Source: a virus
Reading direction: 5' to 3' (one strand)
DNA length: 64,000 nt
Virus record (IMG/VR): IMGVR_UViG_3300027822_000297
Shown here: positions 1 through 64,000 of the stretch, one piece after another
Position numbering within the stretch: position 1 is the stretch's first letter
How the letters are laid out: each line of letters starts with the position of its first letter
Position numbers and translations under genes: made by a program
Notes under the pieces: model-generated
The model's database searches: none
What the model was told of the DNA's origin: nothing
What the model saw: the letters and a program-made list of their open reading frames with translations, nothing else

Positions 1-352
1 GCGCGTCAGTGATTGAAGTGTACCCGTCAGTAGAGTTTTCTGGATTTGGCCCGTCAGCGTCATTTTTGGGCGGTTCTTTAGCTTGTTCTGTTGATTCGTC
101 ATAGACAAGAACGCAGCCACGGGCAATATCTGGGATTGATGGCATTTTGTCGAGGTTAAATTCTATTGCGGCATCATAGCCGTCGATGATGGTTTGTAAA
201 TTAAAGCCGTTTAGCGCTGAGAGCAATTTGTCTCTAAATTCTGTAACCGCTGTTTCTGTTGGATAAAGCCTATGATATTCAGGCTCAAAGTCATTAAGCA
301 TTGAGCGCATGATGGAATGTATTGTATTTTTAAATTCTTTGTGTGTGTGCAT
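1..352 (-). CDS. Replication-associated protein (lambda P/helicase-loader-like), truncated by window edge
   Basis: Own translation: ATG at 352 after AGGA; MHTHKEFKNTIHSIMRSMLNDFEPEY...LNGFNLQTIIDGYDAAIEFNLDKMPSIPDIARGC... open to position 1; not in the ORF track. Confidence 0.55.
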   Translation of the reverse strand, partial: MHTHKEFKNTIHSIMRSMLNDFEPEYHRLYPTETAVTEFRDKLLSALNGFNLQTIIDGYDAAIEFNLDKMPSIPDIARGCVLVYDESTEQAKEPPKNDADGPNPENSTDGYTSITDA

Positions 353-403
353 TGTATTATTCCTGGATTAGTGTTGTGTGTTGGGATTATCGACAATTAA
401 ACG

Positions 404-979
404 CTAGATGGGAATATCGTTATCAAAGTCGTCATTATTTTTGCCATTATTATTTTTAGAGATTAATTTTAAATTCGGCTTTGGTTCAGGTTTTGGAAAT
501 CCTGGTGCAAGTGGGGCAAATGGGTCAATGTTATATTTCTTAAGAAGATTTAATTCCCAAGGTGTAAACGTTCCGTGATTTGAACGATGGATTATCATAT
601 CTAGCTCAGTAAGAAATTCTTTTGCTCTTCCGCGAAGATAGATTGTATTCCCATTTCCTAGGTCAAATGATCCAATCCATGCCGCAGCTAAAACACCAAG
701 CGGCGTTTTTTTAGCTAAGGCCAATGCAACAAGGTCATCAGGTTTAATATCAACTTCTTTGCCTTCGATAATGTCAATTATGTTTCCAGGCTTTGGGAAG
801 AAGTCTTTTTTTGCACCATGCTTGATGTGATGCTTGAATGCTCGGGTTACTTCGTCGATTGGATATTCGATGAGTAGGTCAAAATAAATATCGACTAGGG
901 GTGAGTCAACTTCAGTCGGATAAAGTTTTGCTGTGTTTTTCATCGTTATTGCTAATTGATTTAAGTCTTCTGTATTCAT
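404..979 (-). CDS. Phage replication accessory protein (helicase loader/inhibitor-like, DUF6475-like)
   Basis: YFDLLIEYPIDEVTRAF..H....FFPKPGNII motif; coupled (ATGA overlap) to the initiator. Confidence 0.55.
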   Translation of the reverse strand: MNTEDLNQLAITMKNTAKLYPTEVDSPLVDIYFDLLIEYPIDEVTRAFKHHIKHGAKKDFFPKPGNIIDIIEGKEVDIKPDDLVALALAKKTPLGVLAAAWIGSFDLGNGNTIYLRGRAKEFLTELDMIIHRSNHGTFTPWELNLLKKYNIDPFAPLAPGFPKPEPKPNLKLISKNNNGKNNDDFDNDIPI

Positions 980-1977
980 AGTCGTATGCCTTCTACTGTT
1001 TTTTCTTGTGGTTGTGGTTTGTAGTTTTCTCTTGCTCTTCTCATTTCTAAAACTTCATTTGCCATTCTGTTTGCGCTTTCTTCTGAGGTTTCTTGTTTAA
1101 ATAATGCTGCGTTACTCATAAATCTTTCGATGTTATTTTCATTTCTAAATATTAAATCTAAACCAACATGCCTTGTACCTTCTGGATTTTTTCCAATATT
1201 CCACGGTGTTTTAGAGCAGCCTGTAATGGCTAGTTTAAGATCATCTGGTTCATAGTTTTTTAAAGCTTTGGCAATTAATTTTTTCCTACTATCAAGAAAT
1301 TTAGCTTTAGGATGTTTTAGGGTGATTTTCCAAAAGTTAAAAATTTCTTCTTCAATAGATATTTTTTTTTGACATATATGTTTTTTATTAACTTGTTTTT
1401 TTATTCCTTTATTTAGAGTACCTAAGGTACTCTTATTGTATGTCGTCCGCGGTACGTCCGTGGGGTCGTCCGTGGGTACGTCCGTTTCTGAATCATCGGT
1501 ACGTTCGTCGGCACGTTCGCCATATTCGTCAAAGACAGGTATACCAAGCTCTCCAGTACGTTCGTCGGCACGTCCGTCGGCACGTCCGTGGGGTCGTCCG
1601 TGGGCACGTCCGTTTTTTGGTGTTTTTTGTTTCACTTTTCCTAACGTATCACTCTGGTGACGCTCGTAATTGCATATAGTTATCACTGTTAGTGAGCTGT
1701 CTGCGTGAAAATTAATCATGGATTCTTTCTTTAAAAGGAGTAAAAAACGCTTCAATTTGTTCTGAGAAAATCGCCATCTTTTTTGTAATTTCAATTGAGA
1801 TATTGCAATTTGACCTCTAGAGCAAATCAATGTTTTGCCGCGAATAACAAATTTTTTCTCGGTGTGATTTGCCATCATTATTAGATCAATCCAAGCTAAT
1901 GCTTTTTCAGGTTCTTTAAAATTAAATAACCAATGATCTTGAATATCTCTATGTAAAGAAATCCATCCGTTTGACAT
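976..1977 (-). CDS. Phage replication initiator (lambda O/DnaD-like) containing the origin
   Basis: N-terminal GWISLHRDIQDHW...AWIDLIMMANH winged-helix signature; internal iterons; C-terminal replisome-organiser-like region. Confidence 0.8.
   Translation of the reverse strand: MSNGWISLHRDIQDHWLFNFKEPEKALAWIDLIMMANHTEKKFVIRGKTLICSRGQIAISQLKLQKRWRFSQNKLKRFLLLLKKESMINFHADSSLTVITICNYERHQSDTLGKVKQKTPKNGRAHGRPHGRADGRADERTGELGIPVFDEYGERADERTDDSETDVPTDDPTDVPRTTYNKSTLGTLNKGIKKQVNKKHICQKKISIEEEIFNFWKITLKHPKAKFLDSRKKLIAKALKNYEPDDLKLAITGCSKTPWNIGKNPEGTRHVGLDLIFRNENNIERFMSNAALFKQETSEESANRMANEVLEMRRARENYKPQPQEKTVEGIRL
1440..1614. repeat. GC-rich 12-bp iteron array (probable replication origin)
   Basis: About 10 copies of (G/C)GG(C/T)ACGT(C/T)CGT in three clusters; 1451-1486 and 1579-1614 match at 34/36; AT-rich tract at ~1355-1415 adjacent. 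Confidence 0.8.
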
Positions 1978-2021
1978 TTTTATTTACCGCCTTTTTTTGT
2001 TATTAAAAACTTAATGGTAAA

Positions 2022-2201
2022 TTAAGCGTCTTTTAGTAGTTCTCTAAGGCGCTTTCTTTCGCTTCTTTGGTAATCCATCCTGCACTCATAACAACTACCA
2101 TCTAACGTGTTTCTTTTTGATGTGTGGCCGTGTATACATGGTTTCCCAGTTAAGTACCATTTTTCTCTTGCTTCAATAGCATCTTGTCTTGTTGGTTGCA
2201 T
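2022..2201 (-). CDS. 59-aa zinc-finger-like phage protein
   Basis: Own translation MQPTRQDAIEAREKWYLTGKPCIHGHTSKRNTLDGSCYECRMDY...; TGKPCxxGH..CxxC motif common in phage proteins. Confidence 0.7.
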   Translation of the reverse strand: MQPTRQDAIEAREKWYLTGKPCIHGHTSKRNTLDGSCYECRMDYQRSERKRLRELLKDA

Positions 2202-2302
2202 TATTACAGTCTCTCTTTTCTGTGTATGAATCTATATCTTATCTGTATTAATCTATTGAGTCAATAAGAAGTTCTTAGTTTTGCTTTTGCAAAATTTAAA
2301 GC

Positions 2303-2402
2303 AAAAAAAAAGCCGAAAATCGGGTGATCGAGCTAGAACGGGGCGTAACCCCCTCGATCACCGAATAATCGGCTTTTTTGTTCTTTACTAAGCGTGTTCT
2401 AG
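2303..2402 (-). ncRNA. Structured leader/attenuator RNA upstream of the replication operon
   Basis: Nested stems AAAAAAGCCGA/TCGGCTTTTTT, GTGATCGAG/CTCGATCAC and GGGG/CCCC; 7-nt bulge (2333-2339) complementary to 2396-2402; U9 tract on minus strand. Confidence 0.65.
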
Positions 2403-2456
2403 TCCGCTTCATATCAAACTTTTTTAAACAACGTAATAGTCATTTAATTGACTCCT

Positions 2457-2485
2457 ATAGTACAGCAATCACATAATAAATGCAA
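2457..2485 (-). promoter_or_regulatory. Leftward sigma70-type promoter of the replication operon
   Basis: TTGCAT-17 nt-TACTAT on minus strand; shares TTGCATTTAT with the rightward promoter family. Confidence 0.6.
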
Positions 2486-2623
2486 TCAGTTTTTATATTG
2501 AAAAATCTATTTTATGAGTGCAAAAAATATCATTGATGAAAAATAATTACAACAAGGAGGGATGAAATTTGCGGACGCAAAAACGATAAAAAATATTTAC
2601 AAATATTTAATTTTGGGCTACGC

Positions 2624-2650
2624 AAAAAAAAGCTGCCGGAGAAGCAGCTT
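2624..2650 (-). terminator. Intrinsic terminator
   Basis: AAGCTGC/GCAGCTT stem followed by a T-run on the minus strand. Confidence 0.65.
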
Positions 2651-2819
2651 AACAATGAACAACACAAAAAAATAACGTGTGTATGATATTTTAAATTGAT
2701 AGATAAATCAAAAATATTTTAATAAATAGTCTTTTGTTGTCTAACGTCTCGTCTGATTACAATAAATATACAGTTGCCTTGTGTGTGCTCAATATTTCAT
2801 AAGATACAAATAAAGGCAC

Positions 2820-2925
2820 AAAAAAAGCCGTACACCTGAATATACGGCTCTTCCTGTCTTCTGAAACCCACAATCAAAGAAGATAATGCATTAACAATTA
2901 TAGCTGGAATTAATTAAGATAGCAA
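2820..2925 (-). ncRNA. Candidate ~70-nt sRNA gene with its own promoter and terminator
   Basis: TTGCTA(2925-2920)-17 nt-TATAAT(2902-2897); internal TCTTCT/AGAAGA stem; terminator AGCCGTA/TACGGCT plus T7 (2849-2820). Confidence 0.55.
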
Positions 2926-2952
2926 AAAAAATGCCCAGCGCAAAGGTTGGGC
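2924..2952 (-). terminator. Intrinsic terminator whose U-tract overlaps the next -35
   Basis: GCCCA/TGGGC stem then T8. Confidence 0.5.
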
Positions 2953-3046
2953 TAACTCTAGGAGAAGTAAAACAAGGAAGTTGCATTGCAACAACCTAAG
3001 TTTAGTTGAGGAATGACAAATAGCTACTTAATTATTTGATCTAATA

Positions 3047-3085
3047 AAAAAATAACTTGCATTTATCTTGTTACTATATTAATAT
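3047..3085 (+). promoter_or_regulatory. Repeated phage promoter, copy 1
   Basis: AAAAAATAACTTGCATTTAT; TTGCAT-17-TAATAT. Confidence 0.75.
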
Positions 3086-3156
3086 TGACGTTAAATTAAA
3101 CGAGGATGTAATGTGGATACAATGCAAGCATTTTTGATTGGCGAGGCAAAGAGCAA

Positions 3157-3393
3157 ATGAAAACTTATCAATACATTATAAATGATCGTGAGTACAGGAT
3201 AAAAAACACATTTAAAGGGATGGATTATTATGGAAAATGTGAGCGTTGTGGTAAAAGTATAGCAGTACATTACAAGCAGCAGTCAAGAAAAATAGGCAGA
3301 GTTAAGAATGGTTGGAGTGTCGCTGGATTTGGTCATGCAGAGTGTTTAAGGAATGGTGAGTGGGAAAATGCGCCAATTGTAGACGATGAATAA
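3157..3393 (+). CDS. Hypothetical phage protein
   Basis: 78-aa ORF with CERC motif, early in the promoter 1 operon. Confidence 0.6.
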   Translation: MKTYQYIINDREYRIKNTFKGMDYYGKCERCGKSIAVHYKQQSRKIGRVKNGWSVAGFGHAECLRNGEWENAPIVDDE

Positions 3394-3475
3394 AAAAATA
3401 TTTATATTTTTAATAGGAAAGAATTAGAGCGCAGAATTGTTGATTGGAAATGATAGATTTAAATGAGAGCAGCCA

Positions 3476-3670
3476 ATGAAAGCAGATATCCCCTTGTTAA
3501 TAACAATCCTTGGAAACGAAGATGAAATCTTTGTTGATGTTGATTACTTAATAAAAGACAACTCTGGTATACAAATTAATACAATCATGTATGGGAACCT
3601 GGATATTGAGCCGTTAATAAACCCAGTTCAGCTTGACGCGATAAAGGCTTGTTTACCAGATGATGCATAA
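3476..3670 (+). CDS. Hypothetical phage protein
   Basis: 64-aa ORF, coupled to the next ORF. Confidence 0.5.
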   Translation: MKADIPLLITILGNEDEIFVDVDYLIKDNSGIQINTIMYGNLDIEPLINPVQLDAIKACLPDDA

Positions 3671-3920
3671 AAACCAGTGGCTCCGTAATTTAAGACTATG
3701 GAGCAAGGTTATAGTCCGATGGGGGCCAGGAATTATAAATTCTGAGGTTAAAATAGTTAGCAAGATAAACACACAAACTATAGAATTAGAAGGCAGTTCT
3801 ATTAGTTATAGTTTGTTTTCTGGGTTATCTATCGGTAGTGAGGGATGGGATGAGCAGGTATGTTTAGAAGAAGCAACATCAGAAAGATTAGAAAAATATG
3901 AATTTAAAAAAATACAATAG
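3660..3920 (+). CDS. Hypothetical phage protein
   Basis: 86-aa ORF. Confidence 0.5.
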   Translation: MMHKNQWLRNLRLWSKVIVRWGPGIINSEVKIVSKINTQTIELEGSSISYSLFSGLSIGSEGWDEQVCLEEATSERLEKYEFKKIQ

Positions 3921-3944
3921 TGCGTAATAGTTAAATAAATAGTT

Positions 3945-4196
3945 ATGGTGATAAAAATGGCTAAGTTAAAAGTTTATGGTGGATTAACATTTGTTAATGG
4001 AAAACAACTAAGAACAATTATTGCAGAAACATCACAGAAAAAAGCAAGTAAAAAGCTTGGTATTACTCTTGGAGATTTACGTAATTACTGGAGTGCCACA
4101 GGAAACAAAATTGAGGTTGATATGGCAACCAGTAAGCCTGGGTTTGTTTTTAAGGCAAGTACCAGCATGGGTAGTGATTTTAAGTTGGATGAATAA
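3945..4196 (+). CDS. Small phage protein, possibly DNA-binding
   Basis: KLKVYG...GKQLRTIIAETSQKKASKKLG...RNYWSATGN pattern seen in phage ORFs. Confidence 0.6.
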   Translation: MVIKMAKLKVYGGLTFVNGKQLRTIIAETSQKKASKKLGITLGDLRNYWSATGNKIEVDMATSKPGFVFKASTSMGSDFKLDE

Positions 4197-4246
4197 AAAG
4201 ATGAGGCTATTGAATCGATTGCAGCTTTACAAGATGTTTTTAAACT

Positions 4247-4678
4247 ATGAATTTTGAAACTGAAGCCGATCGTTGGGATCATGTAAATTCTTTAAAAAGC
4301 GAGGGGTTATCTAACAGTAAAATAGCAAAAATAATAGGTGTAAGTCCTGATAGAGTAAGGCAGCTTATAGCTAAACATGGGAAACAAATAAAGCAAGAAT
4401 GTGGTTGGAGTGCTGGACTAAAGAGAATAACGGCAAATTTGTTAGAAAGGAATGGGTATCAATCACGAAAGGCAGTCTATTTGTCATTCAAGACTAAGCA
4501 GCTTATGAAAGACGCTAGGATAGGTCCGGCCACTTATAATGAAATAGCAGCATGGCTAGGCGAGCCAGAAAAGGAGATATATAAAGCATCGCCAGATTAC
4601 ACGGTTGAAACAGCCATAAAATTTTTAAATAAACGAGGTTATGAGGTAAAAAAACGTGAACGATTCAAGATCATTTAA
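4247..4678 (+). CDS. HTH DNA-binding protein
   Basis: GLSNSKIAKIIGVSPDRVRQL helix-turn-helix; second domain resembles RNAP alpha-CTD (RIGPATYNEI). Confidence 0.6.
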   Translation: MNFETEADRWDHVNSLKSEGLSNSKIAKIIGVSPDRVRQLIAKHGKQIKQECGWSAGLKRITANLLERNGYQSRKAVYLSFKTKQLMKDARIGPATYNEIAAWLGEPEKEIYKASPDYTVETAIKFLNKRGYEVKKRERFKII

Positions 4679-4782
4679 ATGTTTTTTTAGAATATTGATA
4701 TTAGTGTCAACGGGGATGATTTTAGGTACTTTGCTTGTTATTTATTGCATGTATTTATTGGGTATTACTGGCTATTGGTTAT

Positions 4783-4821
4783 AAAAAATAACTTGCATTT
4801 ATATCTATGTTTTGTTAGACT
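4783..4821 (+). promoter_or_regulatory. Repeated phage promoter, copy 2
   Basis: AAAAAATAACTTGCATTTAT; TTGCAT-17-TAGACT. Confidence 0.75.
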
Positions 4822-4846
4822 AGATGAAAATTAACGAGGAAAATAA

Positions 4847-5782
4847 ATGAATGAAGTTGAAAAAAAGACAGATGTAGTAAAGGATAACTTTGATAAATGC
4901 GTCGAATTAGCAAGTGAAATTATAACTAACAAAGGTTATAAGATCGATCCTACCGTTCAGGTTCAAAATATATTTAATTATGCATCGACGGATGATAAAT
5001 TCAAGCTTGTTATAACATCGACAGACCAGCGTGTTTTAGCTGAACTAAGAAGCCAAATAAAATTCGTTTGTGAACTTGGCTTAGATACGGCAAAGGGAAG
5101 AAAGCTTGTTTATGTAAAAACACGCGGTGTAAACATAGGCACTAGACAGCAAGCGCAATGGCTAACTGTTCCAGATATAACCATATCATATCACGCACTA
5201 ATTCACGTGCTTATTAGATCAAAAGCATTAAAACACATTACTGTACTACATACTTACCAAAATTATGATGTTGAATATACCGGCGCACTTTCGGATGTTC
5301 CTGTTGTTAGGTCGTGGAAGACAAGTCCAAGTGAGCGCGGTGAATATACGGGTGTGTTTGTTATTTTAACGTTAGCGTCAGGTGAAACAGAAACTAGTTT
5401 TTATCATTTAAAAGACATCTTGGCTACACATAAGGCGTTTTCTAAGTCATCTCAAACATGGGATGCGCATAAGTTAGCGATGGTTGCTAAATCAGCTATC
5501 ATGGAAGCGATACGTTATATTCCTGTTTTTGATAATACTGTAGCAACGGTTATTGAAGATTATGATCAATCGCATGATTGGGGATCGGTTAAAGATGTTT
5601 CGGAAGATAGTAGGGATGAAATGACTGACGATCGATTTAATGAGCTATTTAGTCAATGGGAAGATTCAGTTAATCAAAATAAATTCACAATACCGCAATT
5701 ACTGGAAAATTTAAAGAAAAAAACGATTCTTAATGAATTGCAAATAAAAAAAATAAAAGGAATAAAAAATGCTAAGTCATGA
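4847..5782 (+). CDS. recT: RecT/Bet-family single-strand annealing protein
   Basis: ISYHALIHVLIRS, GVFVILTL and W.....MVAKSAI..AIRYIP motifs; position before exonuclease and ssb. Confidence 0.75.
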   Translation: MNEVEKKTDVVKDNFDKCVELASEIITNKGYKIDPTVQVQNIFNYASTDDKFKLVITSTDQRVLAELRSQIKFVCELGLDTAKGRKLVYVKTRGVNIGTRQQAQWLTVPDITISYHALIHVLIRSKALKHITVLHTYQNYDVEYTGALSDVPVVRSWKTSPSERGEYTGVFVILTLASGETETSFYHLKDILATHKAFSKSSQTWDAHKLAMVAKSAIMEAIRYIPVFDNTVATVIEDYDQSHDWGSVKDVSEDSRDEMTDDRFNELFSQWEDSVNQNKFTIPQLLENLKKKTILNELQIKKIKGIKNAKS

Positions 5783-6554
5783 ACGGAATGGTTTAGTAAC
5801 GGGGTCGAATGCACATAGAGTTATGGCTGGCTGGCGCGATGAATTGGAGTGCAATAAGTATGTATTTGAGCCATTTGATGGTTGGGAGATAGCTCATAAA
5901 CTTATATTGGGCGGAACAACGGCGATAAAAGACATTAAGCCGCATGTTGATATTAATATGGAAAAAAAGGAGCGCATATTAAAATTAATTAAATCACAAG
6001 ATAAAACACTATCAGATGGAATGTATGGTTATGCAATGGAGATAGCCATGAATCATTTTGTTGAAACTGTCGAGGAAGGTTACAAAAATGAAGCTATGGT
6101 TAACGGGGAAATTAATGAAATGGCTTCTGTCGCGGCTGCTGAAAGGTATTTGGGGTTCGAATTTGATAACACAGGCGATGATCAAGATTTTTATAAGTTA
6201 GATGATATTGGTTTAACACCAGACGGAGTAAAATATAATGAATCATTTTTACTTGAGTGTGGTTTGGAAGTTAAAAGTCCCACACAAAAAGTACATTTCT
6301 ATAATGTAAATAATATTAAAACACAGGAAGATTTATTAAAGTATCATCCTGTTTACTATTGGCAGTGCATGGCTGGACTTGCTGTAACTGGTGTAAACAC
6401 ATGGCATTGGTTTAGCCATAACGATTCATTTATCGATAAAATGAAATTAGTTTATGTGAAAGTTGAGCCGATAGAGGAACAAATAGAAATCTTATTAAGG
6501 AGGGCAAAGATAGTGAAAGGGTTGTCTAATGACATAATAGAAAAATTGAAATAA
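5769..6554 (+). CDS. YqaJ/lambda-exonuclease-like recombination nuclease
   Basis: TGSNAH..MA N-terminus; GLTPDG..GLEVKSP PD-(D/E)xK; YYWQC motif. Confidence 0.85.
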   Translation: MLSHERNGLVTGSNAHRVMAGWRDELECNKYVFEPFDGWEIAHKLILGGTTAIKDIKPHVDINMEKKERILKLIKSQDKTLSDGMYGYAMEIAMNHFVETVEEGYKNEAMVNGEINEMASVAAAERYLGFEFDNTGDDQDFYKLDDIGLTPDGVKYNESFLLECGLEVKSPTQKVHFYNVNNIKTQEDLLKYHPVYYWQCMAGLAVTGVNTWHWFSHNDSFIDKMKLVYVKVEPIEEQIEILLRRAKIVKGLSNDIIEKLK

Positions 6555-6567
6555 ACGAGGAAGAAAT

Positions 6568-6966
6568 ATGTTAAATAAAATATTTTTAATTGGCAATGCG
6601 GTTGCTGATCCAGAAACAAAACAAATGCCGAATGGTAATGCAGTTACTAATCTAAGGTTAGCAACATCAAGACGATGGAAAGACAGTAACAATGTAAAGC
6701 AAACTGAGACAGAATACCATCGTATCGTATTTTTTAATAAGCTTGCAGAAATAGCTGGCGAGTATGTTAAAAAAGGAAGGCAGTTATATATCGAAGGTCG
6801 TATAAAGACAACGAAATATACAGACCCAGGCGGCAATGATAAATATAGTACTGAAATTATAGGGAATGAAATGCAAATGTTAGGTCGTCGTGATGACCAA
6901 CAAACATCTAATCCACAATATAGTTCAGGCAGTCCAGATTTGCCTGATGATGACATTCCTTTCTAG
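6568..6966 (+). CDS. ssb: Single-stranded DNA-binding protein
   Basis: LNKIFLIGN..DPE, TEYHRIVFF, KGRQLYIEGR, acidic DDDIPF tail. Confidence 0.97.
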   Translation: MLNKIFLIGNAVADPETKQMPNGNAVTNLRLATSRRWKDSNNVKQTETEYHRIVFFNKLAEIAGEYVKKGRQLYIEGRIKTTKYTDPGGNDKYSTEIIGNEMQMLGRRDDQQTSNPQYSSGSPDLPDDDIPF

Positions 6967-6970
6967 TTTA

Positions 6971-7063
6971 ATAAAATACCCCCAGTATCAGGCAAAGAAT
7001 ACTGGGGGCATAGTGACCATGACTAAACGAGACTGAGGAAGAATGGTCAATTAAATTTTAGCA
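6971..7063 (-). ncRNA. Candidate ~78-nt antisense sRNA displaying anti-RBS sequence
   Basis: Extended -10 TG-C-TAAAAT (7063-7055); TGACCAT/ATGGTCA stem with a 22-nt loop; CCCCCAGTAT/ATACTGGGGG terminator followed by TATTTT on minus strand. Confidence 0.55.
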
Positions 7064-7087
7064 CAATTTTAAATAAATGTTATAGGC

Positions 7088-7351
7088 ATGGCATTCATAA
7101 CGTTAGCATTGTTATATAAAACTGGGGTGAGCTTATTTATTATCCTTCCTGTTTTAGTATATATTGGTTTGGTCTTTTATATAAAACCCATAGTTGTAAT
7201 AATAGCTTTTGTAATTTATTTGTTGGCAATGATGTTAAATATTGGTTTTTATAGTTCAGTAGAACACGCATTGTTTTCTGGTTGGATTGATGCCTTAGCA
7301 ACTTTAATAATTTTTGTTGTGGTGTTAATGCAGAAAAAACAAAAAATGTGA
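7088..7351 (+). CDS. Small multi-pass membrane protein
   Basis: Almost entirely hydrophobic, basic C-terminus. Confidence 0.65.
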   Translation: MAFITLALLYKTGVSLFIILPVLVYIGLVFYIKPIVVIIAFVIYLLAMMLNIGFYSSVEHALFSGWIDALATLIIFVVVLMQKKQKM

Positions 7352-7392
7352 TAAAATATTACAGTAGTAAAACAAAACGAGGATAAAACGAG

Positions 7393-7992
7393 ATGAAAAA
7401 ATATATTATAAGTTTAGTATTATTGATGGTTGCCACTAGCTCACAAGCAGTAGTGACTTTTGAATTTGAAGGTATGTTTGGTGATGTGGACAGTAAATTG
7501 TCTGATGCATTCAAGGTCGGTGATAAATTTTATGGAAGTTATTCATTTGATGAAAATACAAAACCATCAAGTGAATTTCCTGTTCTGGTGCTTGAGGATT
7601 CGGTAACCAGAATGGATTTTGATAGTTCTAATTATGTAGCCTCTGCAAATAATGGGAATATTATTTATGATGTTGAGGATTACCCGTATTTTGAAGCTAA
7701 TTCAATAGGCGAATCAATCCAGGCGTTAGATGTTAATGGTAACAAATTGGAACGAATGGCATTTTCTTGGGACAATCCAAATGACGTATTTGATATAGAT
7801 GAAATGCCGTATAAATTTTTGCCTGATAATGCTTATTTTTCGTTAGCTTTTCATAATGAAGATGGTTATTTAGATGTGTTAGGTTCGGTAACATCAGCTA
7901 CTGTAGCTCAAACGCCGATACCTGGAGCAGTGTGGTTAATGGGGTCAGGCCTTGTTGGTTTGTTAGGTTTAAAGCGCAGCAAGGCGGTGTAA
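7393..7992 (+). CDS. Secreted VPLPA/PEP-CTERM exosortase-substrate protein
   Basis: Signal peptide ending SSQA; C-terminal TPIPGAVWLMGSGLVGLLGLKRSKAV (Pro motif, TM helix, basic tail). Confidence 0.85.
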   Translation: MKKYIISLVLLMVATSSQAVVTFEFEGMFGDVDSKLSDAFKVGDKFYGSYSFDENTKPSSEFPVLVLEDSVTRMDFDSSNYVASANNGNIIYDVEDYPYFEANSIGESIQALDVNGNKLERMAFSWDNPNDVFDIDEMPYKFLPDNAYFSLAFHNEDGYLDVLGSVTSATVAQTPIPGAVWLMGSGLVGLLGLKRSKAV

Positions 7993-8321
7993 TGGAATCG
8001 GTCAGGTTTTTTAATAAGGATTTGACCGACTTTTCCTTGGATGATTCAGGTCGAACAGTTATTGTAGGCGCTTTGAATGATGAGGAAGCAATGAGTATTA
8101 TTACTTTTTTAGAGGCTGAGAAAAATCAATTAACTGAAGAGGTAAAAAAATATAAAAACATAGTAAGAACCTATGATGGAATAGGAGCGTTAAGCCGCTG
8201 GATCGTTCGATTAATGGGTTTTGATTTCGATAGTAGTGATGTTGAATTAAATAAACAACAAACTGTTTTCTGTGGGATTTGTGATGTTGTTTTTTTGAAT
8301 AAATTAAAAGATAAGGGTTGA
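7992..8321 (+). CDS. Hypothetical protein
   Basis: TAATG coupling gives a start at 7992 within the listed ORF. Confidence 0.55.
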   Translation: MESVRFFNKDLTDFSLDDSGRTVIVGALNDEEAMSIITFLEAEKNQLTEEVKKYKNIVRTYDGIGALSRWIVRLMGFDFDSSDVELNKQQTVFCGICDVVFLNKLKDKG

Positions 8322-8322
8322 A

Positions 8323-8487
8323 ATGACCTTAAGAGAAAAAATAGAAGAAATATTGGTAAAAGATAAACCAGAAGATGTTGCCAAAAATATTTGTTTAATG
8401 CTTGAAGAAGAAATGTGTTTATCTGGTAATGGTTGGTTTGATGATGATGAGATATTAACTCAGATAATTATTGAAAAAGAACTATGA
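8323..8487 (+). CDS. 54-aa hypothetical protein (paralog A)
   Basis: Own translation MTLREKIEE...AKNICLMLEEEMCLSGNGWFDDD... Confidence 0.6.
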   Translation: MTLREKIEEILVKDKPEDVAKNICLMLEEEMCLSGNGWFDDDEILTQIIIEKEL

Positions 8488-8648
8488 CTTTTCGAGAAGT
8501 AATAGAAAATAAAATTAAAAATAACCGTGGTAATGAAAAACAAGCAGCTATAGATATTTGTTTGTTTTTAAATAGCGAAAATAGCTTGCTTAAAATATCT
8601 TGGTTGGATGTTGATAAAGAATTGGCTAAGTTAATGGCGCGTAGGTAG
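8484..8648 (+). CDS. 54-aa hypothetical protein (paralog B)
   Basis: Own translation MTFREVIEN...AIDICLFLNSENSLLKISWLDVD...; ATGA overlap with paralog A. Confidence 0.6.
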   Translation: MTFREVIENKIKNNRGNEKQAAIDICLFLNSENSLLKISWLDVDKELAKLMARR

Positions 8649-8681
8649 TTATGAGTACTTTAATCTGATTAAGATTTATTA

Positions 8682-9041
8682 ATGTTTGAAGAAAAAAAAC
8701 ACCCACAAAGAACAGTGACTCAAAATGCTAGTTTGCATAAATATTGTACATTACTGTCTGACGGGATGAATGATGCAGGCTATGATCAACGCATGGTAAT
8801 AGAGCAATTTAAGGAAGGATTCAATATACCCTGGACAATGGAAAGCGTAAAACATATATTCAGAATAATAGCAAAAGCAATGTACGATTGTAAGTCAACG
8901 GCTGATCTTGATACCGTTCAAATTCAAGAGGTTTACCGTGTATTTGATGCGCGAATGAGTGAAATAACAGGTATAAGTATAGCGTGGCCGAGTAAGGATG
9001 CAATGATTGAAGAGGCAAGGAATGCTGAATTACCAAAATAG
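8682..9041 (+). CDS. NinB-like recombination accessory protein
   Basis: RT..QNASLH N-terminal motif and ST..L...Q...Y C-terminal motif. Confidence 0.65.
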   Translation: MFEEKKHPQRTVTQNASLHKYCTLLSDGMNDAGYDQRMVIEQFKEGFNIPWTMESVKHIFRIIAKAMYDCKSTADLDTVQIQEVYRVFDARMSEITGISIAWPSKDAMIEEARNAELPK

Positions 9042-9043
9042 AA

Positions 9044-9080
9044 ATAATAACTTGCGCAAATAGGCAAATTAAAGTAATAT
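9044..9080 (+). promoter_or_regulatory. Variant of the repeated promoter
   Basis: ATAATAACTTGCGC-17-TAATAT. Confidence 0.55.
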
Positions 9081-9108
9081 AGGTTCGTATTTAAGTAGGT
9101 TATTTAGT

Positions 9109-9825
9109 GTGAACTCAATAGTAGAAATAAAAAAAGATAAGGTTCTCGTATCTAGCAAAACAGTAGCAAAGTTATTTTGTGTTGAGCATAGAGCTGTTTG
9201 TAAATTAATATCAAAGTATATTGATAGGTTTATTTCAAAACTCGATGGCATTTTAAATGACGGCGAGTTTTTGACACCAAGTATAGGAAGAAAAAGTCAA
9301 GAATATTGGTTAAATCAAGATCAATTTATTTTTCTTGCTACATTAATGCGTAACTCAGATGTATCAGTAGCAGCTAAGGATGCAATAGTATCGGATTACT
9401 CAAGAGTTAGAAAGTTATTAGCTGAGCTTGTAGTTCGTAAAGGCGACCAAAAGTGGTTAGAAGCTAGGCAAACGGGAAAAATAACAAGAAAAGATGAAAC
9501 TGATGTTATAAAAAAATATATTGAATATGCGAAAAAGCAAGGCAGTAAATCTTATAATTGGTACTATGTTAGTTTAACCAAAATGCAAAACGCCGTATTA
9601 TTTAATATAGATGGTTCTTTTAAAAATATAAGAGAAATGTGTGATGAAAGGCAATTGATGGTTTTATCTGTTTGCGATGAAATAATAAAAAACACATTAT
9701 TGGAAGGCATGAAGTTAAATATGCCATATAAAGAAATATTTAAAAAATGTAAATTAAATATGATTTCTTTTGTTGAAATGCATGGTCGTTCAGATATCGT
9801 TTCTATGATTCAGTGCATAGAATAA
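9109..9825 (+). CDS. Rha-family phage regulatory protein
   Basis: VSSKTVAKLF..EHRAV..LI...Y.LN.DQFIFL..LM N-domain; R..GK..R..ETD.I C-domain. Confidence 0.8.
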   Translation: MNSIVEIKKDKVLVSSKTVAKLFCVEHRAVCKLISKYIDRFISKLDGILNDGEFLTPSIGRKSQEYWLNQDQFIFLATLMRNSDVSVAAKDAIVSDYSRVRKLLAELVVRKGDQKWLEARQTGKITRKDETDVIKKYIEYAKKQGSKSYNWYYVSLTKMQNAVLFNIDGSFKNIREMCDERQLMVLSVCDEIIKNTLLEGMKLNMPYKEIFKKCKLNMISFVEMHGRSDIVSMIQCIE

Positions 9826-10152
9826 ATGGCAAATTATAGAAATAGAGAATTACTAGATTTAGCTCATTATCATAATGAATGCATGTTTCAAATACCTGGT
9901 AGCTGTATAGGTTATTCAATGTTAGGATTAGAACCCGCTCATAGCAATGAGTTAAGGCATGGTAAGGGCACAGGAATAAAGTCTCACGACTACATGCACG
10001 TCATGGCTTGCCTTAATTGCCATCGGGAATATGATTCTGGAACTAGATTCAATAAACAAGAAAAGCAACGGTTATTTATTGAGGGATGGGAGCGGACTAT
10101 TAGCTTTTATTTCACAGAAGGTTTGATTGGATTAACTGAAGGTAATGAGTGA
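9826..10152 (+). CDS. Zn-binding nuclease-domain protein (DUF1364/HNH-like)
   Basis: YRN..LL.LA..C...IPG.C...AHSN..HGKG.GIK..D...ACLNCH. Confidence 0.75.
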   Translation: MANYRNRELLDLAHYHNECMFQIPGSCIGYSMLGLEPAHSNELRHGKGTGIKSHDYMHVMACLNCHREYDSGTRFNKQEKQRLFIEGWERTISFYFTEGLIGLTEGNE

Positions 10153-10198
10153 GTTAAAAAATTTGAAAATAGATAGTTTAATTAAACGAGGGATTTAT

Positions 10199-10798
10199 AT
10201 GAAAAAATTATTATTGTTATTTTTTATAAGCAGCGCAAATGTTTCGGCATCAGCAATTGATACCGCAGAAGAAGGTGTTAATGAATTAATGGCTCAAACG
10301 CTTATTGATGTTAGGTTTTTAGATAATGCGGAGGTTAAAAACAAAGATTACCAGGTTATAGATGATGAGGTAGAGTTATTTTCTTTATTTGAACCTTTTC
10401 AAAGTGATTCAATTGTCAATTTATTTTTTGTTGATGAAATAAACGCTTGTAGTGGTGAGTTTGCAGGGTTTACGGGTTGTTCAGTTAATAATTCAATAGC
10501 CGTTACTAATATCGGGCAGTTTCAGGCTGAATTAAATACGCATGAATTAGGTCACATTTTGTCATTAGATCATATAGATGAACCAAATAATATTATGAGG
10601 CTATTGGATTTTGGCAATACTTTATTTAATAATGATCAAATAGACGCAATGCTTAGCTCTGATTTTGTTCAAGTGGATTCTAATGGGTTTTTTGTTGAAG
10701 TAAAGCCGATATTAGTTTCAGCGATTCCATTGCCGCCATCAAGTATTATGTTTCTTAGTGGAATTGTCACGTTGTTAGTAAGAAGGATTAAAAAATGA
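10199..10798 (+). CDS. Secreted zinc metallopeptidase with VPLPA/PEP-CTERM anchor
   Basis: Start after AAACGAGGG; signal peptide; HELGHILSLDH zinc motif with NIM Met-turn; C-terminal AIPLPPSSIMFLSGIVTLLVRRIKK. Confidence 0.8.
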   Translation: MKKLLLLFFISSANVSASAIDTAEEGVNELMAQTLIDVRFLDNAEVKNKDYQVIDDEVELFSLFEPFQSDSIVNLFFVDEINACSGEFAGFTGCSVNNSIAVTNIGQFQAELNTHELGHILSLDHIDEPNNIMRLLDFGNTLFNNDQIDAMLSSDFVQVDSNGFFVEVKPILVSAIPLPPSSIMFLSGIVTLLVRRIKK

Positions 10799-11673
10799 GA
10801 AAATATTTTTATTCAATATTTACAGTATTAATTTTAATAAACCCAGTTTTAGCATCGAAACAATTGCCTGTGGAAGCGGAAGTAATTACACTTGCGCAAC
10901 GTGGTGACAAATCGGATGTGTTTTATCCTGTCAGTGATGATAGAAAATATCCCGTTATTGCTGTATTACAGGGCGCATTAGTTGACAAACAGTATTATAG
11001 TCAGCTCGGGGAAAGATTGGCGATTTATGGTTATATTGTGGTAATACCCAATCATTTCCAGTTTGGTAAATTATTTACTGATCAATTTGTTATTAATGAC
11101 GTATTAGCACAAATGGTAATTGAAGATAATAATAATGATTCTCCGTTATCAGGTAAAATAGATACGGAAAACATGGGTGTTATTGGGCATTCATCGGGCG
11201 GTGCAGCTGGATTGTTTGCATTAGAGGGTAGTTGTATACCTCCGTTCTGTTTTGGCTTTTACGACAGGCCAGAAGCATTAAAAATAGGTGCATTTTATGG
11301 AACAAACACATGTTTTATTGGCGGGGATGCGTCAAGTGAACACTGTGTTAGTTTTTCTAATCAAGGAGGAATGCAGTACGATGTCGATATAACTGATCCT
11401 GTTGTTTTTATTCAGGGAAGTAAGGATGGCGTATCGACACCAGGTGAAGGCAGATCAACTTATGAATTATTGGATGGTTTTAAGCGTTTTGTTAAAATAA
11501 ATGGCGCGAATCATTATGGAATAACCAATGTTAATAATCCAGAAGGAGCAAGTCCTGATTCGAGTGACCCAAAAGTTAGTCAGGAAAAGTCAATTAATCA
11601 AATTGCGAAAAAAATAAATCAAAATTTCAAGAAGTTTTTAAAAACATCGGTTGGGAAAAAAGAATGTGACTGA
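10795..11673 (+). CDS. Secreted alpha/beta hydrolase (chlorophyllase/cutinase-like)
   Basis: Signal peptide; GHSSGG nucleophile elbow, GSKDG (Asp), GANHYG (His). Confidence 0.8.
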   Translation: MRKYFYSIFTVLILINPVLASKQLPVEAEVITLAQRGDKSDVFYPVSDDRKYPVIAVLQGALVDKQYYSQLGERLAIYGYIVVIPNHFQFGKLFTDQFVINDVLAQMVIEDNNNDSPLSGKIDTENMGVIGHSSGGAAGLFALEGSCIPPFCFGFYDRPEALKIGAFYGTNTCFIGGDASSEHCVSFSNQGGMQYDVDITDPVVFIQGSKDGVSTPGEGRSTYELLDGFKRFVKINGANHYGITNVNNPEGASPDSSDPKVSQEKSINQIAKKINQNFKKFLKTSVGKKECD

Positions 11674-11850
11674 TTTAGCTATTAGGGTTAGATACAGGTT
11701 AAGGCATGAGCCATTGTATTGATACGCTTTACCGCAAAGACCTGCAAAAAATCCTAAAGCGGCGATGGTTGAAATTTCTTTTACAGGTCTTGTGGAGCTT
11801 TTATAGATGATTTTAGAAATCTCACCCATAAATCCAGGCGGGAAGTTAAA
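11671..11850 (-). pseudogene. N-terminal remnant of a DUF3987-like primase/helicase gene
   Basis: FNFPPGFMGEISKIIYKSSTRPVKEISTIAALGFFAGLCGKAY...LNLYLTLIAKS, breaking off just before the expected Walker A. Confidence 0.6.
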
Positions 11851-12337
11851 TATTTCGTTTTCTATTTAATGATTTCTTCCATGTTTTTAAATGTGGTGTA
11901 ATGTCTTCACGTACCCAAACCCAATATTTAGTAACAGGAATTTGAAAGCCATTGGGTAATTCACCACCTTCACGCTTAAGAAAAACATTGGTGCGTGTTG
12001 TTTTTAATTTCTTGCATATTTCAGGAACAAGGATGTATTTTTCATTAAAATCCTTTAAAAAAACATCGCCTTTATATATTTTTTCTTTTTCAGGGTTATT
12101 AATATACAACAATGCATCATCACGATCCCAGAGATAATAGGCGCTGCCAATTTTAATCCGATTAGGTACTATTCTATTTTTCTTTCTAAGTAAGTAGTGC
12201 AATTTATTTCTAGCTAAAGTCATTCTATTGTCTTGTCTAAAATGATCATTATCAAAAATTAAAGTTTCCAGTTCTGCACTGGTTATATATTTATCGTTAA
12301 ATTCTTTTAAAAATTTGTCGCTTTTTGTGTTATTCAA
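11846..12337 (-). CDS. Tandem AlpA/excisionase-like winged-helix protein
   Basis: Internal duplication FLKEFNDKYI...W.RDD / FLKDFNEKYI...W.RED. Confidence 0.55.
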   Translation of the reverse strand: MNNTKSDKFLKEFNDKYITSAELETLIFDNDHFRQDNRMTLARNKLHYLLRKKNRIVPNRIKIGSAYYLWDRDDALLYINNPEKEKIYKGDVFLKDFNEKYILVPEICKKLKTTRTNVFLKREGGELPNGFQIPVTKYWVWVREDITPHLKTWKKSLNRKRNI

Positions 12338-12420
12338 CTAAATAAATCCTGTAAAAAGTATAAGTAATATGTTATCATAACATAACTTGCATTGTTAAAT
12401 AAACATATAAAGGCAAATAG

Positions 12421-12627
12421 ATGAAAATAGAAGGTAAGGAATTAAGTAAAGAGGAAAATTATTTGGATCTGGTTACTTACGTACCGCATCATGCAAAAGG
12501 TGACTTATCGCATCCTGACTGCGAGCAAGGAGTTATTATTTCATTTAATGATACTGGCGTAAGTGTACTCTATGTGAGCAGCAGGTCAGTTCAAATGACT
12601 GATCCTACGGATTTGGTTTTTGGGTGA
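12421..12627 (+). CDS. Hypothetical phage protein
   Basis: 68-aa ORF after an ATAACTTGCAT motif. Confidence 0.55.
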   Translation: MKIEGKELSKEENYLDLVTYVPHHAKGDLSHPDCEQGVIISFNDTGVSVLYVSSRSVQMTDPTDLVFG

Positions 12628-13040
12628 TGAAGAATAATTTAAGCCAAGCGCAAGTATTTACTCCGCATTGGGTGACAAATAATATGTTAAACATGCTTGA
12701 TCAGGATGATTTTGCAAAAGAAGATACACTTTATTTTGAACCAACGTGCGGTAATGGGGAAATGCTAATTGTAATTATTGAGCGTATTTATAGTAAGTTG
12801 TTGGATAAATATAAAGACAATAAAGAAAAAGCGCTTGCTGATTGCCTTTTTAAGTTTTATGCGGTTGAGTTGGACGAAAAATTGGTTGTTGAAGCTCGAA
12901 TGAAGATTTTTAATTTTTTCGCTACTGAGATTAATAAAGATGTTGATCTTCTTATGCTTTGCCAAATAATTATATCTAGGTGCATAGCTGAAAAAATAGA
13001 ATGCAAGAATTTTTTTGATTTATTTAGAGAAACTAAATAA
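12624..13040 (+). CDS. Truncated amino-DNA-methyltransferase-like protein (SAM-binding half only)
   Basis: QVFTP motif X and FEPTCGNG motif I; no NPPY/DPPY motif IV. Confidence 0.7.
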   Translation: MMKNNLSQAQVFTPHWVTNNMLNMLDQDDFAKEDTLYFEPTCGNGEMLIVIIERIYSKLLDKYKDNKEKALADCLFKFYAVELDEKLVVEARMKIFNFFATEINKDVDLLMLCQIIISRCIAEKIECKNFFDLFRETK

Positions 13041-13042
13041 TA

Positions 13043-13288
13043 ATGCGTAAATTTAAGGACAAGACAGGTGAAAGGCATGGATTACTGATTGTATTAAAGT
13101 ATTTAAGGCGAGATCATTATAAAGGGATTATTTATTATTGTAAGTGTGACTGTGGCAATGAAAAAGAAATCAGTGCTGTGCAATTGAGGGAAAATGGTGG
13201 AACTAGGTCATGTGGTTGCATGAAAAGGAAACTTGATATTGAAAAGGCTAAAAAAATAAGTAGATGGCATAAAAATGTTGAATTATGA
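13043..13288 (+). CDS. Solo zinc-ribbon domain of the type found in HNH/AP2 homing endonucleases
   Basis: TGERHGLLIV...YCKCDCGN...L...TRSCGC; no nuclease domain. Confidence 0.7.
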   Translation: MRKFKDKTGERHGLLIVLKYLRRDHYKGIIYYCKCDCGNEKEISAVQLRENGGTRSCGCMKRKLDIEKAKKISRWHKNVEL

Positions 13289-13313
13289 ATAAAGAAATAA
13301 AAATTTTAGTTCG

Positions 13314-13505
13314 ATGAGCAAAGATATTCAAGATATAGAAAAAGCATGTGTTAAGTTTAAGAATGCTTTTATTTCCATTGGTGAGGCTTCCCTGGCATTT
13401 CAAAAAGCTTCAGAGTTACTTAGTAAGCATCAATTAACGATAGGCCAAGCAAATAATAAGTTGAGTAACAAAAAAACTTATTACAGGGAAAAGGAAAGAT
13501 ATTAA
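13314..13505 (+). CDS. Hypothetical protein
   Basis: 63-aa helical ORF. Confidence 0.5.
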   Translation: MSKDIQDIEKACVKFKNAFISIGEASLAFQKASELLSKHQLTIGQANNKLSNKKTYYREKERY

Positions 13506-13875
13506 TTATGAGCAAAAGTATAGATCAAATGATTTTGTCTGAATTAGAGGAAGAGTTAAAGGATTTAAGCCGAACACAGTTGATATTGATGATACAGTCT
13601 CGGGAGCAAAGAATCCTTAATATGACTGAGTGTATGAAAACTTTTGTTAGAATGGTTGACGAATTAAATATGAATGAGGATTAATTAATTAATTAGGTGT
13701 TTTTTTTTAAGAAAATGGAAAGTCTATTTTTACATGCTTATATTTAAAAAATTAAACGCTGCTCAATTAGAATAATTTTAATAAATAATCAATTTATACC
13801 CCATAAAGTCTAATAGAAAAAATAAATATTACAAGATTTAAAATCTAGTTCACGTTTTAAGAAAGAAGGCGAAAT

Positions 13876-13908
13876 ATAACTTGCATTTATCTAAAATAGA
13901 CTTATAAT
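13876..13908 (+). promoter_or_regulatory. Repeated phage promoter, copy 3
   Basis: ATAACTTGCATTTAT; TTGCAT-16-TATAAT. Confidence 0.75.
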
Positions 13909-13940
13909 AAGTACATACTTTAAATAAACGGAGAAAAGAA

Positions 13941-15204
13941 ATGAAACAGCTAAAAAAATTAACAAACATTGATATTAAAGAACAAATGATGATAATGTCT
14001 TCAAAAACCTTAAATAAGGAAGAGGGTGTTGTTTATCGGTGGCTTTTTGATGAGTTAGATGGCAGATTAACTGACGATGACTTTGATTATTTTTTAGATC
14101 AATTAGATGCAGTTCAAGTTAAGAGCGCATAGAAAATGAACGAATCAGATATTATTCAACTCCTAAAAATATTTTTACCAGCAGCTATTTATTTTGCTGG
14201 TAGCGCAATTGCTAAGTCTGGATTCATTACAGATAAAAAACAGCAGCAGCTTACAGTTGATCGAAGAACAAGTAAAATAGATAAAATGTTTGATGGCTTG
14301 GATAGACGCGCATGAATGAGATTCGAATTAAAGCAATATGTAAAGATGGAACGATTTGGTTTTGTCCTGACTCAAAAGTTATTATGGATTTTGAGGTAAA
14401 TAATAAAAGCAATAGGCACGCATTAGCTTCAATGATTAATGAAATGGGATTGCAAAAATATCCATTAGCCAGTAATGATGAAAACCCGCGTTTAGATACA
14501 AGAATAACTGAGGATGATTTATTGGTTTGGGTTAATGAAGATATGGTTATTATTGAATCAGAAAGCTCTGATTACGAGAAAGGCGATACGATAGAAGAAT
14601 TTGAGCTTGAAGATTACAATAATTACACAATTTAATGGAAACTGACATTAAGGCTCAAACTAGAACACGGTTTCTTCACTGGATTTTAGCTAAAGAACAA
14701 AGCACAGTATTTAAGTTTGATTCAGCATCTTATATAGGGCATATTCAAAATGTTGTTAGTGATATATTCCATAACATTGATGAATTTATTCATTCAGTTC
14801 GCCGAATGATGGTATTAAAAAACATTTGCGAAGAAGATGCAAAACAGCAGGTTTTTAAAGAATATTTGGATATTTAACAAATGACGTATAACGAAAAATT
14901 AAAGCAAGATAGGGCTCATAAAAAAGCACGTGGTATAAAACGTAAGGAATTTGAATTAACAGAAGAAGAGCATAAGTTTGTTAAAGAATTTATTGCTTCG
15001 ATGAGATCGGGTAGAAATCAGAATGCATCAATTCAAAACATACTGCAAAGAAAGTATACAAACCTTCGTACAGGCCAAAGTAAAAAAATATTTAAAATAG
15101 AAAGAAGCTACAAGAACGTAGAGGGCGGTGCCATTGTAGAATTTGAGGATACTTTGCGTGTTAGCGCGGCTAATTTTGAGGAAAATTGGGAAGTGGCTAG
15201 CTAA
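13941..15204 (+). other. Operon of small hypothetical ORFs (13941-14132, 14312-14635, 14635-14877, 14881-15204)
   Basis: Tightly packed ORFs behind promoter copy 3; no recognisable domains. Confidence 0.6.
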
Positions 15205-15243
15205 AGTGTGAATAGTTTTGCACTAATGGGTAAAGATGTAAAT

Positions 15244-15278
15244 AAATAACTTGCATTTATGTCAAAGAAGCCTATAAT
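15244..15278 (+). promoter_or_regulatory. Repeated phage promoter, copy 4
   Basis: AAATAACTTGCATTTAT; TTGCAT-16-TATAAT. Confidence 0.75.
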
Positions 15279-15424
15279 TATAATTAGAAATTAACCAAAC
15301 GAGGCGCATAAAATGAATATAGTAATTGAATACCAAAAACTCTGGAACGCATACAATAACGGCATGATGTTCTATTCAGAATACTCTTACAGAGTTGAGC
15401 TTTTAATTAAAAAAGGTTAAGGCA

Positions 15425-16005
15425 ATGAACGAGACTATATTAAATGCGCAAGACGCGGGTGAAATGGCCATTGATGACTTAATATCCTTGCAAATACAAA
15501 TTTTGGATTTAAAGTTAAGATATAAAAAAGCTGTTAGTAAAATAGATCGATCTAATTACGCTATAAAGATTAATAATCTTCGTAGACAGATTGAAACTAT
15601 GACTACTTGGAAAGATTCTTTAAACGGGGTGAGTGATGCAGGGTAAAGCGATTATGCAGTTGGCGGCAGCAATAAAAGGCATAGGAGAAGATTTACACCT
15701 TGGACTTGTATTATTAGCGTTGAGTTTATCAGATACTTTTATTGTTCAATATTTACTTGGAGTTTATTTTTGTATAGCATTTTACCTTATGGCAACTAGC
15801 AATACTAAAGATAAGAACGAAAATGAAAAATAAAAACTTTAAAATGATCGTGGATTTAATGCAGGATGAGAATAATCCTTTTATGAGTTCAAAGCAAGTA
15901 AAGAAACCTGAGCCGGTTGTTAAAAAGGTTGCGGAGATAGAGGAATATCCAGAAGATATGAAGGTAGAATATGAGGATGTTATGCCCTCATATTGGATAA
16001 GATGA
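15425..16005 (+). other. Small hypothetical ORFs (15425-15646, 15633-15833 membrane, 15823-16005)
   Basis: Overlapping short ORFs behind promoter copy 4. Confidence 0.55.
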
Positions 16006-16118
16006 TAAATAATAGAGGAAGTAATATGAATAAAAAAATAGATATAGATATAGATAAAGAAAAGTTGGCTAGTCAAGCTTATTATTGGCCTAATACTGTC
16101 AATACTCCTTAATAATGA

Positions 16119-16517
16119 ATGATAGAACAAAAAATATCAATAAAACCACTTTCTGTTAATGATGCTTGGAAAGGTCGAAGGTTTAAAACAGAAGAATATA
16201 GCTGGTATGAAACTGAACTTATGTTTTTACTTTCTAATTCAAATGAGTTTAGGACTTTAAAGAAAGGAGAAAAGCTGGCTGTAGAATTGAATTTTGGTTT
16301 TAGTAGTCACTCATCAGACTGGGATAATAGCATTAAGCAGTTCATGGATGTTATTTCAAAAAAATATGGTTTTAATGATAATAGAATATTTAAAGGTGTA
16401 ATTGAAAAGGAAATAGTAAGAAAAGGAAGTGAATATGTTAGCTTTAAGGTGTACAGATATGATCCTAATAGTAAGCAAGAACCAATTTGTTATGGTGTTA
16501 GAAGGAGTGATAAATAA
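16119..16517 (+). CDS. rusA: RusA-family Holliday junction resolvase
   Basis: KPLSVN..W.GRRFKT..Y and SDWDN.IK..D......NDN.I catalytic Asp pattern. Confidence 0.85.
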   Translation: MIEQKISIKPLSVNDAWKGRRFKTEEYSWYETELMFLLSNSNEFRTLKKGEKLAVELNFGFSSHSSDWDNSIKQFMDVISKKYGFNDNRIFKGVIEKEIVRKGSEYVSFKVYRYDPNSKQEPICYGVRRSDK

Positions 16518-16540
16518 AAAATATAATATAAGGTTTAGAT

Positions 16541-16744
16541 ATGGCAGAAAGACCAGTAGTTAGAAAACTACTTTTAAGAGATATTGAAAAGGGATTAAAG
16601 GCATTGGGTTGGTTAATAGAAGATGATAGGCATAAAAGATTTATTGATGATTCTGCTTTAAAGGTTTTGTTTTTTGAATTAGAAAACGCTAAAAAGGAAG
16701 TAGATAAAGAAATTGAGCTTGAACAAGGAAAGATGAATGATTAA
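16541..16744 (+). CDS. Hypothetical protein
   Basis: 67-aa ORF. Confidence 0.5.
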   Translation: MAERPVVRKLLLRDIEKGLKALGWLIEDDRHKRFIDDSALKVLFFELENAKKEVDKEIELEQGKMND

Positions 16745-17385
16745 TTATCTTTTTCATCAATAACAATAATCTCAACAGGCTTGCTATTTTCATCAGGAAT
16801 TTTAATTACTTCGGTTGGTTCTATGTTAATCGGTTCTTTGATGTTTTCAGGGGCAGGTATAACCTCAACAGAAATTGTTTTAGCTGTGTTTGGATCAAGT
16901 GTAGATTTTTCTATACTGCCATCTTTTAAAACCTTAGATCGGACAACATCTTTATTTTCATTTATTTCGTTAATAACAATAACAGGTGCAGCTGACATTT
17001 CTTTTATATCTATCGTGTGCTCATTAGCATGAGCTGAGGATAGTAAGGTAAATTGTGTGAAAGACAGATCAATTTCTTCAAAAGCGAACCATTGAGCAGA
17101 TCGTCCGTAATCGATGAATATATCTCCATTACGGTAAATATCTACTGTAATAGGAACTTTTCTTTTTTGGATTTCTACTATTATCTGTTTTGAATGGATT
17201 GGGCTTTCTTTCCAATGATCTTTAAATAAAAGACTATTTATTTTTTCTTTTTCACCTATTGGTAAATCATTCCAAGAAACCCATATATCTTTACCTGCGT
17301 TAAGAACTGAAGGGACAACGACTAAAAAACCAACTAGCCCAGTTAATTTTCTACCCCAGTTATGGAAAAATCCATCTGATTTCAT
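16741..17385 (-). CDS. Membrane-anchored hypothetical protein (moron)
   Basis: Single N-terminal TM segment (LTGLVGFLVVVPSVL); opposite strand to its neighbours. Confidence 0.7.
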   Translation of the reverse strand: MKSDGFFHNWGRKLTGLVGFLVVVPSVLNAGKDIWVSWNDLPIGEKEKINSLLFKDHWKESPIHSKQIIVEIQKRKVPITVDIYRNGDIFIDYGRSAQWFAFEEIDLSFTQFTLLSSAHANEHTIDIKEMSAAPVIVINEINENKDVVRSKVLKDGSIEKSTLDPNTAKTISVEVIPAPENIKEPINIEPTEVIKIPDENSKPVEIIVIDEKDN

Positions 17386-17534
17386 TATTTGCCTTCATTT
17401 AGTTCAATTGTTTCTTTAATTATAGGCGTTTCTATTTCAACTGGTAGACTATCTGTTAATTCAGTTTTTATGGGCATTAAAGGTTTGTCTATGTAGCAGC
17501 TTGAGGTTAGCATACAGAAAAGTATTATATTCAT
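17385..17534 (-). CDS. 49-aa putative lipoprotein (moron)
   Basis: Own translation MNIILFCMLTSSCYIDKPLMP...; lipobox-like LTSSC; TAATG coupling to the next gene. Confidence 0.55.
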   Translation of the reverse strand: MNIILFCMLTSSCYIDKPLMPIKTELTDSLPVEIETPIIKETIELNEGK

Positions 17535-17634
17535 TTCTTAAGCCTTTATATTATGTAAGTTAATGATAACTATAGTATAATGAATAGATTAATATTTATA
17601 TTAAATACGATAATTGAGATTAAATCACAAAAAC

Positions 17635-18273
17635 ATGATAGAAAATAAAGAAATATTTATTGAGTACTTAATATCTAGTGAACTGATACCAGATGAAAAT
17701 AATAATCGCACACATACAAGAGAGCAAATAGAATCAATAAAATCTAGTATTAAAGAGTTTGGATTTACGAATCCAATTCTTGTAGATGAAAATAAAGAAA
17801 TAATAGCAGGTCATGCAAGGTATGAAGCATCACAAGGTTTAGGATATGAAACTGTTCCCTGTGTAACTTTATCAGGATTAACAGAAGTTCAAAAAAGAGC
17901 TTATGTTATTGCAGACAATCAATTAGCTATAAACGGAAGTGATTGGGATTTAGATAAATTAAGGCAAGAAATACAGTATTTAGATGACGTTGGGTTTGAT
18001 ACTGATTTACTTGGGTTTGAAGATGAAGCTATGCTGGATTTATTAAATAATGTAGATGGTGTCGATTTACCTATTTTAGCTGATGGAGATAAAGAGCCAT
18101 TTCAACAAATAACCTTTACATTACACGATGAACAACATGAAATTATAGTCAATGCTTTAACTCTTAGTAGAACTAACCCGTTAGTTGATACAGGAATGAA
18201 TGATAATAGTAATGGGAATGCCATTACTTTAATATGCAACCAATGGTTAGAGGCGAAACATGCCAACAGCTAA
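17635..18273 (+). CDS. ParB/Sulfiredoxin-domain protein associated with DNA modification
   Basis: SIKEFGFTNPILVD...IIAGHARY; paralogous to the N-terminus of 29474-30739; start placed at ATG 17635. Confidence 0.85.
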   Translation: MIENKEIFIEYLISSELIPDENNNRTHTREQIESIKSSIKEFGFTNPILVDENKEIIAGHARYEASQGLGYETVPCVTLSGLTEVQKRAYVIADNQLAINGSDWDLDKLRQEIQYLDDVGFDTDLLGFEDEAMLDLLNNVDGVDLPILADGDKEPFQQITFTLHDEQHEIIVNALTLSRTNPLVDTGMNDNSNGNAITLICNQWLEAKHANS

Positions 18274-19033
18274 AGATATCGTTATTAAATCCATAGCCGC
18301 TACAGATGCCAGGCGCATTATTAAAAGGTTACATTACAGCGGTAAGGTAGTTAATAATTCTGTTTTACATTTTGGCGTTTTTTTAAATAATAAATGTGAA
18401 GGTGTTATGTCTTATGGCTCACCTTTAGATAAACGTAAGGTTTTGTCTTTGGTGGATGGTACGGGGTGGAATGAAATGTTTGAATTAAATAGGATGGCAT
18501 TTAGTGAAAAGCTGCCACGTAATTCTGAAAGTAGAGCGTTAGCTGTTTCTTTTCGTTTAATAAAAAAACATTATTCACATATTAAGTGGATATTGAGTTT
18601 TTCAGATGCAGCTCAATGTGGTGATGGTGCAATTTATAGGGCAAGCGGGTTTGTATTAACGAAAATAACTAAGAATAATCAAATTATTGAGTTTCCTGAT
18701 GGACTAAGGGAAACAAGATTGGTTCTTACCGATGCAAGAAGACCAAGACGTTTAGAAATAGCTAAAAAATATGGGTTAAAAGTAGGCGGCGCTTCATCTT
18801 TAAAGCCATTTATTGATATTGGAGCTAAACCAATTGATGGTTATCAACTTAGATATATATATTTTATAGATAAAAATTATAAGCAAAAATTAACCGTGCC
18901 AATAATCCCTTTTTCAAAGATTGACGAAATGGGTGCAGGAATGTATAAAGGTTTAAAGCGTGTTACAAAGGCTATCTCTGATGACCAATTAGAGAGCGGC
19001 GGTGCGATACCGACCAACACGCTCCAATATTAA
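18260..19033 (+). CDS. mom: Mom-family (GNAT-fold) DNA adenine hypermodification enzyme
   Basis: HYSGK...HFGVF...G.MSYG..., ELNRM....PRNSES, ILSFSD..Q..G.IY.ASGF motifs. Confidence 0.85.
   Translation: MPTAKDIVIKSIAATDARRIIKRLHYSGKVVNNSVLHFGVFLNNKCEGVMSYGSPLDKRKVLSLVDGTGWNEMFELNRMAFSEKLPRNSESRALAVSFRLIKKHYSHIKWILSFSDAAQCGDGAIYRASGFVLTKITKNNQIIEFPDGLRETRLVLTDARRPRRLEIAKKYGLKVGGASSLKPFIDIGAKPIDGYQLRYIYFIDKNYKQKLTVPIIPFSKIDEMGAGMYKGLKRVTKAISDDQLESGGAIPTNTLQY
18958..19026 (+). ncRNA. D-armless tRNA-Gly-like RNA embedded in the mom 3' end
   Basis: Acceptor GCGTGTT/AACACGC then T and CCA; anticodon arm CTCTGA-TGACCAA-TTAGAG; T-arm GGCGG-TGCGATA-CCG(A)CC. Confidence 0.75.
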
Positions 19034-19124
19034 ACCTGAATATCTTATAGGTATGAGCGTTCCTCCTGTAATGATGGCTCAAATATCTCATCAAATATAT
19101 AGACAATGTCTGGGTAAAAAATAA
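19026..19124 (+). pseudogene. C-terminal remnant of a C5-cytosine DNA methyltransferase
   Basis: Own translation NIKPEYLIGMSVPPVMMAQISHQIYRQCLGKK*, a motif X variant; frame closed upstream at 18990. Confidence 0.75.
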
Positions 19125-19153
19125 CTTGCATTTATTATTAATTACTATATAAT
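19116..19153 (+). promoter_or_regulatory. Repeated phage promoter, copy 5 (drives tRNA-Glu)
   Basis: AAAAAATAACTTGCATTTAT; TTGCAT-16-TATAAT. Confidence 0.8.
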
Positions 19154-19165
19154 TAAAGTTATTAG

Positions 19166-19241
19166 ATTCCTATCGTCCAGTTGGTTAGGACATTAGACTT
19201 TCACTCTAAAAACACGGGTTCGAATCCCGTTAGGAATACCA
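19166..19241 (+). tRNA. tRNA-Glu (UUC)
   Basis: Full cloverleaf: ATTCCTA/TAGGAAT acceptor, TTAGA-CTTTCAC-TCTAA anticodon arm, GGTTCGAATCC T-arm, encoded CCA. Confidence 0.95.
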
Positions 19242-19273
19242 TAACTATTAAACGAGAGAAAACGGGCATAAAT

Positions 19274-19870
19274 ATGGGTACTAGAAATTTAACAATGGTA
19301 ATGATTAATAATGAATACAAAATTGCTCAATATGGGCAATGGGATGGCTACCCTTCTGGTCAAGGAGTAACTGTGCTTAACTTCTTGCGAGAGACTAACT
19401 TAGATAAATTCAAAGACACTTTAGGCAATGTAAGTTTTATTACTGAAGATGAGTGGAGCGACATTATTGAGAATTACACAGATGGTGGTAGTGTTATATT
19501 AGGAAGTGAAAATGATAAATATTGGAAGGAAAACTTAACGCATTTGGATAGAGATATTGGAGCAAAAGTGCTTGAAATGGTGCGGGACGGTGAGGCAACA
19601 AAACTTAATAATCGTATAGGATTTGCAGGAAATTCCCTATTTTGCGAATACGCTTACGTAATTGATTTTGATAAAGGAACTTTTGAGATTTACGGGGGGG
19701 TTAATGAGGAACCTATAAAAGAAGGCCGATTCATTTCTGGCGTAGACTACTTAGAAAAGATAGATGGTTACGAGCCAGTAAAGTTAATACAAGAATATAA
19801 GCTTGACGATTTACCTGATAACGATGAGTTTTTAAGTGATCTTGAACCTAGAGAAGAATATGAAGTTTAA
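19274..19870 (+). CDS. Conserved phage hypothetical protein
   Basis: Starts MGTRNLT...AQYGQWDGYPSGQG...EYAYVID; the listed upstream extension overlaps the tRNA. Confidence 0.75.
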   Translation: MGTRNLTMVMINNEYKIAQYGQWDGYPSGQGVTVLNFLRETNLDKFKDTLGNVSFITEDEWSDIIENYTDGGSVILGSENDKYWKENLTHLDRDIGAKVLEMVRDGEATKLNNRIGFAGNSLFCEYAYVIDFDKGTFEIYGGVNEEPIKEGRFISGVDYLEKIDGYEPVKLIQEYKLDDLPDNDEFLSDLEPREEYEV

Positions 19871-19885
19871 AAACGAGGAAAAAAT

Positions 19886-20092
19886 ATGAACTTGCAAGCA
19901 CACAAAGACTTATTAACCACAATTAAAATAGCATTAGCACTTAATGACTTTTCATGTGCTGATGAGCTAGATAAACCTAAAAGAACAATAAAACCTATTA
20001 AATGGCAGTCATGGCATGAGTCAGCAAATCGGTTTAAACAAGCGTTAGATTTGTCAGAAAAAACCGCTTATGAATGTTGCTTGGTAGCGTAG
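19886..20092 (+). CDS. Hypothetical protein
   Basis: AAACGAGG RBS; 68 aa. Confidence 0.55.
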   Translation: MNLQAHKDLLTTIKIALALNDFSCADELDKPKRTIKPIKWQSWHESANRFKQALDLSEKTAYECCLVA

Positions 20093-20094
20093 TT

Positions 20095-20409
20095 ATGGAT
20101 GTTATTGCATGGGATCATACCTTTTCATCAGAGCGCCCAATAAAGGTTTTGACGGCAAATAAAAGGCTATGGATAGTGACTCATACCTTATGCAAGGCAT
20201 TGTCGCTTAAAGATCCTGATAAAGCTTTAAATGGCCTAAATCGAAACGAACATACTGTAATAAATTTACCGCATGAGGATGAGAAAGGAATAACAAATAT
20301 TGATTTTCATTGTGTTTCAATTGAGGGCGCTTATTGTTTGATATTTCGTGCGGGGCTTGATATAAAGAGTCAGTTTTTGTTGTGGTTTAATCAAAAGATT
20401 TTAGTTTAA
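20095..20409 (+). CDS. BRO-N domain protein
   Basis: IKVL....LWIV...LCKAL.L..P..AL..L...E....VS.EG.Y.LIFR. Confidence 0.75.
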   Translation: MDVIAWDHTFSSERPIKVLTANKRLWIVTHTLCKALSLKDPDKALNGLNRNEHTVINLPHEDEKGITNIDFHCVSIEGAYCLIFRAGLDIKSQFLLWFNQKILV

Positions 20410-20646
20410 TGAGTGTTGAGAATTATGTTTTTGTGCTGTTTTTGGTTCCACTTGTTATCATTATAGGGTTATTAATTTATCTTTATATGGTACATAAAAC
20501 GCATGATAAAAAATAAAAAGTCATTGAAGGAATAATTATGAGCATAGATGGTTTGTTGTTAATTGCTATATTATCTGGTGCTGTTGGCGGTGTTCTTGGT
20601 TTAGTTATTGGCGCTTACATGAAGAGTTTGATTAATTTCAAGAAAA

Positions 20647-21180
20647 ATGAGTTTACCTGTAAATCAAAAAGAACATATTCATAGAAAAAAAATGAAAGAA
20701 TTAGAAAATTCAATGCGTTCATTAAATACAGGCGATGAATTAGAAACACGCCATTATTTTGGGCATGAATGTTATGCAAGATCTCTTTTTATTTCAAAAG
20801 GAACAACTTTGACAGGGAAAATATATCGTTACTCATGCATTAATTTCATAATGTTGGGTGATATAACGGTAGATACCGCAGAGGGAAAGAAAAGGATTAA
20901 AGCACCTGAAATATTAATAAGTCCTCCAGGTGTTAAACGCGCAGGTTATGCCCATGAAGATACAATATGGGCCACTGTACATGCAACAGAACAGACTGAT
21001 CCCAATTTGGTTGAAGATGAAGTAATCGCAAAGGATTATATTGATTTTGATGAAGGTACAGCAATTACACATGATCCGGCAGGGTTAACACCTTGTGAGG
21101 AAGATGTATTTAGAACATTAGTCTTAAAGAAATTCAAGGATCGTGATGATATTATTCGTATGTTAATTGAAGAAAAATAG
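20647..21180 (+). CDS. Cupin-fold phage protein
   Basis: HYF...YARSLFI.KGT.LTGKI...G...V...APE...S.PG.KR.GYAHEDT.W.TVH. Confidence 0.75.
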   Translation: MSLPVNQKEHIHRKKMKELENSMRSLNTGDELETRHYFGHECYARSLFISKGTTLTGKIYRYSCINFIMLGDITVDTAEGKKRIKAPEILISPPGVKRAGYAHEDTIWATVHATEQTDPNLVEDEVIAKDYIDFDEGTAITHDPAGLTPCEEDVFRTLVLKKFKDRDDIIRMLIEEK

Positions 21181-21182
21181 AT

Positions 21183-23027
21183 ATGACACAAATAATAGCA
21201 ATAGCAGCAACAACAAATGAGCCATATAGCCCATTGACGTTATCTCAATTAAAGAGTCTTGCCGATTCATCTCCAGGTGCACTTGTTTTGGTTGAGTTTG
21301 ATTCAGAAAGAGTTGTTGGCAGTATTGATGTTGGTGTGGTTACAACTAAAGGCTTAGAGGTGACTGGGAATATAAATGTCAACCCGATTGGTTTTTACTT
21401 AGTGCCAGGGTTTAGGCGGCCTGATTACAAGGTGTTATCTTATTCATTAACTAGAAGCCCAAAAGATAAAACATTAACGGGAATTAGGCAGATATGAAAA
21501 AAATAATTATGTTTTTTATGTTTATTTCAATCGCACATGGCGCGGTGAAAGATACGCCAATTCAACGAACTGATATTGGTGATGTCACTGTTATTTCAGA
21601 AAAAGTTAGTGAAGATAAGTGGCGTGTTACTTTTACTAATCATAATTTAGATAAGGCGCGATGTGCTCAAGTTAAATGGAAATTAGAGGATTTTTACTGG
21701 CATCCAATATGCTCAGGTGTAAAAAATTCATCAGTTACTAAATATAAAGGTGTAAACCAAGATAAATTTTGGAAAACAGAAAAAATATGTGTACAAGGTA
21801 AAAGATACACATCGCCGAATACAGTTAGTGTAATTGGGTATTTAAAAAAAATTAATGATGTAACACCAGTGGCACGTATTAGGTCAATTAGTGCGGGATT
21901 TTGTGAATAATATAATATCAAGAGTATTGAAGTTATTTAGTGTTCATAAGTCATCTTATAAGGGGCTTGTTGAGTGTAGCTCTATAGTAGAGTCTCACGG
22001 TTATATCGTTCATTTTTATTCACCTAGTATTCACATTTGTCATCATGATGAAGAATTTAATGATGCTTGTGAAAGGTTGGCAAGTACGGGTCACGTTATA
22101 ACCACTAAAGATGGCGTGCTTGTTGGGAATTTTTATCCAAGAGCAAGATTTAAAGGAAATAATCGCCCATTTTTGCGTGTTGTTAAATAACTAAACTACA
22201 TTATTTAATTAAAATTTAATCTATGTTAAGATTTTAGGATGATTCAAGGATACTTAATAACCATTACTTTTTTTTTACTTTCTTTTTGTATTATCTTAAG
22301 TGTTTTATATAAGAGGCGTAAGGAAGAGGTAGAGGTCTTTGAAGTAAAAGCACATCATTACAAAGCGGTTAGTGAATACATTGAACGGATTAATCGTGTC
22401 GTTAATGGCATGGATGGACAAGAAGCTTCTGAAATACGCAAAACAATGTCAGATGAAGTAAAAGCCACTGTATTTTCAGGTTTAGATAAAAAGACAATTG
22501 CGATATTTAATATTTTGGCTGATGGCGGTATAAATCCATTTCAACCTATGGAATAATCATGTTGAAAGAAACTAATTTATTAGTTCGTAAAGGTGTTGAT
22601 GTTGAGACAAGAAATTTTACTTACGAAATGTTTATAGTAAATCCTTTCCGATATGAATTAGTAAAAAAACAAAAACATAATGAAGATATAGACAAAGAGA
22701 TAAAAGCGAATTTGATGGATAATTGGAATCATTTAATTTATTCGGAAATTAGAGATAAATTAACAGCTTTGCGATCCAGGGTTATGCGAGAGACTGACGA
22801 TGATCGATCAATAGGTGCTGAATTAGCTGATATTATAAATCTTTGTCAGATTCAACCTAATGACCGTTAAGGAAAATATTCTTAAGGTGATGAATGATAT
22901 TTTGATGGATAGTCAGTTTATTGCTATGCGAGCGAAAGTTAGTAATGAGCAAACACGCGTGGTTTTGCAGGAATTGTTAAAAGAGGGGTTTGTTAAGGAG
23001 ATTAATGATCGATGGCGAAGAACCTAA
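21183..23027 (+). other. Run of hypothetical ORFs (21183-21497, 21494-21910 secreted, 21891-22190, 22239-22556 TM, 22559-22870, 22860-23027 small winged-helix-like)
   Basis: Contiguous coupled ORFs; last one from own translation (55 aa). Confidence 0.6.
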
Positions 23028-23049
23028 ATGAAAATAAACATTTATTATG

Positions 23050-23130
23050 TATAATAGAATTTAACTGCCCCCTTGCGAAGTTGAATTAATGGAACTTGGG
23101 GACAGAAAACCGCTTTCGGGCGGTTTTTTC
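23050..23130 (+). ncRNA. Short structured transcript/leader ending in a terminator upstream of the lysis genes
   Basis: TATAAT 23050-55; CTGCCCC/GGGG(A)CAG and AAGTT/AACTT stems; AAAACCGC-T-TTCG-G-GCGGTTTTTT terminator. Confidence 0.6.
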
Positions 23131-23225
23131 AATTAAAGTTGTTGCTTCTATCACAATAAATAAATCCCTTCCTAGTAGTTAATAAAAATCCACACTATCT
23201 TTAACTTTTAAGTTAAAATAGTGGA

Positions 23226-23510
23226 ATGATCAGTATGTTAGATACGTTTACTAAAGACGCAACTGGCAAGCCTTGTGCGGCTAAAACTTGGTTCTCTATT
23301 GCATCAGCTATCATCTTATTTAAGTTTCTTGTTAGTGGCATGGCTTTATTTTCTTTTGACTTTGGTGATTTTGATTCTAGCGGTGCGTCAATGCTTATTG
23401 CCGCGTTTGGTGGGGTCTATTGGGGCCGTACACGCACGAAATCAGTTTATGGTGATGTAGGGGTTATTCTTCAGGGTGAAGAGCATGATCCAGACCATAC
23501 GCAGCGATGA
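23226..23510 (+). CDS. Putative holin
   Basis: Two TM segments; position at the head of the lysis cassette. Confidence 0.6.
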   Translation: MISMLDTFTKDATGKPCAAKTWFSIASAIILFKFLVSGMALFSFDFGDFDSSGASMLIAAFGGVYWGRTRTKSVYGDVGVILQGEEHDPDHTQR

Positions 23511-23770
23511 TGCAATTTTATTTTATTGCTGGTATTGGCGCTTTAATTTTAGGATTATGGGCAACAATAACTATTCTTAGATCAAGAAAACAAAAAGCAG
23601 AATTTGAAAGAGACATAGCCAAAACGTTAGTTAGAGAATCAAAAAAAGTCATTAAGCACGAGAAGGAAATTCAAGCAAAAATTAAATCACGGTCAGTCGA
23701 TGTAAAAAACCGAATAAAGGAAAAAATGGAAGATGTTGAAAATAATAATTTTGACAGTTTCTACGATTAG
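23507..23770 (+). CDS. Putative inner-membrane spanin
   Basis: N-terminal TM plus coiled coil; overlaps the lipoprotein gene. Confidence 0.6.
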   Translation: MMQFYFIAGIGALILGLWATITILRSRKQKAEFERDIAKTLVRESKKVIKHEKEIQAKIKSRSVDVKNRIKEKMEDVENNNFDSFYD

Positions 23771-24020
23771 CTTAATTGGTTGTACAAAAGCTAATCAGCC
23801 AGTTCTTGTGGCGCACCCTGATTTAGTTATCCCCGTTAAACCCGAATTACCTAAATATAACCGTGAAATGATAAATTGTGGCAGGGATTTGTTTGTCTTG
23901 GATTTATGCCGCCGTATATTGTTACGAGAAACGGTGTTAAGTGACCATATAGAAACTTTGGAAGAGTTAATTGATGATCATAATTTGTTATTAAGCGAAG
24001 AACCTGAAAGCGGAAATTGA
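23733..24020 (+). CDS. Putative outer-membrane spanin lipoprotein
   Basis: Lipobox LIGC; Pro-rich mature region. Confidence 0.65.
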   Translation: MLKIIILTVSTISLIGCTKANQPVLVAHPDLVIPVKPELPKYNREMINCGRDLFVLDLCRRILLRETVLSDHIETLEELIDDHNLLLSEEPESGN

Positions 24021-24160
24021 CTATTTTTTATGCAATTTTCTTGCGCACGTGTTATTTTATCTAAATTCAAGTTTGTTTCGTCTATTTTATTGTTTAATAA
24101 GGCCAATGTTAAATCAAATTTTATTAGCGCTTTTATAAATGGAATAGATTGATTTGCCAT
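23978..24160 (-). CDS. 60-aa coiled-coil protein, probably leaderless, antisense within the lysis cassette
   Basis: TG-T-TATAAT (24176-24168) 7 nt before ATG 24160. Confidence 0.45.
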   Translation of the reverse strand: MANQSIPFIKALIKFDLTLALLNNKIDETNLNLDKITRAQENCIKNSQFPLSGSSLNNKL

Positions 24161-24191
24161 AAGTCTTATTATAACAAAAAAACACTATGGA

Positions 24192-24416
24192 TTGATTATG
24201 GATTGGAAAAAATGCCAAGAAACACAACCAGAAGAGGGTGAACCCGTTATTGTGTATAGGCCACAGACGCTTTATTCTGGTTGTTATGAGAAACCATTAG
24301 CAATTGCTATTTATACAGGTAAAGATTATACATGCCACCATCAACCGACTGAATTTTTAGAATTTCCATTGCCTGATGATTGGTCAATCCGGCATTATAA
24401 ATATCAAAAATATTAA
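24192..24416 (+). CDS. DUF551-like phage protein
   Basis: W.KC...QPE.G..V.V N-terminus and ...EFLEFPLPD C-terminus. Confidence 0.6.
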   Translation: MIMDWKKCQETQPEEGEPVIVYRPQTLYSGCYEKPLAIAIYTGKDYTCHHQPTEFLEFPLPDDWSIRHYKYQKY

Positions 24417-24567
24417 TATGGATAATTTATTTGAAAGATCGTTTGAATTATTATCTGAATGTATTGAGTCTATTGATGGCGAGCTTTCAGAGCAAGAGCA
24501 AGTTTATCGAAAAATGGTCGTTCAACTTTGCAGTGAAATAGGTGAGTTTTATGAGCCAACCGAGTAA
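24376..24567 (+). CDS. Hypothetical protein
   Basis: Short acidic helical ORF. Confidence 0.45.
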   Translation: MIGQSGIINIKNINMDNLFERSFELLSECIESIDGELSEQEQVYRKMVVQLCSEIGEFYEPTE

Positions 24568-24961
24568 TTTATATTTTCAAATCTCCGATTTTATTATTAA
24601 TCCAAACGAAAGGGTTAGCCTGGAAGTTATTAATAAAATATTGATTCATCTTTGGATAATAAATGGTGTTCGTGAAGAAGGTGGCTTCCCAATTATTGTT
24701 TCTAAAAATTCTGGTTATCGATCAATTGAGCATGAGAAAAGACATAAGCGGTCAGGTTTAAGTGAGCATTGTTTTATTGGTGGCGGTGCAGCAGATTATA
24801 CTTGCCAGAAAAAATATATTAAAAGGTTGGTGGAATTATTAAGAAAGTCAACCTATAAGCGTGTATGTTATTATCCAAAAAAGAATTTCATTCATGCGGA
24901 TTTAAAAGGTTATGAAAAACAGTTTTTTATTTGCACAGGTAGAAGATGGAAGCGGCAATAA
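24551..24961 (+). CDS. Peptidase M15-family endolysin
   Basis: SGYRS, SEH...AADY and FIHAD zinc motifs. Confidence 0.85.
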   Translation: MSQPSNLYFQISDFIINPNERVSLEVINKILIHLWIINGVREEGGFPIIVSKNSGYRSIEHEKRHKRSGLSEHCFIGGGAADYTCQKKYIKRLVELLRKSTYKRVCYYPKKNFIHADLKGYEKQFFICTGRRWKRQ

Positions 24962-25023
24962 ATCTTGTAAAAACTTATATTGAAAGCTAGAATCAGTGAT
25001 ATAAATTAAATAATGGATATTTT

Positions 25024-25317
25024 ATGATTATAGAACGTGGTGGAGCAAAATTTTGGGCACCGGATGACTCTGCAAAAATAGTTAATGATAAGTGGGAAGT
25101 TAACCCAAAAGAATTAATACCCTATGATTTGTGGTTAAAACAACAAGATATAAAAGAAAAAGAAACAAAAAGGAAGGAATTACAAAAACAACTTGATGAG
25201 CTTGAATTTGCTGATGTTAATATAAAAAACGAATTACTTGATACTGCTGTTGAGCAATATAATGAACAAATAATAGCAGAGCAAGTAAGTATTCAAAATA
25301 AAATAGATAGTATTTAA
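25024..25317 (+). CDS. Hypothetical coiled-coil protein
   Basis: 97 aa; coupled to the next gene. Confidence 0.55.
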   Translation: MIIERGGAKFWAPDDSAKIVNDKWEVNPKELIPYDLWLKQQDIKEKETKRKELQKQLDELEFADVNIKNELLDTAVEQYNEQIIAEQVSIQNKIDSI

Positions 25318-27149
25318 TGGCAATAACATTAGGCTACATTGACTCAGGTGGTCTTAGAGAGATTCACCGCAATGAATCGACTGTTTATGATCCTGACATA
25401 TTAGGGTTAAGCACATGGAGTCCTGCTTCTGCGACAATGGCGGTTGGTGATTATATTGTCTTTCAACAAGACAATGATCGTGGTGGGCGTTTTAATAAAT
25501 TAATTATTGATGTTTTTACAGCAGTTGCAGCGACCACATTTACTGGTATTTGGGAGTTATGTTCTCCGAGTGGTTCTTATTCAAATCCAAACTGGGTGGC
25601 GTTAACAGGTGTTATTGATGGCACTAACGGATTTACCACAGCGGGAACTGCACTTGAATTAACGTTTGATCTTGATGATGTTAATTGGGGTAATTACGCA
25701 AATCCTTATCTTGGAACGACAGGCCCGTTGCCGTATCATTATGCATGGAACATTCGTTTTAGGGTAACAGCTATATCTGGCGTTACTAATAATGGATCAG
25801 TGACTAAGGTATTAGCAGAGTGCAGAGAAATTGTTTTAGATGGTGCAAATACATATACAATGCAGGATATTTATGACGAGGATGTGTTGCAGGGCTGGGG
25901 GCTTATTGTAAAAAACAGTGAATATAATTATTCAGTAAACACAGGATTACGTGGAATTGATACGTTAACAACGTTTGTATCAAAAAATGAGCAAATTGTG
26001 TTTACAAATAACTATTCTCCTTATTTAAAATGTGTTTGTAATTATGGTGAATTAATAAATAATGAGTCTTTAAGCGGAACACATTTAGTTATTGAGGCTA
26101 GTAATTCAAGTTATATAAATAGGCATATTTTTGGTGCGAATGCAAACATTTATGATACAACATTTAAAATAGTTAAATATGGATCATTAACTTACCAGGG
26201 GTTTTGGGGGGGCGGTCTTGCTGAGTTGAGTGGGCAGTTAATTGGTGACAGTTTATTTAGTGGCTGGAGGAATTTTCAGTTTAAGGATACATCTGTGTTT
26301 TTAGTTAATGTAACTTTAATAGGCGCGCAGATAGAGCCTGTAGTTTCAACAATGATCGATTGTGTTGTAAAAGATTCTTCACAAGCAATAAGGCAGACGA
26401 CTAGCAATGATGGTGATGTTCATAGATTTAACATGAGTGCTATTACTAGCTATGAAATAAATCCATATAAGCCAACTGACACATGGGGGTTAAGTTTGAT
26501 TGATTGCCAGTATAATTCACTTACATTTGATCAAAAAGCGTTTTGGACTAAGCCAAATGGAACGCCAGGGGCTTATTATTTAGATTTAAAATTAAACTTT
26601 ATTGTGTCACTTGGTATTTTTATAAAAGATGAATCTGGCAATGCAATTGATGGGGCAGACATAAAGATTTATGATAAAAACAATAGTTTATATGATACAT
26701 TTACCTCTTATGATGGTTATGTGGGTTATGATAAACGAGTGTTAACCGATGCAACAGCTTCATCAGTTACTTTTACAGGGGGGCTTGATGGAACAGCTGG
26801 AAGAGGGAAAGAATTTATTGTCATAAATGGTTCTGGAGTGGGTGGTCGGAGTGTTATATCAGAATCGTTTGCAGCATCATTTAATTATGCGGAAACTTTA
26901 AGTATTATTCCTGTTGTAAATGATGAGATTGTTATGGTGCCTTATGTTACATTTGGTTATGATTCTCCTTCATCAACAACCGCGAATGCATATTCAATTT
27001 ATACGGAAAATACGCCATTTAAATTAGTAATAACGAAAGAAGGTTATGATCCAATTATAATGGATAATGAGCCGCTCATGGAGAAATTAGATACGGAATT
27101 AATCATGATTTCATCACCTGTTGTCATAGATCAAGAAGGAATGTTATGA
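25317..27149 (+). CDS. Large beta-rich virion-like protein
   Basis: 610 aa, Gly/Thr/Asn-rich, beta-helix-like centre, C-terminal Ig/carboxypeptidase-regulatory-like segment. Confidence 0.55.
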   Translation: MAITLGYIDSGGLREIHRNESTVYDPDILGLSTWSPASATMAVGDYIVFQQDNDRGGRFNKLIIDVFTAVAATTFTGIWELCSPSGSYSNPNWVALTGVIDGTNGFTTAGTALELTFDLDDVNWGNYANPYLGTTGPLPYHYAWNIRFRVTAISGVTNNGSVTKVLAECREIVLDGANTYTMQDIYDEDVLQGWGLIVKNSEYNYSVNTGLRGIDTLTTFVSKNEQIVFTNNYSPYLKCVCNYGELINNESLSGTHLVIEASNSSYINRHIFGANANIYDTTFKIVKYGSLTYQGFWGGGLAELSGQLIGDSLFSGWRNFQFKDTSVFLVNVTLIGAQIEPVVSTMIDCVVKDSSQAIRQTTSNDGDVHRFNMSAITSYEINPYKPTDTWGLSLIDCQYNSLTFDQKAFWTKPNGTPGAYYLDLKLNFIVSLGIFIKDESGNAIDGADIKIYDKNNSLYDTFTSYDGYVGYDKRVLTDATASSVTFTGGLDGTAGRGKEFIVINGSGVGGRSVISESFAASFNYAETLSIIPVVNDEIVMVPYVTFGYDSPSSTTANAYSIYTENTPFKLVITKEGYDPIIMDNEPLMEKLDTELIMISSPVVIDQEGML

Positions 27150-28948
27150 GATACGCTAAAACGGAAACGACCAATATTTTAGTTAATTATCCAAGTGGTG
27201 GATCAATAACGATTGATGTTTATCGGTTATCTGATAATGTTCAAGTTGTTACCGCAGCAGCGATGTCGAGTATATCAACTACAGGTATATATAAATACAC
27301 ATTAAATCAAACGGTAGCGTCAAAAGAAGAATATTTATGGATTTCTACTGATGGAACATTAACGAGGTCGGGTAAGGTTGTTATATCCGGTTATATGGAT
27401 GATATACAGGCAGATTTAGATAATCCAAGCCAATATCAAACTGATATTACTGGATTAACCGCTAGTCACGTGGCAACTTTAGCGGCGATAGCTGCTTTAA
27501 ATGATTTCGATCCAACTGCTGATCCAGTGGCTAATGTAACTTTGGTTGGCACAACAACGGCCAATACGGATATGCGTGGAACTGATGGCGCTAATACAAC
27601 TGCTCCTGATAATGCAGGAATAGCCGCCATTCCAACGAATCCGTTATTAACAACTGATACGCGATTAAATAATTTAGATGCAGCGATTACATCACGCGGG
27701 GCAACTGGGGAATATGATGTGAGGATGATAGCATTACAAGCTGATTTGGACAATCCTACGCAATATATGGCTGATCTATCTTCGTTAAGCTTAGAGGCAA
27801 CAAGTCAATCGATATTAACAAAGGCAAATACGCTAACAAATTATGATGATACGGCACTTACTGCCTTAATTAATGGAATAAAAACTAAAACGGATCAATT
27901 TACGTTCACCGGTGTAAATGTTAATTCAATTGCACAAGTAGTTTCTGATAAAACAGGTTATGCCTTAACAGCAGCAGAACGTACAGCGATAGCAGTTGCG
28001 GTTGAGCAGGCTATAATAAATGACGCGGATGGGCAGGCTGTCCTTAATGCGATAGTGGGGGCCATAGGTAACCAAAACGTTGATGAAGTTGCACTTGTTG
28101 CCGCGGTTCGTGCGGATTTAGAAAGGGCTGGAGGTAAAATAGACTTGATTCCAACGACAGATAGCGTTGCTGACTTAACAGGTGTTCAAAATTCAATTAA
28201 TAATCTTAATGATTTTGATCCTAGTGCAGATACGGTTGCTCATGTAACCCTTGTTGATACCACGACAACTAATACAGATATGCGGGGGAATGATATAGCG
28301 CCTGATAATGCTGGAATAGCTGCAATACCAATTAATCCAGTATTGACGACGGATGCAAGGCTTAATAATTTAGATGCAACTATATCATCCCGTGCAGTAA
28401 CGGGTGAATATGATGTAAGAATGCTGGCTATGCAGAATGATCTTGATAATCCTAATCAATATAAGGCGGATATAACAGGACTAAATGATATTGGTATTGC
28501 GGATATTCAGACAGCATTAACAAATCAAGGTTATACGGTTGGCCGTGCATCAAATCTTGATAATATGGATGTTGTTGTATCATCGCGAGGTGCAACGGGT
28601 GAGTATGATGCAAGATTTGTAACGGTACAAGCTGATCTGGATGATGTGAGTCAATATAAAGCTGATTTAACGCCGGTATTAACGGCAATAGGTAATTTAA
28701 ATGATCTAGCTATTGCAGAAATACAAACCGCATTAACTAATCAAGGATTAACGGCAGCAAGAGCATTATTATTGGATCATCTTGATAAAGATATTTCAGC
28801 GGTTGAAGGATTGTCAGAGGTTAATTTGCATTTAGCACTAGATAGTTATGTTAACAAGTCAGATTATAAGGATGGTCCAATATCTATAGCAGATAAGGAT
28901 GATATTGCCAGTAAATCTGTTCAAGCGTTAAAAGTAGAGGTTTTCTAA
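27146..28948 (+). CDS. Repetitive fibre-like virion protein
   Basis: Internal repeats (NDFDP.AD.VA.VTLV.TTT.NTDMRG x2; SR..TGEYD.R x3; Q.DLDNP.QY x3 or more). Confidence 0.65.
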   Translation: MRYAKTETTNILVNYPSGGSITIDVYRLSDNVQVVTAAAMSSISTTGIYKYTLNQTVASKEEYLWISTDGTLTRSGKVVISGYMDDIQADLDNPSQYQTDITGLTASHVATLAAIAALNDFDPTADPVANVTLVGTTTANTDMRGTDGANTTAPDNAGIAAIPTNPLLTTDTRLNNLDAAITSRGATGEYDVRMIALQADLDNPTQYMADLSSLSLEATSQSILTKANTLTNYDDTALTALINGIKTKTDQFTFTGVNVNSIAQVVSDKTGYALTAAERTAIAVAVEQAIINDADGQAVLNAIVGAIGNQNVDEVALVAAVRADLERAGGKIDLIPTTDSVADLTGVQNSINNLNDFDPSADTVAHVTLVDTTTTNTDMRGNDIAPDNAGIAAIPINPVLTTDARLNNLDATISSRAVTGEYDVRMLAMQNDLDNPNQYKADITGLNDIGIADIQTALTNQGYTVGRASNLDNMDVVVSSRGATGEYDARFVTVQADLDDVSQYKADLTPVLTAIGNLNDLAIAEIQTALTNQGLTAARALLLDHLDKDISAVEGLSEVNLHLALDSYVNKSDYKDGPISIADKDDIASKSVQALKVEVF

Positions 28949-29130
28949 TGCCAGCATTCCAAAGTTTAATTTTAGAAGCGAGCCAATTACCGACAGGTAA
29001 TACATTCGAGGATCATATCCTTAATTTATGCAATCAAAGGCCAATACAAGTATTTGATAATATGGTTGCAGAATTAGAGGAGGAATTTAATTCTGAGCTT
29101 TGTTGTGATTATACGGGCGGTGTTTGTTAA
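28948..29130 (+). CDS. Hypothetical protein
   Basis: Coupled 60-aa ORF. Confidence 0.55.
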   Translation: MPAFQSLILEASQLPTGNTFEDHILNLCNQRPIQVFDNMVAELEEEFNSELCCDYTGGVC

Positions 29131-29471
29131 TGGCGACTTTAAATAATATTACCCGTAAACGTGGGGATAATAGGCGGCATGTTTGGACAATAAAAGATAA
29201 GCGGGGAATTATTGTTCCTGTTAATGATTGGACAGCATTTAGTTTAACCGTTGATCCTAATGAATTTCCAGTAGACAATACAGCGAATGTTGATGTTATT
29301 TCTGGTGCGTTGGTTAGTGATGGACTTGATGGGAAGATTTATTTTACGCCATCCAAAACAGTACCAGTAGGCGATTATTTTTATGATGCGCAAGCCATTG
29401 ATGGGAATGGCGAAACATTTACATTTTCAGATGGGACTTATACAGTTGTGCAAGATAGGGATAAGACGTAA
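29124..29471 (+). CDS. BppU-like Ig-fold adaptor domain protein
   Basis: ITRKRGD...WTI.D...G.IYF.P....G.Y.YD.Q...G...T..DG...V.QD. Confidence 0.65.
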   Translation: MLMATLNNITRKRGDNRRHVWTIKDKRGIIVPVNDWTAFSLTVDPNEFPVDNTANVDVISGALVSDGLDGKIYFTPSKTVPVGDYFYDAQAIDGNGETFTFSDGTYTVVQDRDKT

Positions 29472-29473
29472 AG

Positions 29474-30739
29474 ATGAATGAGCTGACTATTGAGTATTTG
29501 CCGGTTAATGAGTTAAAGCCTTATGATAATAATAGCCATACGCATACTCAGGAACAAATTGCATTAATAACTAACAGTATGCATAAATTTGGGTTTACAA
29601 ATCCTATTTTAATTGATGAAAAAAAAGAAATAATCTCAGGCCATGCAAGGCTTGAGTCATCACATAAAGTAGGTTTTGATAAGGTTCCAACGATTACACT
29701 GTCAGATTTAACTGAAGATCAAAAAAGAGCTTATGTGATAGCAGATAATCAATTAGCTAAAAACGGTAGTGGCTGGGATTTAGATAAACTTAAATTCGAA
29801 ATTCAATATCTAGATGATGTCGGTTTTGATACTGATTTGCTTGGATTTGATGATGATTTTTTAGGTGATTTAATTTTTGAAGAGGTTGAAGGATTAACGC
29901 CTGAAGATGCTGTTCCTGAAGTTTCTGATGAGACAATTAGTAAGCGGGGTGATCTTTGGTTATTAGATGGGCACCGAGTTTTATGTGGGGATAGTACAAG
30001 TATTGAAGATGTGGAAAAGCTTTTAAATGGCAAAACTATTGATTTGGTATTTACTGACCCGCCTTATGGAGTTAGCTATGCCGATAAGAATAAGTTTTTA
30101 AATGAAATAGATAAAGGCAATAGAAATCAAACACCTATTGAAAACGATCATTTAACAATAGAAGAAACAGGGCAATTATGGGCTGATGTGTTTTCTTTAT
30201 GGTCACCATATATGGCAGATTATTCTAGTTATTATATTGCAAGTCCACAAATGGGTGATTTGTTTTCAATGATGATTTTGATAATGAATGAAAATCGCAT
30301 GCCTTTACGTCATCTGATTGTATGGAATAAAAATAATCACGTCTTAGGGCGTTGTGATTATAATTATAAACATGAACCTATTTTGTATGGGTGGAATAAT
30401 CGGCATAAATTTTATGGGAAAGGTGAGCATAAATTTTCTGTTTGGAATATAGATAAGCCATTAAAGAATGATTTACATCCAACAATGAAGCCGGTTGCAT
30501 TGGTTGAGAATTGTATTAAAAATAGCTCAGAAAATAATCAAATTGTAGCGGATATGTTTTTAGGATCAGGCACATCAGTTATAGCCGCAGAAAAAAACAA
30601 TCGTATTTGTTATGGTATGGAATATTCGTGTGTGTATGTTGATTTAATAGTTAAGCGCTGGCAAGATTACACAGGGAAGCAAGCTATATTAGAATCTACA
30701 GGTGAGACTTACAATAATAATTCTGATAAAAATGCATAA
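29474..30739 (+). CDS. ParB-N fused amino (N6A/N4C) DNA methyltransferase
   Basis: ParB-N; LCGDS, TDPPY, HPTMKP, D.FLGSG motifs. Confidence 0.92.
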   Translation: MNELTIEYLPVNELKPYDNNSHTHTQEQIALITNSMHKFGFTNPILIDEKKEIISGHARLESSHKVGFDKVPTITLSDLTEDQKRAYVIADNQLAKNGSGWDLDKLKFEIQYLDDVGFDTDLLGFDDDFLGDLIFEEVEGLTPEDAVPEVSDETISKRGDLWLLDGHRVLCGDSTSIEDVEKLLNGKTIDLVFTDPPYGVSYADKNKFLNEIDKGNRNQTPIENDHLTIEETGQLWADVFSLWSPYMADYSSYYIASPQMGDLFSMMILIMNENRMPLRHLIVWNKNNHVLGRCDYNYKHEPILYGWNNRHKFYGKGEHKFSVWNIDKPLKNDLHPTMKPVALVENCIKNSSENNQIVADMFLGSGTSVIAAEKNNRICYGMEYSCVYVDLIVKRWQDYTGKQAILESTGETYNNNSDKNA

Positions 30740-30756
30740 TAGACAATTACACAGAT

Positions 30757-31122
30757 ATGGCTAAAAGAGGGCGGCCAAAAATTGGAATTGACTGGGATAA
30801 GGTTGATGCAATGTGTAAAATACAATGTACTGGCGAGGAGGTAGCCTCAGTTCTTAATATAGATTATGATACATTGCAATCCGCATGTAAGCGAGAAAAA
30901 AAAGTAAAATTTTCGGAGTATTCAGTTATAAAAAAAGCTGGCGGTCGTGCCAGTTTAAAGAGGAGGCAATGGCTAACCTCAGAAAATGGCAATGTTACTA
31001 TGCAAATATGGCTTGGTAAACAATGGCTTGGACAAACAGATAAAGTAGAAAGTAATAACATGGATGAGTTAAAAGGAACAATTAATATTAACCGCCCGCC
31101 AAAACCAGATATCATTAAGTAG
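30757..31122 (+). CDS. terS: Terminase small subunit
   Basis: GRPK N-terminus, HTH, GNVTMQIWLGKQWLGQTDK. Confidence 0.85.
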   Translation: MAKRGRPKIGIDWDKVDAMCKIQCTGEEVASVLNIDYDTLQSACKREKKVKFSEYSVIKKAGGRASLKRRQWLTSENGNVTMQIWLGKQWLGQTDKVESNNMDELKGTININRPPKPDIIK

Positions 31123-32381
31123 ATAATCTTATCGACATAGATTTAACAATTCCACAAGACGATTTCTTTTTTAGTGAAAAAGAGCATACCGCTGCATGTG
31201 CCGGTATGGGAAGTGGCAAGAGTCAGGCGTGTTTGTTATTATGCGCTGAGAGAATGACTAAATATCCTGGTATTAATTTTGGTTATTTTGCACCTACCTA
31301 CGCTGATATAAGAGATATATTTTATCCGAGGATAATAGAATTATTTGATGAACTTAATGTAGATGTAAGTATTAATAGAACAGAGCATATTGTTAAAGTA
31401 AAAGGTTATGGTCAAATTATATGTAAATCTCTTAATGATCCTCATTCAATAAAAGGTTTTGAAATAGGTGACGCATTTATTGATGAATTTGATTTGTTAC
31501 CTATCGATAAAGCACATCTTGCGTATGATAAAGTTTCAGCTCGTTGTCGGATGGTGTTTCCTGACGGCAAGATAAATCAGAAATATATAACAACTACGCC
31601 TGAAGGATTTAGAGCAACTTACGATCTTTTTAAAAATGAGGCATCAGAGCGTTATTTACAAGAATCAAATCTTGTAATGATGTCCACATACAGTAATGAA
31701 AAAAATTTACCTCCAGGATTTATTCAGCGATTAGAAGCTCAGTTCCCTGGCCCACTTATAAAAGCCTATATTGAAGGCGAGTTTGTTAATTTAACGAGCG
31801 GTACTGTTTATCACAGCTATAATGATACATGTAATACAGATGTCGTTTATCAACCAAATGAACCAATTCATATTGGAATGGACTTTAATGTTAGAAATAT
31901 GTCGGCGATAATTAACGTGGTTAGAAATGACGCTTGTTATGCTGTTGATGAGTTATTAGGTGTTTTAGATACACCAACTATGATTGAATATATAAAAGAC
32001 CGATATTATGGTTGCTCAATTATTGTACGTCCTGATGCATCTGGCAAAGGTACGTCGAGTAAAAGTGCGTCATTAAGTGATATTAGTTTGCTGAAGGATG
32101 CTGGGTTTTGGGTTGATGCACCTAATAAAAATCCTTTTATAAAAGATCGTGTTAATTCAGTAAATGCAGCATTTGAATCAGGGAAAGTAAAAATTAATAA
32201 ACAAAAATGTCCAACTTTAGATTTATCTTTACAACAGCAGATTTATGATAGAAATGGTATGCCTGAAAAAAGAATCGATTCTAATATCGATGATGTTGTG
32301 GATTCTCTAGGCTATAATGTATGGGGCCTATATCCATTAGAACGCTTTAAGTTAACAAAAAGCACTAAAAATTGGAAATAA
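31119..32381 (+). CDS. terL: Terminase large subunit; true start upstream of the listed ATG
   Basis: LTIPQ..F, Walker A AGMGSGKS, Walker B FIDE, TTTPEG, nuclease GMDFN and DDVVD. Confidence 0.92.
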   Translation, partial: VDNLIDIDLTIPQDDFFFSEKEHTAACAGMGSGKSQACLLLCAERMTKYPGINFGYFAPTYADIRDIFYPRIIELFDELNVDVSINRTEHIVKVKGYGQIICKSLNDPHSIKGFEIGDAFIDEFDLLPIDKAHLAYDKVSARCRMVFPDGKINQKYITTTPEGFRATYDLFKNEASERYLQESNLVMMSTYSNEKNLPPGFIQRLEAQFPGPLIKAYIEGEFVNLTSGTVYHSYNDTCNTDVVYQPNEPIHIGMDFNVRNMSAIINVVRNDACYAVDELLGVLDTPTMIEYIKDRYYGCSIIVRPDASGKGTSSKSASLSDISLLKDAGFWVDAPNKNPFIKDRVNSVNAAFESGKVKINKQKCPTLDLSLQQQIYDRNGMPEKRIDSNIDDVVDSLGYNVWGLYPLERFKLTKSTKNWK

Positions 32382-32382
32382 T

Positions 32383-33792
32383 ATGGATTTAGACGAGCTT
32401 AAAAAAACACATAAAGATTATGCTAAACGTGTTGCTGAATGGAAGCTTTATCGTGCGGCTTTTGGGGGTACTAAAACATTAATAGATTGGGGGGCGCTTA
32501 AGCAGCATGAACGGGAATCAGAGCTAAATTATACACGCAGGAAAGAAAGTGCTTATGGTTATAATTTTACACGCCGGTTATTAACGATAATAAATACGTT
32601 ACTTTCCCAAAAAAAACCGATTAATGATTATGGTAAATTGGAAGATGATGATTTATACGAATTATTTTTAGATGATTGCGATTTTGAGGGGACTGATTTT
32701 GAAACTTGGTTATTGGATCAACAGCTTTTATCATTGCTTTATGGACATACTGGGGTATTAATTGATAAGGCTGTTATTAAAGGCGATAATGAAAGAACTA
32801 TACTCCAAGATATTGAGGAAAAAAATTATCCTTATTTAAGCATATTCTCTGCACTTAATATTTTAGATTGGGAGCATGAACGTGTTAATGGGAAGCCTAT
32901 TGTTACTTATTTAAAATTAATTGATGATTGTTGTCAGTATCGTCTCTGGTGGCGTGATCGATGGGAAACTTATGAAATCGATGAGCATAATGGTCAGCCA
33001 AAGTTGGTCGATAGTGGTATTAATCCACTTGGAATTATTCCTTTTGTTTGGCTGGTACGTGGTGAGAATAATAACCGTTTTGTTGGTGTGAGTGCAGCAG
33101 AGGAGGTTAGCCGCATTGATATATCAATTATACGTAATATGAGTCAAGGTGAAGAGGTTGTTGATTATTCAGCATTTCAAATATTACTAAAACCGTTGTT
33201 AAGACATGGTGATCAGGATGATGATGATGCTGGCCCTCGTGGTATTATGGAGTTTGATCCTCAAAACCCACAGAGTAAACCAGAATGGTTAAAATCTGAT
33301 TCAGGACAACCAATTGGTGCTATATTATCTTGGATTGATGCAAAAGTAATAGAAATGGCTAGAATGTTTAATGCCAGTGCATTTTTTAGTCAATCAAAAG
33401 CTGCTGTATCTGGTGATTCAAGGAAGAGGGAATTTCAATTGATGGATTCTAATTTATCAAATGAATCTAAGTTGTTAGAAGGATTTCAGAAAAGGATTAT
33501 TTATTTTTGGTTATTATGGATTGGACGGCCTGAATTAATCGATGAAGTAGTTATTTCGCGGCCTAGAAGTTTTGATATATCGGATAAAGCTGAAGATGTT
33601 GATTTATTGACTATTGCAAAAAGCATGGTTGAATCAACAACATTTAGGCAGGAAGTTGATAAGAAAGTATCTCGCACTGTGTTGCCTGATGTAACTTTAA
33701 CTATTTCTAATAAAATTAATGAGGAAATAGAATCGTTAAAAGAATTGCCCGAAGTGTTAGATGATAATGAAGAAGAAACTGAAGAACAATGA
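32383..33792 (+). CDS. Portal protein
   Basis: 469 aa after terL; W..Y..A..G, NFT, GIIPFV motifs; acidic tail. Confidence 0.88.
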   Translation: MDLDELKKTHKDYAKRVAEWKLYRAAFGGTKTLIDWGALKQHERESELNYTRRKESAYGYNFTRRLLTIINTLLSQKKPINDYGKLEDDDLYELFLDDCDFEGTDFETWLLDQQLLSLLYGHTGVLIDKAVIKGDNERTILQDIEEKNYPYLSIFSALNILDWEHERVNGKPIVTYLKLIDDCCQYRLWWRDRWETYEIDEHNGQPKLVDSGINPLGIIPFVWLVRGENNNRFVGVSAAEEVSRIDISIIRNMSQGEEVVDYSAFQILLKPLLRHGDQDDDDAGPRGIMEFDPQNPQSKPEWLKSDSGQPIGAILSWIDAKVIEMARMFNASAFFSQSKAAVSGDSRKREFQLMDSNLSNESKLLEGFQKRIIYFWLLWIGRPELIDEVVISRPRSFDISDKAEDVDLLTIAKSMVESTTFRQEVDKKVSRTVLPDVTLTISNKINEEIESLKELPEVLDDNEEETEEQ

Positions 33793-34562
33793 CGTTAGAT
33801 GATACAGAGGTTTTTATAAATGCACTTATTGATACACATACGGGCGAAATATTAGGCGTATTAGAATCAGTAGAAAAAAAAGCATTCACAGAGATTGATC
33901 GAATTGATATTAAACAAGACGGTAATATCGTTGCGCCAAGTACGTCTTTACCACAAGCCAGAGCGGCAAGTTTAGCCGTTCAAGTCGCATTAAGCCGTCG
34001 TATTTTACAAAAGACCAATAAAGTTATAAAAGATTTTAAAAAAATTGATCGTGTTATTAAGGAAACTTATTCTGAAAAATTTAATAAGTCTAATAAAAGA
34101 GCTTTAATTGCAGCAGCAAAAGTAACTTTTGAGGATTATAATAGCATTACAGTTGATACTAATCGCCGGTTAAATAAATCGATTATTGATTATTCAGTAA
34201 CTGGGCTATCAAGGGATCAATTAAAAACAGAAGTGCAAGGCATCCTAACAGGCCACAAAGATGTGCGTGGTGTATCTATGGCGGTCAGGTCTGAACAATT
34301 TACGCAAGATGCTATAATGAATTATCATCGTACAGCCAATTATAGAATAGCTAAACAAATTGGTATTAAGCGATTTAAATACTTTGGTAATTTAATAAAT
34401 GATTCAAGGCCTTTTTGTCTTGCACATTCAGGTCAAATTAAAACTGCAAAGGAATGGGAGGCAATAGGTAATAATCAAAGTTGGAAGGGCAAATCTGGAT
34501 CAAATATATTCGTTTATGCTGGAGGATATAATTGCCGTCATGTATTATCTGCTGTATTTTAA
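33789..34562 (+). CDS. Minor head protein (SPP1 gp7/Mu F-like)
   Basis: FKYFG...DSRPFC...G...GGYNCRH. Confidence 0.8.
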   Translation: MTLDDTEVFINALIDTHTGEILGVLESVEKKAFTEIDRIDIKQDGNIVAPSTSLPQARAASLAVQVALSRRILQKTNKVIKDFKKIDRVIKETYSEKFNKSNKRALIAAAKVTFEDYNSITVDTNRRLNKSIIDYSVTGLSRDQLKTEVQGILTGHKDVRGVSMAVRSEQFTQDAIMNYHRTANYRIAKQIGIKRFKYFGNLINDSRPFCLAHSGQIKTAKEWEAIGNNQSWKGKSGSNIFVYAGGYNCRHVLSAVF

Positions 34563-34639
34563 GTAAAAATTGCACCCTTTTGTTTTATATGGTATATAAT
34601 TGTTTTTATACATCGATACATTTAATAGGTAATTGAAAT

Positions 34640-35392
34640 ATGAGTGAGTTTGATGCATTATTTGAATTAGGAAATGAAGATAGTGAAAAAGAAGGGGATG
34701 AAAATATATTTAAGGATTTATCAGAAGAGCAACGAAAAGTATTAATTGATAAGGCTGAAACAATAACGCAGGGACTGAAAAAAAATAGGGATGAAATATT
34801 ACAAGAAAAGGAGTCAGAGGAATTAAAACGTAAGGAAGCGCAAGAGGAATTAGACCGGATTAATAAGGAGGTTGAGGATGCAAAGCAGAAGTTAGATGAA
34901 AGTGAGCGTTTAAAGCAGATAGAAAATGCACAAAAAGGCAAGGATTTTGAGTCATGGAAAAAGTTATCACAAGAAAGCTTTGAAAGAGAAAAGGACGAGC
35001 TAGAAAAGAAATCACAGGAAAACTTTAATCGAGCTGAAAAATTATTGCAGGAAAAGGTTGATTTAACTTTATCAACAGCGATTAGTAAGATGAATGTCAG
35101 TACGGAGGGGTTCCCAGGAGTTCAATCATTACTCCGTAACCGCATGACATTAAGTGATAAAGGTGCGGTATTATTGGAAGGTGCTCCACTTGAAGAGTAT
35201 CTAAAAACATGGGCGGATAGTGATGAAGGTAAGTTTTATATAAAAGCCCCATTAAATGGCGGTAGTGGCTCAACCTCTGGAAGTAATACTGAAGTGCAAG
35301 GTAAAACATGGAAAGAGATGTCGTTGGATGAAAAAGCATCATTAAGACGAAGTAACCCAGAAAAAGCGTTAGAATTACAAGGGCAAGCGTAA
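34640..35392 (+). CDS. Capsid scaffolding protein
   Basis: Charged coiled coil; GGSG...WKEMSL.EK..L C-terminus; directly before MCP. Confidence 0.8.
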   Translation: MSEFDALFELGNEDSEKEGDENIFKDLSEEQRKVLIDKAETITQGLKKNRDEILQEKESEELKRKEAQEELDRINKEVEDAKQKLDESERLKQIENAQKGKDFESWKKLSQESFEREKDELEKKSQENFNRAEKLLQEKVDLTLSTAISKMNVSTEGFPGVQSLLRNRMTLSDKGAVLLEGAPLEEYLKTWADSDEGKFYIKAPLNGGSGSTSGSNTEVQGKTWKEMSLDEKASLRRSNPEKALELQGQA

Positions 35393-35402
35393 CAAATAGC
35401 AA

Positions 35403-35445
35403 AAGCGCCAGGAGGCGTTTAATTAAGCAGGCAGGAGTCTCTTAA
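35403..35445 (+). promoter_or_regulatory. Two tandem AGGA-loop hairpins in the capsid leader
   Basis: AAGCGCC-AGGA-GGCGTTT and TTAAG(C)AGGC-AGGA-GTCTCTTAA. Confidence 0.6.
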
Positions 35446-35478
35446 TAAATTAGTAATTTTTAATTTATAGGAGGCTTT

Positions 35479-36489
35479 ATGGCCAGTACAAGATTAGCAG
35501 ATATTTATGAACCACTAACTTTTGCAGAAGCAATCGATGAAAAGTCAGTAGAGTTAAACGCATTTATAGCATCGGGGGTTGTAACAACTGACCCGATGAT
35601 CAATGATCAGGCAGCAGTAGGAGGTCGTGTAGGCGATGTTATTGCAAATGCACCTTTGGCTACTGATGATCCAAATATTAGTTCAGATGATCCAACCGTT
35701 ACCAGTACACCTAAAAAATTAGGTGCGCATGTTCAGAAATGGCGACTAAGTGCATTAAATCAAAGTTGGTCATCAATGGATTTAGCTCGTGAGTTAGGTA
35801 TTCCCAATCCAGTTCAAAATATTACCACTAAAATAGGTAAGTATTGGGCGACAATTTGGGAAAAAAGAGTTATAGCAAAAACAGAAGGTCTTATTGCAGA
35901 TAATGTTGCCAATGACTCATCTGATATGATTGTTGATGTTTCAATAGAGGATGGTAATGCGGCTGTAGCTGCAAACTTAATTAGCGCGAATGCTGTACTT
36001 GATGCAAAACAAACGCTTGGTGATAGGGCTGATGATTTGTCAATTATTGCGATGCATTCTGTTGTTCATACTGCACTACAAAAGCAAAACTTGATTCAAA
36101 CAGAACGTAACGCAGATGGAGTTATTTTGTTTCAAACTTATTTAAATTATCGTATTGTTATTGATGATTTAATGACTGTTGTTGCGGGTGGAACGTCTGG
36201 ATTTAAATATACAACTATATTGTTTACTTCAGGTGCGATTGGCACAGGTAATGGTAAAGTCGATATGCCAACGGAACTTGAAAGAAAACCAGATACAGGT
36301 AACGGTGGAGGCCAAGAGATTATTTATTCTCGTGAATCAAAGGTTTTTCATCCTTATGGTTTTAGTTTTACCAGCGCATCTGTAGCAGCTGAATCTCCAA
36401 CAGCGGCTGAGCTAAAAACAGCGGGAAACTGGGATCGTATCTGGCAGCGTAAAAATGTTGGAATAGCCGCGGTGATTACAAATGGCTGA
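35479..36489 (+). CDS. Major capsid protein
   Basis: 336 aa with strong RBS (AGGAGG) after the scaffold; typical coat-protein features. Confidence 0.88.
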   Translation: MASTRLADIYEPLTFAEAIDEKSVELNAFIASGVVTTDPMINDQAAVGGRVGDVIANAPLATDDPNISSDDPTVTSTPKKLGAHVQKWRLSALNQSWSSMDLARELGIPNPVQNITTKIGKYWATIWEKRVIAKTEGLIADNVANDSSDMIVDVSIEDGNAAVAANLISANAVLDAKQTLGDRADDLSIIAMHSVVHTALQKQNLIQTERNADGVILFQTYLNYRIVIDDLMTVVAGGTSGFKYTTILFTSGAIGTGNGKVDMPTELERKPDTGNGGGQEIIYSRESKVFHPYGFSFTSASVAAESPTAAELKTAGNWDRIWQRKNVGIAAVITNG

Positions 36490-36631
36490 TGAACCTATTG
36501 TAAAGAAAAAGCCAGGGCCTAAGCCTAAAGATGAGCCAGTTGAAAAAAAGGAAGAGCCAGCAAAGGAAATTTCTCTCAATGATTTAAATAAGAGCGCAAG
36601 AGAGCAGGCAAAACGAAGTTCGTCTGAGTAA
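36482..36631 (+). CDS. 49-aa Lys/Pro/Glu-rich post-capsid protein
   Basis: Own translation MADEPIVKKKPGPKPKDEP... Confidence 0.6.
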   Translation: MADEPIVKKKPGPKPKDEPVEKKEEPAKEISLNDLNKSAREQAKRSSSE

Positions 36632-36635
36632 TATT

Positions 36636-37073
36636 GTGGCATATTCAAGTGATGTTGATTTAATTAATGTAAAAAGAGATATTCTTTCTTTAGGTGTAGG
36701 TAGTTGGCTAGAGCAGCATGATGAAGCTCAATTGCTTATCGATAGGGATTTAGAGGTCTCTTGGTTTCTCGGTGCGGCAAAAGAACGCCAAACATCAGAT
36801 ACTATTACATATCAATTTAATTCAGCATTACTTGAACCAACGCAATTAAAACGACTATCTATTTATAAAACACTGGAATTAGCTTATTTGTTTTTGGCTC
36901 ATGAGTATGAAAGTGATCCATTTAGAATCGAAGTAGATACTTTTAAGCAACGCTACAATGATGAATTGTTAAGTTTATTAGCTGTTGGTGTTAAATATGA
37001 TTGGAATGAGGATGCTACTTATTCTGTATCAGAAACACAACGGCGTTCGCCTAGATTATTGAGGCGAATATGA
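36636..37073 (+). CDS. Head-tail adaptor
   Basis: Position and size. Confidence 0.65.
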   Translation: MAYSSDVDLINVKRDILSLGVGSWLEQHDEAQLLIDRDLEVSWFLGAAKERQTSDTITYQFNSALLEPTQLKRLSIYKTLELAYLFLAHEYESDPFRIEVDTFKQRYNDELLSLLAVGVKYDWNEDATYSVSETQRRSPRLLRRI

Positions 37074-37501
37074 GTGGTGTAGAGGTAAGAAGGAATTTTG
37101 ATTTAAAATTAGAGGTATCACAAGCTTTAGATTCTATTCAATATGATGCGCTTGCCTTAAAAACAATTGAAATCATTCTTGAAAAAACATCAAGTGGCGT
37201 GGATTTTGACAATAAACCGTTTGTTGAATATGCGGATTTTACAAAGAAAGTACGTAAAGAAAAAGGACTGCCAACATCTAAACCTGATTTATTTTTTACA
37301 GGGAACATGTTATCTGGGATGACATCTATTGCAGATAATGATGGCGCTGTTATTGGATTTTTAGATCGAGATTCTAGCAATAAAGCCTATAGGCATGTCT
37401 TAGGTAATGGCGTTCCTGTTCGTGATTTCTTTTTTATCAATGATGATGATGGCGATGAGTTACTAGACCTTGCTATGTCTTTTTTTGATGACGCTATGTG
37501 A
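37070..37501 (+). CDS. Neck/tail-completion (virion morphogenesis) protein
   Basis: G.D.D..PF..Y, L..TGNML, P.RDFF motifs. Confidence 0.75.
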   Translation: MSGVEVRRNFDLKLEVSQALDSIQYDALALKTIEIILEKTSSGVDFDNKPFVEYADFTKKVRKEKGLPTSKPDLFFTGNMLSGMTSIADNDGAVIGFLDRDSSNKAYRHVLGNGVPVRDFFFINDDDGDELLDLAMSFFDDAM

Positions 37502-37941
37502 TGGAAAATTATTTAATTGCAGAATCATTAATTATAGAGAGATTAAGAGATCAAATATCGAATATTAGTGTTGTTTCAATTTCAGAGCTAGCTACAGTAA
37601 CAACTAGAAGCCAGCTTATTCCTGCAATTCAAGTTATTTATTCTGGGGATAAGATAGAGGCTGAAGGTGGCCAGGTAAGTGGACATATATTCGCAAGGCA
37701 AAAATGGTTAGTCGTTTTGGTTGTTAGAGATAATCGCAGTATTACTGATGGAACAACGGTAGATGTCGCAGGTGGTGAATATTTAATGCAGATTATTGTT
37801 GCGTTGTCAGGTTATCAATTGTCGTCCGATCATGGTTTTTTACGTAGGGAATCATCACCCACCACACAATACAAAAATGGATTTGCTTATTTTCCATTAA
37901 TGTTTAGTACAAAAATTGAAACAACAGGTTCTTTAATATAA
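37498..37941 (+). CDS. Tail terminator (Mu gp37-like)
   Basis: PAIQVIY.G, W.VVLVV, YFPL.F motifs; position. Confidence 0.7.
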   Translation: MMENYLIAESLIIERLRDQISNISVVSISELATVTTRSQLIPAIQVIYSGDKIEAEGGQVSGHIFARQKWLVVLVVRDNRSITDGTTVDVAGGEYLMQIIVALSGYQLSSDHGFLRRESSPTTQYKNGFAYFPLMFSTKIETTGSLI

Positions 37942-37957
37942 ATATTGGAGTAAAAAT

Positions 37958-38944
37958 ATGCCTTCTAATGAAAATTCACGGGTTGATTATGAATCAGGAG
38001 TTACCCCGTTTACAATGTCAGCATTGATTGATTCAGGGGATAGAATAACATTTAATTCACAAGCCAGTCAGTTTTCAGAATCGGCTGGTAATTCACCAGA
38101 TATAAAGCCAAATGGCATATTAACCGGCGGTGTTGTAATTCCTGCAATATCTGCAACGGATGATGCCATTGATATTGCAACGTTAACTTGTAATCTTAAC
38201 GGTGTCGTGACAACCGTTGTTGCAAGTACTGATGAAGCAATAACACGGGCTGGTACAAATGTATCAAAAGTTAATTCAATAACCATAACAAATGCTGGTG
38301 CAATCGCTGTGCTTACAGGAACAAATGGCGCTACAGCAGCGTTTAGTGAAACAAGGGGCGCAGCAGGTGGACCGCCTTATATTCCGACGACAAGTATAGA
38401 AATAGCGCAAGTTAGGGTGACGGCCTCAGCCGCGGCACAAGTTACGGTTACTGAGATATTTGATGTGGTTGGAACACATACTGAACGTGCTGATTTTCCT
38501 GTGTTTACTAAAGCAAATACCACGGCAACGGTTAAGTTTGATGTGGCTTTACCTGCATCACATACAGGCGATGTCGCAAAAGGTGTTTATGCAAGTTATT
38601 CTGAGCCTGTTTTTACTGAACAAACGTTTGCAAATGATTTTGTTCCCGCAGAAACAACGCATTCAACATCCTCAACGCAAGTTTATGGTGCAACTATTGG
38701 TTCTAATTCACAAACATTAAATCAGGGTTCTTTTACTGCTATATTGAATAATGGCATAACTGATCCAATTTTATCTCGAAAAAATGATACGTTATGGTTT
38801 AGATATTTTCAGGATAAGTTTAAAACTCCGTTTATATTAACTCAAGGAAAGCTTGGTATTTCACGAACATTTGGTGCGGCGGACAATCCACAGGTAACAT
38901 GTACAATTTCACCTGATGTGGCCAGTGTCGATAAGGCCGGTTGA
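37958..38944 (+). CDS. Major tail tube protein
   Basis: 328 aa Thr/Ala-rich; position before the chaperone. Confidence 0.75.
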   Translation: MPSNENSRVDYESGVTPFTMSALIDSGDRITFNSQASQFSESAGNSPDIKPNGILTGGVVIPAISATDDAIDIATLTCNLNGVVTTVVASTDEAITRAGTNVSKVNSITITNAGAIAVLTGTNGATAAFSETRGAAGGPPYIPTTSIEIAQVRVTASAAAQVTVTEIFDVVGTHTERADFPVFTKANTTATVKFDVALPASHTGDVAKGVYASYSEPVFTEQTFANDFVPAETTHSTSSTQVYGATIGSNSQTLNQGSFTAILNNGITDPILSRKNDTLWFRYFQDKFKTPFILTQGKLGISRTFGAADNPQVTCTISPDVASVDKAG

Positions 38945-39099
38945 TGTACATTTACATATTTGATGATGGTGGTGTTTATAAGACGGATGAATTTATAGAG
39001 GACGTAGATTTTAAGGAATGTTTATATGTGGGCGTGGGAACACTTAAGGAATATGTTGGTGGTGAATGGATGGAAGTTGAATGCTATGAGGGTGCTTAG
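38944..39099 (+). CDS. 51-aa acidic hypothetical protein
   Basis: Own translation MYIYIFDDGGVYKTDEF...; overlaps both neighbours. Confidence 0.5.
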   Translation: MYIYIFDDGGVYKTDEFIEDVDFKECLYVGVGTLKEYVGGEWMEVECYEGA

Positions 39100-39548
39100 T
39101 GAGTTTTGACGTTCAAAAGTTTATGCGGACTCAATTTGAGCCACGTATTGAAATTGTAGATGTTCCAACATTAAAAGAATGGTTTAATGATGAGCCTAAA
39201 TGGAAAGTTAGAGGGCAAACTGCAAGTGAAATAGCAAAATCGTTTGAATCAGCAGGTCGAAATAAAAATCTTGATTCTATTATCAAAGCAATAAGTAATA
39301 GCCAAGAGCAAGTTAATGAATTAAAACACGCGATAGGCTTATCTGATAATGTACCTGATGATATTGTTAAACGACTTGAGCAACTGGTATTTTGCAGTGT
39401 TGATCCTGTTGTTGATATGCCAGCGGCGGTAAAGTTAGCAGAAACGTTTCCTGTTGAATTTTATACTTTAACTAACAAGATAGTTGAATTAACGGGGTTA
39501 GGTATGAATGTCCCAAAGTTGAAAGCCTCTGGGAAAATTACAGCATAA
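39099..39548 (+). CDS. Tail assembly chaperone (gpG-like)
   Basis: Position before the tape measure; slippery GGGAAAA at 39531-37. Confidence 0.8.
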   Translation: MSFDVQKFMRTQFEPRIEIVDVPTLKEWFNDEPKWKVRGQTASEIAKSFESAGRNKNLDSIIKAISNSQEQVNELKHAIGLSDNVPDDIVKRLEQLVFCSVDPVVDMPAAVKLAETFPVEFYTLTNKIVELTGLGMNVPKLKASGKITA

Positions 39549-39697
39549 GAAATAAGATGACTTTATGTGATGCCAGGGGCAAGTTCTTATATGAGGCTTG
39601 CCCTTCTTTATTTCCAGAGGGTGAATTAACGAGTACTGAAGTGGTGTTATGGGAATTATTTTACAGAGAGCGGAATAGCAGAGCTAATAATGGCTGA
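39531..39697 (+). other. Programmed -1 frameshift site and gpGT-like extension
   Basis: -1 frame reads ENYSIRNKMTLCDARGKFLYEACPSLFPEGELTSTEVVLWELFYRERNSRANNG* to 39697. Confidence 0.8.
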
Positions 39698-42398
39698 TTT
39701 AGAACGTACTGTTGAAATTATATTTAAATCCATTGATCAGACAGGAAGTGGGTTAAGTTCTGTATCTGGAAAATTAAATGATTTTGAGCGTAGCATAGGT
39801 AAGGTCTCAGCTCCGCTAGCCTCATTAGCAGGCGATATTATAAAAACAGAAGCGGCAGTGCTTGGGTTAGCTGCGGCTTATGGGATTTATGCTGTTTCTG
39901 AGGCAGCAAAATTTGAATCAGCGCAAATTGATTTAAATAAAGTTTTAAGTGATATTGATGCGCCTGTTGAGTCATTTACTAAAACAGTCTTTGAATTATC
40001 TGAAACATATGGTGTTGCATCATCTAGTATTTTACAAGGCATTGCAAATTTTAAACAAGCAGGATTTACAGCGTCAGAATCTGCAAAACTTCAAAAGGAT
40101 GCGCTGGATTTAGTTATTGCGGGTGATGTTGAAGCGGCGCGTGCGTCAGAAATATTAGTTTCATCATTAAAAGGATTTGGCGCTGGCGCTGATCAAGCCA
40201 CACGGTTTATTGAAGCATTGAATAATGTTTCGAATAAATATGCGACAGATTTAGCCGAATTAGCAACAGGCATGGGGCGTATTTCTCCTGTTGCACAGCA
40301 AATGGGGTTTACGTTTGAAGAAACAACGGGATTGATTACACCGGTAATCGAAGTTTTTAGAAGTGGCCCAGAGGCAGCCAATGCATTAAGAACAGGTCTA
40401 TTGAAATTAATCGATGATGCCAAGCCTGTTGGTGAAGCCTTAAAAAAAATCGGTGTTTCCCAGTTTGATGCAAATGGCGTTATGCGTTCAGGGAAAGATA
40501 TATTTCTTGATGTCGCTAATGCATTTAAAACTTTAGATCAAAATCAAAAACTTGTTATTACCTCTCAATTAGTCGGTATTGAACAAGCATCTAAGATGGT
40601 TTCTGTTTTTGATAATTTAGGGAAAGTTCAAAACATTACTTCGGCTGCAATGGAGCGCACTGGCAGTGTTACTAAAGAGGTCGAATTACGACTTAATAGT
40701 GCTGAAAAACAAGTAGACAAATTTAAAACGACATTTAGCAATTTAGGGATTGTTGTTGGTGGAGAACTCCTAGATAATTTCAAAGGGGTCGCTGGCGGTG
40801 CGTCAGAGTTAACCAGTGCTTTTTCAGATATAGTAAAACAAGGCGGGTTAGCACCGTTATTTAATGCACTTAAACCGTTATTAGTTGATTTTGAAGCCAC
40901 ATTAAAAGGTATTGCCGTTGCTCTGCCTGATGCGTTTAAAGGTGTTGATTTTGATGGCTTAATTAAATCATTTCAAAATCTAGGCGGTGAAATAAGTAAT
41001 ATTTTCGGTGACTTGGATTTAACTGATGCGCGAGATTTAGAACAAGCATTACAAGGTATTGTTGACTTTATTGCTTTATTAACTAATGCAACGGCAGGTG
41101 TTGTTGAGGGATTTAGCCCGTTTGTTGATGCAATAAAATCACTATTAGAATCATTAGCTGATGGCGATAACGATATGGTGGCTTTTGGTTCTAACTTAGT
41201 TGGCATGGGTGCCGCTGTAAATAAAGTCATACCATTGCTTGGTTTTTTGGGTGATACATTAAGCTTATTAGCTGATGTAGTGCTCGTTGTTGCGGGAGCA
41301 AGAGGATTTGCTGCCTTTGTTCCTGCTGTTAGCTCTGCTGCAACAGCCTTACTTACGTTTAATCCTGCTGCTGCCGCGTTTTCGGCTGCTATGGGAGCTA
41401 TTGCTTTTGCCATTATTGAAAATATAAAAGCTTTTAACGATTGGCAGGATAGAGTAAAAGGAATTAATAAAGATGCACAAACCGCAGATGATGTAATAAA
41501 AAGATTACCGCAAACATTTGAAGAATTATCTAAAAAAGCAGGCGTTTCTATTAAATCAATGGATGATTTTAATAAAGCTGTTGAGGATGGTAAATTAATA
41601 GCGAATGAGGCAGAAGGGGGGTGGAAAGGTGCAGGTGAGGGCGTTAGGGATTTTGATGCGGAGGTGGAGGCGGCGCTTGGTAATTCAATCGAACTCAGAA
41701 AAGAAACAGAACAAAATACAGCTTCATTAAAAGAAAGCGCTGAATCGACAAAGGCATTAACTCAAGTTACTAGTAATGCGGCGCAGGCTGAGGATGAATG
41801 GATAAAAACCATTGAAAATGGTCAAGTCGTCTATACCAATAAAAATAGAACGCTAGACGATACTGGAAAAAATTTAAAAAAGGTTAAGGAAGAAACAGAC
41901 AAATTATCTAAATCTGAAGAATTAGCAATAAGAAATGCGGCTGAATTAGAGCAAACACTTGTTAAATTAGCGAGCAATGAGCGAATAAAAGCATTAGAAT
42001 TCTCTGCAAAAATAGAAGTGGCTAATGTTGAGGCGGATGCGAAGCGAGTAGTTGCGGCTTATGAAGCGATTTCAAGTGAAATTGTATCAACAAATGATTT
42101 ACTCGGAACTTTAAATCAAGAGTTTGCAAATGCTAGTGGTTTTGATAAGTTAGCTATTGATGATCAAATCGATAAAGCAAATGATCGTGCAGATCGACTT
42201 TTAGATCAGCAAGAATTATTAAATACTGCTAACGTTAAGCATTTGAATGCCCGTACAGCACAAATAGAACGCGGTGGAAGTGATATAACTATTAACGCAG
42301 ATAATTTATCACCTGAATTGCAAGCTGTATTAGAGTCATTAATTAATAACATACGCATTAAGGCAATTGCTGAAGGTGCTGCATTTATTACAGGTTAG
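39690..42398 (+). CDS. Tape measure protein
   Basis: 902 aa Ala/Gly-rich helical protein with TP901-type core. Confidence 0.95.
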   Translation: MADLERTVEIIFKSIDQTGSGLSSVSGKLNDFERSIGKVSAPLASLAGDIIKTEAAVLGLAAAYGIYAVSEAAKFESAQIDLNKVLSDIDAPVESFTKTVFELSETYGVASSSILQGIANFKQAGFTASESAKLQKDALDLVIAGDVEAARASEILVSSLKGFGAGADQATRFIEALNNVSNKYATDLAELATGMGRISPVAQQMGFTFEETTGLITPVIEVFRSGPEAANALRTGLLKLIDDAKPVGEALKKIGVSQFDANGVMRSGKDIFLDVANAFKTLDQNQKLVITSQLVGIEQASKMVSVFDNLGKVQNITSAAMERTGSVTKEVELRLNSAEKQVDKFKTTFSNLGIVVGGELLDNFKGVAGGASELTSAFSDIVKQGGLAPLFNALKPLLVDFEATLKGIAVALPDAFKGVDFDGLIKSFQNLGGEISNIFGDLDLTDARDLEQALQGIVDFIALLTNATAGVVEGFSPFVDAIKSLLESLADGDNDMVAFGSNLVGMGAAVNKVIPLLGFLGDTLSLLADVVLVVAGARGFAAFVPAVSSAATALLTFNPAAAAFSAAMGAIAFAIIENIKAFNDWQDRVKGINKDAQTADDVIKRLPQTFEELSKKAGVSIKSMDDFNKAVEDGKLIANEAEGGWKGAGEGVRDFDAEVEAALGNSIELRKETEQNTASLKESAESTKALTQVTSNAAQAEDEWIKTIENGQVVYTNKNRTLDDTGKNLKKVKEETDKLSKSEELAIRNAAELEQTLVKLASNERIKALEFSAKIEVANVEADAKRVVAAYEAISSEIVSTNDLLGTLNQEFANASGFDKLAIDDQIDKANDRADRLLDQQELLNTANVKHLNARTAQIERGGSDITINADNLSPELQAVLESLINNIRIKAIAEGAAFITG

Positions 42399-42400
42399 TT

Positions 42401-42748
42401 ATGATTGCAATAAGCACATTAACGTATGATATAGATGGCCATTTAATCTTATATGTTAATCCTGATACGGATTTTGGTAAAATGACTCGCCGTCATACTC
42501 GAACCGCTACATTAGATGGGGAGAGCGTTATTACTGATTTAGGTTATGCATGGTCAGATATGACTTTCAATATTAATGTTAGCCGGATTACTAACGAAGA
42601 ACTTGAGCAGTTAAAGTATTTAATTCAATCTTATCCAGTTTTATTAATCAGTACGAAAGAAGGCTGCTTTGAAGGTGCGCTTGATAGTCTAGATAGTCGG
42701 ATTTACCCTATTTCATTTAATTTTTTGCCATTAAAAAAGGTTAGTTAA
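42401..42748 (+). CDS. Distal tail (Dit-like) protein
   Basis: Small protein directly after the TMP; R..TLDG motif. Confidence 0.65.
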   Translation: MIAISTLTYDIDGHLILYVNPDTDFGKMTRRHTRTATLDGESVITDLGYAWSDMTFNINVSRITNEELEQLKYLIQSYPVLLISTKEGCFEGALDSLDSRIYPISFNFLPLKKVS

Positions 42749-44902
42749 ATGGGCGTGGGTAAACTTCTATCGCATACCGGCAAGGGTTTGTATGCGGTTG
42801 AATTACAATTTCGTAATGATTTTATATTAAAGCAACGCGCAGATTTAGCAAAATTAAAAAAAGAATTAGACGAAGAGTTAGTTAAACTTCAAGAAAAGTT
42901 GGATGAAACTAAACAGGAGATTATAGATACACAGGATGATTTAGATTTATTGATTGTTTCACCCCTTTTTCCGTTAACGCATCGAGATATACTTAACGGC
43001 TTAACGACTCAAGAGGAAAAACGGGAATTTGATATTCGCCAATTACAACGAAAATTGGTTGATCTGAATCGCGTTCTTGTGGATACGGAAGAAAGAATAA
43101 AGGTTAATAATATAAAGTATGCGCCTGTTATTGCTAACAAACAACTCTATGACGATCATTCAACAAGCCCGCCACTCCTTGAAGTATGGTGCGTTGATTA
43201 TTCCCAAGATTTAATTATAAAAGATAAAGAAGGGAATGAGGTTGAAACTTTTGTTGAAACCATTGAATCGATGGATGAATATAACGATCCCAATCAATTC
43301 ATTAATTTACGTCCTGTTGTTGGTAAAACTTTAAAGGAATTAGAGGGTAAAATTGATTCAGAAGGACGGTTAACGCTCCCTGGTGAGGTTGATAAACGTA
43401 CCTTACCACATAATGAGCATGTGTTAAATTCAGGGGCATGGACAATCGCTTGGAATTGGATGACATTGCCGTCTATGCAAACATGGCGTCCTTATTACAA
43501 AATAGCTAATATAACGTCCATAGACCATCAAAAACAAACATGCCGTATCAGTTATCAAAATCAGGAGTTTCGGAGCAGCATACGGCCTTTTCCTGTTGAT
43601 TTTGATACTGTTGACTTTACTGGGGGCGAAGGACGTTATCAGGTTGAATTAAATACCGTTCATGACAATGTGCCGATTGTTTACATGGAATGTGGTTCTT
43701 CGGTCTTTAAAAAAGATGATGAGGTGATTGTCGAATACATTAAAAGGGACCCTGAGAAACCAAGAGTTATTGGATTTAGGCATGATCCTAAGCGTTGTTT
43801 AGTTCAATATCTTATTTATATAAGTAATCAGAAATTATTAGCACGAGAAATAAGTAGTTTAGGAGGATTTTCTAATACGCAGATTGATTTGTTTAAGACA
43901 GAGACAGAAGTTTTAGATTGGCGGTTTAATTTAGAACAGAGCTTACGTTTGAATTGCGGTCAACTCATGTTAAATGATGAAAATGATGAGGAGATTGAAA
44001 ACGTTTATAGTTTTGATATTGCTCATATATATAGAAATGGCGTAGATTTAGAACTTTTTACTGTTATTCCAGAACAAATAAATGCAAGGCCTCAAATCGT
44101 GTGGCATTTTCCTAATGTCATGAGAGGAAGAACTATAAGTTTTGGTGTTGGAATATATGAATCGTTTGCAGAAGATCATCCTATTGGAATAGTCGGTATT
44201 GAGGTTTATGAAAGCAAACTTTATGTGTTAGCAGAAGCTAAAGTAATCAATGCAACAGGCCGTATGTTTGCACCTAATACTATTCTAAAAGCTGGTGATC
44301 CAGTACCATTGCCTTGGCGTTACCTTAGTGGATGGGGTTTTCTTGTTCTTGTTTATAATATAGATGATGAAGGAAACTTATTTTTAATCGATCAAATACA
44401 TATAAATACAGAAGTCTATACTTATGCTGAACCTCGGCCTGGACAAGCTAATATTGCAATTCCTTTTTTTAATCGATGGGATGAAGCAACGCCTTTTAAT
44501 TTAACAACTCGTGGTGGTGGAAATAGTGTTACTAAAATATTAGGATTTTCTGTAAATGCGGGTTATATTCTTCTAACATTTACATCAGGTGCTAGAGGTG
44601 GAGTTTCTGGTACTCCTTGGTGGAAACAGCATAGCTCAAGTATGATGTTGGTTGATGTAAATAGTGGGCTAACTTTATCTGATGTATGGTTAAATCATAG
44701 GGTTGACGATCCTGAAAATTTAGGTTATGGGAATTTGATTGAGCAATTTAATATTGCAGATAAAAGTGATAAAGTTAATTATGATCCCATTTTTGATCCT
44801 AACAATGAATTATTAGATGGCTATGTCAAAATCAATGGTAAGGGTATTGTTAATGATCCAGGCATAGATGTTATAACAAGTACGGGAGAAGTCACTGGCT
44901 GA
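42749..44902 (+). CDS. Large tail-tip/baseplate protein
   Basis: 717 aa; N-terminal coiled coil, OB-like KDDEVIVEY segment, beta-rich C-terminus. Confidence 0.65.
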   Translation: MGVGKLLSHTGKGLYAVELQFRNDFILKQRADLAKLKKELDEELVKLQEKLDETKQEIIDTQDDLDLLIVSPLFPLTHRDILNGLTTQEEKREFDIRQLQRKLVDLNRVLVDTEERIKVNNIKYAPVIANKQLYDDHSTSPPLLEVWCVDYSQDLIIKDKEGNEVETFVETIESMDEYNDPNQFINLRPVVGKTLKELEGKIDSEGRLTLPGEVDKRTLPHNEHVLNSGAWTIAWNWMTLPSMQTWRPYYKIANITSIDHQKQTCRISYQNQEFRSSIRPFPVDFDTVDFTGGEGRYQVELNTVHDNVPIVYMECGSSVFKKDDEVIVEYIKRDPEKPRVIGFRHDPKRCLVQYLIYISNQKLLAREISSLGGFSNTQIDLFKTETEVLDWRFNLEQSLRLNCGQLMLNDENDEEIENVYSFDIAHIYRNGVDLELFTVIPEQINARPQIVWHFPNVMRGRTISFGVGIYESFAEDHPIGIVGIEVYESKLYVLAEAKVINATGRMFAPNTILKAGDPVPLPWRYLSGWGFLVLVYNIDDEGNLFLIDQIHINTEVYTYAEPRPGQANIAIPFFNRWDEATPFNLTTRGGGNSVTKILGFSVNAGYILLTFTSGARGGVSGTPWWKQHSSSMMLVDVNSGLTLSDVWLNHRVDDPENLGYGNLIEQFNIADKSDKVNYDPIFDPNNELLDGYVKINGKGIVNDPGIDVITSTGEVTG

Positions 44903-45296
44903 TTATTATAAATATTGCGCAATTAATCCAAGAGGTGATTTTTTTGTTGCCATTAATGATCATAATAAACTCTTTGGAACATCAAAGGATTCATTTGGAA
45001 ATAATGATCCTGATGAATCTATATTCTCTAATATTAAGCTTAGGGTTTATCGATATCAAGCTGATCTATCAGAGGCAACACGTGAACTTATTGCCGAAAA
45101 TTTGATTGATTATGGTTCATCAACCATGAAAGCAACGGACTCAAAAATAATTATTGCAACTGGTGATTCTGTTATGGCTTATTCACCAAGATTACAGGTT
45201 ATCAATCTTTTGCCTGATGATAAAGGGCATTATAACTATGAAGTGCAAACTTTTGACTTAGATATTTCTGTGGATAAGATTGTGGATATTATTTAA
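44895..45296 (+). CDS. Tail-region protein, probable CUG start (MADYYKYC...)
   Basis: Frame open from 44877 with no ATG/GTG/TTG until 45102; GGGAG 6 nt before CTG 44895. Confidence 0.5.
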   Translation: MADYYKYCAINPRGDFFVAINDHNKLFGTSKDSFGNNDPDESIFSNIKLRVYRYQADLSEATRELIAENLIDYGSSTMKATDSKIIIATGDSVMAYSPRLQVINLLPDDKGHYNYEVQTFDLDISVDKIVDII

Positions 45297-46933
45297 TGCA
45301 TACAGCTTGGCGGTTATTTGTTGATAACAGTGATAATGCAAATCTTATCGGTTTTGCTGAGCTTCGCTTATTACAAAATATCACAAATCATGGTTTTGTT
45401 TCATCAGGAACTGCCTATGCATCGATTGAGGATACAGCGTCTAATGAACTAGCTGAGTATGCATTTAATGATTTAATTGTCGGTTTCGGTGGTATTGGGT
45501 GGGGAACCCCGAACAACTTTCCTACAAATCAAAGTGTTGGTAAGGTTTTTGAAGCTCCTGTTTTAGTTGATAGCTATGAAATTGTCGCGATTTCATTTGC
45601 TGGGTCAACTGATAGAACGCCTAAAGATTTTAAATTACAGTATTCCGATGATGTAATAACGGATCAAGCATCATTTTTGTCTGCGACTTGGACAGATGCC
45701 GATGTTAGAACAAATGAAATAGGTTGGGGGGCAAATGAGGTAAGACATTACAATATTGATTTAGGTAATATTGGATTAATTTATGAGCCTACTGTTGATA
45801 ATGTTACGTCAACAGGTACAGTCACAGGCACAGGAACGCCACTTGACGATGGCTCGCACTTAGCATGGCGACTATTAATAAATAGACCCGCGGGCGATAA
45901 CTCGGTACAAATTGCTGAAATAGAATTTAATTTATTAGGTGTCGATCAATCAAGTCAGCTGGGTTCTGTTTATGCATCATCAGATAATGGTGTTAACCTT
46001 CCAGAACATGCATTTGATGATATAAGTGGGTCAGGTGGTAGCAATTCATGGAGAACCTTAGATAATGAACATTTAAATAGTTATATTGGCAAGGTATTTA
46101 ATACTACCATATTGTTTAATGAATTAACCATTCAAGTTATTGATATTTTTGGATTTGGCACACGTTTACCTCGTGAATTTGAAATACAGTATTCAGATGA
46201 TTTTATAACTGATCAGGCTTCATTTGATAATGCAATGTGGGTGACTCGATATTCTTATGCGAATCAGATCGAATGGCAGAAAAATGAAATAAGGTCATTT
46301 ATTATTCCAGGCGTAGTGCCCACATTTGGTGTGGGTGCGATTCAAGAACCAAGTGCCGATAATATTTCAATTGTGTCATCAATTAAGTTAAATTCTGAGA
46401 GAGTTATATTAAGAATTATCACTTGTACCTTTACGGGAGATACGCTTCTTCCTTTAACGATACCTATTTCTGATTTAGTGGAGCCAGTTAGAAAAAATGG
46501 ACTCAGTTCAGCAAGCCTTGTTATTAATGGCACTTATTCAACCGATGTGTCTAATTATGTGGTTGATAATGGTCAATTTACAATAAATTATATTGATGTG
46601 TTGGCTGATGGATCACAAGTAACCGCTGCGTCACAAACTTATAAAATTAATAGTATTTCATCTGGTAAATCAGGAAGACAATGGAATTTGAATATTTATG
46701 GTACAACTAACTATAATGTTAATTTATATAGACAGCGTCTTGATTTGGAAAATGTTACTTCGTTACAACGTAACTTGAAAGGAGCGGCGATTATAAATGC
46801 TAAAATGGATAGAAGGGTAATGCCAATTGATATTGTGACTTTTAAAGGTAAAGAATATGAGGTTGAACAAGTGAGTCGGATAAATAATGTAAACAATAGT
46901 TTTATGGAATTAACGGCTAAGGAAGTGATTTAA
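45296..46933 (+). CDS. Tail protein with two discoidin/F5-8C-like domains and a hub-like C-domain
   Basis: Duplicated H.AWRL...QYSDD.ITDQASF...W..NE.R modules; C-domain paralogous to 47800-48675. Confidence 0.7.
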   Translation: MHTAWRLFVDNSDNANLIGFAELRLLQNITNHGFVSSGTAYASIEDTASNELAEYAFNDLIVGFGGIGWGTPNNFPTNQSVGKVFEAPVLVDSYEIVAISFAGSTDRTPKDFKLQYSDDVITDQASFLSATWTDADVRTNEIGWGANEVRHYNIDLGNIGLIYEPTVDNVTSTGTVTGTGTPLDDGSHLAWRLLINRPAGDNSVQIAEIEFNLLGVDQSSQLGSVYASSDNGVNLPEHAFDDISGSGGSNSWRTLDNEHLNSYIGKVFNTTILFNELTIQVIDIFGFGTRLPREFEIQYSDDFITDQASFDNAMWVTRYSYANQIEWQKNEIRSFIIPGVVPTFGVGAIQEPSADNISIVSSIKLNSERVILRIITCTFTGDTLLPLTIPISDLVEPVRKNGLSSASLVINGTYSTDVSNYVVDNGQFTINYIDVLADGSQVTAASQTYKINSISSGKSGRQWNLNIYGTTNYNVNLYRQRLDLENVTSLQRNLKGAAIINAKMDRRVMPIDIVTFKGKEYEVEQVSRINNVNNSFMELTAKEVI

Positions 46934-47797
46934 ATGGCAGCACATATAGCTTGGCGTTTTAAAGTAACGTCAATAGGAGACCCAACCACTACAATTCCCG
47001 AAGTCTCTTTTAGTGCTGGCGGTGTCGATGTTAGCACCAGTACCACCAATTCGGGGAATACTTTTTTTTCTATTACACCAACTGCTGGTAGTGCTGCTAG
47101 TGCCTTCAATGGTAATATTCAGTCATCACAAATACAACTAATTATAACCGCCCCAAATTCAACACCTCCATTTTACTTTGGAGTTATTTTAGACGCTGCG
47201 GAAGATGTTGATGAATACAACGTTTTTTCTTACGATAATGGCGGTTCCTTTGGGAACCTGATAACGGGATGGGATGTTGAGTTTTCTGATGATACGAGTA
47301 CTGGATTTGATGGAATATGGACTACTGGTGACACCCAAACATCTCAAGTATGGACAGCGACTCCAGAAATAAAAAACTTTGCAGTTTCAGGTACAGGCGC
47401 ATCTTTAACTATCACTGGCCCAATTATAGAGACATTAGCCATAACTTCTTGGGATGTACATTTAAATTCATTGGATGGAACACAACATTTCAAAGAAACA
47501 ACTACAGGGGCAACATATTCCTTTAGTTCAGATTTATCTAATATACCTTATGTTGTTACTGGAATACCTACGATTGATTTAGTATGGACTGGCTCAATTT
47601 CGGTAAGTGCAGGCCAATATGTAACATCATCAACAACACCTTATATTTGGGTATCTGGTGGCGCAGGAACTACTGGTGTAGCTGAACCTATTTGGAATTT
47701 ATCAGGAACAACAATTGATAATGATATTACATGGATTTATATTGATGAGTTACCCGAACCTAAGTCGCAAGGCCCGCTACTCCCTGTATTGATATAG
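46934..47797 (+). CDS. Tail protein with discoidin-like and carbohydrate-binding-like modules
   Basis: H.AWRF N-terminus; GTTG..EP.W...T.DN..TW motif. Confidence 0.65.
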   Translation: MAAHIAWRFKVTSIGDPTTTIPEVSFSAGGVDVSTSTTNSGNTFFSITPTAGSAASAFNGNIQSSQIQLIITAPNSTPPFYFGVILDAAEDVDEYNVFSYDNGGSFGNLITGWDVEFSDDTSTGFDGIWTTGDTQTSQVWTATPEIKNFAVSGTGASLTITGPIIETLAITSWDVHLNSLDGTQHFKETTTGATYSFSSDLSNIPYVVTGIPTIDLVWTGSISVSAGQYVTSSTTPYIWVSGGAGTTGVAEPIWNLSGTTIDNDITWIYIDELPEPKSQGPLLPVLI

Positions 47798-47799
47798 TT

Positions 47800-48675
47800 A
47801 TGCCTTTACCTGTTACAACGCTTAACTTCAGTAAAAACGGATATATTCCATCCTATGTTCTGAATTTTACAACTCAAAATATAGGTGAGATTTTGGAGCC
47901 TACTATTGATGATGTTTCATCAATAGGCAATATTCCAATTAAAGGTATCGGTTTAATCGTAGAGCCAGCGATAGATAATGTTTTTAGCACAAACATAATT
48001 GTTATTAATGGAACAGGTGCGCTTGTAGAACCAGCTATTGATGATGCTCAAGTCTTTCCTTTAAATGTACATGGCCCTGGTGCTATTGTCGATCCAGGCA
48101 TCGATTTTATAACTACACGGCCTATTATTACACTAGATAATGAATCCATTAATCAACAAAATGTAACCTGTTCGTTTAAAGGCGATACGATTTCGAGCAT
48201 TACAATTCCTGTTTCATATTTAACGACACGATTAAAACAAACTGGCTTATCTACGGTAGAATTAACAATTCCTAATGGTGAAAAATATAGCCAAGTTATT
48301 GAGGATTTAATCAATGATAATGGGTCATTCAATGTAACTTATGTCGATAGATTAATTGATGGAACTAAAGTGACGCAAATATCAAATGATTATGCTATTG
48401 ATACTGCTACTTCATTTCAGGGTGGCCGTAATTGGAGTGTTAATATTAGCGGTATTAATACGTTTGTTTTAGGCAATCAGGCTAATCAAGTTAATTTATT
48501 TGATGTGTCCTTATTACGGTTAAATGCAAGTGGCACGACAACAATAAGGTGCCGCCTGGATAGGAGATTATTGCCAAGAGATATTGCAGTTTATGATAGT
48601 AATATTTATTCTGTTGAAAATTTAACGCATATTGTTCAATCAAGCAATATCTACATGGAAATATCAACAAATTAG
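47800..48675 (+). CDS. Hub-like tail protein with EPxID repeats
   Basis: Four G.I.(E/D)P.ID repeats; C-domain paralogous to 45296-46933. Confidence 0.6.
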   Translation: MPLPVTTLNFSKNGYIPSYVLNFTTQNIGEILEPTIDDVSSIGNIPIKGIGLIVEPAIDNVFSTNIIVINGTGALVEPAIDDAQVFPLNVHGPGAIVDPGIDFITTRPIITLDNESINQQNVTCSFKGDTISSITIPVSYLTTRLKQTGLSTVELTIPNGEKYSQVIEDLINDNGSFNVTYVDRLIDGTKVTQISNDYAIDTATSFQGGRNWSVNISGINTFVLGNQANQVNLFDVSLLRLNASGTTTIRCRLDRRLLPRDIAVYDSNIYSVENLTHIVQSSNIYMEISTN

Positions 48676-48698
48676 TTATTAAATAATAGGAGAAAAAA

Positions 48699-49073
48699 AT
48701 GGCAATAGTATATTCGGCAGCAGCAGAGACGGCGCGTATGACTGCCGTAAGAGATGAAATTGATAATGGTGGTGCTGGAAAGATACAAATAGGCACTGCG
48801 CTTATGGTTACTGTATTAGCAGAAATTGATCTAGATTCCGTCTGTGGAACAGTTACTGCTGATGTTCTTACCTTATCATCATTTCCAAAGTCTGATATTA
48901 ACGCTAATGCGACAGGGACAGCGGCGGAAGCAAGGATTATTAATGGCGGGGCGACTGATGTAGTCACTGCTATTTCAGTCGGTACAACAGGATCAGATAT
49001 TAATCTTGATTCAGTTAATATTACAGCAGGACAAACATTAACATTGGACTCGTTTACACTTACTCATTTTTAA
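48699..49073 (+). CDS. Small virion (tail) structural protein
   Basis: A.ATGTAAEARI...VGTTGSD.NL.S..I..GQ..T pattern common at phage tail ends. Confidence 0.7.
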   Translation: MAIVYSAAAETARMTAVRDEIDNGGAGKIQIGTALMVTVLAEIDLDSVCGTVTADVLTLSSFPKSDINANATGTAAEARIINGGATDVVTAISVGTTGSDINLDSVNITAGQTLTLDSFTLTHF

Positions 49074-49253
49074 ATGAATTAAAAGTATTGAATATAACAA
49101 CGCCAAAAATTTCAAGATAGATGTTGAATAAAGATAAATTAATACATAGTAATGAGTTTGTTTCATCTTCATTGTAATTTCTTTCTATACTACAAAAGTC
49201 AATAAGTGGGCCGCCATCGACTAAGCTAATTTCTATAAAACAAAATCGTGTAA

Positions 49254-49751
49254 TCATTTATATCCTTTAAATAGCCGTCTCCAGACCCAAGGTGGCATTG
49301 GATTTTTTTTATGCCATAAACCCATACCTTGTTTGCGTGCCTTTTCTTCAGCTTCGTAATATGATTTATCTCTAGCAAACCTAGGTTCTACCCAGGCAGC
49401 ACCAACGCTAACCATTCGTTTATTAATATCTTGACCTTTTAAATAAAGCCTTACTACATCGCGGTCATACGTTCTTTTGCCTGTATGCTTTAATGTAACG
49501 ATTTTTTGATGGATTAAGGTTTGTAATGTTCGTTTACTGAATTGACCGTATTGTTGACCTATCTCTGGCGCATCTATATCAGCTAAACGTATTTCTGATT
49601 TTTTATTATTTCTGCTTAACACAATAGCGCCATCACCATCTATTACACGTACAACGGCATATTCTTTGGGCCGGTTTATAAACGATATTGCGTCCCATGA
49701 CCAAAATAAAAGAACTAAAGCCATTATGGAAAAGATTATTATTGTTTGCAT
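49254..49751 (-). CDS. Thermonuclease (SNase) family secreted nuclease
   Basis: VVRVIDGD, IRLADIDAPE..Q.YG, YDR, A....GLW....P.PPW.WR. Confidence 0.92.
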   Translation of the reverse strand: MQTIIIFSIMALVLLFWSWDAISFINRPKEYAVVRVIDGDGAIVLSRNNKKSEIRLADIDAPEIGQQYGQFSKRTLQTLIHQKIVTLKHTGKRTYDRDVVRLYLKGQDINKRMVSVGAAWVEPRFARDKSYYEAEEKARKQGMGLWHKKNPMPPWVWRRLFKGYK

Positions 49752-50023
49752 TAGGTGTCGAAATCTAAGGCTTTAGTGCGCATAATATAATGAATATCTT
49801 CAATGATGTTTCTGTAATTATCATTTATAGATAATGCCAATTTGTCTTCACCAAGGCCATTGTTTGCTAAATAATCATCGTAATTATCTAATGCGTATTG
49901 AATAACCAGGGATTCATCATCAGTAAGCGCTTTTCCATTAACAGATATATTAATTTTATTTATCAATTTTCTCTTCTCTCCAGTTTTGATAGGTAGATGG
50001 ATCAAATAAATGAAGTGTGTCAT
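49751..50023 (-). CDS. Hypothetical protein (start uncertain)
   Basis: ORF coupled to the nuclease. Confidence 0.45.
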   Translation of the reverse strand: MTHFIYLIHLPIKTGEKRKLINKINISVNGKALTDDESLVIQYALDNYDDYLANNGLGEDKLALSINDNYRNIIEDIHYIMRTKALDFDT

Positions 50024-50456
50024 TATCTGCGTGATCTTCCCATTCTCTACGAAATTTTAATGCTTGTTGAAAAGCAAGTAAATCCATTTCTCCATCGTAT
50101 TTGTTAATATTGCAAACTCTAAATGTTTTACCGTATTTTTTGCCTTTATGATCAATCCAGCTAACACCATAAACGAGATAAGTTAAATTTTTCCTATTAT
50201 CATGGCTATGCGTTTTACATACGCCCAATACGCCAGTTGATTTGTTATTTGTCGCAGCTTTTATAGCTCTTCTTTTGGTGTTTTTTAAAATAACTAACAT
50301 TTGGTCACGCCAGTTATTTGCAGCCTTAAATGCGTTTTTACGGCCACCCCATGATTTATATGCAAAGTAACGGGTGAATTGCTTATGTCTTCTGACAATC
50401 TTTACTTGAAATCCGTTTTTGTCTGGTTCGCTTATATTTTTTCTTGATAAACCCAT
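49956..50456 (-). CDS. Tandem AP2-domain DNA-binding protein
   Basis: FQVKI.R.....YF.....GG...A...A..WRD and NKSTGV.GV......W.D..GK...K.F. Confidence 0.7.
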   Translation of the reverse strand: MGLSRKNISEPDKNGFQVKIVRRHKQFTRYFAYKSWGGRKNAFKAANNWRDQMLVILKNTKRRAIKAATNNKSTGVLGVCKTHSHDNRKNLTYLVYGVSWIDHKGKKYGKTFRVCNINKYDGEMDLLAFQQALKFRREWEDHADNDTLHLFDPSTYQNWREEKIDK

Positions 50457-50652
50457 TATTACAAATGCAATTCTCTTCTAATTTGTCTATTTCCGGCAGC
50501 CATAACCATAAAAGTATTGATAAACCAAATAAAACATCCTGATCATTGAACCCATCCCAATAAAGCCCAGCAAATGACAACGCTGTAACAATAATTCTAT
50601 TACCGTGCTTTATTAGAAACTTAATTCTTGTGTTATCATGGTTAGCGGCCAT
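50383..50652 (-). CDS. Small membrane protein
   Basis: AAACGAGGG RBS; two hydrophobic segments. Confidence 0.5.
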   Translation of the reverse strand: MAANHDNTRIKFLIKHGNRIIVTALSFAGLYWDGFNDQDVLFGLSILLWLWLPEIDKLEENCICNNGFIKKKYKRTRQKRISSKDCQKT

Positions 50653-50941
50653 ATGTTCCCTCGTTTCACATGTGGCTAGAGCCTCTGGTTTTAATTAATC
50701 AGGGGCTTTTTAATTTAAAAAATATTTAATCCATATAAAAATATACTTTCCGATAGTGTAAATAATATCCTTGGTTATCAAGGCAAGTAGCATAGCTATA
50801 AAAATATCAGCGCCGGTCATTCTGTTTTCCTTTTTAATGCATTAAGTTCTTTGATTCTGCACATAACTACAATAATCATTCCTATAATGCTGATAATGCC
50901 AGGAAACCAGTTATCCCCGAATAATAATGATATAGAACCAC

Positions 50942-51064
50942 CTAAACCAACAAGCCTCGGTTCCATGCGGCCCTATATTTAATGTTTTGTTGACTTGCAT
51001 ATTCACTCAATTTCATGTAGCTAGTTATTTAAGTAAGTTGACTTATATTACTATAGTATAGTCC
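50942..51064 (-). mobile_element. IS607-family left-end/TnpA remnant
   Basis: Own translation 51016-50942 MKLSEYASQQNIKYRAAWNRGLLV*, matching the IS607 TnpA N-terminal HTH. Confidence 0.6.
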
Positions 51065-51074
51065 ACGTGTCAAT

Positions 51075-51263
51075 TTAAAGACCAAGTTCTTTTCCTAGTA
51101 ATTCTAAACCATAAAGTATGGCTTGTTTTTTATTGCCTTTAAATGCTTTAAAAACAGCATCAGTTTGCTTTTTTTGTTCTTCAGTTAAATAAACCGGTGT
51201 TAATTGAGGCATCCCTCTACGCCTTATTTTGTAGCTCTGTTCTGCTGTTAAATTATCTTTCAT
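51075..51263 (-). CDS. Small DNA-binding protein (ribbon-helix-helix-like)
   Basis: R..QL.PVYLTEEQK...KKQAIL.GL. Confidence 0.55.
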   Translation of the reverse strand: MKDNLTAEQSYKIRRRGMPQLTPVYLTEEQKKQTDAVFKAFKGNKKQAILYGLELLGKELGL

Positions 51264-51296
51264 AAGTGTAGGGCGGCATTACACCGCCCGATGTCC

Positions 51297-52847
51297 TTAA
51301 CTTTCGTTTGCTAGTTTAATTACCTCAGATTTAGATAAAGCCCTATTATATAACCTTATGTAACTTATTTTGCCTTTGAAGGGGCGTAATGATACTTTTG
51401 TTGGACTGGCACCAACCCAAACAGGCGCTTTACTTTGCGATATATTTCCTGATTTACGCATGTTTCCTACTTGTTTACCATCTTTAAACAGAAACATAGC
51501 GCTACCGTTATAAACAGCGGCAAAGTGAATCCATTTATTATTACTTAAGTTGCCTGATGAGGCAATTAATGTATGAACCTTGCCGTTTGTTTTAAGCCGG
51601 AATCGTAATCGTGTTTTTGAACCGACACTAACAGTGCTTACCATCCAGTTATGTTGATTTTCTTTAACTCCACTTGCTTTAGATATAATCCTACAATCCC
51701 GATGTTTACAGTTTTTTAGGTTTTCTGAATTAAACCAGCCAGAAATAGACATAGTTTTCCCACTTAAATTGAATCGTCCTGCATCCATATAGTCGTTTCT
51801 ACCGCCAAAACGAACACCATTACCCATAATCCTAGCGCCATTTATTAACTTTCCGTTACGGCCATTTCCTGAAAGGTCTTTAATTGTTCTCCCGCTTCCT
51901 TGCATATCCCAAAATGCGAATAGTTTATTGTTGCTAATTGGTGATTTAATTTTAGGTTTAGGTTTATTACCTGTTATGGTTATAACTTTTGGTGTAGATG
52001 AGGTTTTAGGTTTTGTAGTAACTTTAGGCTTGCTTGATGTTTGTGTTGGTTTATTTTGTGTAGGTTGTACTTTACCTTTTGATGTTGAGCTTACAACAGA
52101 ATAACCGTTTGAACCCGCCGCTATTTTAATATTATCAATAAAAAGTTGACGACGATTTGAGTCCGTAGTCTTTCTTCCCTTTTTCCAGTCTTTTTTATAA
52201 ACCCCCATCTTAAAGTAAGGTGCCCTCATAGCCTTACCACAGCCATCTGTTTTGGGTGAGTTAGGCCCGGTAACCTTACCCAGTTTTACACCGTCTTTCC
52301 ATGCTTCGATAAAACCATCACCGCCAGATGATATCTTGAAATGGACAACAATATTTAACCATTTTTTCTTTTCTATGGGACCTTTCCAAAGAACTTTTTT
52401 TCCATAAGTATAAAATATTGCCTCGTCATTTCCCGAACGCATTAAAAATGGAGCTGTCTTTGCTGGGAACCAGACGGTGCAATCTAGAGCCCAGGAGCTG
52501 GCTGCTGTATGTATCTGAAAAGGAGCTAATTCCAGGCTTTTGTCTTTTTTCCAATCTTCATACCGGTAATCAAAACTAAACCAATATTCTTTACCAAATT
52601 CAAAATGACCACTACCATCTTTCATAGTAGCTTCTGTACGATACGGTGTGCGCATACTTCGGGTTAATGTGAAATTACCTGAATATTTTCCACTTGCTTT
52701 TGGTGATGTGGCTACAGTAGGCCAATTCCCAGAGCCTCTTAATCCACTCACATTACCTGTTTCGAAGCCGTTATTGTATATAAGTGTTGCTGCATTTAAA
52801 TTTCCAATAAGAAATATTGAAAATAAACTAAAAATAATTTGTTTCAT
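51297..52847 (-). CDS. Secreted polysaccharide-lyase-like protein with a LamG domain
   Basis: Signal peptide; RTE, EYWFSF, QIH, W..IVVH...S....G.IE.W.DG, PYFKMGVY; Thr/Lys/Pro linker; W.HFAAVYNG...F.DG LamG. Confidence 0.8.
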   Translation of the reverse strand: MKQIIFSLFSIFLIGNLNAATLIYNNGFETGNVSGLRGSGNWPTVATSPKASGKYSGNFTLTRSMRTPYRTEATMKDGSGHFEFGKEYWFSFDYRYEDWKKDKSLELAPFQIHTAASSWALDCTVWFPAKTAPFLMRSGNDEAIFYTYGKKVLWKGPIEKKKWLNIVVHFKISSGGDGFIEAWKDGVKLGKVTGPNSPKTDGCGKAMRAPYFKMGVYKKDWKKGRKTTDSNRRQLFIDNIKIAAGSNGYSVVSSTSKGKVQPTQNKPTQTSSKPKVTTKPKTSSTPKVITITGNKPKPKIKSPISNNKLFAFWDMQGSGRTIKDLSGNGRNGKLINGARIMGNGVRFGGRNDYMDAGRFNLSGKTMSISGWFNSENLKNCKHRDCRIISKASGVKENQHNWMVSTVSVGSKTRLRFRLKTNGKVHTLIASSGNLSNNKWIHFAAVYNGSAMFLFKDGKQVGNMRKSGNISQSKAPVWVGASPTKVSLRPFKGKISYIRLYNRALSKSEVIKLANES

Positions 52848-52908
52848 AAATTTACCTTTGTTAATATTACAGTAGTAATATAACACAAGAGTAATTAAAG
52901 TCTATAAA

Positions 52909-54039
52909 TTATCTTTCTGGTGCTTTACTTAATTCTTTATCAACTAATTTAATATTGGAAATGTCTTTATTTTGTACAACTTTGTTTATTTGTATATTCA
53001 TCACATCCCTTACAACTTTATCTTGAGATTTTGGGTTGATATATTTTTCTGCATAAGCTTTTATAGCTTTTTCATGACTTATTAGTGCTTTGAGTTGGGG
53101 TTCTGATTTAGCTATAGATTCTCTATCGTGTGAATTTAGTTGAGTTCTTATTTCCTTTTCTCGTTGACCATCAATTGAAGTTTTTTTTTGAACTTTTTCC
53201 GTTGGTTGGCTTACACTGGGTTTTTTTTCTTCGTATTTGTTTGTTTTCTCATTTTTTTCAATAGTATTTTCAGGTTTTAAGGATTTTAAGTCTTCTTTAC
53301 TTGGAATATGGCCGCTAACTTCCATTCCTCTTGATTTTGCTTCCCGCCAGACATTAGACCTAAATTCTTTTGTTCCTTGAATATTAATAGATGTAACACC
53401 CTGTGAATCAAGAAGTTTTATCATATCTTTATGAGCTGTTATATTACTAGACTTAGTTGTTAATTTACTGCCATGATCCCTAAAAGCAACTTTCTGGTTA
53501 TGTCCTGCCCATCTATATTGATTTTTTTGATCAACGACATATCGTTTATTAAAATTATCATCTAAATCATGCGCTTTATTTTCATCAATTTCGATATGTT
53601 TGATTTCAAATTCAGGTTTACTTGTTTCATGATTTTTGTTTTTTAGTTTTTTAGCCTCTTCTACAACCTTGTCGTGATGCTCAATGTCTTGTCTATGTTC
53701 TGATGATAGTGATTCAGATTTATCTTTAATATTATTTATTTTGTTTGTGAATTTATCATCATTACTAAACTCAATCTTAACGCCTTTATATGAATCACTA
53801 GTTGCCTTAGTGTCACTTTTAGATTTATTTTTTAACGAGGCTTCAATGATTTTTTCATTTTGTTCAATTCGTTCCTTTCGTGATAAATCAACATTCTTTT
53901 CAGATTTAAGCTGATCGGGTATGTAGTTAGAAACTTGATTGGGATTACTATTGTTTCGTGTTGAAGGCGGAACTAGCGTTGTATTCCTAGGCGGTTGCTC
54001 TTGATTTAAAGCATCAAGACTATCATTTTGTTCAGCCAT
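52909..54039 (-). CDS. LPD7 (large polyvalent protein domain 7) protein
   Basis: AFRD.GSKL.T......DM..L....G...I.I.GT.EFR..VW.EA..RG.EV.G. Confidence 0.75.
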   Translation of the reverse strand: MAEQNDSLDALNQEQPPRNTTLVPPSTRNNSNPNQVSNYIPDQLKSEKNVDLSRKERIEQNEKIIEASLKNKSKSDTKATSDSYKGVKIEFSNDDKFTNKINNIKDKSESLSSEHRQDIEHHDKVVEEAKKLKNKNHETSKPEFEIKHIEIDENKAHDLDDNFNKRYVVDQKNQYRWAGHNQKVAFRDHGSKLTTKSSNITAHKDMIKLLDSQGVTSINIQGTKEFRSNVWREAKSRGMEVSGHIPSKEDLKSLKPENTIEKNEKTNKYEEKKPSVSQPTEKVQKKTSIDGQREKEIRTQLNSHDRESIAKSEPQLKALISHEKAIKAYAEKYINPKSQDKVVRDVMNIQINKVVQNKDISNIKLVDKELSKAPER

Positions 54040-54160
54040 TACAGTTCTCCAATCGATTTCAAATATTCAATAGCTATTTTCATTGATTCTTCATCAGATA
54101 AAACTTTTTGGTCTTCATCGAAGTGATCATTAAACCATTGTGTAAAAAGAAAATTAGTAT

Positions 54161-55933
54161 TCATGCCATTTCTCCAATTGCATTTAAATATTGTTCAGCA
54201 CAAGCGATACTTTCATCATCACTTAAAACCCTAACTTTATTGTATATAGGCATTTCAAGATCATTTATATCAACTTCTATTGTTTTCATTTTGGCTTTTA
54301 TTTCTAAAGTTTGTTTAACTTCTAATAAAGGTATTTTAGGCGGTGGAAATTCATTATTTTTTAAGCGTGGATCGGTGTACCAGAAAATCCGATCAGCATA
54401 AATAGCTTTAAGCCCTTTTAGGAAAATGAGACATTTATCTGGTGGCATTTCCTTGATTTCTTGAGGCAACATTAATGGTCTTTTTGTCTCAGATATATTT
54501 TCGTGTTTAGGGAAAATACCAGACCAAGCTCTATTGGTTGATTTTTGTTCAATTGTTATTGTTCCAAGGTCTTCTGATAATTTATTGGCTGTTTTTGTGT
54601 TATTTGGTGTTAAATACCCTTTAATATCACAATTATCTTCTATATGTTCTGCAAATTGTTTATAGACGGCATATAATTGGGCTGTTCCTTGTGCGACAAG
54701 CATTAATTGAATTCCATACCCAGCTATAAACTCAATTTTTCTTGCCACTGTTTCCATGTAGCCAACAGAAGTAAATTCATCCATCATAAACAAACAATTA
54801 TGTTTGTATTTTGGGTCTCTGTCTTTGGGTACTTTTAAATTTAAATCAATAGCCATTTGAAAGAATAAATTAACCATTGGGCCTAGTTCAACTAATGAGG
54901 CTGGTGGAATGGCAACGTAAATAGACATTTTTTTATATTTAATATCTCTCAAATCAAAAGAACTATTTGATGTGGCCGCATCTATAATTGGGTTGGCAAA
55001 TATATTCAATGTTGAAGCAAGCTGTTCTTGAACGCCACCCCTTGTTTTCTCTGGTAAATTAATAAAAGAATAAAGGTTCATTTTGCAAATAGGATCAAGA
55101 ATATCTTCATGTTCTTCAATCATATCTTTTAAATATTCGTTTGTTTTTTGTTCGGTATGAAGCATTCTAAATATTTGACCAAAAGAACATGTTAATGCAG
55201 GGATGTCTTTTGCCATTAATGCTAGGCCTTCAAATAGCTTTCTGGCTCCACCCGTCCAGATTGGATCACCGCCAGGCGGTGTTGGTGCTAAGAAGTTACT
55301 CACTTTTTGAAGGAAACTAATTCTGTTTGCATTGTCCTCTGGCATGTAGTCGAAAACATTAAAACAATCGGAATGCTTATCCTCAGCGATGAAATTAAGA
55401 AAATGTATGTCTTGCCCCATACGCTTTCTAAACCCTGCTGTTTTGTAAAAATTTTCCTCTTTTATATCAATGCTAATTATTGATCCCAGCCAAGTGAAAA
55501 ATATAGGAACAACCCAACTTACACCCTTACCTGCTCTTGTTGGTGCTTTTATTAATATATGATAATCACCATCAACAATGAGCTTTAATTTACCTAAATA
55601 ACCTAAGAATATACCTTGTACATTTTTTTTATATCGCTTAATGAATTCCCAGCCATAAGCAAAACGCGCTGAGCCATGTAATTCGTATTTATTACGCCCA
55701 ATAGCTATTAATACAGCAGTTAACGGCACTAAACCTACAAGGTGAGAGATAATTGCTTTGAAATGAATTTCTTTGCTTGACGAGAGAAAACTATAAAGGA
55801 TTGGATTAAAAAACCAAGCGCTATCTATTGATAATAAAATTTTAAAAAGTAAGCCCGCGATAACGAAATGAATAAGTGACGTGGCAATTATTAAGTTGCG
55901 TGGCCTATGTTTTTCAAGCGCGTCTAATGACAC
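54161..55933 (-). CDS. virD4: Type IV coupling protein VirD4/TraG
   Basis: HILIKAPTRAGKG, DIKEEN, FMMDEF, AGYGI, S.DLG.IT, RPLM.PQE. Confidence 0.95.
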   Translation of the reverse strand: MSLDALEKHRPRNLIIATSLIHFVIAGLLFKILLSIDSAWFFNPILYSFLSSSKEIHFKAIISHLVGLVPLTAVLIAIGRNKYELHGSARFAYGWEFIKRYKKNVQGIFLGYLGKLKLIVDGDYHILIKAPTRAGKGVSWVVPIFFTWLGSIISIDIKEENFYKTAGFRKRMGQDIHFLNFIAEDKHSDCFNVFDYMPEDNANRISFLQKVSNFLAPTPPGGDPIWTGGARKLFEGLALMAKDIPALTCSFGQIFRMLHTEQKTNEYLKDMIEEHEDILDPICKMNLYSFINLPEKTRGGVQEQLASTLNIFANPIIDAATSNSSFDLRDIKYKKMSIYVAIPPASLVELGPMVNLFFQMAIDLNLKVPKDRDPKYKHNCLFMMDEFTSVGYMETVARKIEFIAGYGIQLMLVAQGTAQLYAVYKQFAEHIEDNCDIKGYLTPNNTKTANKLSEDLGTITIEQKSTNRAWSGIFPKHENISETKRPLMLPQEIKEMPPDKCLIFLKGLKAIYADRIFWYTDPRLKNNEFPPPKIPLLEVKQTLEIKAKMKTIEVDINDLEMPIYNKVRVLSDDESIACAEQYLNAIGEMA

Positions 55934-56915
55934 TTTCTAACCCCCATTTAGAACCATGTTTTCCGCAATGCATGATAATATCAATGGTTTTTCTGCAATA
56001 ATCATTAACATCTTCTTTTTTTAAATTACTTCCAGCAGGTGACATTTTTATCATCGTAACCAATCGATCATAGACGTGTTCAGCAGAATTAGTATGTAAG
56101 CTTGTTATTGCCCCGTTATGGCCTGTATTAGTGGCGTTCAGATAATCAAAAGCTTCAGAACCTCTTAGCTCACTTAGCAATATTCTATCGGGTCTTAAAC
56201 GAAGGCAACATTTAATAAGTTCGGCAAAAGTTACCGGTTCTTTCCCAGTTGCTTTCTGGCTGGTTAATAAATTAACTATATTTCTTTTTTTATCAATTTT
56301 ATCAACTAAAACTTCCCTTGCATCTTCGATGGTTATTAGTCGTTCATGATGATTAATATAGTCAATTAGGCAATTAGTGAATGTTGTTTTGCCTGCACCA
56401 GTACTTCCAGAAACAATAATAGTTTTTTTTCCTTTAACTGCCGCAATCATAAAATTAGGCCAATCATTTCGTTTTTGATAAAAGTCTAACTTATCATCTG
56501 TCTCTGATCGTTCTTCAATGTGAGCCATTTCATTAACATGATCAAAAAACCCCTTTTCATAATAATCATCCAAAGTGTATTTTTTGGCAGCAGGTTTTCT
56601 GATGCAAATCACATATTGTTGTAAATCACATGCGGGAGGTATAACAACTTGAACACGCTCACCTGATGGGAAGGTTGCAGATAAAATAGGATTATTACTG
56701 TTTAATGTTTGATTTGTGTAATTTGCTGTAAGTATTGCCCCTTTTTTTAAGAATTCATGCGTAAAAACTTTATCTTTGTCGTTGTATCTCTCTATAACGC
56801 CATTTGTTTCAATAAAAACATCATGAGGCCCATTAATCATAACCTCATTAACATTATCTTGAGCTAAAATATCCTCTAGAACACCATTCTTCCAAATGTC
56901 GAGCATCCTTGACAT
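55914..56915 (-). CDS. virB11: T4SS ATPase VirB11
   Basis: NEVMIN.P, SGSTGAGKTT, TIEDARE, LRLRPDRI..SELRG, TGH.G..TSLH. Confidence 0.95.
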   Translation of the reverse strand: MSRMLDIWKNGVLEDILAQDNVNEVMINGPHDVFIETNGVIERYNDKDKVFTHEFLKKGAILTANYTNQTLNSNNPILSATFPSGERVQVVIPPACDLQQYVICIRKPAAKKYTLDDYYEKGFFDHVNEMAHIEERSETDDKLDFYQKRNDWPNFMIAAVKGKKTIIVSGSTGAGKTTFTNCLIDYINHHERLITIEDAREVLVDKIDKKRNIVNLLTSQKATGKEPVTFAELIKCCLRLRPDRILLSELRGSEAFDYLNATNTGHNGAITSLHTNSAEHVYDRLVTMIKMSPAGSNLKKEDVNDYCRKTIDIIMHCGKHGSKWGLESVIRRA

Positions 56916-57724
56916 TATTTAACTCCTATAACAAAAACTTCTGATAAATTAATTTGAATAACTTTTCCAGATCCATTTGTAACTGAACTTTCATCATAAA
57001 GCGTTACTTTTTCAATATTGCCAATATCGTTTGTTATTCCTAAAATTGGCGTGAGTTTTTTTCTTTCCTGTCTTACCCGTGTATCAATTCCTCCCTTAAG
57101 TTTTTTTAAGTATTCTTTTAATAACGGCCTTGTTACCCCTTTTTCAACTAGCCTTTCAGCAATCTTTGGTTTTATGCTGTATATCTTTTCAAGGTCATCG
57201 GCTATTGAGATTGCCGTTATATTTCCTTTTTTACATAGCGCTTTAAATTTATCATCTGTTGAATGAATCTTAAGGTGTCTTGATACCCAACTTGAATCAT
57301 AATTAACGATTTTTGCTAATTCATTATTATTTAATGGTTCATTATTGCTTGCATTGTAATGCTCTTGAATAAGCTTTAGTTGCCCTCCTATCTCAAATAT
57401 TGTGAGATTTTCACGGCGCATATTTTCTGAAAAGGTGATAAGTGGATTGTCATTTTTAATTACACAATCTATCGTATCCAACTCAGCCAGCTTAGCCGCA
57501 CGCCAACGCCTTTCACCGGCGGTTATATAATAAATGCCATTTTCATCAGCCTCAGTAACAGCTATTGGCTGAATCTGTCCAATTTCAGGATTTAAAAATT
57601 CATCAGCTAATTCTCTAAGGTTTGTAAATGTTTTTCTACCTTGCTCTCTGGATTTAATTTTATTAATAGGTAATGTTATATAATTCTTATTCTCTTCGGA
57701 TAAATCTAAGTCTAATTTAAGCAT
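56915..57724 (-). CDS. parB: Partition protein ParB
   Basis: GQIQPIAV, ITAGERRWRAA, EN.RRENL, HTH. Confidence 0.9.
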   Translation of the reverse strand: MLKLDLDLSEENKNYITLPINKIKSREQGRKTFTNLRELADEFLNPEIGQIQPIAVTEADENGIYYITAGERRWRAAKLAELDTIDCVIKNDNPLITFSENMRRENLTIFEIGGQLKLIQEHYNASNNEPLNNNELAKIVNYDSSWVSRHLKIHSTDDKFKALCKKGNITAISIADDLEKIYSIKPKIAERLVEKGVTRPLLKEYLKKLKGGIDTRVRQERKKLTPILGITNDIGNIEKVTLYDESSVTNGSGKVIQINLSEVFVIGVK

Positions 57725-58463
57725 TTGTTAACTCTTTTTCGTTTATCTTTTCTACCATCGCATTCATAACACCTATTAATTGATGTGATGCTTGTTTTAT
57801 GTTGCCGTATTGTGGGGTTATATTCCATAATGGGGTATGTCCATTCATTACTGATGTATAAGGTGTTCTTTGTGAAAGAAACGGTAAAATTTTGTTAGGA
57901 TAGTTAGAAATAAGCTGGCCTAATGCTATCTTGTGTTCTTTTGATAACCCACTAACAAAGTTAGGCATTAGGCCATACACATCTGTATGTGATGTTTTAT
58001 TAACTTTTTTTATTGTTGAAATTACGTTACTAACTCCATCTAATGCAAAATCACCCATATTAATAGGGATAAAAGCGCCATCTGATAATGACAATACAGC
58101 AAAAGTTAATTTTGATAGAGTGGGTGCCGTATCAAAAATTATATATTCATAACCTATTTCTTTTAATAATTCCTTGTTGGAATAAATAATCTCTCGATAA
58201 ATAGTGTTTACAGCTAAAATGCTTCTTGTTGAGGGAAAAACAAGTAAGTTAGTTAGCTTAATGTTATTTAGTTCTTTAGTGAAAAAATCGATAGCTAATG
58301 TTTTCGACAAATAAGGTTTAAAGAATCGCGTTCCATTCCCTTGCCCATCTGCATCTATAAAAACAACCTTATTTCCTAGCTCTGTTAAGCGGTGTGCTAA
58401 ATGTGTGGCATAAAATGTTTTCCCAACACCACCTTTTTCATTTGTAATTGTGATACCTTTCAT
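57717..58463 (-). CDS. parA: Partition ATPase ParA
   Basis: NEKGGVGKT, IDADGQGN, IFDTAP. Confidence 0.92.
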   Translation of the reverse strand: MKGITITNEKGGVGKTFYATHLAHRLTELGNKVVFIDADGQGNGTRFFKPYLSKTLAIDFFTKELNNIKLTNLLVFPSTRSILAVNTIYREIIYSNKELLKEIGYEYIIFDTAPTLSKLTFAVLSLSDGAFIPINMGDFALDGVSNVISTIKKVNKTSHTDVYGLMPNFVSGLSKEHKIALGQLISNYPNKILPFLSQRTPYTSVMNGHTPLWNITPQYGNIKQASHQLIGVMNAMVEKINEKELTNA

Positions 58464-59602
58464 TCCAGTTCATCCCTATATATATGCGTGAAATCAAGCT
58501 TCCTGGCTACAAAAACATTTATTCTTGCTCCATGATGAGCGTGGCCTGTTGGTTTTATTTTTAGGGCTTGCTCTAAGGCCATTTCAGATGATCGGTTAAA
58601 ATTAGCTTTGACATCTTGAATAGCTTGGGAATTGCCATCTGTTACCACACCAGCAGCAGCGGAAACGCCAGCATTAATAACTGATAATAATATTGAAGAA
58701 CCGAAACGTTGCCAAAAATGACTATCAATAAACATATGCTGTCCTGACCGTCCTAAAGGTCCAACACTTGGTGAATTAATATTAATAACATGCCCATCTT
58801 TGGTCATAACGGTTTCCCAAACAATAAATAATCTATTCACACCGAAATCAATACCACTTGCGTATTGTCCTATTAATCGGCTGCCACCAGGAATTAAGAC
58901 ACGCTGTCCATCCTTAGCGCGTTCTGAATAAACGTCACTACTTACTATTGCTCGTATTTTTCCAGGCAAAGACGAATGTATGGAAAAATCCAATATTGCC
59001 GGTATAATTTTCCCAGGTAACATTTTCATGTCTAAATGTTTTTCTAAGTAAGCGAAAGATTCATCTAATTTCTTAACATTTAATCTATCCTCTAATGTTG
59101 GCTCAGGCTCTTCTTGCGTTAGTGATTTAACTCCACTTAAGACTTCATTCATGTATTTACCTCGATCAAAACCTGCTGTGTGTTGACTTGGTGGGACTGG
59201 ATAACGATTGTCCTTTTTTTCTTTTTTATTTGTCCCCTTACTAACCTGTTTGTATTTATTTTTAAATTCCTCATAAACTATAGGTTTTTTTTTATGCTCA
59301 TGTTCCACATCTTTAGATTCCATGTCTTTTTCAATTTCCACAAGAGTTTGTTTCGCAGGTTCTTGTATATATTGACTAAACAAGGTGTTTTCTTCTACAA
59401 CGTCTAAAAACTCATCCTTTTTGCCTTTATTTTCTTTTTTATTACCATCACCACCCATGTTGAATAACACATAAATAAAAAGCAAAACTAAAAGAAAAAC
59501 AATAATATTTTTATTAAACCAATTTTTCTTCTCTTTTTGAACATTTCTGTCTTTTGGTACATAAATATCATCTTCGTTGTTTTCATTATCAATGAATGCC
59601 AT
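58460..59602 (-). CDS. virB10: T4SS core protein VirB10
   Basis: G.IIPA.L...I.S.LPG...A.V..DVY, IP.GS.L.G.Y, R.F.VW, GR.G, FW.RFG..IL. Confidence 0.93.
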   Translation of the reverse strand: MAFIDNENNEDDIYVPKDRNVQKEKKNWFNKNIIVFLLVLLFIYVLFNMGGDGNKKENKGKKDEFLDVVEENTLFSQYIQEPAKQTLVEIEKDMESKDVEHEHKKKPIVYEEFKNKYKQVSKGTNKKEKKDNRYPVPPSQHTAGFDRGKYMNEVLSGVKSLTQEEPEPTLEDRLNVKKLDESFAYLEKHLDMKMLPGKIIPAILDFSIHSSLPGKIRAIVSSDVYSERAKDGQRVLIPGGSRLIGQYASGIDFGVNRLFIVWETVMTKDGHVININSPSVGPLGRSGQHMFIDSHFWQRFGSSILLSVINAGVSAAAGVVTDGNSQAIQDVKANFNRSSEMALEQALKIKPTGHAHHGARINVFVARKLDFTHIYRDELE

Positions 59603-59605
59603 TAG

Positions 59606-60418
59606 TTATCCTTTTTCTTTAATAAAAGATTTAGGCTTTTTAAAACCATTATTAATAAGACAAACAGCTTCATCCCCTCTTCGTAATACAAATTTAGGTT
59701 TAATTGCTTCAATAACTAGATAACCACAGTCGTCTTGATGGTAATTAACTATTGTTTCGATGTTATCTTTACCCACAGCTTTTATGGATGAAAATTCACC
59801 ATCAATTAATAAATAAGTAAATTTATCGTCATTAAACATAAAGGTCGGTCTTAAATTCATTGACCCTTCAGCATCATATTCAAAATTAACGTTATCTAAG
59901 TTTGGAGCGCGGCAAGTTTTTAATTCTTTTCTTTTTCCCTTTTTTGCCAGCTTTTTTTCTTTTTTTCTTTCTTTAAGTTCGGCTCTAAGCCTAGCTTCGC
60001 GCGCAAAAGCAATCTCGTCACCAGGGTAATCAAATTTAAGCCGGTATGTTAAGTCTTTAGGTATTTTGCTTTTTTTGCCATGCGGCGGCTTAAAAGTGAA
60101 ATAATATGATCTTAGATTAGTATCAAACGTCATGTTTGTTGCTTCGCCTTTAGTTCTAGGCCAAACAATAACTTTATTTTTTTTGCTATCAAAATAAAAA
60201 ACACCTTCCATACCAAATTTAATAGTATCTTTTTGAACAATCTCATAAGGTGCAGTTATTATGTGTATGAAATATCCAAAGTGGCTCGATAATGGATAGG
60301 TTTCATTTTCATCATAAGTCACAACCTTTAGGCGAGAATCAGACAATTGATCCATTAGTTGCCTTTCAGCATAAACAGGTAATGAAAATATCAGTAAGAT
60401 AATTATATTTTTAATCAT
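59606..60418 (-). CDS. virB9: T4SS core protein VirB9
   Basis: D.R.K...YD, TN....T..RSY, NF.Y, P..MFND.KFTY, VNY...VIE...LR.G.E.VC. Confidence 0.9.
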   Translation of the reverse strand: MIKNIIILLIFSLPVYAERQLMDQLSDSRLKVVTYDENETYPLSSHFGYFIHIITAPYEIVQKDTIKFGMEGVFYFDSKKNKVIVWPRTKGEATNMTFDTNLRSYYFTFKPPHGKKSKIPKDLTYRLKFDYPGDEIAFAREARLRAELKERKKEKKLAKKGKRKELKTCRAPNLDNVNFEYDAEGSMNLRPTFMFNDDKFTYLLIDGEFSSIKAVGKDNIETIVNYHQDDCGYLVIEAIKPKFVLRRGDEAVCLINNGFKKPKSFIKEKG

Positions 60419-61158
60419 GTTCTTTTCTCGTTTTCTGCGTTTTGAATGTAACTTTCAACCATAAAACCATGTGGATTTCTTTCACGTCTTTCCGCATTAG
60501 TAGGTATTGATTTGTACTTATAAGTTAATGTTATTTTTATTGGTATATCAGGTTTAATTTTTAACTTTTCTGTTTTAGGTGTGTTCGGTGTCAGGATTGC
60601 GTGAGTAATAACAGTAAACTTATCTTCACTTAATGGAGTCATGGTTACTATTGATACATTTATTTGGCCTAATGCCTTGATAATGCTTGCTGGGCCTTTG
60701 TCATTTTTGGGATCAACATAATTAATATATTGTCTAGCTATTCTGGAATTTGACATTGCTGCAACACATTTTAAATTATCATTTCTTTTAGCTAAGGCAT
60801 ACCCTTCATAACATTCAATAAAGCGTCTTACATCAGCTTTTAAGAAAAGTTCTTGCTGCGAAATAGATAATGGCTCGCCTACTCTGTAAAGCGTCTTTAA
60901 TGCTCTATAACCTGTTCTTGAATCAATTTCTTCAACTTGAATATAATGATTAGATTTAGAAGCCATGAAGATAACACCGATAACAGAGATGGTTGTTACT
61001 ACACCATAAATAATTTCTCTTATTTTTGATCGTTTTAGGCGATCCGATAAATTTTTAAAATTATTCTCTTCCCATCGATTGCCTAGATCGACTAATTCTT
61101 GAGCAGATATTTCTCTTTGTGGTATTTTTTCTTTAAGCCGCCGTATTTTTTCAAGCAT
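60415..61158 (-). CDS. virB8: T4SS protein VirB8
   Basis: Single TM; FI..YEGY, R..NP.GF.V.SY; start moved to ATG 61158. Confidence 0.88.
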   Translation of the reverse strand: MLEKIRRLKEKIPQREISAQELVDLGNRWEENNFKNLSDRLKRSKIREIIYGVVTTISVIGVIFMASKSNHYIQVEEIDSRTGYRALKTLYRVGEPLSISQQELFLKADVRRFIECYEGYALAKRNDNLKCVAAMSNSRIARQYINYVDPKNDKGPASIIKALGQINVSIVTMTPLSEDKFTVITHAILTPNTPKTEKLKIKPDIPIKITLTYKYKSIPTNAERRERNPHGFMVESYIQNAENEKRT

Positions 61159-61279
61159 GTGTTGGACCGATTGGTTGCTTGTTATAACAAGAGCAAGGTG
61201 ATTCTGGGTCTTTAAGATCAGAATCAAATACAGCACAGCCTGATAAAAGTAATATTGCTAGTAATAAAATAGGTTTCAT
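61151..61279 (-). CDS. virB7: VirB7-like lipoprotein (42 aa)
   Basis: Own translation MKPILLLAILLLSGCAVF...; LSGC lipobox; position before virB8. Confidence 0.7.
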   Translation of the reverse strand: MKPILLLAILLLSGCAVFDSDLKDPESPCSCYNKQPIGPTHA

Positions 61280-61322
61280 AAGTATCCTTTTGTACAGTTG
61301 TAATAAATAAAGTTAAATTTTT

Positions 61323-61799
61323 TTAGTTTCTATGGATTAGGTGGTTGTTAATTTGATTATTTTGATCTTCAATTTTCTGTTGTTCGTCATTTATTAAATT
61401 ATGAAATCCATTTTGATAAAACATTACTTCTTGTGATGTCCACTCGTCAAACCCTGTTTCATTAAAACGCCTTTTATTCTTATATTGATCTAGGCGATAT
61501 TCTCTATCAAAATATTTAAGCTCAGCGCGTTTCTCAAGCCATCCATAAAAAGGGCTTATCCAGCGTAACAACAAATCAAATAAGTAAAGTAAGAGTCCTG
61601 ATGCGGCACTAATAACGCTATGCTCCAGAGCTTTCATATAAAGAATTTCGTTCCCACCAGATACAGCAAATAATAAACAAATAATTGCGCCTATACTAAA
61701 TAATATGATTCCTATTTTTAATAAAAAGGTTATCGGGTATTTAATAATGTAAAGAGGTATTGAAAAAAACCATCTTAAAATGATAAAAATAAACCTCAT
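61323..61799 (-). CDS. Inner-membrane protein of unknown function within the vir operon
   Basis: Two or three TM segments; coupled to virB6. Confidence 0.65.
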   Translation of the reverse strand: MRFIFIILRWFFSIPLYIIKYPITFLLKIGIILFSIGAIICLLFAVSGGNEILYMKALEHSVISAASGLLLYLFDLLLRWISPFYGWLEKRAELKYFDREYRLDQYKNKRRFNETGFDEWTSQEVMFYQNGFHNLINDEQQKIEDQNNQINNHLIHRN

Positions 61800-62710
61800 T
61801 TCCTTATTGTTCCCTGTGGAATTCTACTCATAACACCACCACCAAGACTTGCAGCGCCAGCACCAAAACGCTTACCCATATCATAAGCATTTCGTCTCGC
61901 TCTATATTCATCACCTAAACTAAAACCACCGGCAATACCCGCTGTCATTTGGGCAACTTGTTTTAATGCAACCCAATTTATAAAAGCTAGAATCATTACT
62001 ACAAGTGATTGTTTCAACATTGTCCATACATCAGGTGTATTAATCACATCAATTGCAATAGGTAACGTTACCATTGCCACGCCATAAGCAAACATAGGTA
62101 AAATTGCGTAATTTAATGTTTGTTGAATCCAAGTATCAAACATTCTTCCTGTAAAGCCAAATAGCGCCATAAATATAAATATTGGTCCAAATCCTAATAG
62201 AACAGAGAGCATTATTTTACTTAATATAATAATGACAAGTAGCCCCATAACGCCAACTATGGTTGAAACAAGCAATACAACGCCGATTATAATGCCTGAT
62301 CCCCAGCTTGAGGTTTGAAAAGCAAATGCTGTCGCATCTAAGCCTCTATCAAGATAATCACCGAGCAATGTATTCATTGTCGTTGGATCGTTTCCACCTA
62401 ACGATCCCATTGCGGAACCTGCAATTTCATTAGGTACTTCTGTAAATAACCCCACAAGTATTGAATAGTGGCTCCAATGCGTTGTAATGTAAATAATCAC
62501 TGTTGCTTTAATAAAGAACTGGAATAATTCATGCGCTTTATTTGGCGTTAATTTATAAATCCAAGCTATTCCGTAAGCAATTATCGCTAATGATATTAAT
62601 GTTTGCATTTGACTTGAAAGCCAAGCGCTAACACCACCAAAAGCTTGTTGGATATAAGTAACAACGGCGGCATCAATTAACGCCATGATGTAATCAACAG
62701 GATTTCCCAT
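61796..62710 (-). CDS. virB6: T4SS protein VirB6
   Basis: Polytopic; GPIFI....F..T...F..W. Confidence 0.9.
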   Translation of the reverse strand: MGNPVDYIMALIDAAVVTYIQQAFGGVSAWLSSQMQTLISLAIIAYGIAWIYKLTPNKAHELFQFFIKATVIIYITTHWSHYSILVGLFTEVPNEIAGSAMGSLGGNDPTTMNTLLGDYLDRGLDATAFAFQTSSWGSGIIIGVVLLVSTIVGVMGLLVIIILSKIMLSVLLGFGPIFIFMALFGFTGRMFDTWIQQTLNYAILPMFAYGVAMVTLPIAIDVINTPDVWTMLKQSLVVMILAFINWVALKQVAQMTAGIAGGFSLGDEYRARRNAYDMGKRFGAGAASLGGGVMSRIPQGTIRK

Positions 62711-62711
62711 A

Positions 62712-63539
62712 TTAGAATTCCACGGTTGGCCTTAAATAAGCTTGATTATCAATACCAATTCGTCTCATTTTATCAACCTCAGTATCATTGACTCTTTTTA
62801 ATAATGCGGCAGACAATCTATTACCCTCGTTGATATTAACTGAAATATCACCTAAAAAAGCATTACGTAAATCATCTTTCTCTCTTGGATGATAAGCAAC
62901 ATCAATACGATCAATTAGTTGGTTTGTTGTATCGATATGTTCTTCAACTTGATCATAAGAAGTCTCTGCCAATGCCGAATAAGCTTTGTTTAAATTAAAA
63001 TCTTCTTCATAAACATCTTTAGTATGTATAGATGATGGAGGCAATGTTCCTAATGATGGATGTACTTCAAAAACACGACTTGGCAAATAAAGTCGATTTC
63101 CTGTTTGGAATCTATCTGCTGCCCGAGTTAATCTCCCATAAGAACCCCATATTGTGTGATGTAATCCATCAGCCTGGCCAACAAGATCATTAAATCGCTC
63201 AGGTGCGTAGTTACGTAATTCACGACTCCCTAACGCATTCATAATGCTTCCCCAGCCTGGATTCCCAGTTATAGCCTCGTAGTGATAAACAGCTTGATTA
63301 TAAATTCTTAATGCTTCTACAGCGGTTTTATATGTTTGAATAGCAGTCTGAATTTGTTCATTCTGAATGACTGCTTGATAGCCTGTTTGAATGGTTGTTT
63401 CTGCTGTTGTGTAAGCAGTTTCTACCGCATTTAATATATCTTGTGGTATGTCAAAGTAATCAAAAACAGGTAAAAAAGTTGCATTTGCATTAGTTTGATA
63501 AAAAACAAGTAATAGTATAAGTAATCTTTTTTTAAACAT
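62712..63539 (-). CDS. virB5: T4SS minor pilin VirB5-like
   Basis: Signal peptide; helical; Y.AITG..G.G, LI..ID..Y..REK.DL. Confidence 0.75.
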   Translation of the reverse strand: MFKKRLLILLLVFYQTNANATFLPVFDYFDIPQDILNAVETAYTTAETTIQTGYQAVIQNEQIQTAIQTYKTAVEALRIYNQAVYHYEAITGNPGWGSIMNALGSRELRNYAPERFNDLVGQADGLHHTIWGSYGRLTRAADRFQTGNRLYLPSRVFEVHPSLGTLPPSSIHTKDVYEEDFNLNKAYSALAETSYDQVEEHIDTTNQLIDRIDVAYHPREKDDLRNAFLGDISVNINEGNRLSAALLKRVNDTEVDKMRRIGIDNQAYLRPTVEF

Positions 63540-64000
63540 TTTTTGCTTCCTCCAGATAAGGTTTTTCCCATTTATCATCCCCATACTTTTCAACACATTC
63601 TTCAAATATATGAATTAGGTTTTTTCCTGCTGAAGCATAAGGAAGATATTCTTTTATTTTCTCTAAATTAAAATTATGAACAGATGATTTATTTCCTTTT
63701 TTTAATACAAATCGCCTTGATCCGCGCGTTGATGTCTTTATAATATTAAATTCTTTTCTTGTTGTTTTAAATCGCTTGTAATCTTCATATTCTGCCTTAG
63801 GATTAGATAAAAATATTGATGTACCAATTTGTTCTACAATGGTTTTAGCAATTTTTGAATCGATAGCATCAGAAGGTGATTGACTAGTAAAAATATACAT
63901 AATATTTTTATCCCTATCCATTTTTAATCCTTTTTTCATTTTATTGACGAAATAATCATCTTCCAACGTTTGATGAAATTCTTCAAAAACAATCATACTT
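63532..64000 (-). CDS. virB4: T4SS ATPase VirB4, C-terminal part
   Basis: FEEFH Walker B region, F.SQSPSDA, IFL.NPKA..EDY, T..EF.II. Confidence 0.9.
   Translation of the reverse strand, partial: SMIVFEEFHQTLEDDYFVNKMKKGLKMDRDKNIMYIFTSQSPSDAIDSKIAKTIVEQIGTSIFLSNPKAEYEDYKRFKTTRKEFNIIKTSTRGSRRFVLKKGNKSSVHNFNLEKIKEYLPYASAGKNLIHIFEECVEKYGDDKWEKPYLEEAKNV

Follow-up and report, generated by a model that had tools for sequence, protein, structure and literature searches.

The short spacer downstream of ssb in an uncultured phage raises the question of whether its minus strand encodes a small RNA and, if it does, which transcript that RNA would pair with. A preliminary description of this DNA proposed that a minus-strand unit at 6971-7063 displays a loop complementary to a recurrent ribosome-binding leader, and that the resulting RNA acts in trans to silence a regulon of phage genes. 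The window that we analysed is a stretch of 64,000 nt, which forms part of a 74,191-nt metagenome contig and has a G+C content of approximately 34%. A siphovirus-like temperate phage, uncultured to date, occupies the window from ~1 to 50,700. Its replication operon, which encodes a DnaD-like initiator and a helicase loader, runs leftward, and a long early region runs rightward with genes for RecT (4847-5782), a YqaJ exonuclease (5769-6554), SSB (6568-6966), Rha, a Mom homologue and tRNA-Glu; the late genes include those for terminase, portal, major capsid protein and tape measure. The ssb gene (6568-6966, plus strand; PF00436, E = 1.7e-36) closes the RecT-YqaJ-SSB module, and the proposed unit, which we call unit A, converges on its 3' end from within the 121-nt spacer that separates ssb from an 87-codon ORF (orf87, 7088-7351). 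After the phage, the same contig encodes on its minus strand (51297-64000) a VirB/VirD4 type IV secretion system (VirB5, B9, B10, B11 and D4) together with ParA and ParB. The nearest plasmid counterpart of VirD4 is only ~34% identical, and the whole element may be a phage-plasmid or a phage fused to a conjugative element.

The extended -10 element, the 7-bp stem and the strong terminator that had been described for the minus strand are all present there. The putative promoter (7083-7055, minus strand) comprises the -35 hexamer ATAACA (7083-7078), a 17-nt spacer, a TG extension (7063-7062) and the -10 hexamer TAAAAT (7060-7055), which amounts to a 9/12 match with the TG and predicts a transcription start near 7048. 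The 5' hairpin (7049-7014) is built on a perfect Watson-Crick stem of 7 bp, TGACCAT/ATGGTCA, in which 7049-7043 pairs with 7020-7014. Its loop of 22 nt (7042-7021), UCUUCCUCAGUCUCGUUUAGUC, does consist of two halves around AGU, as the preliminary description stated, and holds an anti-SD element, UCUUCCUC, and an anti-tag element, CUCGUUUA. The intrinsic terminator (7011-6967) comes next, with a stem at 7011-6976 of 14 pairs, six of them G-C and two G-U, followed by UAUUUUAUU in a U-rich tail (6975-6967) that ends just past the ssb stop codon. A U tract accompanies this stem on the minus strand and none on the plus strand. Among the terminator-like sites in 60 kb, this one ranks first, and it opposes a long run of plus-strand genes, with the nearest credible upstream gene on the minus strand 4.8 kb off.

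Both kinds of signal are uncommon in this DNA when held to a strict standard. Extended -10 sites occur at ~0.5 per kb per strand, and just nine in the window (both strands, 128 kb of strand) are accompanied by a -35 hexamer matching at 4/6 positions or more. Strong terminators, defined by at least 8 pairs and at least 4 G-C pairs, number six in 60 kb on both strands. Two of these six have an extended -10 element no more than 200 nt upstream, namely that of unit A, at a distance of 44 nt, and one at 50678-50709 on the plus strand, at 39 nt. The -35 region of unit A (ATAACATTTAT) resembles a repeated early-promoter element, ATAACTTGCATTTAT (3047, 4783 and 15244, plus strand), minus its TTGC, a likeness that may be due to chance in AT-rich DNA. 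A small protein encoded on the minus strand of unit A was considered and rejected, as the only candidate is a 20-codon ORF with a TTG start and no Shine-Dalgarno sequence.

To say that the loop is complementary to the phage leaders is only to restate that the plus strand carries an additional tag copy in sense orientation; the question that matters is therefore transcription of the minus strand, not its complementarity. The tag itself, AAACGAGG, occurs eight times against 1.13 copies expected, a count that was reached by 0 of 100 shuffles, and every copy points the same way as the genes around it. In seven of these cases, a plausible ATG follows after 5-10 nt, and no copy falls within the structural gene block; the eighth, at 4631, is located in the terminal part of an ORF and is followed by a frame of just two codons. 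A second element, GAGGAAGA, is found in five copies against 1.18 expected. Tagged leaders precede RecT, ssb, orf199, the gene at 10199, o35, o68, o89 and a mini-ORF of the early operon. The positions previously listed for the tag (~3098, 4833, 7375, 10184, 15298, 19250, 19871 and 50660, the last on the minus strand) hold up, with the qualifications that 19250 carries the variant AAACGAGA and that the copy at 4631 had gone unlisted. We take AAACGAGG to be a near-ideal complement of the 16S rRNA tail (UAAGGAGG), but with a fixed C; the window contains no rRNA gene. The working tagged leaders are mostly unstructured.

The sense strand opposite unit A carries its own version of this arrangement. 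At 7024-7054 (plus strand), a tag copy that reads TAAACGAG-ACT-GAGGAAGA is followed by the mini-ORF ATG GTC AAT TAA (7043-7054), which has three codons and is in frame with orf87, two TAA codons lying between. Unlike the working tagged leaders, the tag copy at 7025 sits between the arms of a perfect stem, in which its AUG is paired. Tag-plus-mini-ORF sites number three in all, the other two being at 3098-3137 (plus strand), where a tag copy that heads the rightward early operon is followed by ATG TAA and then by an 8-codon ORF, and at 4631-4649 (plus strand), where the tag copy within the end of ORF 4247-4678 is followed by ATG AGG TAA.

These features of the plus strand bring in an explanation that does without a small RNA. 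The locus could be a sense-strand relic or junction, in which a tag copy with a dead start codon was left by the joining of the orf87-orf199 cassette to the ssb module; the large hairpin would merely lend stability to the ssb mRNA 3' end, and the promoter-like elements and U tract would be accidents of AT-rich DNA. The tag copy of unit A has the same sense orientation as all others, and the mini-ORF, in frame with orf87 and broken by the two stop codons, fits this account as well. Sigma-70-like hexamers are common in the window and show no enrichment over shuffles. Furthermore, the plus strand also folds well (-25.6 kcal/mol, z = -4.0), compared with -29.7 kcal/mol (z = -4.7) for the 91 nt of the minus strand, which is a small gap of ~4 kcal/mol, and the two G-U pairs belong to the antisense strand only.

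A close relative from a JGI metagenome (L137, 95% identical) adds to this account. Its contig ends inside ssb, and its homology to the window sets in 25 nt ahead of ssb and breaks off at the start codon (ATG) of the gene in the RecT position. When L137:1560-1800 and 3900-4030 are set against window 4700-4940 and 6468-6600, the edges of homology fall exactly at tagged leaders; the promoter and the TTAACGAGG leader are kept, and RecT and YqaJ are replaced by proteins of 222 aa and 542 aa. Tags placed exactly at mosaic junctions support a junction origin for unit A, and the tags at these junctions fit either a regulatory role or crossover points. However, a relic leaves unexplained why the U tract, the G-U pairs and the TG-extended -10 element are all on the minus strand and at the right spacing. 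The similarity to the ssb leader, moreover, ends at the motif: a duplication of the ssb 5' region as the origin of unit A was rejected, with an alignment score of 22 at approximately the 97th percentile of random windows. A second locus, described below, is unrelated and repeats the arrangement with a strongly antisense-specific fold, which an accidental origin of unit A also does not explain. Taken together, we regard an explanation without any small RNA as doubtful.

That second locus, unit B (50631-50717, plus strand), was found independently and presents promoter, hairpin and terminator in the same order as unit A. Its extended -10 element (50631-50639), TG-T-TATCAT, lies within codons 5-8 of the opposing gene o89 and is preceded by a poor -35 hexamer, with transcription predicted to start near 50646. 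The 5' hairpin (50647-50677) has a 10-bp stem, including two G-U pairs, and an 11-nt loop, UCCCUCGUUUC (50657-50667), which has the exact complement of the o89 AAACGAGG tag at its centre. The intrinsic terminator (50678-50717) directly follows the hairpin and combines a 13-bp stem, three pairs of which are G-U, with a U-rich tail. The opposing gene, o89 (50383-50652, minus strand), is an orphan for which we found no homologue; its ATG is at 50652 and its tag at 50666-50659, so that the start region faces unit B. It shows a coding signal in frame 0 only and encodes a protein of no more than moderate hydrophobicity; a 74-nt overlap with the following gene is apparently why gene calling passed it over. 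Further along the o89 operon, its fourth gene (49254-49751, minus strand) encodes a 165-aa protein with a hydrophobic N-terminal segment and a match to an endonuclease-family PHROG, and we take its motif to resemble that of staphylococcal nuclease.

The two units agree in where the predicted RNA begins as well as in the order of their parts. In each, transcription would begin within the opposing ORF, 6-7 nt from its start. The complement of the AUG is base-paired in the first hairpin of the RNA, and the loop exposes the anti-tag; the distance from the -10 element to the opposing AUG is 10 nt in unit A (AUG 7043-7045) and 11 nt in unit B (AUG 50652-50650). A scan of the 64 kb on both strands for an extended -10 element followed by a hairpin and a U tract recovered A and B only. 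Markov-random sequence, however, yields 0.67 weak units per 64 kb at equally loose thresholds, which means that two units are not a significant number and that the count alone proves nothing. What carries the argument, therefore, is how strong the structures are, how they are associated with the tag and how the two strands differ. Common descent of the two units was rejected, as they share no alignable similarity beyond the motif, and the repeated design could thus be a coincidence.

Strand asymmetry is clearest in unit B, where the antisense strand folds at -30.3 kcal/mol (z = -5.6) with five G-U pairs and the sense strand folds weakly, at -15.9 kcal/mol (z = -1.6). Where antisense helices were transferred in mirror image to the sense strand, the resulting energies were disregarded; non-canonical pairs are not meaningfully scored in this way. 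Based on the folds and the G-U pairs in both units, we favour the antisense strand as the strand of function. This bears on a further possibility, that the sense hairpin displaying the tag is itself functional, serving either to bind or to decoy a factor specific for AAACGAGG leaders, for instance a phage translational regulator or the 30S subunit, or as a site at the DNA level. The perfect 7-bp stem would show the tag in a loop on either strand, and the authors who described a comparable motif in Cluster K mycobacteriophages, the start-associated sequences (SAS), left a protein or RNA partner open (PMC3203893). Yet the G-U asymmetry points to an antisense-strand RNA, unit B forms only a weak hairpin on its sense strand, and we identified no candidate RNA-binding regulator in the window. 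The DNA operator version was rejected, given that 10 copies of the half-site TGACCAT, with 7.2 expected, do not amount to an enrichment. We therefore consider a role for the sense hairpin to be very unlikely.

If the minus strand is transcribed, the next issue is which transcript the RNA would meet first. The predicted pairing of loop A with a perfectly complementary sense transcript amounts to -39.5 kcal/mol, compared with -9 to -17.4 kcal/mol for the tagged leaders, among which the RecT leader reaches -17.4 and the ssb leader -15.1 kcal/mol; across all 45-nt windows, the 1% tail begins at -15.8 kcal/mol. Loop B gives -18.5 kcal/mol for its cis duplex and -10.7 to -15.9 kcal/mol for the leaders, with a 1% tail at -11.0 kcal/mol. 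Its best leader is that at 10184, in which 10 nt are matched at -15.9 kcal/mol, placing it in the top 0.1% of windows, and overall the ranks of the tagged leaders among the windows of this DNA lie between the top 0.1% and the top 10%. Because the sense transcript pairs far more strongly than the leaders, it would be the first target.

The ssb leader tag (6552-6564, plus strand), TAAACGAGGAAGA, is the best match of loop A in trans by length, with two overlapping 8-mers, and is conserved in L137. It does contain exact complements of both loop halves, in agreement with the preliminary description; these overlap by 3 nt (GAG), however, which makes simultaneous full pairing of both halves impossible. 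The best joint pairing comprises 13 bp and leaves 6 nt of the RNA bulged out.

These energies bear directly on the original proposal that the RNA of unit A, perhaps with that of unit B, pairs through its loop with AAACGAGG on many leaders, blocks their SD sequences and silences them jointly. Several observations speak for such an activity: the tag is strongly enriched and placed where an SD sequence belongs, the tagged leaders are unstructured and hence accessible, and the anti-tag is exposed in the loops of two separate units. Loop B matches the canonical 8-mer exactly and extends to 10 nt of the 10184 leader, loop A has its two exact 8-mers against the ssb leader and its -17.4 kcal/mol pairing with the RecT leader, and there is no real gene opposite unit A, which makes a purely cis role of this unit harder to see. 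In the fullest version of this proposal, which we think improbable, the phage would operate a translational circuit of RNAs that relies on a private extension of the SD sequence: the two anti-tag RNAs would address AAACGAGG on eight or more genes of the early and accessory sets, RecT and ssb among them, and shut them off jointly. Such a shut-off, no more probable than the circuit of which it forms part, might for example silence the tagged genes in the lysogen or bring early expression to a close. On this view, unit A would have begun as a cis-antisense unit, lost the gene on its sense strand and persisted because of its role in trans, an origin to which we likewise give little credence. Were the proposal true, one short RNA motif would address a whole set of phage genes at the level of translation.

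In contrast to this scenario, most of the loop-leader energies (-9 to -14 kcal/mol) fall within the top 1-10% of windows, where hundreds of sites are equal to them, and a fully complementary sense transcript would out-compete the leaders. Any antisense RNA opposite a tagged start carries the anti-tag automatically. A relative provirus (G001), whose major capsid protein is 75% identical and which is the one phage relative with an early region that could be read, lacks both the tag leaders and the unit. We therefore judge joint silencing in trans to be unlikely. Of the earlier proposal, a small RNA gene on the minus strand is the part that gains support, favoured by the rare combination of promoter and terminator, the second unit and the G-U pairs; the silencing of a regulon does not fare as well, with leaders at -9 to -17 kcal/mol against -39.5 kcal/mol for the sense transcript.

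Since both units start inside the opposed ORF and expose an anti-tag loop, we instead read them as encoding cis-acting antisense RNAs. We propose that unit A is one of two cis-encoded antisense RNA genes of the P22 sar, lambda OOP or IstR-1 type, a tentative assignment drawn from sequence to which we give a probability of about 0.48. In both units, the opposite-strand promoter, as judged by consensus only, is so placed that the RNA would cover the SD sequence and the AUG. Both also possess an intrinsic terminator that would give a discrete short RNA, with stems of 14 and 13 bp and U-rich tails on the antisense strand only. The antisense RNA of unit A would be ~78 nt in length, running from 7048 to ~6970 on the minus strand, and that of unit B ~71 nt, from 50646 to ~50716 on the plus strand. 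Each RNA would pair first, loop to loop, with the perfectly complementary sense start region, thereby keeping ribosomes off it, and the long duplex would probably be cut by RNase III. The target of the unit B RNA would be the start of o89, and that of the unit A RNA would be the tag-plus-mini-ORF hairpin at the ssb-orf87 junction. Because both loops carry the anti-tag, a weaker cross-reaction with the other tagged leaders is possible as a secondary effect.

Under this proposal of cis-encoded antisense RNAs, the gene controlled through unit A is likely orf87 (7088-7351, plus strand), which encodes a very hydrophobic protein of 87 aa with several membrane spans and shows a coding signal but no Shine-Dalgarno sequence. 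A homologue that is 82% identical, of equal length and with the same start indicates from sequence comparison that orf87 is real and conserved. A plus-strand terminator (7998-8029) closes the orf87-orf199 cassette. Given that orf87 lacks an SD sequence, is conserved and hydrophobic and has its own terminator, and that the AUG behind the tag is held in a stem, we propose a ribosome-loading role for the mini-ORF: as a conjecture, ribosomes bound for orf87 and the following orf199 would use the tag-plus-mini-ORF hairpin as a standby or coupling site. That the tag or mini-ORF has a bearing on orf87 translation is conjectural, as the ATG of orf87 lies 45 nt downstream and no significant structure is predicted at the orf87 start region. 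A second tiny ORF, ATG TTA TAG (7077-7090, plus strand), ends 2 nt ahead of the orf87 ATG, which means that two mini-ORFs precede orf87.

Searches for relatives of the locus returned little beyond L137. The unit A element had no match among INPHARED phages or PLSDB plasmids, nor did the JGI metagenomes yield a homologue of it, and a scan of IMG/VR with the loop pattern gave 70 hits, all attributable to chance, mostly in coding runs and 0 with a hairpin; the terminator pattern gave 0 hits. The nearest SSB proteins are at most 59% identical in IMG/VR and at most 63% identical in GTDB representative genomes, and blastn and nhmmer detected no similar DNA at those loci. Relatives of orf87, orf199 and o166 were absent from IMG/VR. 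With the covariance models of Rfam 15 (C4, sar and all others), only tRNA-Glu passed the gathering score in the window, and hits near units A and B were at chance level (E 0.07 to 8). An 8,106-nt ENA contig, however, encodes an SSB that is 91% identical (P0002) along with the 82% identical orf87 homologue (P0009), and should hold the homologous ssb-orf87 spacer. In the provirus G001, ssb is 51% identical and lies just 8 nt before the next gene, and the provirus has neither unit A, a unit-B homologue nor tag leaders. On the reverse strand at ~8757-9000 (G001, L249), AAACGAGG does appear three times, only inside a coding tandem repeat of 78 or 156 nt.

If both RNAs are real, this temperate phage controls two accessory cassettes by antisense RNAs of one plan, and would provide a clean, testable example beyond the enterobacterial model phages. 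Among those models, the sar RNA of P22 is 68-69 nt long. Its promoter lies at the beginning of the gene that it regulates and fires in the convergent direction, and its sequence complements the arc-ant intercistronic region and ribosome-binding site (PMC12197685). The proposed unit A resembles sar in size, in its place between two cistrons and in its mode of action, but shares no sequence or Rfam similarity with it and opposes a 3-codon ORF instead of the regulated gene's own start; in addition, two units here share a loop motif. The OOP RNA of lambda is a 77-nt antisense RNA directed against an early operon, ends at a strong terminator and forms a duplex that is cut by RNase III (PMC12197685). 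Unit A is of similar size and likewise converges on an early gene; whereas OOP reaches into the 3' end of cII, unit A ends narrowly short of ssb and spans the junction downstream of that gene, and the two show no homology.

Type I toxins, which are small hydrophobic toxic peptides usually of less than 60 aa, offer another point of comparison. IstR-1 blocks the distal standby site of tisB, and RNase III cleavage follows (PMC6690012). The small size and very hydrophobic character of the orf87 product, together with the lack of an SD sequence, recall IstR-1/tisB and other type I pairs such as hok/sok with mok. In contrast to these, the orf87 product, at 87 aa and with several membrane spans, exceeds the usual size of type I toxins, and no significant inhibitory structure is predicted at the orf87 start. 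The c4 RNA of P1 and P7 exposes loops complementary to a ribosome-binding region and acts by pairing (PMC12197685), which makes it the model for pairing of the phage leaders in trans; c4, however, is processed from its target's own operon and has one target, and no Rfam match to C4 was obtained here.

For the tag itself, the closest parallel is SAS of the Cluster K mycobacteriophages, an asymmetric private motif that includes an SD core, lies a few nucleotides before mostly ATG starts, and is confined to non-structural genes and nearly always to one orientation (PMC3203893). Like SAS, AAACGAGG is recurrent, has one orientation and an SD core, and is found near starts; the likeness is one of behaviour and not of sequence, as SAS is the 13-bp GGGATAGGAGCCC and belongs to another host and phage type. 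To our knowledge, no antisense RNA has been linked to SAS. The RNAs of units A and B, if real, would supply a physical partner for an analogous private ribosome-binding tag.

Follow-up and report, generated by a model that had tools for sequence, protein, structure and literature searches.

The locus analysed here raises the question of whether a gene for a Mom-family DNA-modifying enzyme also encodes an RNA in its last codons and, if so, what that RNA would do for the enzyme. The window, a 64,000-nt stretch of DNA from a marine phage (IMG/VR virus record IMGVR_UViG_3300027822_000297), carries on its plus strand a 257-aa Mom-family GNAT gene (18260..19033). This assignment, made in the initial annotation, was confirmed by a profile search in which PF25680 matched aa 7-220 (E 2.7e-50; 171.3 bits against a curated cut-off of 27.1), and the protein also matched phrog_1384 (E 6e-46). 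The start of mom is overlapped by 14 nt by a plus-strand gene for a ParB N-terminal-domain protein (17614..18273; PF02195, E 1e-08; phrog_620, E 1e-50). The folded core of the Mom protein, aa 1-230, has 39% identity to Mu Mom, and translation of the RNA element yields the tail, aa 231-257. AF2 models the core with pLDDT values of 77-96; the tail falls below 50, has no secondary structure and is predicted to be disordered.

The 69-nt tRNA-like fold that had been proposed at 18958..19026 (+), which occupies codons 233-256 of mom within its last 25 codons, is real. Its minimum free energy is -25.4 kcal/mol compared with -14.4 ± 2.8 kcal/mol in dinucleotide shuffles (z -3.9), none of the 200 being as good, and its G+C content is 54% against a background of roughly 25-40%. 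It scores 85.4 bits with model R1. It is also the only match in the 64-kb window (48.9 bits, E 4.6e-11) to R2, an independent covariance model trained on 48 long-class relatives only, with the window sequence and all members of the short class, to which this element belongs, left out. The 5' acceptor strand, GCG followed by UGUU (18958..18964), forms a perfect 7-bp stem with AACACGC (19016-19022), and this is followed by the discriminator U73 (19023) and an encoded CCA (19024-19026), exactly as first described. The T arm (18998..19015) comprises GGCGG (18998-19002), a 7-nt loop UGCGAUA, and CCG[A]CC (19010-19015) with A19013 bulged, its loop beginning with G53-U-G-C. The bulge had been noticed from this one sequence and proved to be present in nearly all of 114 distinct elements.

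Other details of the fold had to be amended. The anticodon-like hairpin (18975..18995) pairs 18975-18982 with 18988-18995; the A-C-C at 34-36 (18984-18986, with C35 at 18985 and C36 at 18986) was read correctly, but the supposed 7-nt loop TGACCAA is a 5-nt loop, GACCA (18983-18987), because T18982-A18988 (32:38) is a covarying pair. A D-stem is indeed lacking, but the D region is not unpaired: G18971-C18997 and C18972-G18996 covary and extend the anticodon helix by two pairs in place of a D arm. G33 instead of U33 is a feature of the window that is not conserved in the family. The element thus combines canonical tRNA traits (7-bp acceptor stem, discriminator, CCA end, T arm with C56) with the failure of others (no D stem, a 5-nt loop with G33, a bulged T stem). 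Neither ARAGORN nor the Rfam tRNA model RF00005 (at E<=10) made a call at this element, and both call a normal tRNA-Glu(UUC) at 19166-19241, 140 nt to its 3' side.

The relatives fall into two size classes, a short one of 68-70 nt (n=35 aligned) and a long one of 74-76 nt (n=48 aligned), which were aligned separately since MAFFT misplaced the 5' acceptor strand when the classes were mixed. For the 35 short elements, RNAalifold returned the acceptor stem, a long anticodon-like helix and the bulged T arm, with compensatory changes at 14 of 21 pairs. In this class 94.3% of cells are paired, compared with 71% after column shuffling and 33-44% when partners are slid, and 166 double-change cells were counted against 44.5 expected. 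For the 48 long elements the predicted fold is a complete cloverleaf whose D stem has 4 bp; 17 of 22 pairs covary and 97.2% of cells are paired. Across both classes the range is 94-97%, against 71-72% for shuffled and 33-47% for slid controls. Acceptor positions 4-7 covary with up to four pair types. At the two D-region pairs (18971-18972/18996-18997) GC/CG and CG/AU replace each other, 35 sequences showing 10-11 double changes, and every pair of the anticodon-like stem covaries, including 32:38 (CG 14, GC 11 and UA 5 in the short class). The T stem changes in concert around its bulge, as in GACGG/CCGATC, GGCAG/CTGACC, GGAGG/CCTACC and AGAGG/CCTACT. Covariation, which the initial annotation had named as a test of the fold, was found in all stems, and the fold is kept outside the mom frame too. 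The first peptide-pattern search and the picking of 5' strands bias these figures towards acceptor-stem pairing; the model searches, R2 and the controls with slid partners or shuffles counterbalance this.

What does not vary in the family is equally instructive. Among the 114 distinct elements, the 5' acceptor strand begins with GCG in all 114, 112 have CGC at positions 70-72 and at least 106 have U as the discriminator; TCCA is present in 96 and CCA is encoded in 97. The anticodon-like loops are of 5-6 nt and hold a CC dinucleotide at positions 35-36 in 113 elements, while base 34 may be A, U, C or G (loops GACCA 31, GTCCA 14, TTCCA 8, and others). The T-stem bulge is a single base on the 3' side between the third and fourth pairs, the T loop is mostly U/G-G-C-R rather than U-U-C-R, and the D arm is absent or without GG. 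G1-C72, C2-G71, G3-C70, U73, C35 and C36 are all present in the window and essentially invariant in the family, which bears out the claim that every bacterial GlyRS identity element is in place. The pair G3-C70 is a GlyRS identity element from work on E. coli. The other five are reported as GlyRS determinants (PMC7826273). Fixed identity elements combined with a free base 34 match the needs of GlyRS, not those of decoding.

The family is large and tightly linked to Mom genes. A protein search returned thousands of Mom homologues, and 160 close-homologue loci were fetched, 80 from viral contigs and 80 from bacterial genomes or MAGs, representing many phyla. The element was found in 147 of the 160 (with R1 and R2, and with ARAGORN for one duplicate locus), and two of the 13 loci without it are contigs that end at mom. 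In five whole genomes of 1.6-7.3 Mb, the sole R1 match at E<=1 adjoins mom. No element was seen within the fetched flanks of Mu mom or of five distant mom genes (JD024, pAEv1818, PX29, Alsa_2 and PM87). The linkage also holds when approached from the RNA, by scanning species-representative genomes with the 3' half as a 29-nt pattern. As many as 66 of the 118 bare pattern matches have neither a full acceptor stem nor a Mom that could be found, nine of these having too little flank; only complete elements were counted, because the bare pattern gives many chance matches in high-GC genomes. Of 52 complete elements, 23 follow Mom, at least 12 lie on its 5' side and seven could not be assessed, so that 35 of the 45 assessable ones adjoin a Mom gene. 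Those on the 5' side either directly precede a Mom gene or sit within its first codons, and the genes concerned belong to a more distant subfamily, mainly from Chloroflexota/Dehalococcoidia. For ten complete elements no Mom was detected within the fetched flanks; one of these adjoins a tRNA-Cys gene, and orphan copies of the element occur in tRNA clusters. Tandem copies were observed at locus L027 and in the cultured Psychrobacter phage vB_PmaS_Y8A, where the space separating mom from the small terminase gene is taken up by two unannotated copies, at 7786-7853 and 7858-7926 of OQ059336. The RNA is evidently co-inherited with one Mom subfamily, which has a second conserved partner: at each of the 145 loci that could be assessed, and likewise in the window, a ParB-like gene lies immediately 5' of mom on the same strand. 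In the search for expressed copies, the window sequence was matched only by a DNA run from a marine metagenome, and no RNA run with the copy in a Gallibacterium anatis prophage (L086) turned up. For that copy, four runs contained no reads over mom or the element and only partial matches of 90-95% downstream, and these are uninformative on expression either way.

The position of the element relative to the reading frame shows what is being conserved. It lies inside the mom ORF in 69 loci, across the stop codon in 25 and downstream in 36, mostly 6-36 nt past the stop; eight far cases (nine before de-duplication) are 650-905 nt away. Of the far cases opened, a second mom paralogue intervenes in L101 and an unrelated gene in L096. 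The strand is that of mom in 145 of 147 loci, the element being antisense in L056 and L159. Elements within the ORF have their 3' halves translated in each of the three frames (50/10/3), with unrelated peptides as the result, and identical nucleotides are kept in the mom frame, in the other frames, after stop codons and between genes. The initial annotation had guessed that some homologues would start with a GG..PT..LQ peptide, and elements embedded at the 5' end were indeed found. Such a peptide recurs in many homologues, which end K-R-X1-K..A...DQ..GG..PT-X2-TLQ in the protein search, and might itself be taken for a functional tail with an incidental fold. However, X1 and X2 are encoded by reverse-complement codons (V/N, P/R, D/I, T/C, V/H, D/V, G/T, A/R and V/Y), so that acceptor-stem covariation is visible even at the amino-acid level, and the tail appears disordered in the AF2 model. 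The frame analysis refutes this protein-level or chance explanation, to which we give practically no weight. Placement in three frames, across stops, downstream, upstream and antisense means that the RNA is conserved, not the peptide tail. A reading as an att site or integration remnant was also considered and was rejected, both acceptor strands being present and covarying. That enzyme and RNA share the same nucleotides is therefore true of the window, but the overlap is not conserved in the family. Given 36 loci with a downstream element, others with an upstream one and two with an antisense one, the suggestion that RNase P cutting couples the two products by truncating the mom mRNA does not hold as a general mechanism; it would be at most a local side effect, because the ORF overlap is not conserved.

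The enzyme itself gives a reason to look at glycine. In dsDNA, Mu Mom modifies adenine at N6 with glycine taken from Gly-tRNAGly (Silva 2026, Nat Commun, PMC13219725; preprint 2023), so that the donor named in the initial annotation is a published one. Mu Mom takes all three E. coli isoacceptors, rejects Gly-tRNAAla and probably reads the acceptor end; Mu is described as scavenging host tRNA, and a phage-borne tRNA-like RNA is not mentioned (PMC13219725). The residues needed in Mu Mom are H58, Y59, R111, S124, D149, R151 and Y159 (PMC13219725), in the numbering of that paper, which equals GenBank numbering plus 10. Six of them are kept in the window Mom, as H25, Y26, R78, S91, D116 and Y126, and are invariant in 31 homologues. 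The position of R151 is occupied by Q119, a glutamine that is likewise invariant in the 31 homologues; the chemistry, the handling of the donor or the product of this Mom subfamily may for that reason differ from those of Mu.

Taken together, these observations suggest that the element is a gene for a dedicated, non-translating tRNA-Gly-like RNA serving as the glycyl carrier of the ParB-associated Mom subfamily, a reading to which we assign a probability of about 65%. On this model, the element would be transcribed together with mom and freed by the ordinary tRNA-end processing enzymes, and host GlyRS would charge it with glycine through G1-C72, C2-G71, G3-C70, U73, C35 and C36. Mom would then take the glycine from the charged element for N6-adenine hypermodification of phage DNA, a chemistry shown for Mu Mom only. 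The bulged T stem, at the pairs that EF-Tu reads, the closed 5-6-nt loop and the missing or GG-less D arm would exclude the RNA from EF-Tu and the ribosome, leaving Mom a private donor pool without competition from translation. In the window the mom ORF would merely read through the RNA gene, the 25-residue peptide having no conserved role. The floating position and the tandem duplicates are the behaviour of a trans-acting gene. The comparative evidence supports the carrier reading well, and it is from this evidence that we infer excision, glycylation, use by Mom and exclusion from translation. Against it stand the Moms of Mu and the five distant relatives, which work or exist without an element, the ten complete elements without a detectable Mom, and the invariant glutamine in place of R151. 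A private carrier is not a general requirement, because E. coli isoacceptors suffice for Mu Mom.

Several other roles for the RNA deserve to be weighed. The main rival holds that it is a cis element of the mom transcript, setting mRNA ends or stability or binding Mom so as to autoregulate a toxic enzyme, and never a glycine donor. This would explain both strand and proximity, given that the element is on the mom strand in nearly all loci and lies within about 40 nt of the end of the conserved core (apart from the far downstream cases, 650-905 nt past the stop); Mom probably reads tRNAGly acceptor features (PMC13219725), and in Mu it is tightly regulated according to database annotation. Yet a stability element would have no need of an invariant C35 and C36 or of an encoded CCA, the position is not fixed relative to start or stop codons, and the switches between 5' and 3' placement, together with the distant, antisense and tandem copies and the orphans in tRNA clusters, fit a cis role poorly, so that we consider it unlikely. 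A further idea is that the ORF overlap acts as a switch setting the ratio of enzyme to carrier, or that charging takes place in cis on the mRNA to serve nascent Mom. A ribosome on the last 25 codons would melt the fold and yield full-length Mom, whereas a mom mRNA from which the tRNA had been cut out would lack a stop codon, and the protein made from it would be tagged and destroyed; each transcript would give either enzyme or carrier wherever the RNA lies inside the ORF. We give this little credence.

The likeness to tRNAGly in an RNA apparently unfit for translation would also suit a decoy or buffer that soaks up Mom or another tRNA-Gly-directed activity, such as a host GNAT toxin or an anticodon nuclease, thereby sparing host tRNAGly or limiting Mom toxicity. 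GNAT toxins acting on Gly-tRNAGly do exist (TacT, cited in PMC13219725). No toxin or nuclease gene is associated with the element, however, its only constant partners being ParB and Mom, and a normal 7-nt loop should have been retained if the RNA were a decoy for anticodon nucleases; this role appears improbable. Finally, phages often carry tRNAs, as the normal tRNA-Glu gene nearby illustrates, and a few long-class members are called tRNA-Gly(UCC) by ARAGORN, so the element might be an ordinary phage tRNA-Gly aiding the decoding of glycine codons and merely located beside mom. But base 34 is often A, giving an ACC anticodon that bacteria are not known to use for Gly. The Watson-Crick 32:38 pair with its 5-6-nt loop, the near-universal T-stem bulge and the absent or GG-less D arm are hardly those of a decoding tRNA; RF00005 makes no call in the window, ARAGORN calls only 3 of 73 relatives, and the linkage is specific to one enzyme family. 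An ordinary decoding role is accordingly judged very improbable.

Contrary to the initial annotation, which knew of no such system, the locus type has been on record since 2011. In the ssrA islands of Dehalococcoides, a conserved 76-bp tRNA-Gly-like 'pseudo-tRNA' was reported in the first 150 bp of a mom homologue, beside ParB, and no function was proposed (McMurdie 2011, PMC3146451). R1 matches Dehalococcoidia/Chloroflexota loci with the element at the 5' end of Mom, and the pseudo-tRNA and the window element belong to the same RNA family, sharing the GCG/CGC acceptor, U73, CCA, the bulged T stem, adjacency to Mom and ParB. The Dehalococcoides form, reported as a conserved landmark only, makes a full cloverleaf of 76 nt in the first part of mom. 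The form in the window, from a marine phage, is 69 nt long, has no D arm and occupies the last 25 codons of a gene that belongs to a different Mom subfamily. No publication linking the mom-associated tRNA-Gly-like RNA to tRNA-dependent Mom was found in the searchable literature; the tie to a tRNA-dependent enzyme follows from work of 2023-2026. Mu Mom belongs to the same family, PF25680, with six of the seven key residues in common, and the donor expected for the window enzyme is likewise a glycyl ester on a tRNAGly-type acceptor end; Mu differs in encoding no such RNA and scavenging all host isoacceptors, in having Com and no ParB partner, and in R151 (Q119 in the window).

The closest functional resemblance is to the staphylococcal non-proteogenic tRNAGly species NP1-NP3, whose T loop contains UGC and which evade EF-Tu and supply the Fem transferases, enzymes of the GNAT fold (Rietmeyer 2020/21, PMC7826273). 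As the initial annotation had pointed out, UGC in place of UUC is common to these tRNAs and the window element (PMC7826273), and in both cases, by inference for the element, a GlyRS-chargeable tRNAGly is diverted from EF-Tu to a GNAT-fold transferase. The staphylococcal molecules, cellular tRNAs of full size whose lineage is restricted to staphylococci, serve cell-wall synthesis through FmhB, FemA and FemB. The window element, in contrast, is borne on a mobile element and accompanies a DNA-modifying enzyme; its T stem is bulged and its anticodon loop closed. It falls outside the staphylococcal lineage and no Fem gene is present, so the resemblance is functional only. The tRNA-like structures at the 3' ends of plant RNA viruses are also aminoacylatable mimics, with pseudoknotted acceptor arms and roles in the replication and translation of RNA genomes. 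They share with the window a tRNA mimic at the 3' end of a coding RNA, whereas in the present family the acceptor is a simple 7-bp helix and the element is often located outside the ORF.

Should Mom indeed draw on a charged form of the element, this RNA would provide the first example of an aminoacyl carrier that a virus or mobile element supplies for the hypermodification of DNA. Such a carrier would have its counterpart in the staphylococcal cell-wall tRNAs and would account for the way in which these enzymes escape competition with EF-Tu for Gly-tRNAGly. It would also represent a widespread class of tRNA-derived RNA, spread across many phyla and missed by standard tRNA finders, and a clean natural case of an RNA gene and a protein tail in the same nucleotides. 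The ParB, Mom and RNA genes would form a compact two- or three-gene cassette for a direct test of the donor requirement and, since the cultured Psychrobacter phage vB_PmaS_Y8A carries two copies of the element, the carrier idea is testable now.

In the Mom subfamily to which the window protein (a Mom-family GNAT of 257 aa, PF25680, encoded at 18260-19033 on the + strand) belongs, the upstream neighbour is always a directly adjacent gene for a ParB N-terminal domain, as observed in the window (17614-18273, overlapping mom by 14 nt) and at 145 related loci. The cassette of ParB, Mom and tRNA-Gly-like RNA is often followed by a ParB-methylase fusion gene (fetched loci L096 and L101). The position of the essential R151 of Mu Mom is occupied by Q119 in the window protein (codon 18614-18616), and this glutamine is invariant across 31 homologues of the subfamily, in which the remaining six key Mu Mom residues are kept. 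Residues 4-140 of the window Mom also show a weak match (E 4e-6) to phrog_559, in its C-terminal part; this family carries the annotation HNH endonuclease, and the match suggests that Mom-nuclease fusions exist in other phages.

Directly after the encoded CCA of the RNA, a 32-aa reading (19026-19124, + strand) shows 65-69% identity (E ~1e-6) to the extreme C-terminus of DNA methyltransferases from Cellulophaga and Flavobacterium phages. The remainder of such a gene is missing, and it seems that most of a methylase gene was displaced by the cassette; the host of the window phage may be a marine member of the Bacteroidota. A normal tRNA-Glu(UUC) (19166-19241, + strand; Rfam 72 bits) starts 140 nt 3' of the tRNA-Gly mimic; on the + strand, the interval separating them showed no terminator-like site.

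The number and placement of the RNA vary among the other loci. A cultured phage, Psychrobacter phage vB_PmaS_Y8A (OQ059336; L162, 3162-3229 and 3234-3302), has two unannotated copies in tandem, each with the loop UUCCC, in the interval that separates mom from the small terminase gene. At L101 (2968-4492), one downstream element is common to two tandem Mom paralogues, the second of which matches PF25680 with an E of 7e-50. Antisense elements were found opposite the 3' end of mom at L056 (1751-1823) and L159 (3717-3790), and in the former the D loop is near-normal and contains GG, the T loop reads TTCGATT, the bulge in the T stem is retained, and CCA is not encoded.

At the Gallibacterium locus (L086), thousands of reads from three runs fell 3' of the element (3434-3762), all of them partial matches of 90-95% identity, and none of these runs yielded reads from mom. 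This pile-up looks like conserved or repeated sequence from another organism.

No Mom gene was detectable in the fetched flanks of eight complete members of the RNA family (L181, L182, L205, L220, L233, L242, L257 and L272), and at L220 a tRNA-Cys begins 7 nt after the element. Such Mom-less members of the family may serve another enzyme, or they may be remnants.

Follow-up and report, generated by a model that had tools for sequence, protein, structure and literature searches.

We show that, in a 64,000-nucleotide stretch of viral DNA (hereafter the window), a tailed-phage genome is physically linked to a VirB/VirD4 type IV secretion system (T4SS) with embedded parA-parB genes, that the genes on both sides are intact, and that this linkage is kept across deep divergence, over 64 kb that hold no recombinase. 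The reading we favour, with modest confidence, is that phage and T4SS/ParAB blocks form one mobile element, which at least three deeply diverged lineages have inherited as a whole and which is most likely a plasmid-prophage. Two of the three lineages, the window and its nearest phage relative (JGI contig Ga0256839_1000289, hereafter R; 64,555 bp, 61.6 kb covered), were read as sequence; in the third (T), co-location is deduced from contig records. A co-inherited hybrid of phage and conjugative plasmid, probably a phage-plasmid, is the best reading overall, and the hybrid lineage appears stable, as the pairing recurs in relatives. A 2025 review noted that an element combining phage-plasmid and conjugative plasmid machinery had not yet been found.

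The phage side of the window runs from a leftward replication operon, through early and accessory genes, to a packaging, head and tail module.

1-2400, - strand, leftward replication operon (PHROGs)
2-352, - strand, third replication-operon gene, running off the window start
404-979, - strand, helicase-loader-like gene (phrog_2289, weak)
976-1977, - strand, lambda-O/DnaD-like initiator (phrog_2514, 16167, 345)
1450-1627, 12-bp iterons inside the initiator gene (iteron families D3/D4)
3600-25000, + strand, early and accessory phage genes (Pfam)
4847-5782, + strand, RecT (Pfam)
5769-6554, + strand, YqaJ exonuclease (Pfam)
6568-6966, + strand, SSB (Pfam)
9109-9825, + strand, Rha (Pfam)
17614-18273, + strand, ParB-N protein (Pfam)
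18260-19033, + strand, Mom (Pfam)
19166-19241, + strand, tRNA-Glu (tRNA search)
20074-20409, + strand, Bro-N (Pfam)
24542-24961, + strand, endolysin candidate (phrog_894, 7e-10, weak)
29474-49073, + strand, packaging/head/tail module (PHROGs; TerS to tail at 30.7-49.1 kb)
31206-32381, + strand, TerL (PHROGs)
32383-33792, + strand, portal (PHROGs)
34640-35392, + strand, scaffold (PHROGs)
35479-36489, + strand, major capsid protein, MCP (PHROGs)
39690-42398, + strand, tape measure (PHROGs)

According to PHROGs, the module holds a ParB-methyltransferase, TerS, TerL, portal, minor head protein, scaffold, MCP and connectors, followed by tail tube, tape measure, distal tail and fibre proteins; its last tail gene ends at 49073 and matches phrog_3758. 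The tailed-phage gene set that characterizes phage-plasmids is hence present for packaging, head and tail, with a weakly supported endolysin; holin and spanin were not identified among the window's phage genes. Two large proteins encoded at 25317-28948 were considered as relaxases and rejected, as they match nothing in PDB, Pfam or PHROGs and have viral hypothetical proteins as protein-atlas neighbours.

The rightmost part of the window is occupied by an MPF_T-type T4SS on the opposite strand.

54161-64000, - strand, MPF_T-type T4SS with embedded partition genes (Pfam)
51297-52886, - strand, secreted polysaccharide-lyase and LamG protein (PF14099, 1.7e-26; PF13385, 5.6e-21)
52909-54039, - strand, LPD7-domain protein (PF18821, 1.6e-14)
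54161-55933, - strand, VirD4 (PF02534, 1.6e-92; TraG-D_C, 3e-26)
55914-56915, - strand, VirB11 (Pfam)
56915-57724, - strand, ParB with KorB domain (PF02195, PF08535)
57717-58463, - strand, ParA (PF13614, 5e-28)
58460-59602, - strand, VirB10 (Pfam)
59606-60418, - strand, VirB9 (Pfam)
60415-61236, - strand, VirB8 (Pfam)
61796-62710, - strand, VirB6 (Pfam)
62712-63605, - strand, VirB5 (Pfam)
63532-64000, - strand, VirB4 C-terminus, running off the window end (45% identical to the 657-aa VirB4 of R)

In order of transcription, the intact and contiguous ORFs encode VirB4 (C-terminus), VirB5, VirB6, a 158-aa membrane protein, VirB8, VirB9, VirB10, ParA, ParB, VirB11 and VirD4, with parA-parB sitting between virB10 and virB11. 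The Walker A/B residues of VirD4 are invariant in its alignment, and the deviant Walker A motif of ParA (KGGVGKT) is intact. Both the VirB4 ATPase (PF03135 at 9e-24 in R's homolog) and the type IV coupling protein that the MPF_T class requires are present, as are intact channel genes B5, B6, B8, B9, B10 and B11; B2/B3 (B1/B7) are expected past the window end. The polysaccharide-lyase/LamG gene, whose signal peptide begins at an internal Met, and the LPD7 gene form the distal part of the transfer operon (51297-54039). The pairing of virD4 with a downstream LPD7 gene recurs in Xanthomonas albilineans plasmIII, in R and in the short contig L038. Every element named in the preliminary description, which had a tailed-phage gene set converging on an intact virB4-B11/virD4 operon, was thus recovered with Pfam and PHROGs. 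Maintenance genes are represented by ParA and ParB(KorB), and replication genes by the lambda-O/DnaD-like type with iterons; no plasmid-type Rep occurs within the 64-kb window, nor did we find repeated palindromes there as parS/KorB operator candidates. We detected no relaxase or oriT among the window ORFs or in 61.6 kb of R, with 10.2 kb and 2.9 kb, respectively, lying outside the coverage. The earlier proposal of a possible "conjugative phage-plasmid" consequently holds for the phage-T4SS synteny, which recurs in relatives, while its first word draws on the T4SS type, the relaxase being out of sight.

Between the last tail gene and the transfer operon lies a compact junction.

49254-50666, - strand, four-gene cluster facing the tail end
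49254-49751, - strand, secreted or membrane SNase-type nuclease (PF00565, 4.8e-19)
49751-50023, - strand, 90-aa ORF
49956-50456, - strand, predicted AP2-like DNA-binding protein
50383-50652, - strand, 89-aa membrane ORF with AAACGAGG leader
50678-51296, - strand, junction region
50678-50709, + strand, terminator
50710-50820 and 50817-50966, - strand, two tiny membrane ORFs
51073-51045, - strand, strong promoter TTGACA-17-TAATAT
51075-51263, - strand, 62-aa ribbon-helix-helix-like ORF (by eye; no Pfam match)
51268-51290, GC hairpin ending the T4SS operon

The motif AAACGAGG occurs in eight copies (1.13 expected), seven of them at 3-20 kb on the + strand. The eighth, on the - strand at 50659-50666, precedes the ATG at 50652 by 7 nt, in agreement with the phage-type leader noticed earlier beyond the junction. 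A promoter box, AAAATAACTTGCATTTAT, is shared among phage genes, confined to 3-19 kb and absent from the T4SS block. Phage-type and plasmid-type genes interdigitate at this junction: going from the T4SS operon towards the SNase gene, one meets the phage-type leader and the AP2-like gene on the way. Among 5.8 billion proteins the AP2-like family counts only six members, and three of these share a contig with members of this MCP clade and this VirD4 clade (in one contig, by deduced co-location). In R, the AP2-like homolog is phage-internal and overlaps the integrase gene, the SNase homolog stands at the end of the T4SS block, and the integrase occupies the slot matching the window's 50678-51296 region. 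No integrase or recombinase was found among all window ORFs of at least 180 aa (Pfam and/or PHROGs), R's integrase had no tblastn match in the window, and neither a CI repressor nor a housekeeping or chromosomal gene occurs in the window's 64 kb. As for att-like repeats, 1-3.6 kb and 49-51.3 kb share only chance-level A/T-rich repeats, and the junctions of R (61.6 kb covered) likewise show neither att repeats nor housekeeping genes. These results uphold the initial observation that no integrase, att site or housekeeping gene separates the blocks, and the hallmarks of an integrative conjugative element (ICE), i.e., a border integrase, att direct repeats and chromosomal flanks, were not seen in the window.

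By exact look-up, a single JGI contig of 74,191 bp carries window proteins that span from Rep (at 1 kb) to VirB6 (at 62.7 kb), which effectively excludes misassembly and chance adjacency. An independent Logan/ENA assembly yielded three contigs (27,037, 17,753 and 27,295 bp) carrying markers at 9 kb, at 37-39 kb and VirD4, with a total of 72,085 bp, near the 74,191 bp of the JGI assembly. The base composition of the blocks, judged similar by eye at the outset, is indeed so, the phage and T4SS sides having a GC of 0.347 and 0.334, respectively. Tetranucleotide frequencies of phage and T4SS blocks correlate at 0.976 within the window and 0.978 within R, and homologous blocks across the two contigs correlate lower (0.942, 0.921).

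A search for relatives with the same phage-T4SS synteny, as suggested in the preliminary description, was positive in one contig that was read (R) and, by deduction, in a second (T). R is 75%, 56%, 58% and 58% identical to the window in MCP, TerL, portal and tape measure, respectively, and 45-77% across the packaging, head and tail proteins. Its T4SS ORFs, all intact, run VirB4-B5-B6-145aa-B8-B9-B10-ParA-ParB-B11-VirD4-LPD7-171aa-SNase, with parA-parB between virB10 and virB11 as in the window, at 29-55% identity (VirD4 42%). Two R ORFs of 200 and 331 aa beside an SNF2 helicase were rejected as relaxases, as no HUH-type motif was seen by eye. Contig L038 keeps the order ParB-VirB11-VirD4-LPD7 over the part covered. 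In lineage T, an MCP (P0143), a VirD4 (P0130) and an AP2-like protein (P0264) are 68%, 46% and 59% identical to the window's, and we infer that they lie together from each being recorded on an 11,459-bp JGI contig. Pairwise identities among the three lineages are star-like (MCP 68-75%, VirD4 40-46%, AP2-like 53-59%). Wherever an MCP of at least 68% identity has a usable contig, that contig also carries a member of this VirD4 clade; identity falls to 55% in the MCPs that come next. In window and R alike, all structural and T4SS ORFs keep their full length despite 25-70% amino-acid divergence, a pattern implying purifying selection on both halves. The T4SS block adjoins the MCP gene in R (probably also in T) vs the tail end in the window, and this differing position could reflect independent fusions. 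Neither att duplications around the phage alone nor relatives with a single block were seen; the apparent lack of a T4SS in the IMG/VR relative was an artefact of provirus trimming. Elsewhere, megablast of both window halves against phages and plasmids gave no match. Peptide patterns of the window's VirD4 matched nothing in collections of viral, genome and metagenome sequences, nor did a tail-tube pattern in genome contigs; the window's own contig is in none of these collections. An AP2-like scan of viral contigs was likewise without a match. The VirD4/VirB11 homologs that GenBank phage records contain are distant (≤37% identity, mostly unannotated faecal virome contigs), as are the VirD4 homologs of five IMG/VR contigs (L039-L043; ≤32%).

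The main rival to the co-inherited hybrid is a prophage in a small conjugative plasmid, which we consider rather unlikely. On this view, a ~25-30 kb MPF_T plasmid would host a temperate phage whose virions, after excision or replication in situ, take up no more than the ~46-51 kb of phage DNA. Conjugation of the plasmid would spread the phage between cells, and a preference of this phage family for such plasmids as targets would make the association recur or persist. PLSDB contains relatives of the T4SS on MOBP/MPF_T plasmids of 25-51 kb that keep the virB2-11/virD4/LPD7 order, the phage-only parts (35-51 kb) are in line with the genome sizes of related phages, and conjugative plasmids are described as prophage vehicles in the available part of PMC12934698. 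R further carries, inside its phage part, a tyrosine integrase, a LexA-type CI and Cro, on which grounds it looks like an integrative temperate phage, and the phage-side junction differs between window and R. Against this, the window has no recombinase for excision, att-like repeats are absent at the junctions of both contigs, and phage-type genes are interleaved with plasmid-type ones at the window junction. Moreover, R's integrase and the presumed adjacent attP lie inside the phage map, away from the junction, and that map is broken between MCP and connectors, which is not a usual attP site.

A chromosomal tandem, in which a prophage and an ICE accreted as islands at one site, seems improbable to us. 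Phage-ICE tandems exist in Streptococcus, according to the available part of PMC13651849, one VirD4 clade member (P0007) sits on a 398-kb (398,136-bp) contig, and IMG/VR classed R as "provirus", trimming off the T4SS/ParAB block as "host". Yet that label follows from IMG/VR scoring the T4SS as non-viral; no chromosomal or housekeeping gene occurs in 64 kb of window or 61.6 kb of R, neither an integrase nor an att repeat stands at the junctions, the gene order and the ParA/ParB(KorB-domain) pair are of small-plasmid type, and the Logan contigs do not reach beyond the JGI contig's size. Chance adjacency of two islands is very unlikely given the recurring pairing. Less probable than the chromosomal tandem is that one half is a decaying passenger (a prophage grounded after integrase loss, or a repurposed or inactive T4SS) in an element with no dual transmission. 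The empty integrase slot, the weak endolysin call with no holin or spanin, and the unseen relaxase would suit such decay, but the full-length ORFs of both halves in both contigs speak against it. Finally, window and R are both metagenome contigs, and a chimeric assembly of phage and plasmid had been raised as an alternative; the pairing of homologous phage with homologous T4SS in separate contigs at 40-75% identity leaves this a negligible chance.

If the hybrid reading is right, replication in lysogeny would start at the lambda-O-type iteron origin (1.0-2.0 kb), the ParA/ParB(KorB-like) pair within the transfer operon would see to segregation, and the element would move between cells through the VirB/VirD4 (MPF_T) channel, using a relaxase/oriT presumed to lie in the 10.2 kb of the 74,191-bp contig outside the window; upon induction, siphovirus particles would be built from the 30.7-49.1 kb module. 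The plasmid state, conjugative function and virion production are thus predictions from gene content. We propose only tentatively a ~65-75 kb dual-route replicon, with plasmid upkeep and VirB/VirD4 conjugation in lysogeny and infectious siphovirus particles carrying the conjugation genes, a design that would, on the same tentative footing, be kept across an old and diversified lineage, in Gram-negative hosts of aquatic habitats. Contigs with MCP relatives at 50-55% identity measure 41-52 kb and cultured relatives have 40-50 kb; phages with related capsid proteins have genomes 15-30 kb smaller than the element. As related MCPs belong to 40-52 kb genomes, and relatives of the capsid package about 42-50 kb, capsid fit is doubtful, and a 64-74 kb genome may exceed capsid capacity.

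Phage-plasmids and conjugative plasmids are viewed as alternative ways of spreading whose trade-offs run opposite to each other (lytic burst vs contact-dependent single transfer; capsid size limit vs free cargo). If a lineage keeps both machineries intact, the use of both routes by one element, the regulation of route choice and the handling of the capsid size limit become directly testable. The treatment of R by IMG/VR also reveals a systematic blind spot: pipelines that mine for viruses remove the T4SS as "host" sequence, and hybrids of this kind would be divided by binary plasmid/virus classifiers.

Known phage-plasmids (P1, N15, SSU5 and VP882 types; reviewed in PMC12282955, PMC7969092) resemble the window, known from its genes and with a presumptive plasmid state, in joining temperate tailed-phage genes and ParA/ParB on one element, here without an integrase; they differ in having no mating-pair system, whereas the window has a VirB4-B11/VirD4 set that is kept in relatives. 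Small MOBP/MPF_T plasmids (X. albilineans plasmIII, NC_017555, 27 kb; Xylella pXF51) share the order virB2-B3-B4-B5-B6-B8-B9-B10-B11-virD4, then LPD7, with VirD4 33-35% identical to the window's. These plasmids have parA/parB at another place, a lytic transglycosylase gene after LPD7, and a MOBP relaxase/MobC. In contrast, the window has parA-parB between virB10 and virB11, polysaccharide-lyase/LamG after LPD7, no visible relaxase, and ~50 kb of phage attached. Spartinivicinus ruber plasmid pB (NZ_CP048880, 102 kb, circular) carries a distant siphovirus module (MCP 39%) and lambda-type O/P replication genes with RecT/exonuclease beside parA-parB and a plasmid rep gene, but has no T4SS, is typed non-mobilizable and bears much toxin-antitoxin and transposon cargo. 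The Streptococcus phage-ICE tandems (PMC13651849) and prophage-carrying conjugative megaplasmids (PMC12934698) likewise link a prophage to a conjugation system for potential co-transfer. As described in the available parts of these sources, the former are chromosomal, site-specific accretions with integrases and att sites, neither of which occurs at the window junction, and the latter exceed 300 kb vs a compact ~64-74 kb here. Closest in name is the E. coli hybrid plasmid p1002-1, termed a "conjugative phage-plasmid" (SegMantX preprint, 10.1101/2025.03.14.643293), in which a conjugative plasmid is fused with a phage-plasmid in one replicon. While p1002-1 is a single fusion of known E. coli plasmids, the hybrid described here occurs in three lineages (the third by deduction) diverged to 40-46% VirD4 identity, which argues that it is old and maintained.

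The ORF listing and family scans confirmed the preliminary description of a siphovirus gene set meeting a VirB/VirD4 transfer operon in the window. The features are as follows.

976-1977, leftward operon at the left end of the window: lambda-O/DnaD-like initiator; a loader-like protein lies in the same operon, which continues past the window start
To 49073, plus strand: temperate siphovirus (family scans)
Phage half, plus strand: early and accessory genes (RecT, YqaJ exonuclease, SSB, Rha, Mom, tRNA-Glu, Bro-N protein)
24542-24961, plus strand: endolysin candidate
After the early and accessory genes and before TerS, plus strand: ParB-methyltransferase
Ending at 49073, plus strand: TerS, TerL, portal, scaffold, major capsid protein (MCP), connectors, tail tube, tape measure (902 aa), distal tail/fibre proteins
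Junction (49.07-51.3 kb), opposite the last tail gene, minus strand: SNase-type nuclease, 90-aa ORF, AP2-like DNA-binding protein, 89-aa membrane ORF
49956-50456, minus strand: AP2-like protein of this cluster
Upstream of the cluster: two tiny membrane ORFs
Beyond these ORFs, minus strand: strong promoter TTGACA-17-TAATAT
Between the tiny membrane ORFs and the GC hairpin: 62-aa ribbon-helix-helix-like ORF
Next to the 62-aa ORF, at the end of the transfer operon: GC hairpin
51297-52886, minus strand: secreted polysaccharide-lyase (PF14099) and LamG protein, last gene of the transfer operon
64000 down to 51297, minus strand: unbroken transfer operon (family scans), in the order VirB4, VirB5, VirB6, 158-aa membrane protein, VirB8, VirB9, VirB10, ParA, ParB with KorB domain, VirB11, VirD4, LPD7-domain protein, polysaccharide-lyase/LamG protein

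The vir operon, previously judged intact-looking, is indeed uninterrupted, with VirB4 represented in the window by its C-terminus only. The base composition of the two halves, earlier compared by eye, is similar in numbers as well (GC 0.347 on the phage side vs 0.334 on the T4SS side; tetranucleotide usage between sides r = 0.976). Family scans of all window ORFs of at least 180 aa returned no integrase, recombinase or relaxase, and the repeat search found no att-like repeat shared by the junction and the left end of the window, in agreement with the claim that neither integrase nor att site separates the halves. The phage-type ribosome-binding site reported beyond the junction also held up: a AAACGAGG leader precedes the start codon of the 89-aa membrane ORF, and, of the 8 copies in the window (1.1 expected), the others lie only ahead of phage early genes. 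At least seven 12-bp iterons (GTACGTCCGTGG-like) occupy 1450-1627 within the O-like initiator gene, the same arrangement as in lambda, where the origin lies inside the initiator gene. We also noticed two ParB-N-domain paralogues in the phage half (17658-17957 and 29488-29787), joined by a 300-nt repeat of 72% identity; the first is a protein of 219 aa encoded upstream of mom, the second forms the N-terminal part of the ParB-methyltransferase, and both are distinct from the ParB/KorB of the transfer operon.

Exact-sequence look-ups placed the window proteins from Rep to VirB6 on one JGI/IMG contig of 74,191 bp, of which the window covers all but about 10.2 kb. The JGI VirD4 record differs from the window protein only at residue 1 (V vs M); JGI reads GTG starts literally, and therefore GTG-start proteins distinguish JGI records from those of the independent Logan/ENA assembly. 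In the latter, Rha (9 kb) lies on a 27,037-bp contig, the markers at 36.6 and 39.1 kb on a 17,753-bp contig and VirD4 on a 27,295-bp contig (72,085 bp in total). A linear tiling along the JGI contig would require the 27,295-bp contig to cross the junction, and a circular one would mean an element closed at about 74 kb. Both tilings agree with phage-T4SS contiguity, although they are only suggestive.

The sole close MCP relative in IMG/VR (75% identity) lies on a 48-kb 'provirus' without VirD4. The apparent lack of a T4SS is an artefact of provirus trimming: this record (IMGVR_UViG_3300026519_000642, here G001) corresponds to positions 2-48229 of the 64,555-bp JGI contig Ga0256839_1000289, is 100% identical to it where they overlap, and was cut at a boundary that removed an intact 16-kb T4SS/ParAB block as host DNA. 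The VirD4 search led to the same contig, which carries a member of a small clade at 40-46% identity, all other homologs being at 36% or below. The block (VirB4-B5-B6-145aa-B8-B9-B10-ParA-ParB-B11-VirD4-LPD7-171aa-SNase) converges on the phage MCP gene, and its ORFs are all intact and 29-55% identical to those of the window. The search for relatives with the same pairing thus yielded this contig and, by inference, a second case: since the records of MCP (68%), VirD4 (46%) and AP2-like protein (59%) all give a JGI contig of exactly 11,459 bp, a third lineage probably carries both halves. Beyond the relatives at 68% or more, MCP identity falls to 55%; two of these three are on contigs linked to the window's VirD4 clade, and the contig of the remaining one (72%) has just 5.2 kb, too little to assess VirD4 linkage. 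MCP, VirD4 and AP2-like protein all show a star-like pattern of pairwise identity across the three lineages, and tetranucleotide usage is closer between halves of one contig than between homologous halves of different contigs. A 3.5-kb GenBank metagenome contig keeps ParB-VirB11-VirD4-LPD7 in the window's order.

In Ga0256839_1000289, the T4SS block comes after the MCP gene, from which a conserved small ORF and a strong terminator separate it. Head genes (TerS-MCP) and connector/tail genes are thus set apart on this contig (the stretches concerned are G001 1-11058 and 46253-48228). The connectors come after an 11-kb block at the opposite contig end and have their own promoter-like region; this block encodes an SNF2 helicase as well as a PAPS-reductase/DUF3440 (IbrA-like) protein. 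Positions 11,058-46,253 give a circularly permuted complete phage map. By the tail end, a tyrosine integrase gene lies directly upstream of the AP2-like gene (G001 22340-22879, minus strand), which overlaps its 3' end, and LexA-type CI and Cro are also encoded; the window has no counterparts of integrase, CI or Cro, and its slot matching the integrase position is the phage-T4SS junction itself. This overlap makes a role as recombination directionality factor, or as regulator, possible for the AP2-like protein, whose family has six members only in a 5.8-billion-protein collection. In the relative's early region (G001 24830-25290 and 28195-28260), a cluster of direct repeats spaced 78 bp, up to 107 nt identical, bears three copies of the AAACGAGG leader that also occurs in the window phage.

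Given the differing T4SS placement and the permuted phage map, at least one rearrangement separates the two elements. SNase and AP2-like genes, which in the relative sit on the T4SS and phage sides, respectively, interleave in the window. Together with the rearrangement, this is better explained by long co-residence than by a clean insertion of recent date; independent phage-T4SS fusions in the two elements are possible. With the halves linked, their genes intact and the pairing conserved, the reading with the best support is that of a phage/conjugative-plasmid hybrid inherited as one. It would replicate from the O-type iteron origin, be partitioned by the ParAB embedded in the transfer operon, transfer via the MPF_T channel with VirD4 and form virions upon induction, all of these being predicted functions. 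The main physical objection is genome size: where capsid proteins are related, phage genomes measure 40-52 kb, vs at least 64.5 kb and 74 kb here, which implies a larger capsid, partial packaging, or packaging of the phage part alone. The last option is the rival reading of a plasmid-borne prophage. Neither the 64 kb of the window nor 61.6 kb of Ga0256839_1000289 yielded a relaxase. Virus catalogues will systematically hide elements of this hybrid kind, as the IMG/VR trimming of Ga0256839_1000289 illustrates.

The transfer gene order, with LPD7 after virD4, is shared by small MOBP/MPF_T plasmids (X. albilineans plasmIII, for example), but their transfer proteins are only 25-36% identical to those of the window and they are without its parA-parB insertion. 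In the Xanthomonas plasmid, a lytic transglycosylase takes the place of the polysaccharide-lyase/LamG protein, which has no homolog in Ga0256839_1000289 and might assist mating or infection by cutting capsule or EPS, or else be cargo. Five IMG/VR 'viral' contigs hold distant VirD4 homologs (24-32%) and may be T4SS-bearing phages or else conjugative elements wrongly called viral. A distant analogue with phage module, parAB and rep but no T4SS is Spartinivicinus ruber pB (NZ_CP048880.1), a 102-kb circular plasmid typed non-mobilizable in PLSDB, whose complete-looking siphovirus (MCP 39%) has lambda-type O/P genes, RecT/exonuclease and holins directly beside parA-parB and plasmid rep; it could be a phage-plasmid that has gone unrecognised, or else a plasmid-borne prophage. 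Among described systems, p1002-1 is a single E. coli fusion plasmid reported in a preprint (10.1101/2025.03.14.643293), and both phage-ICE tandems (PMC13651849) and prophage-bearing megaplasmids (PMC12934698) are already known.
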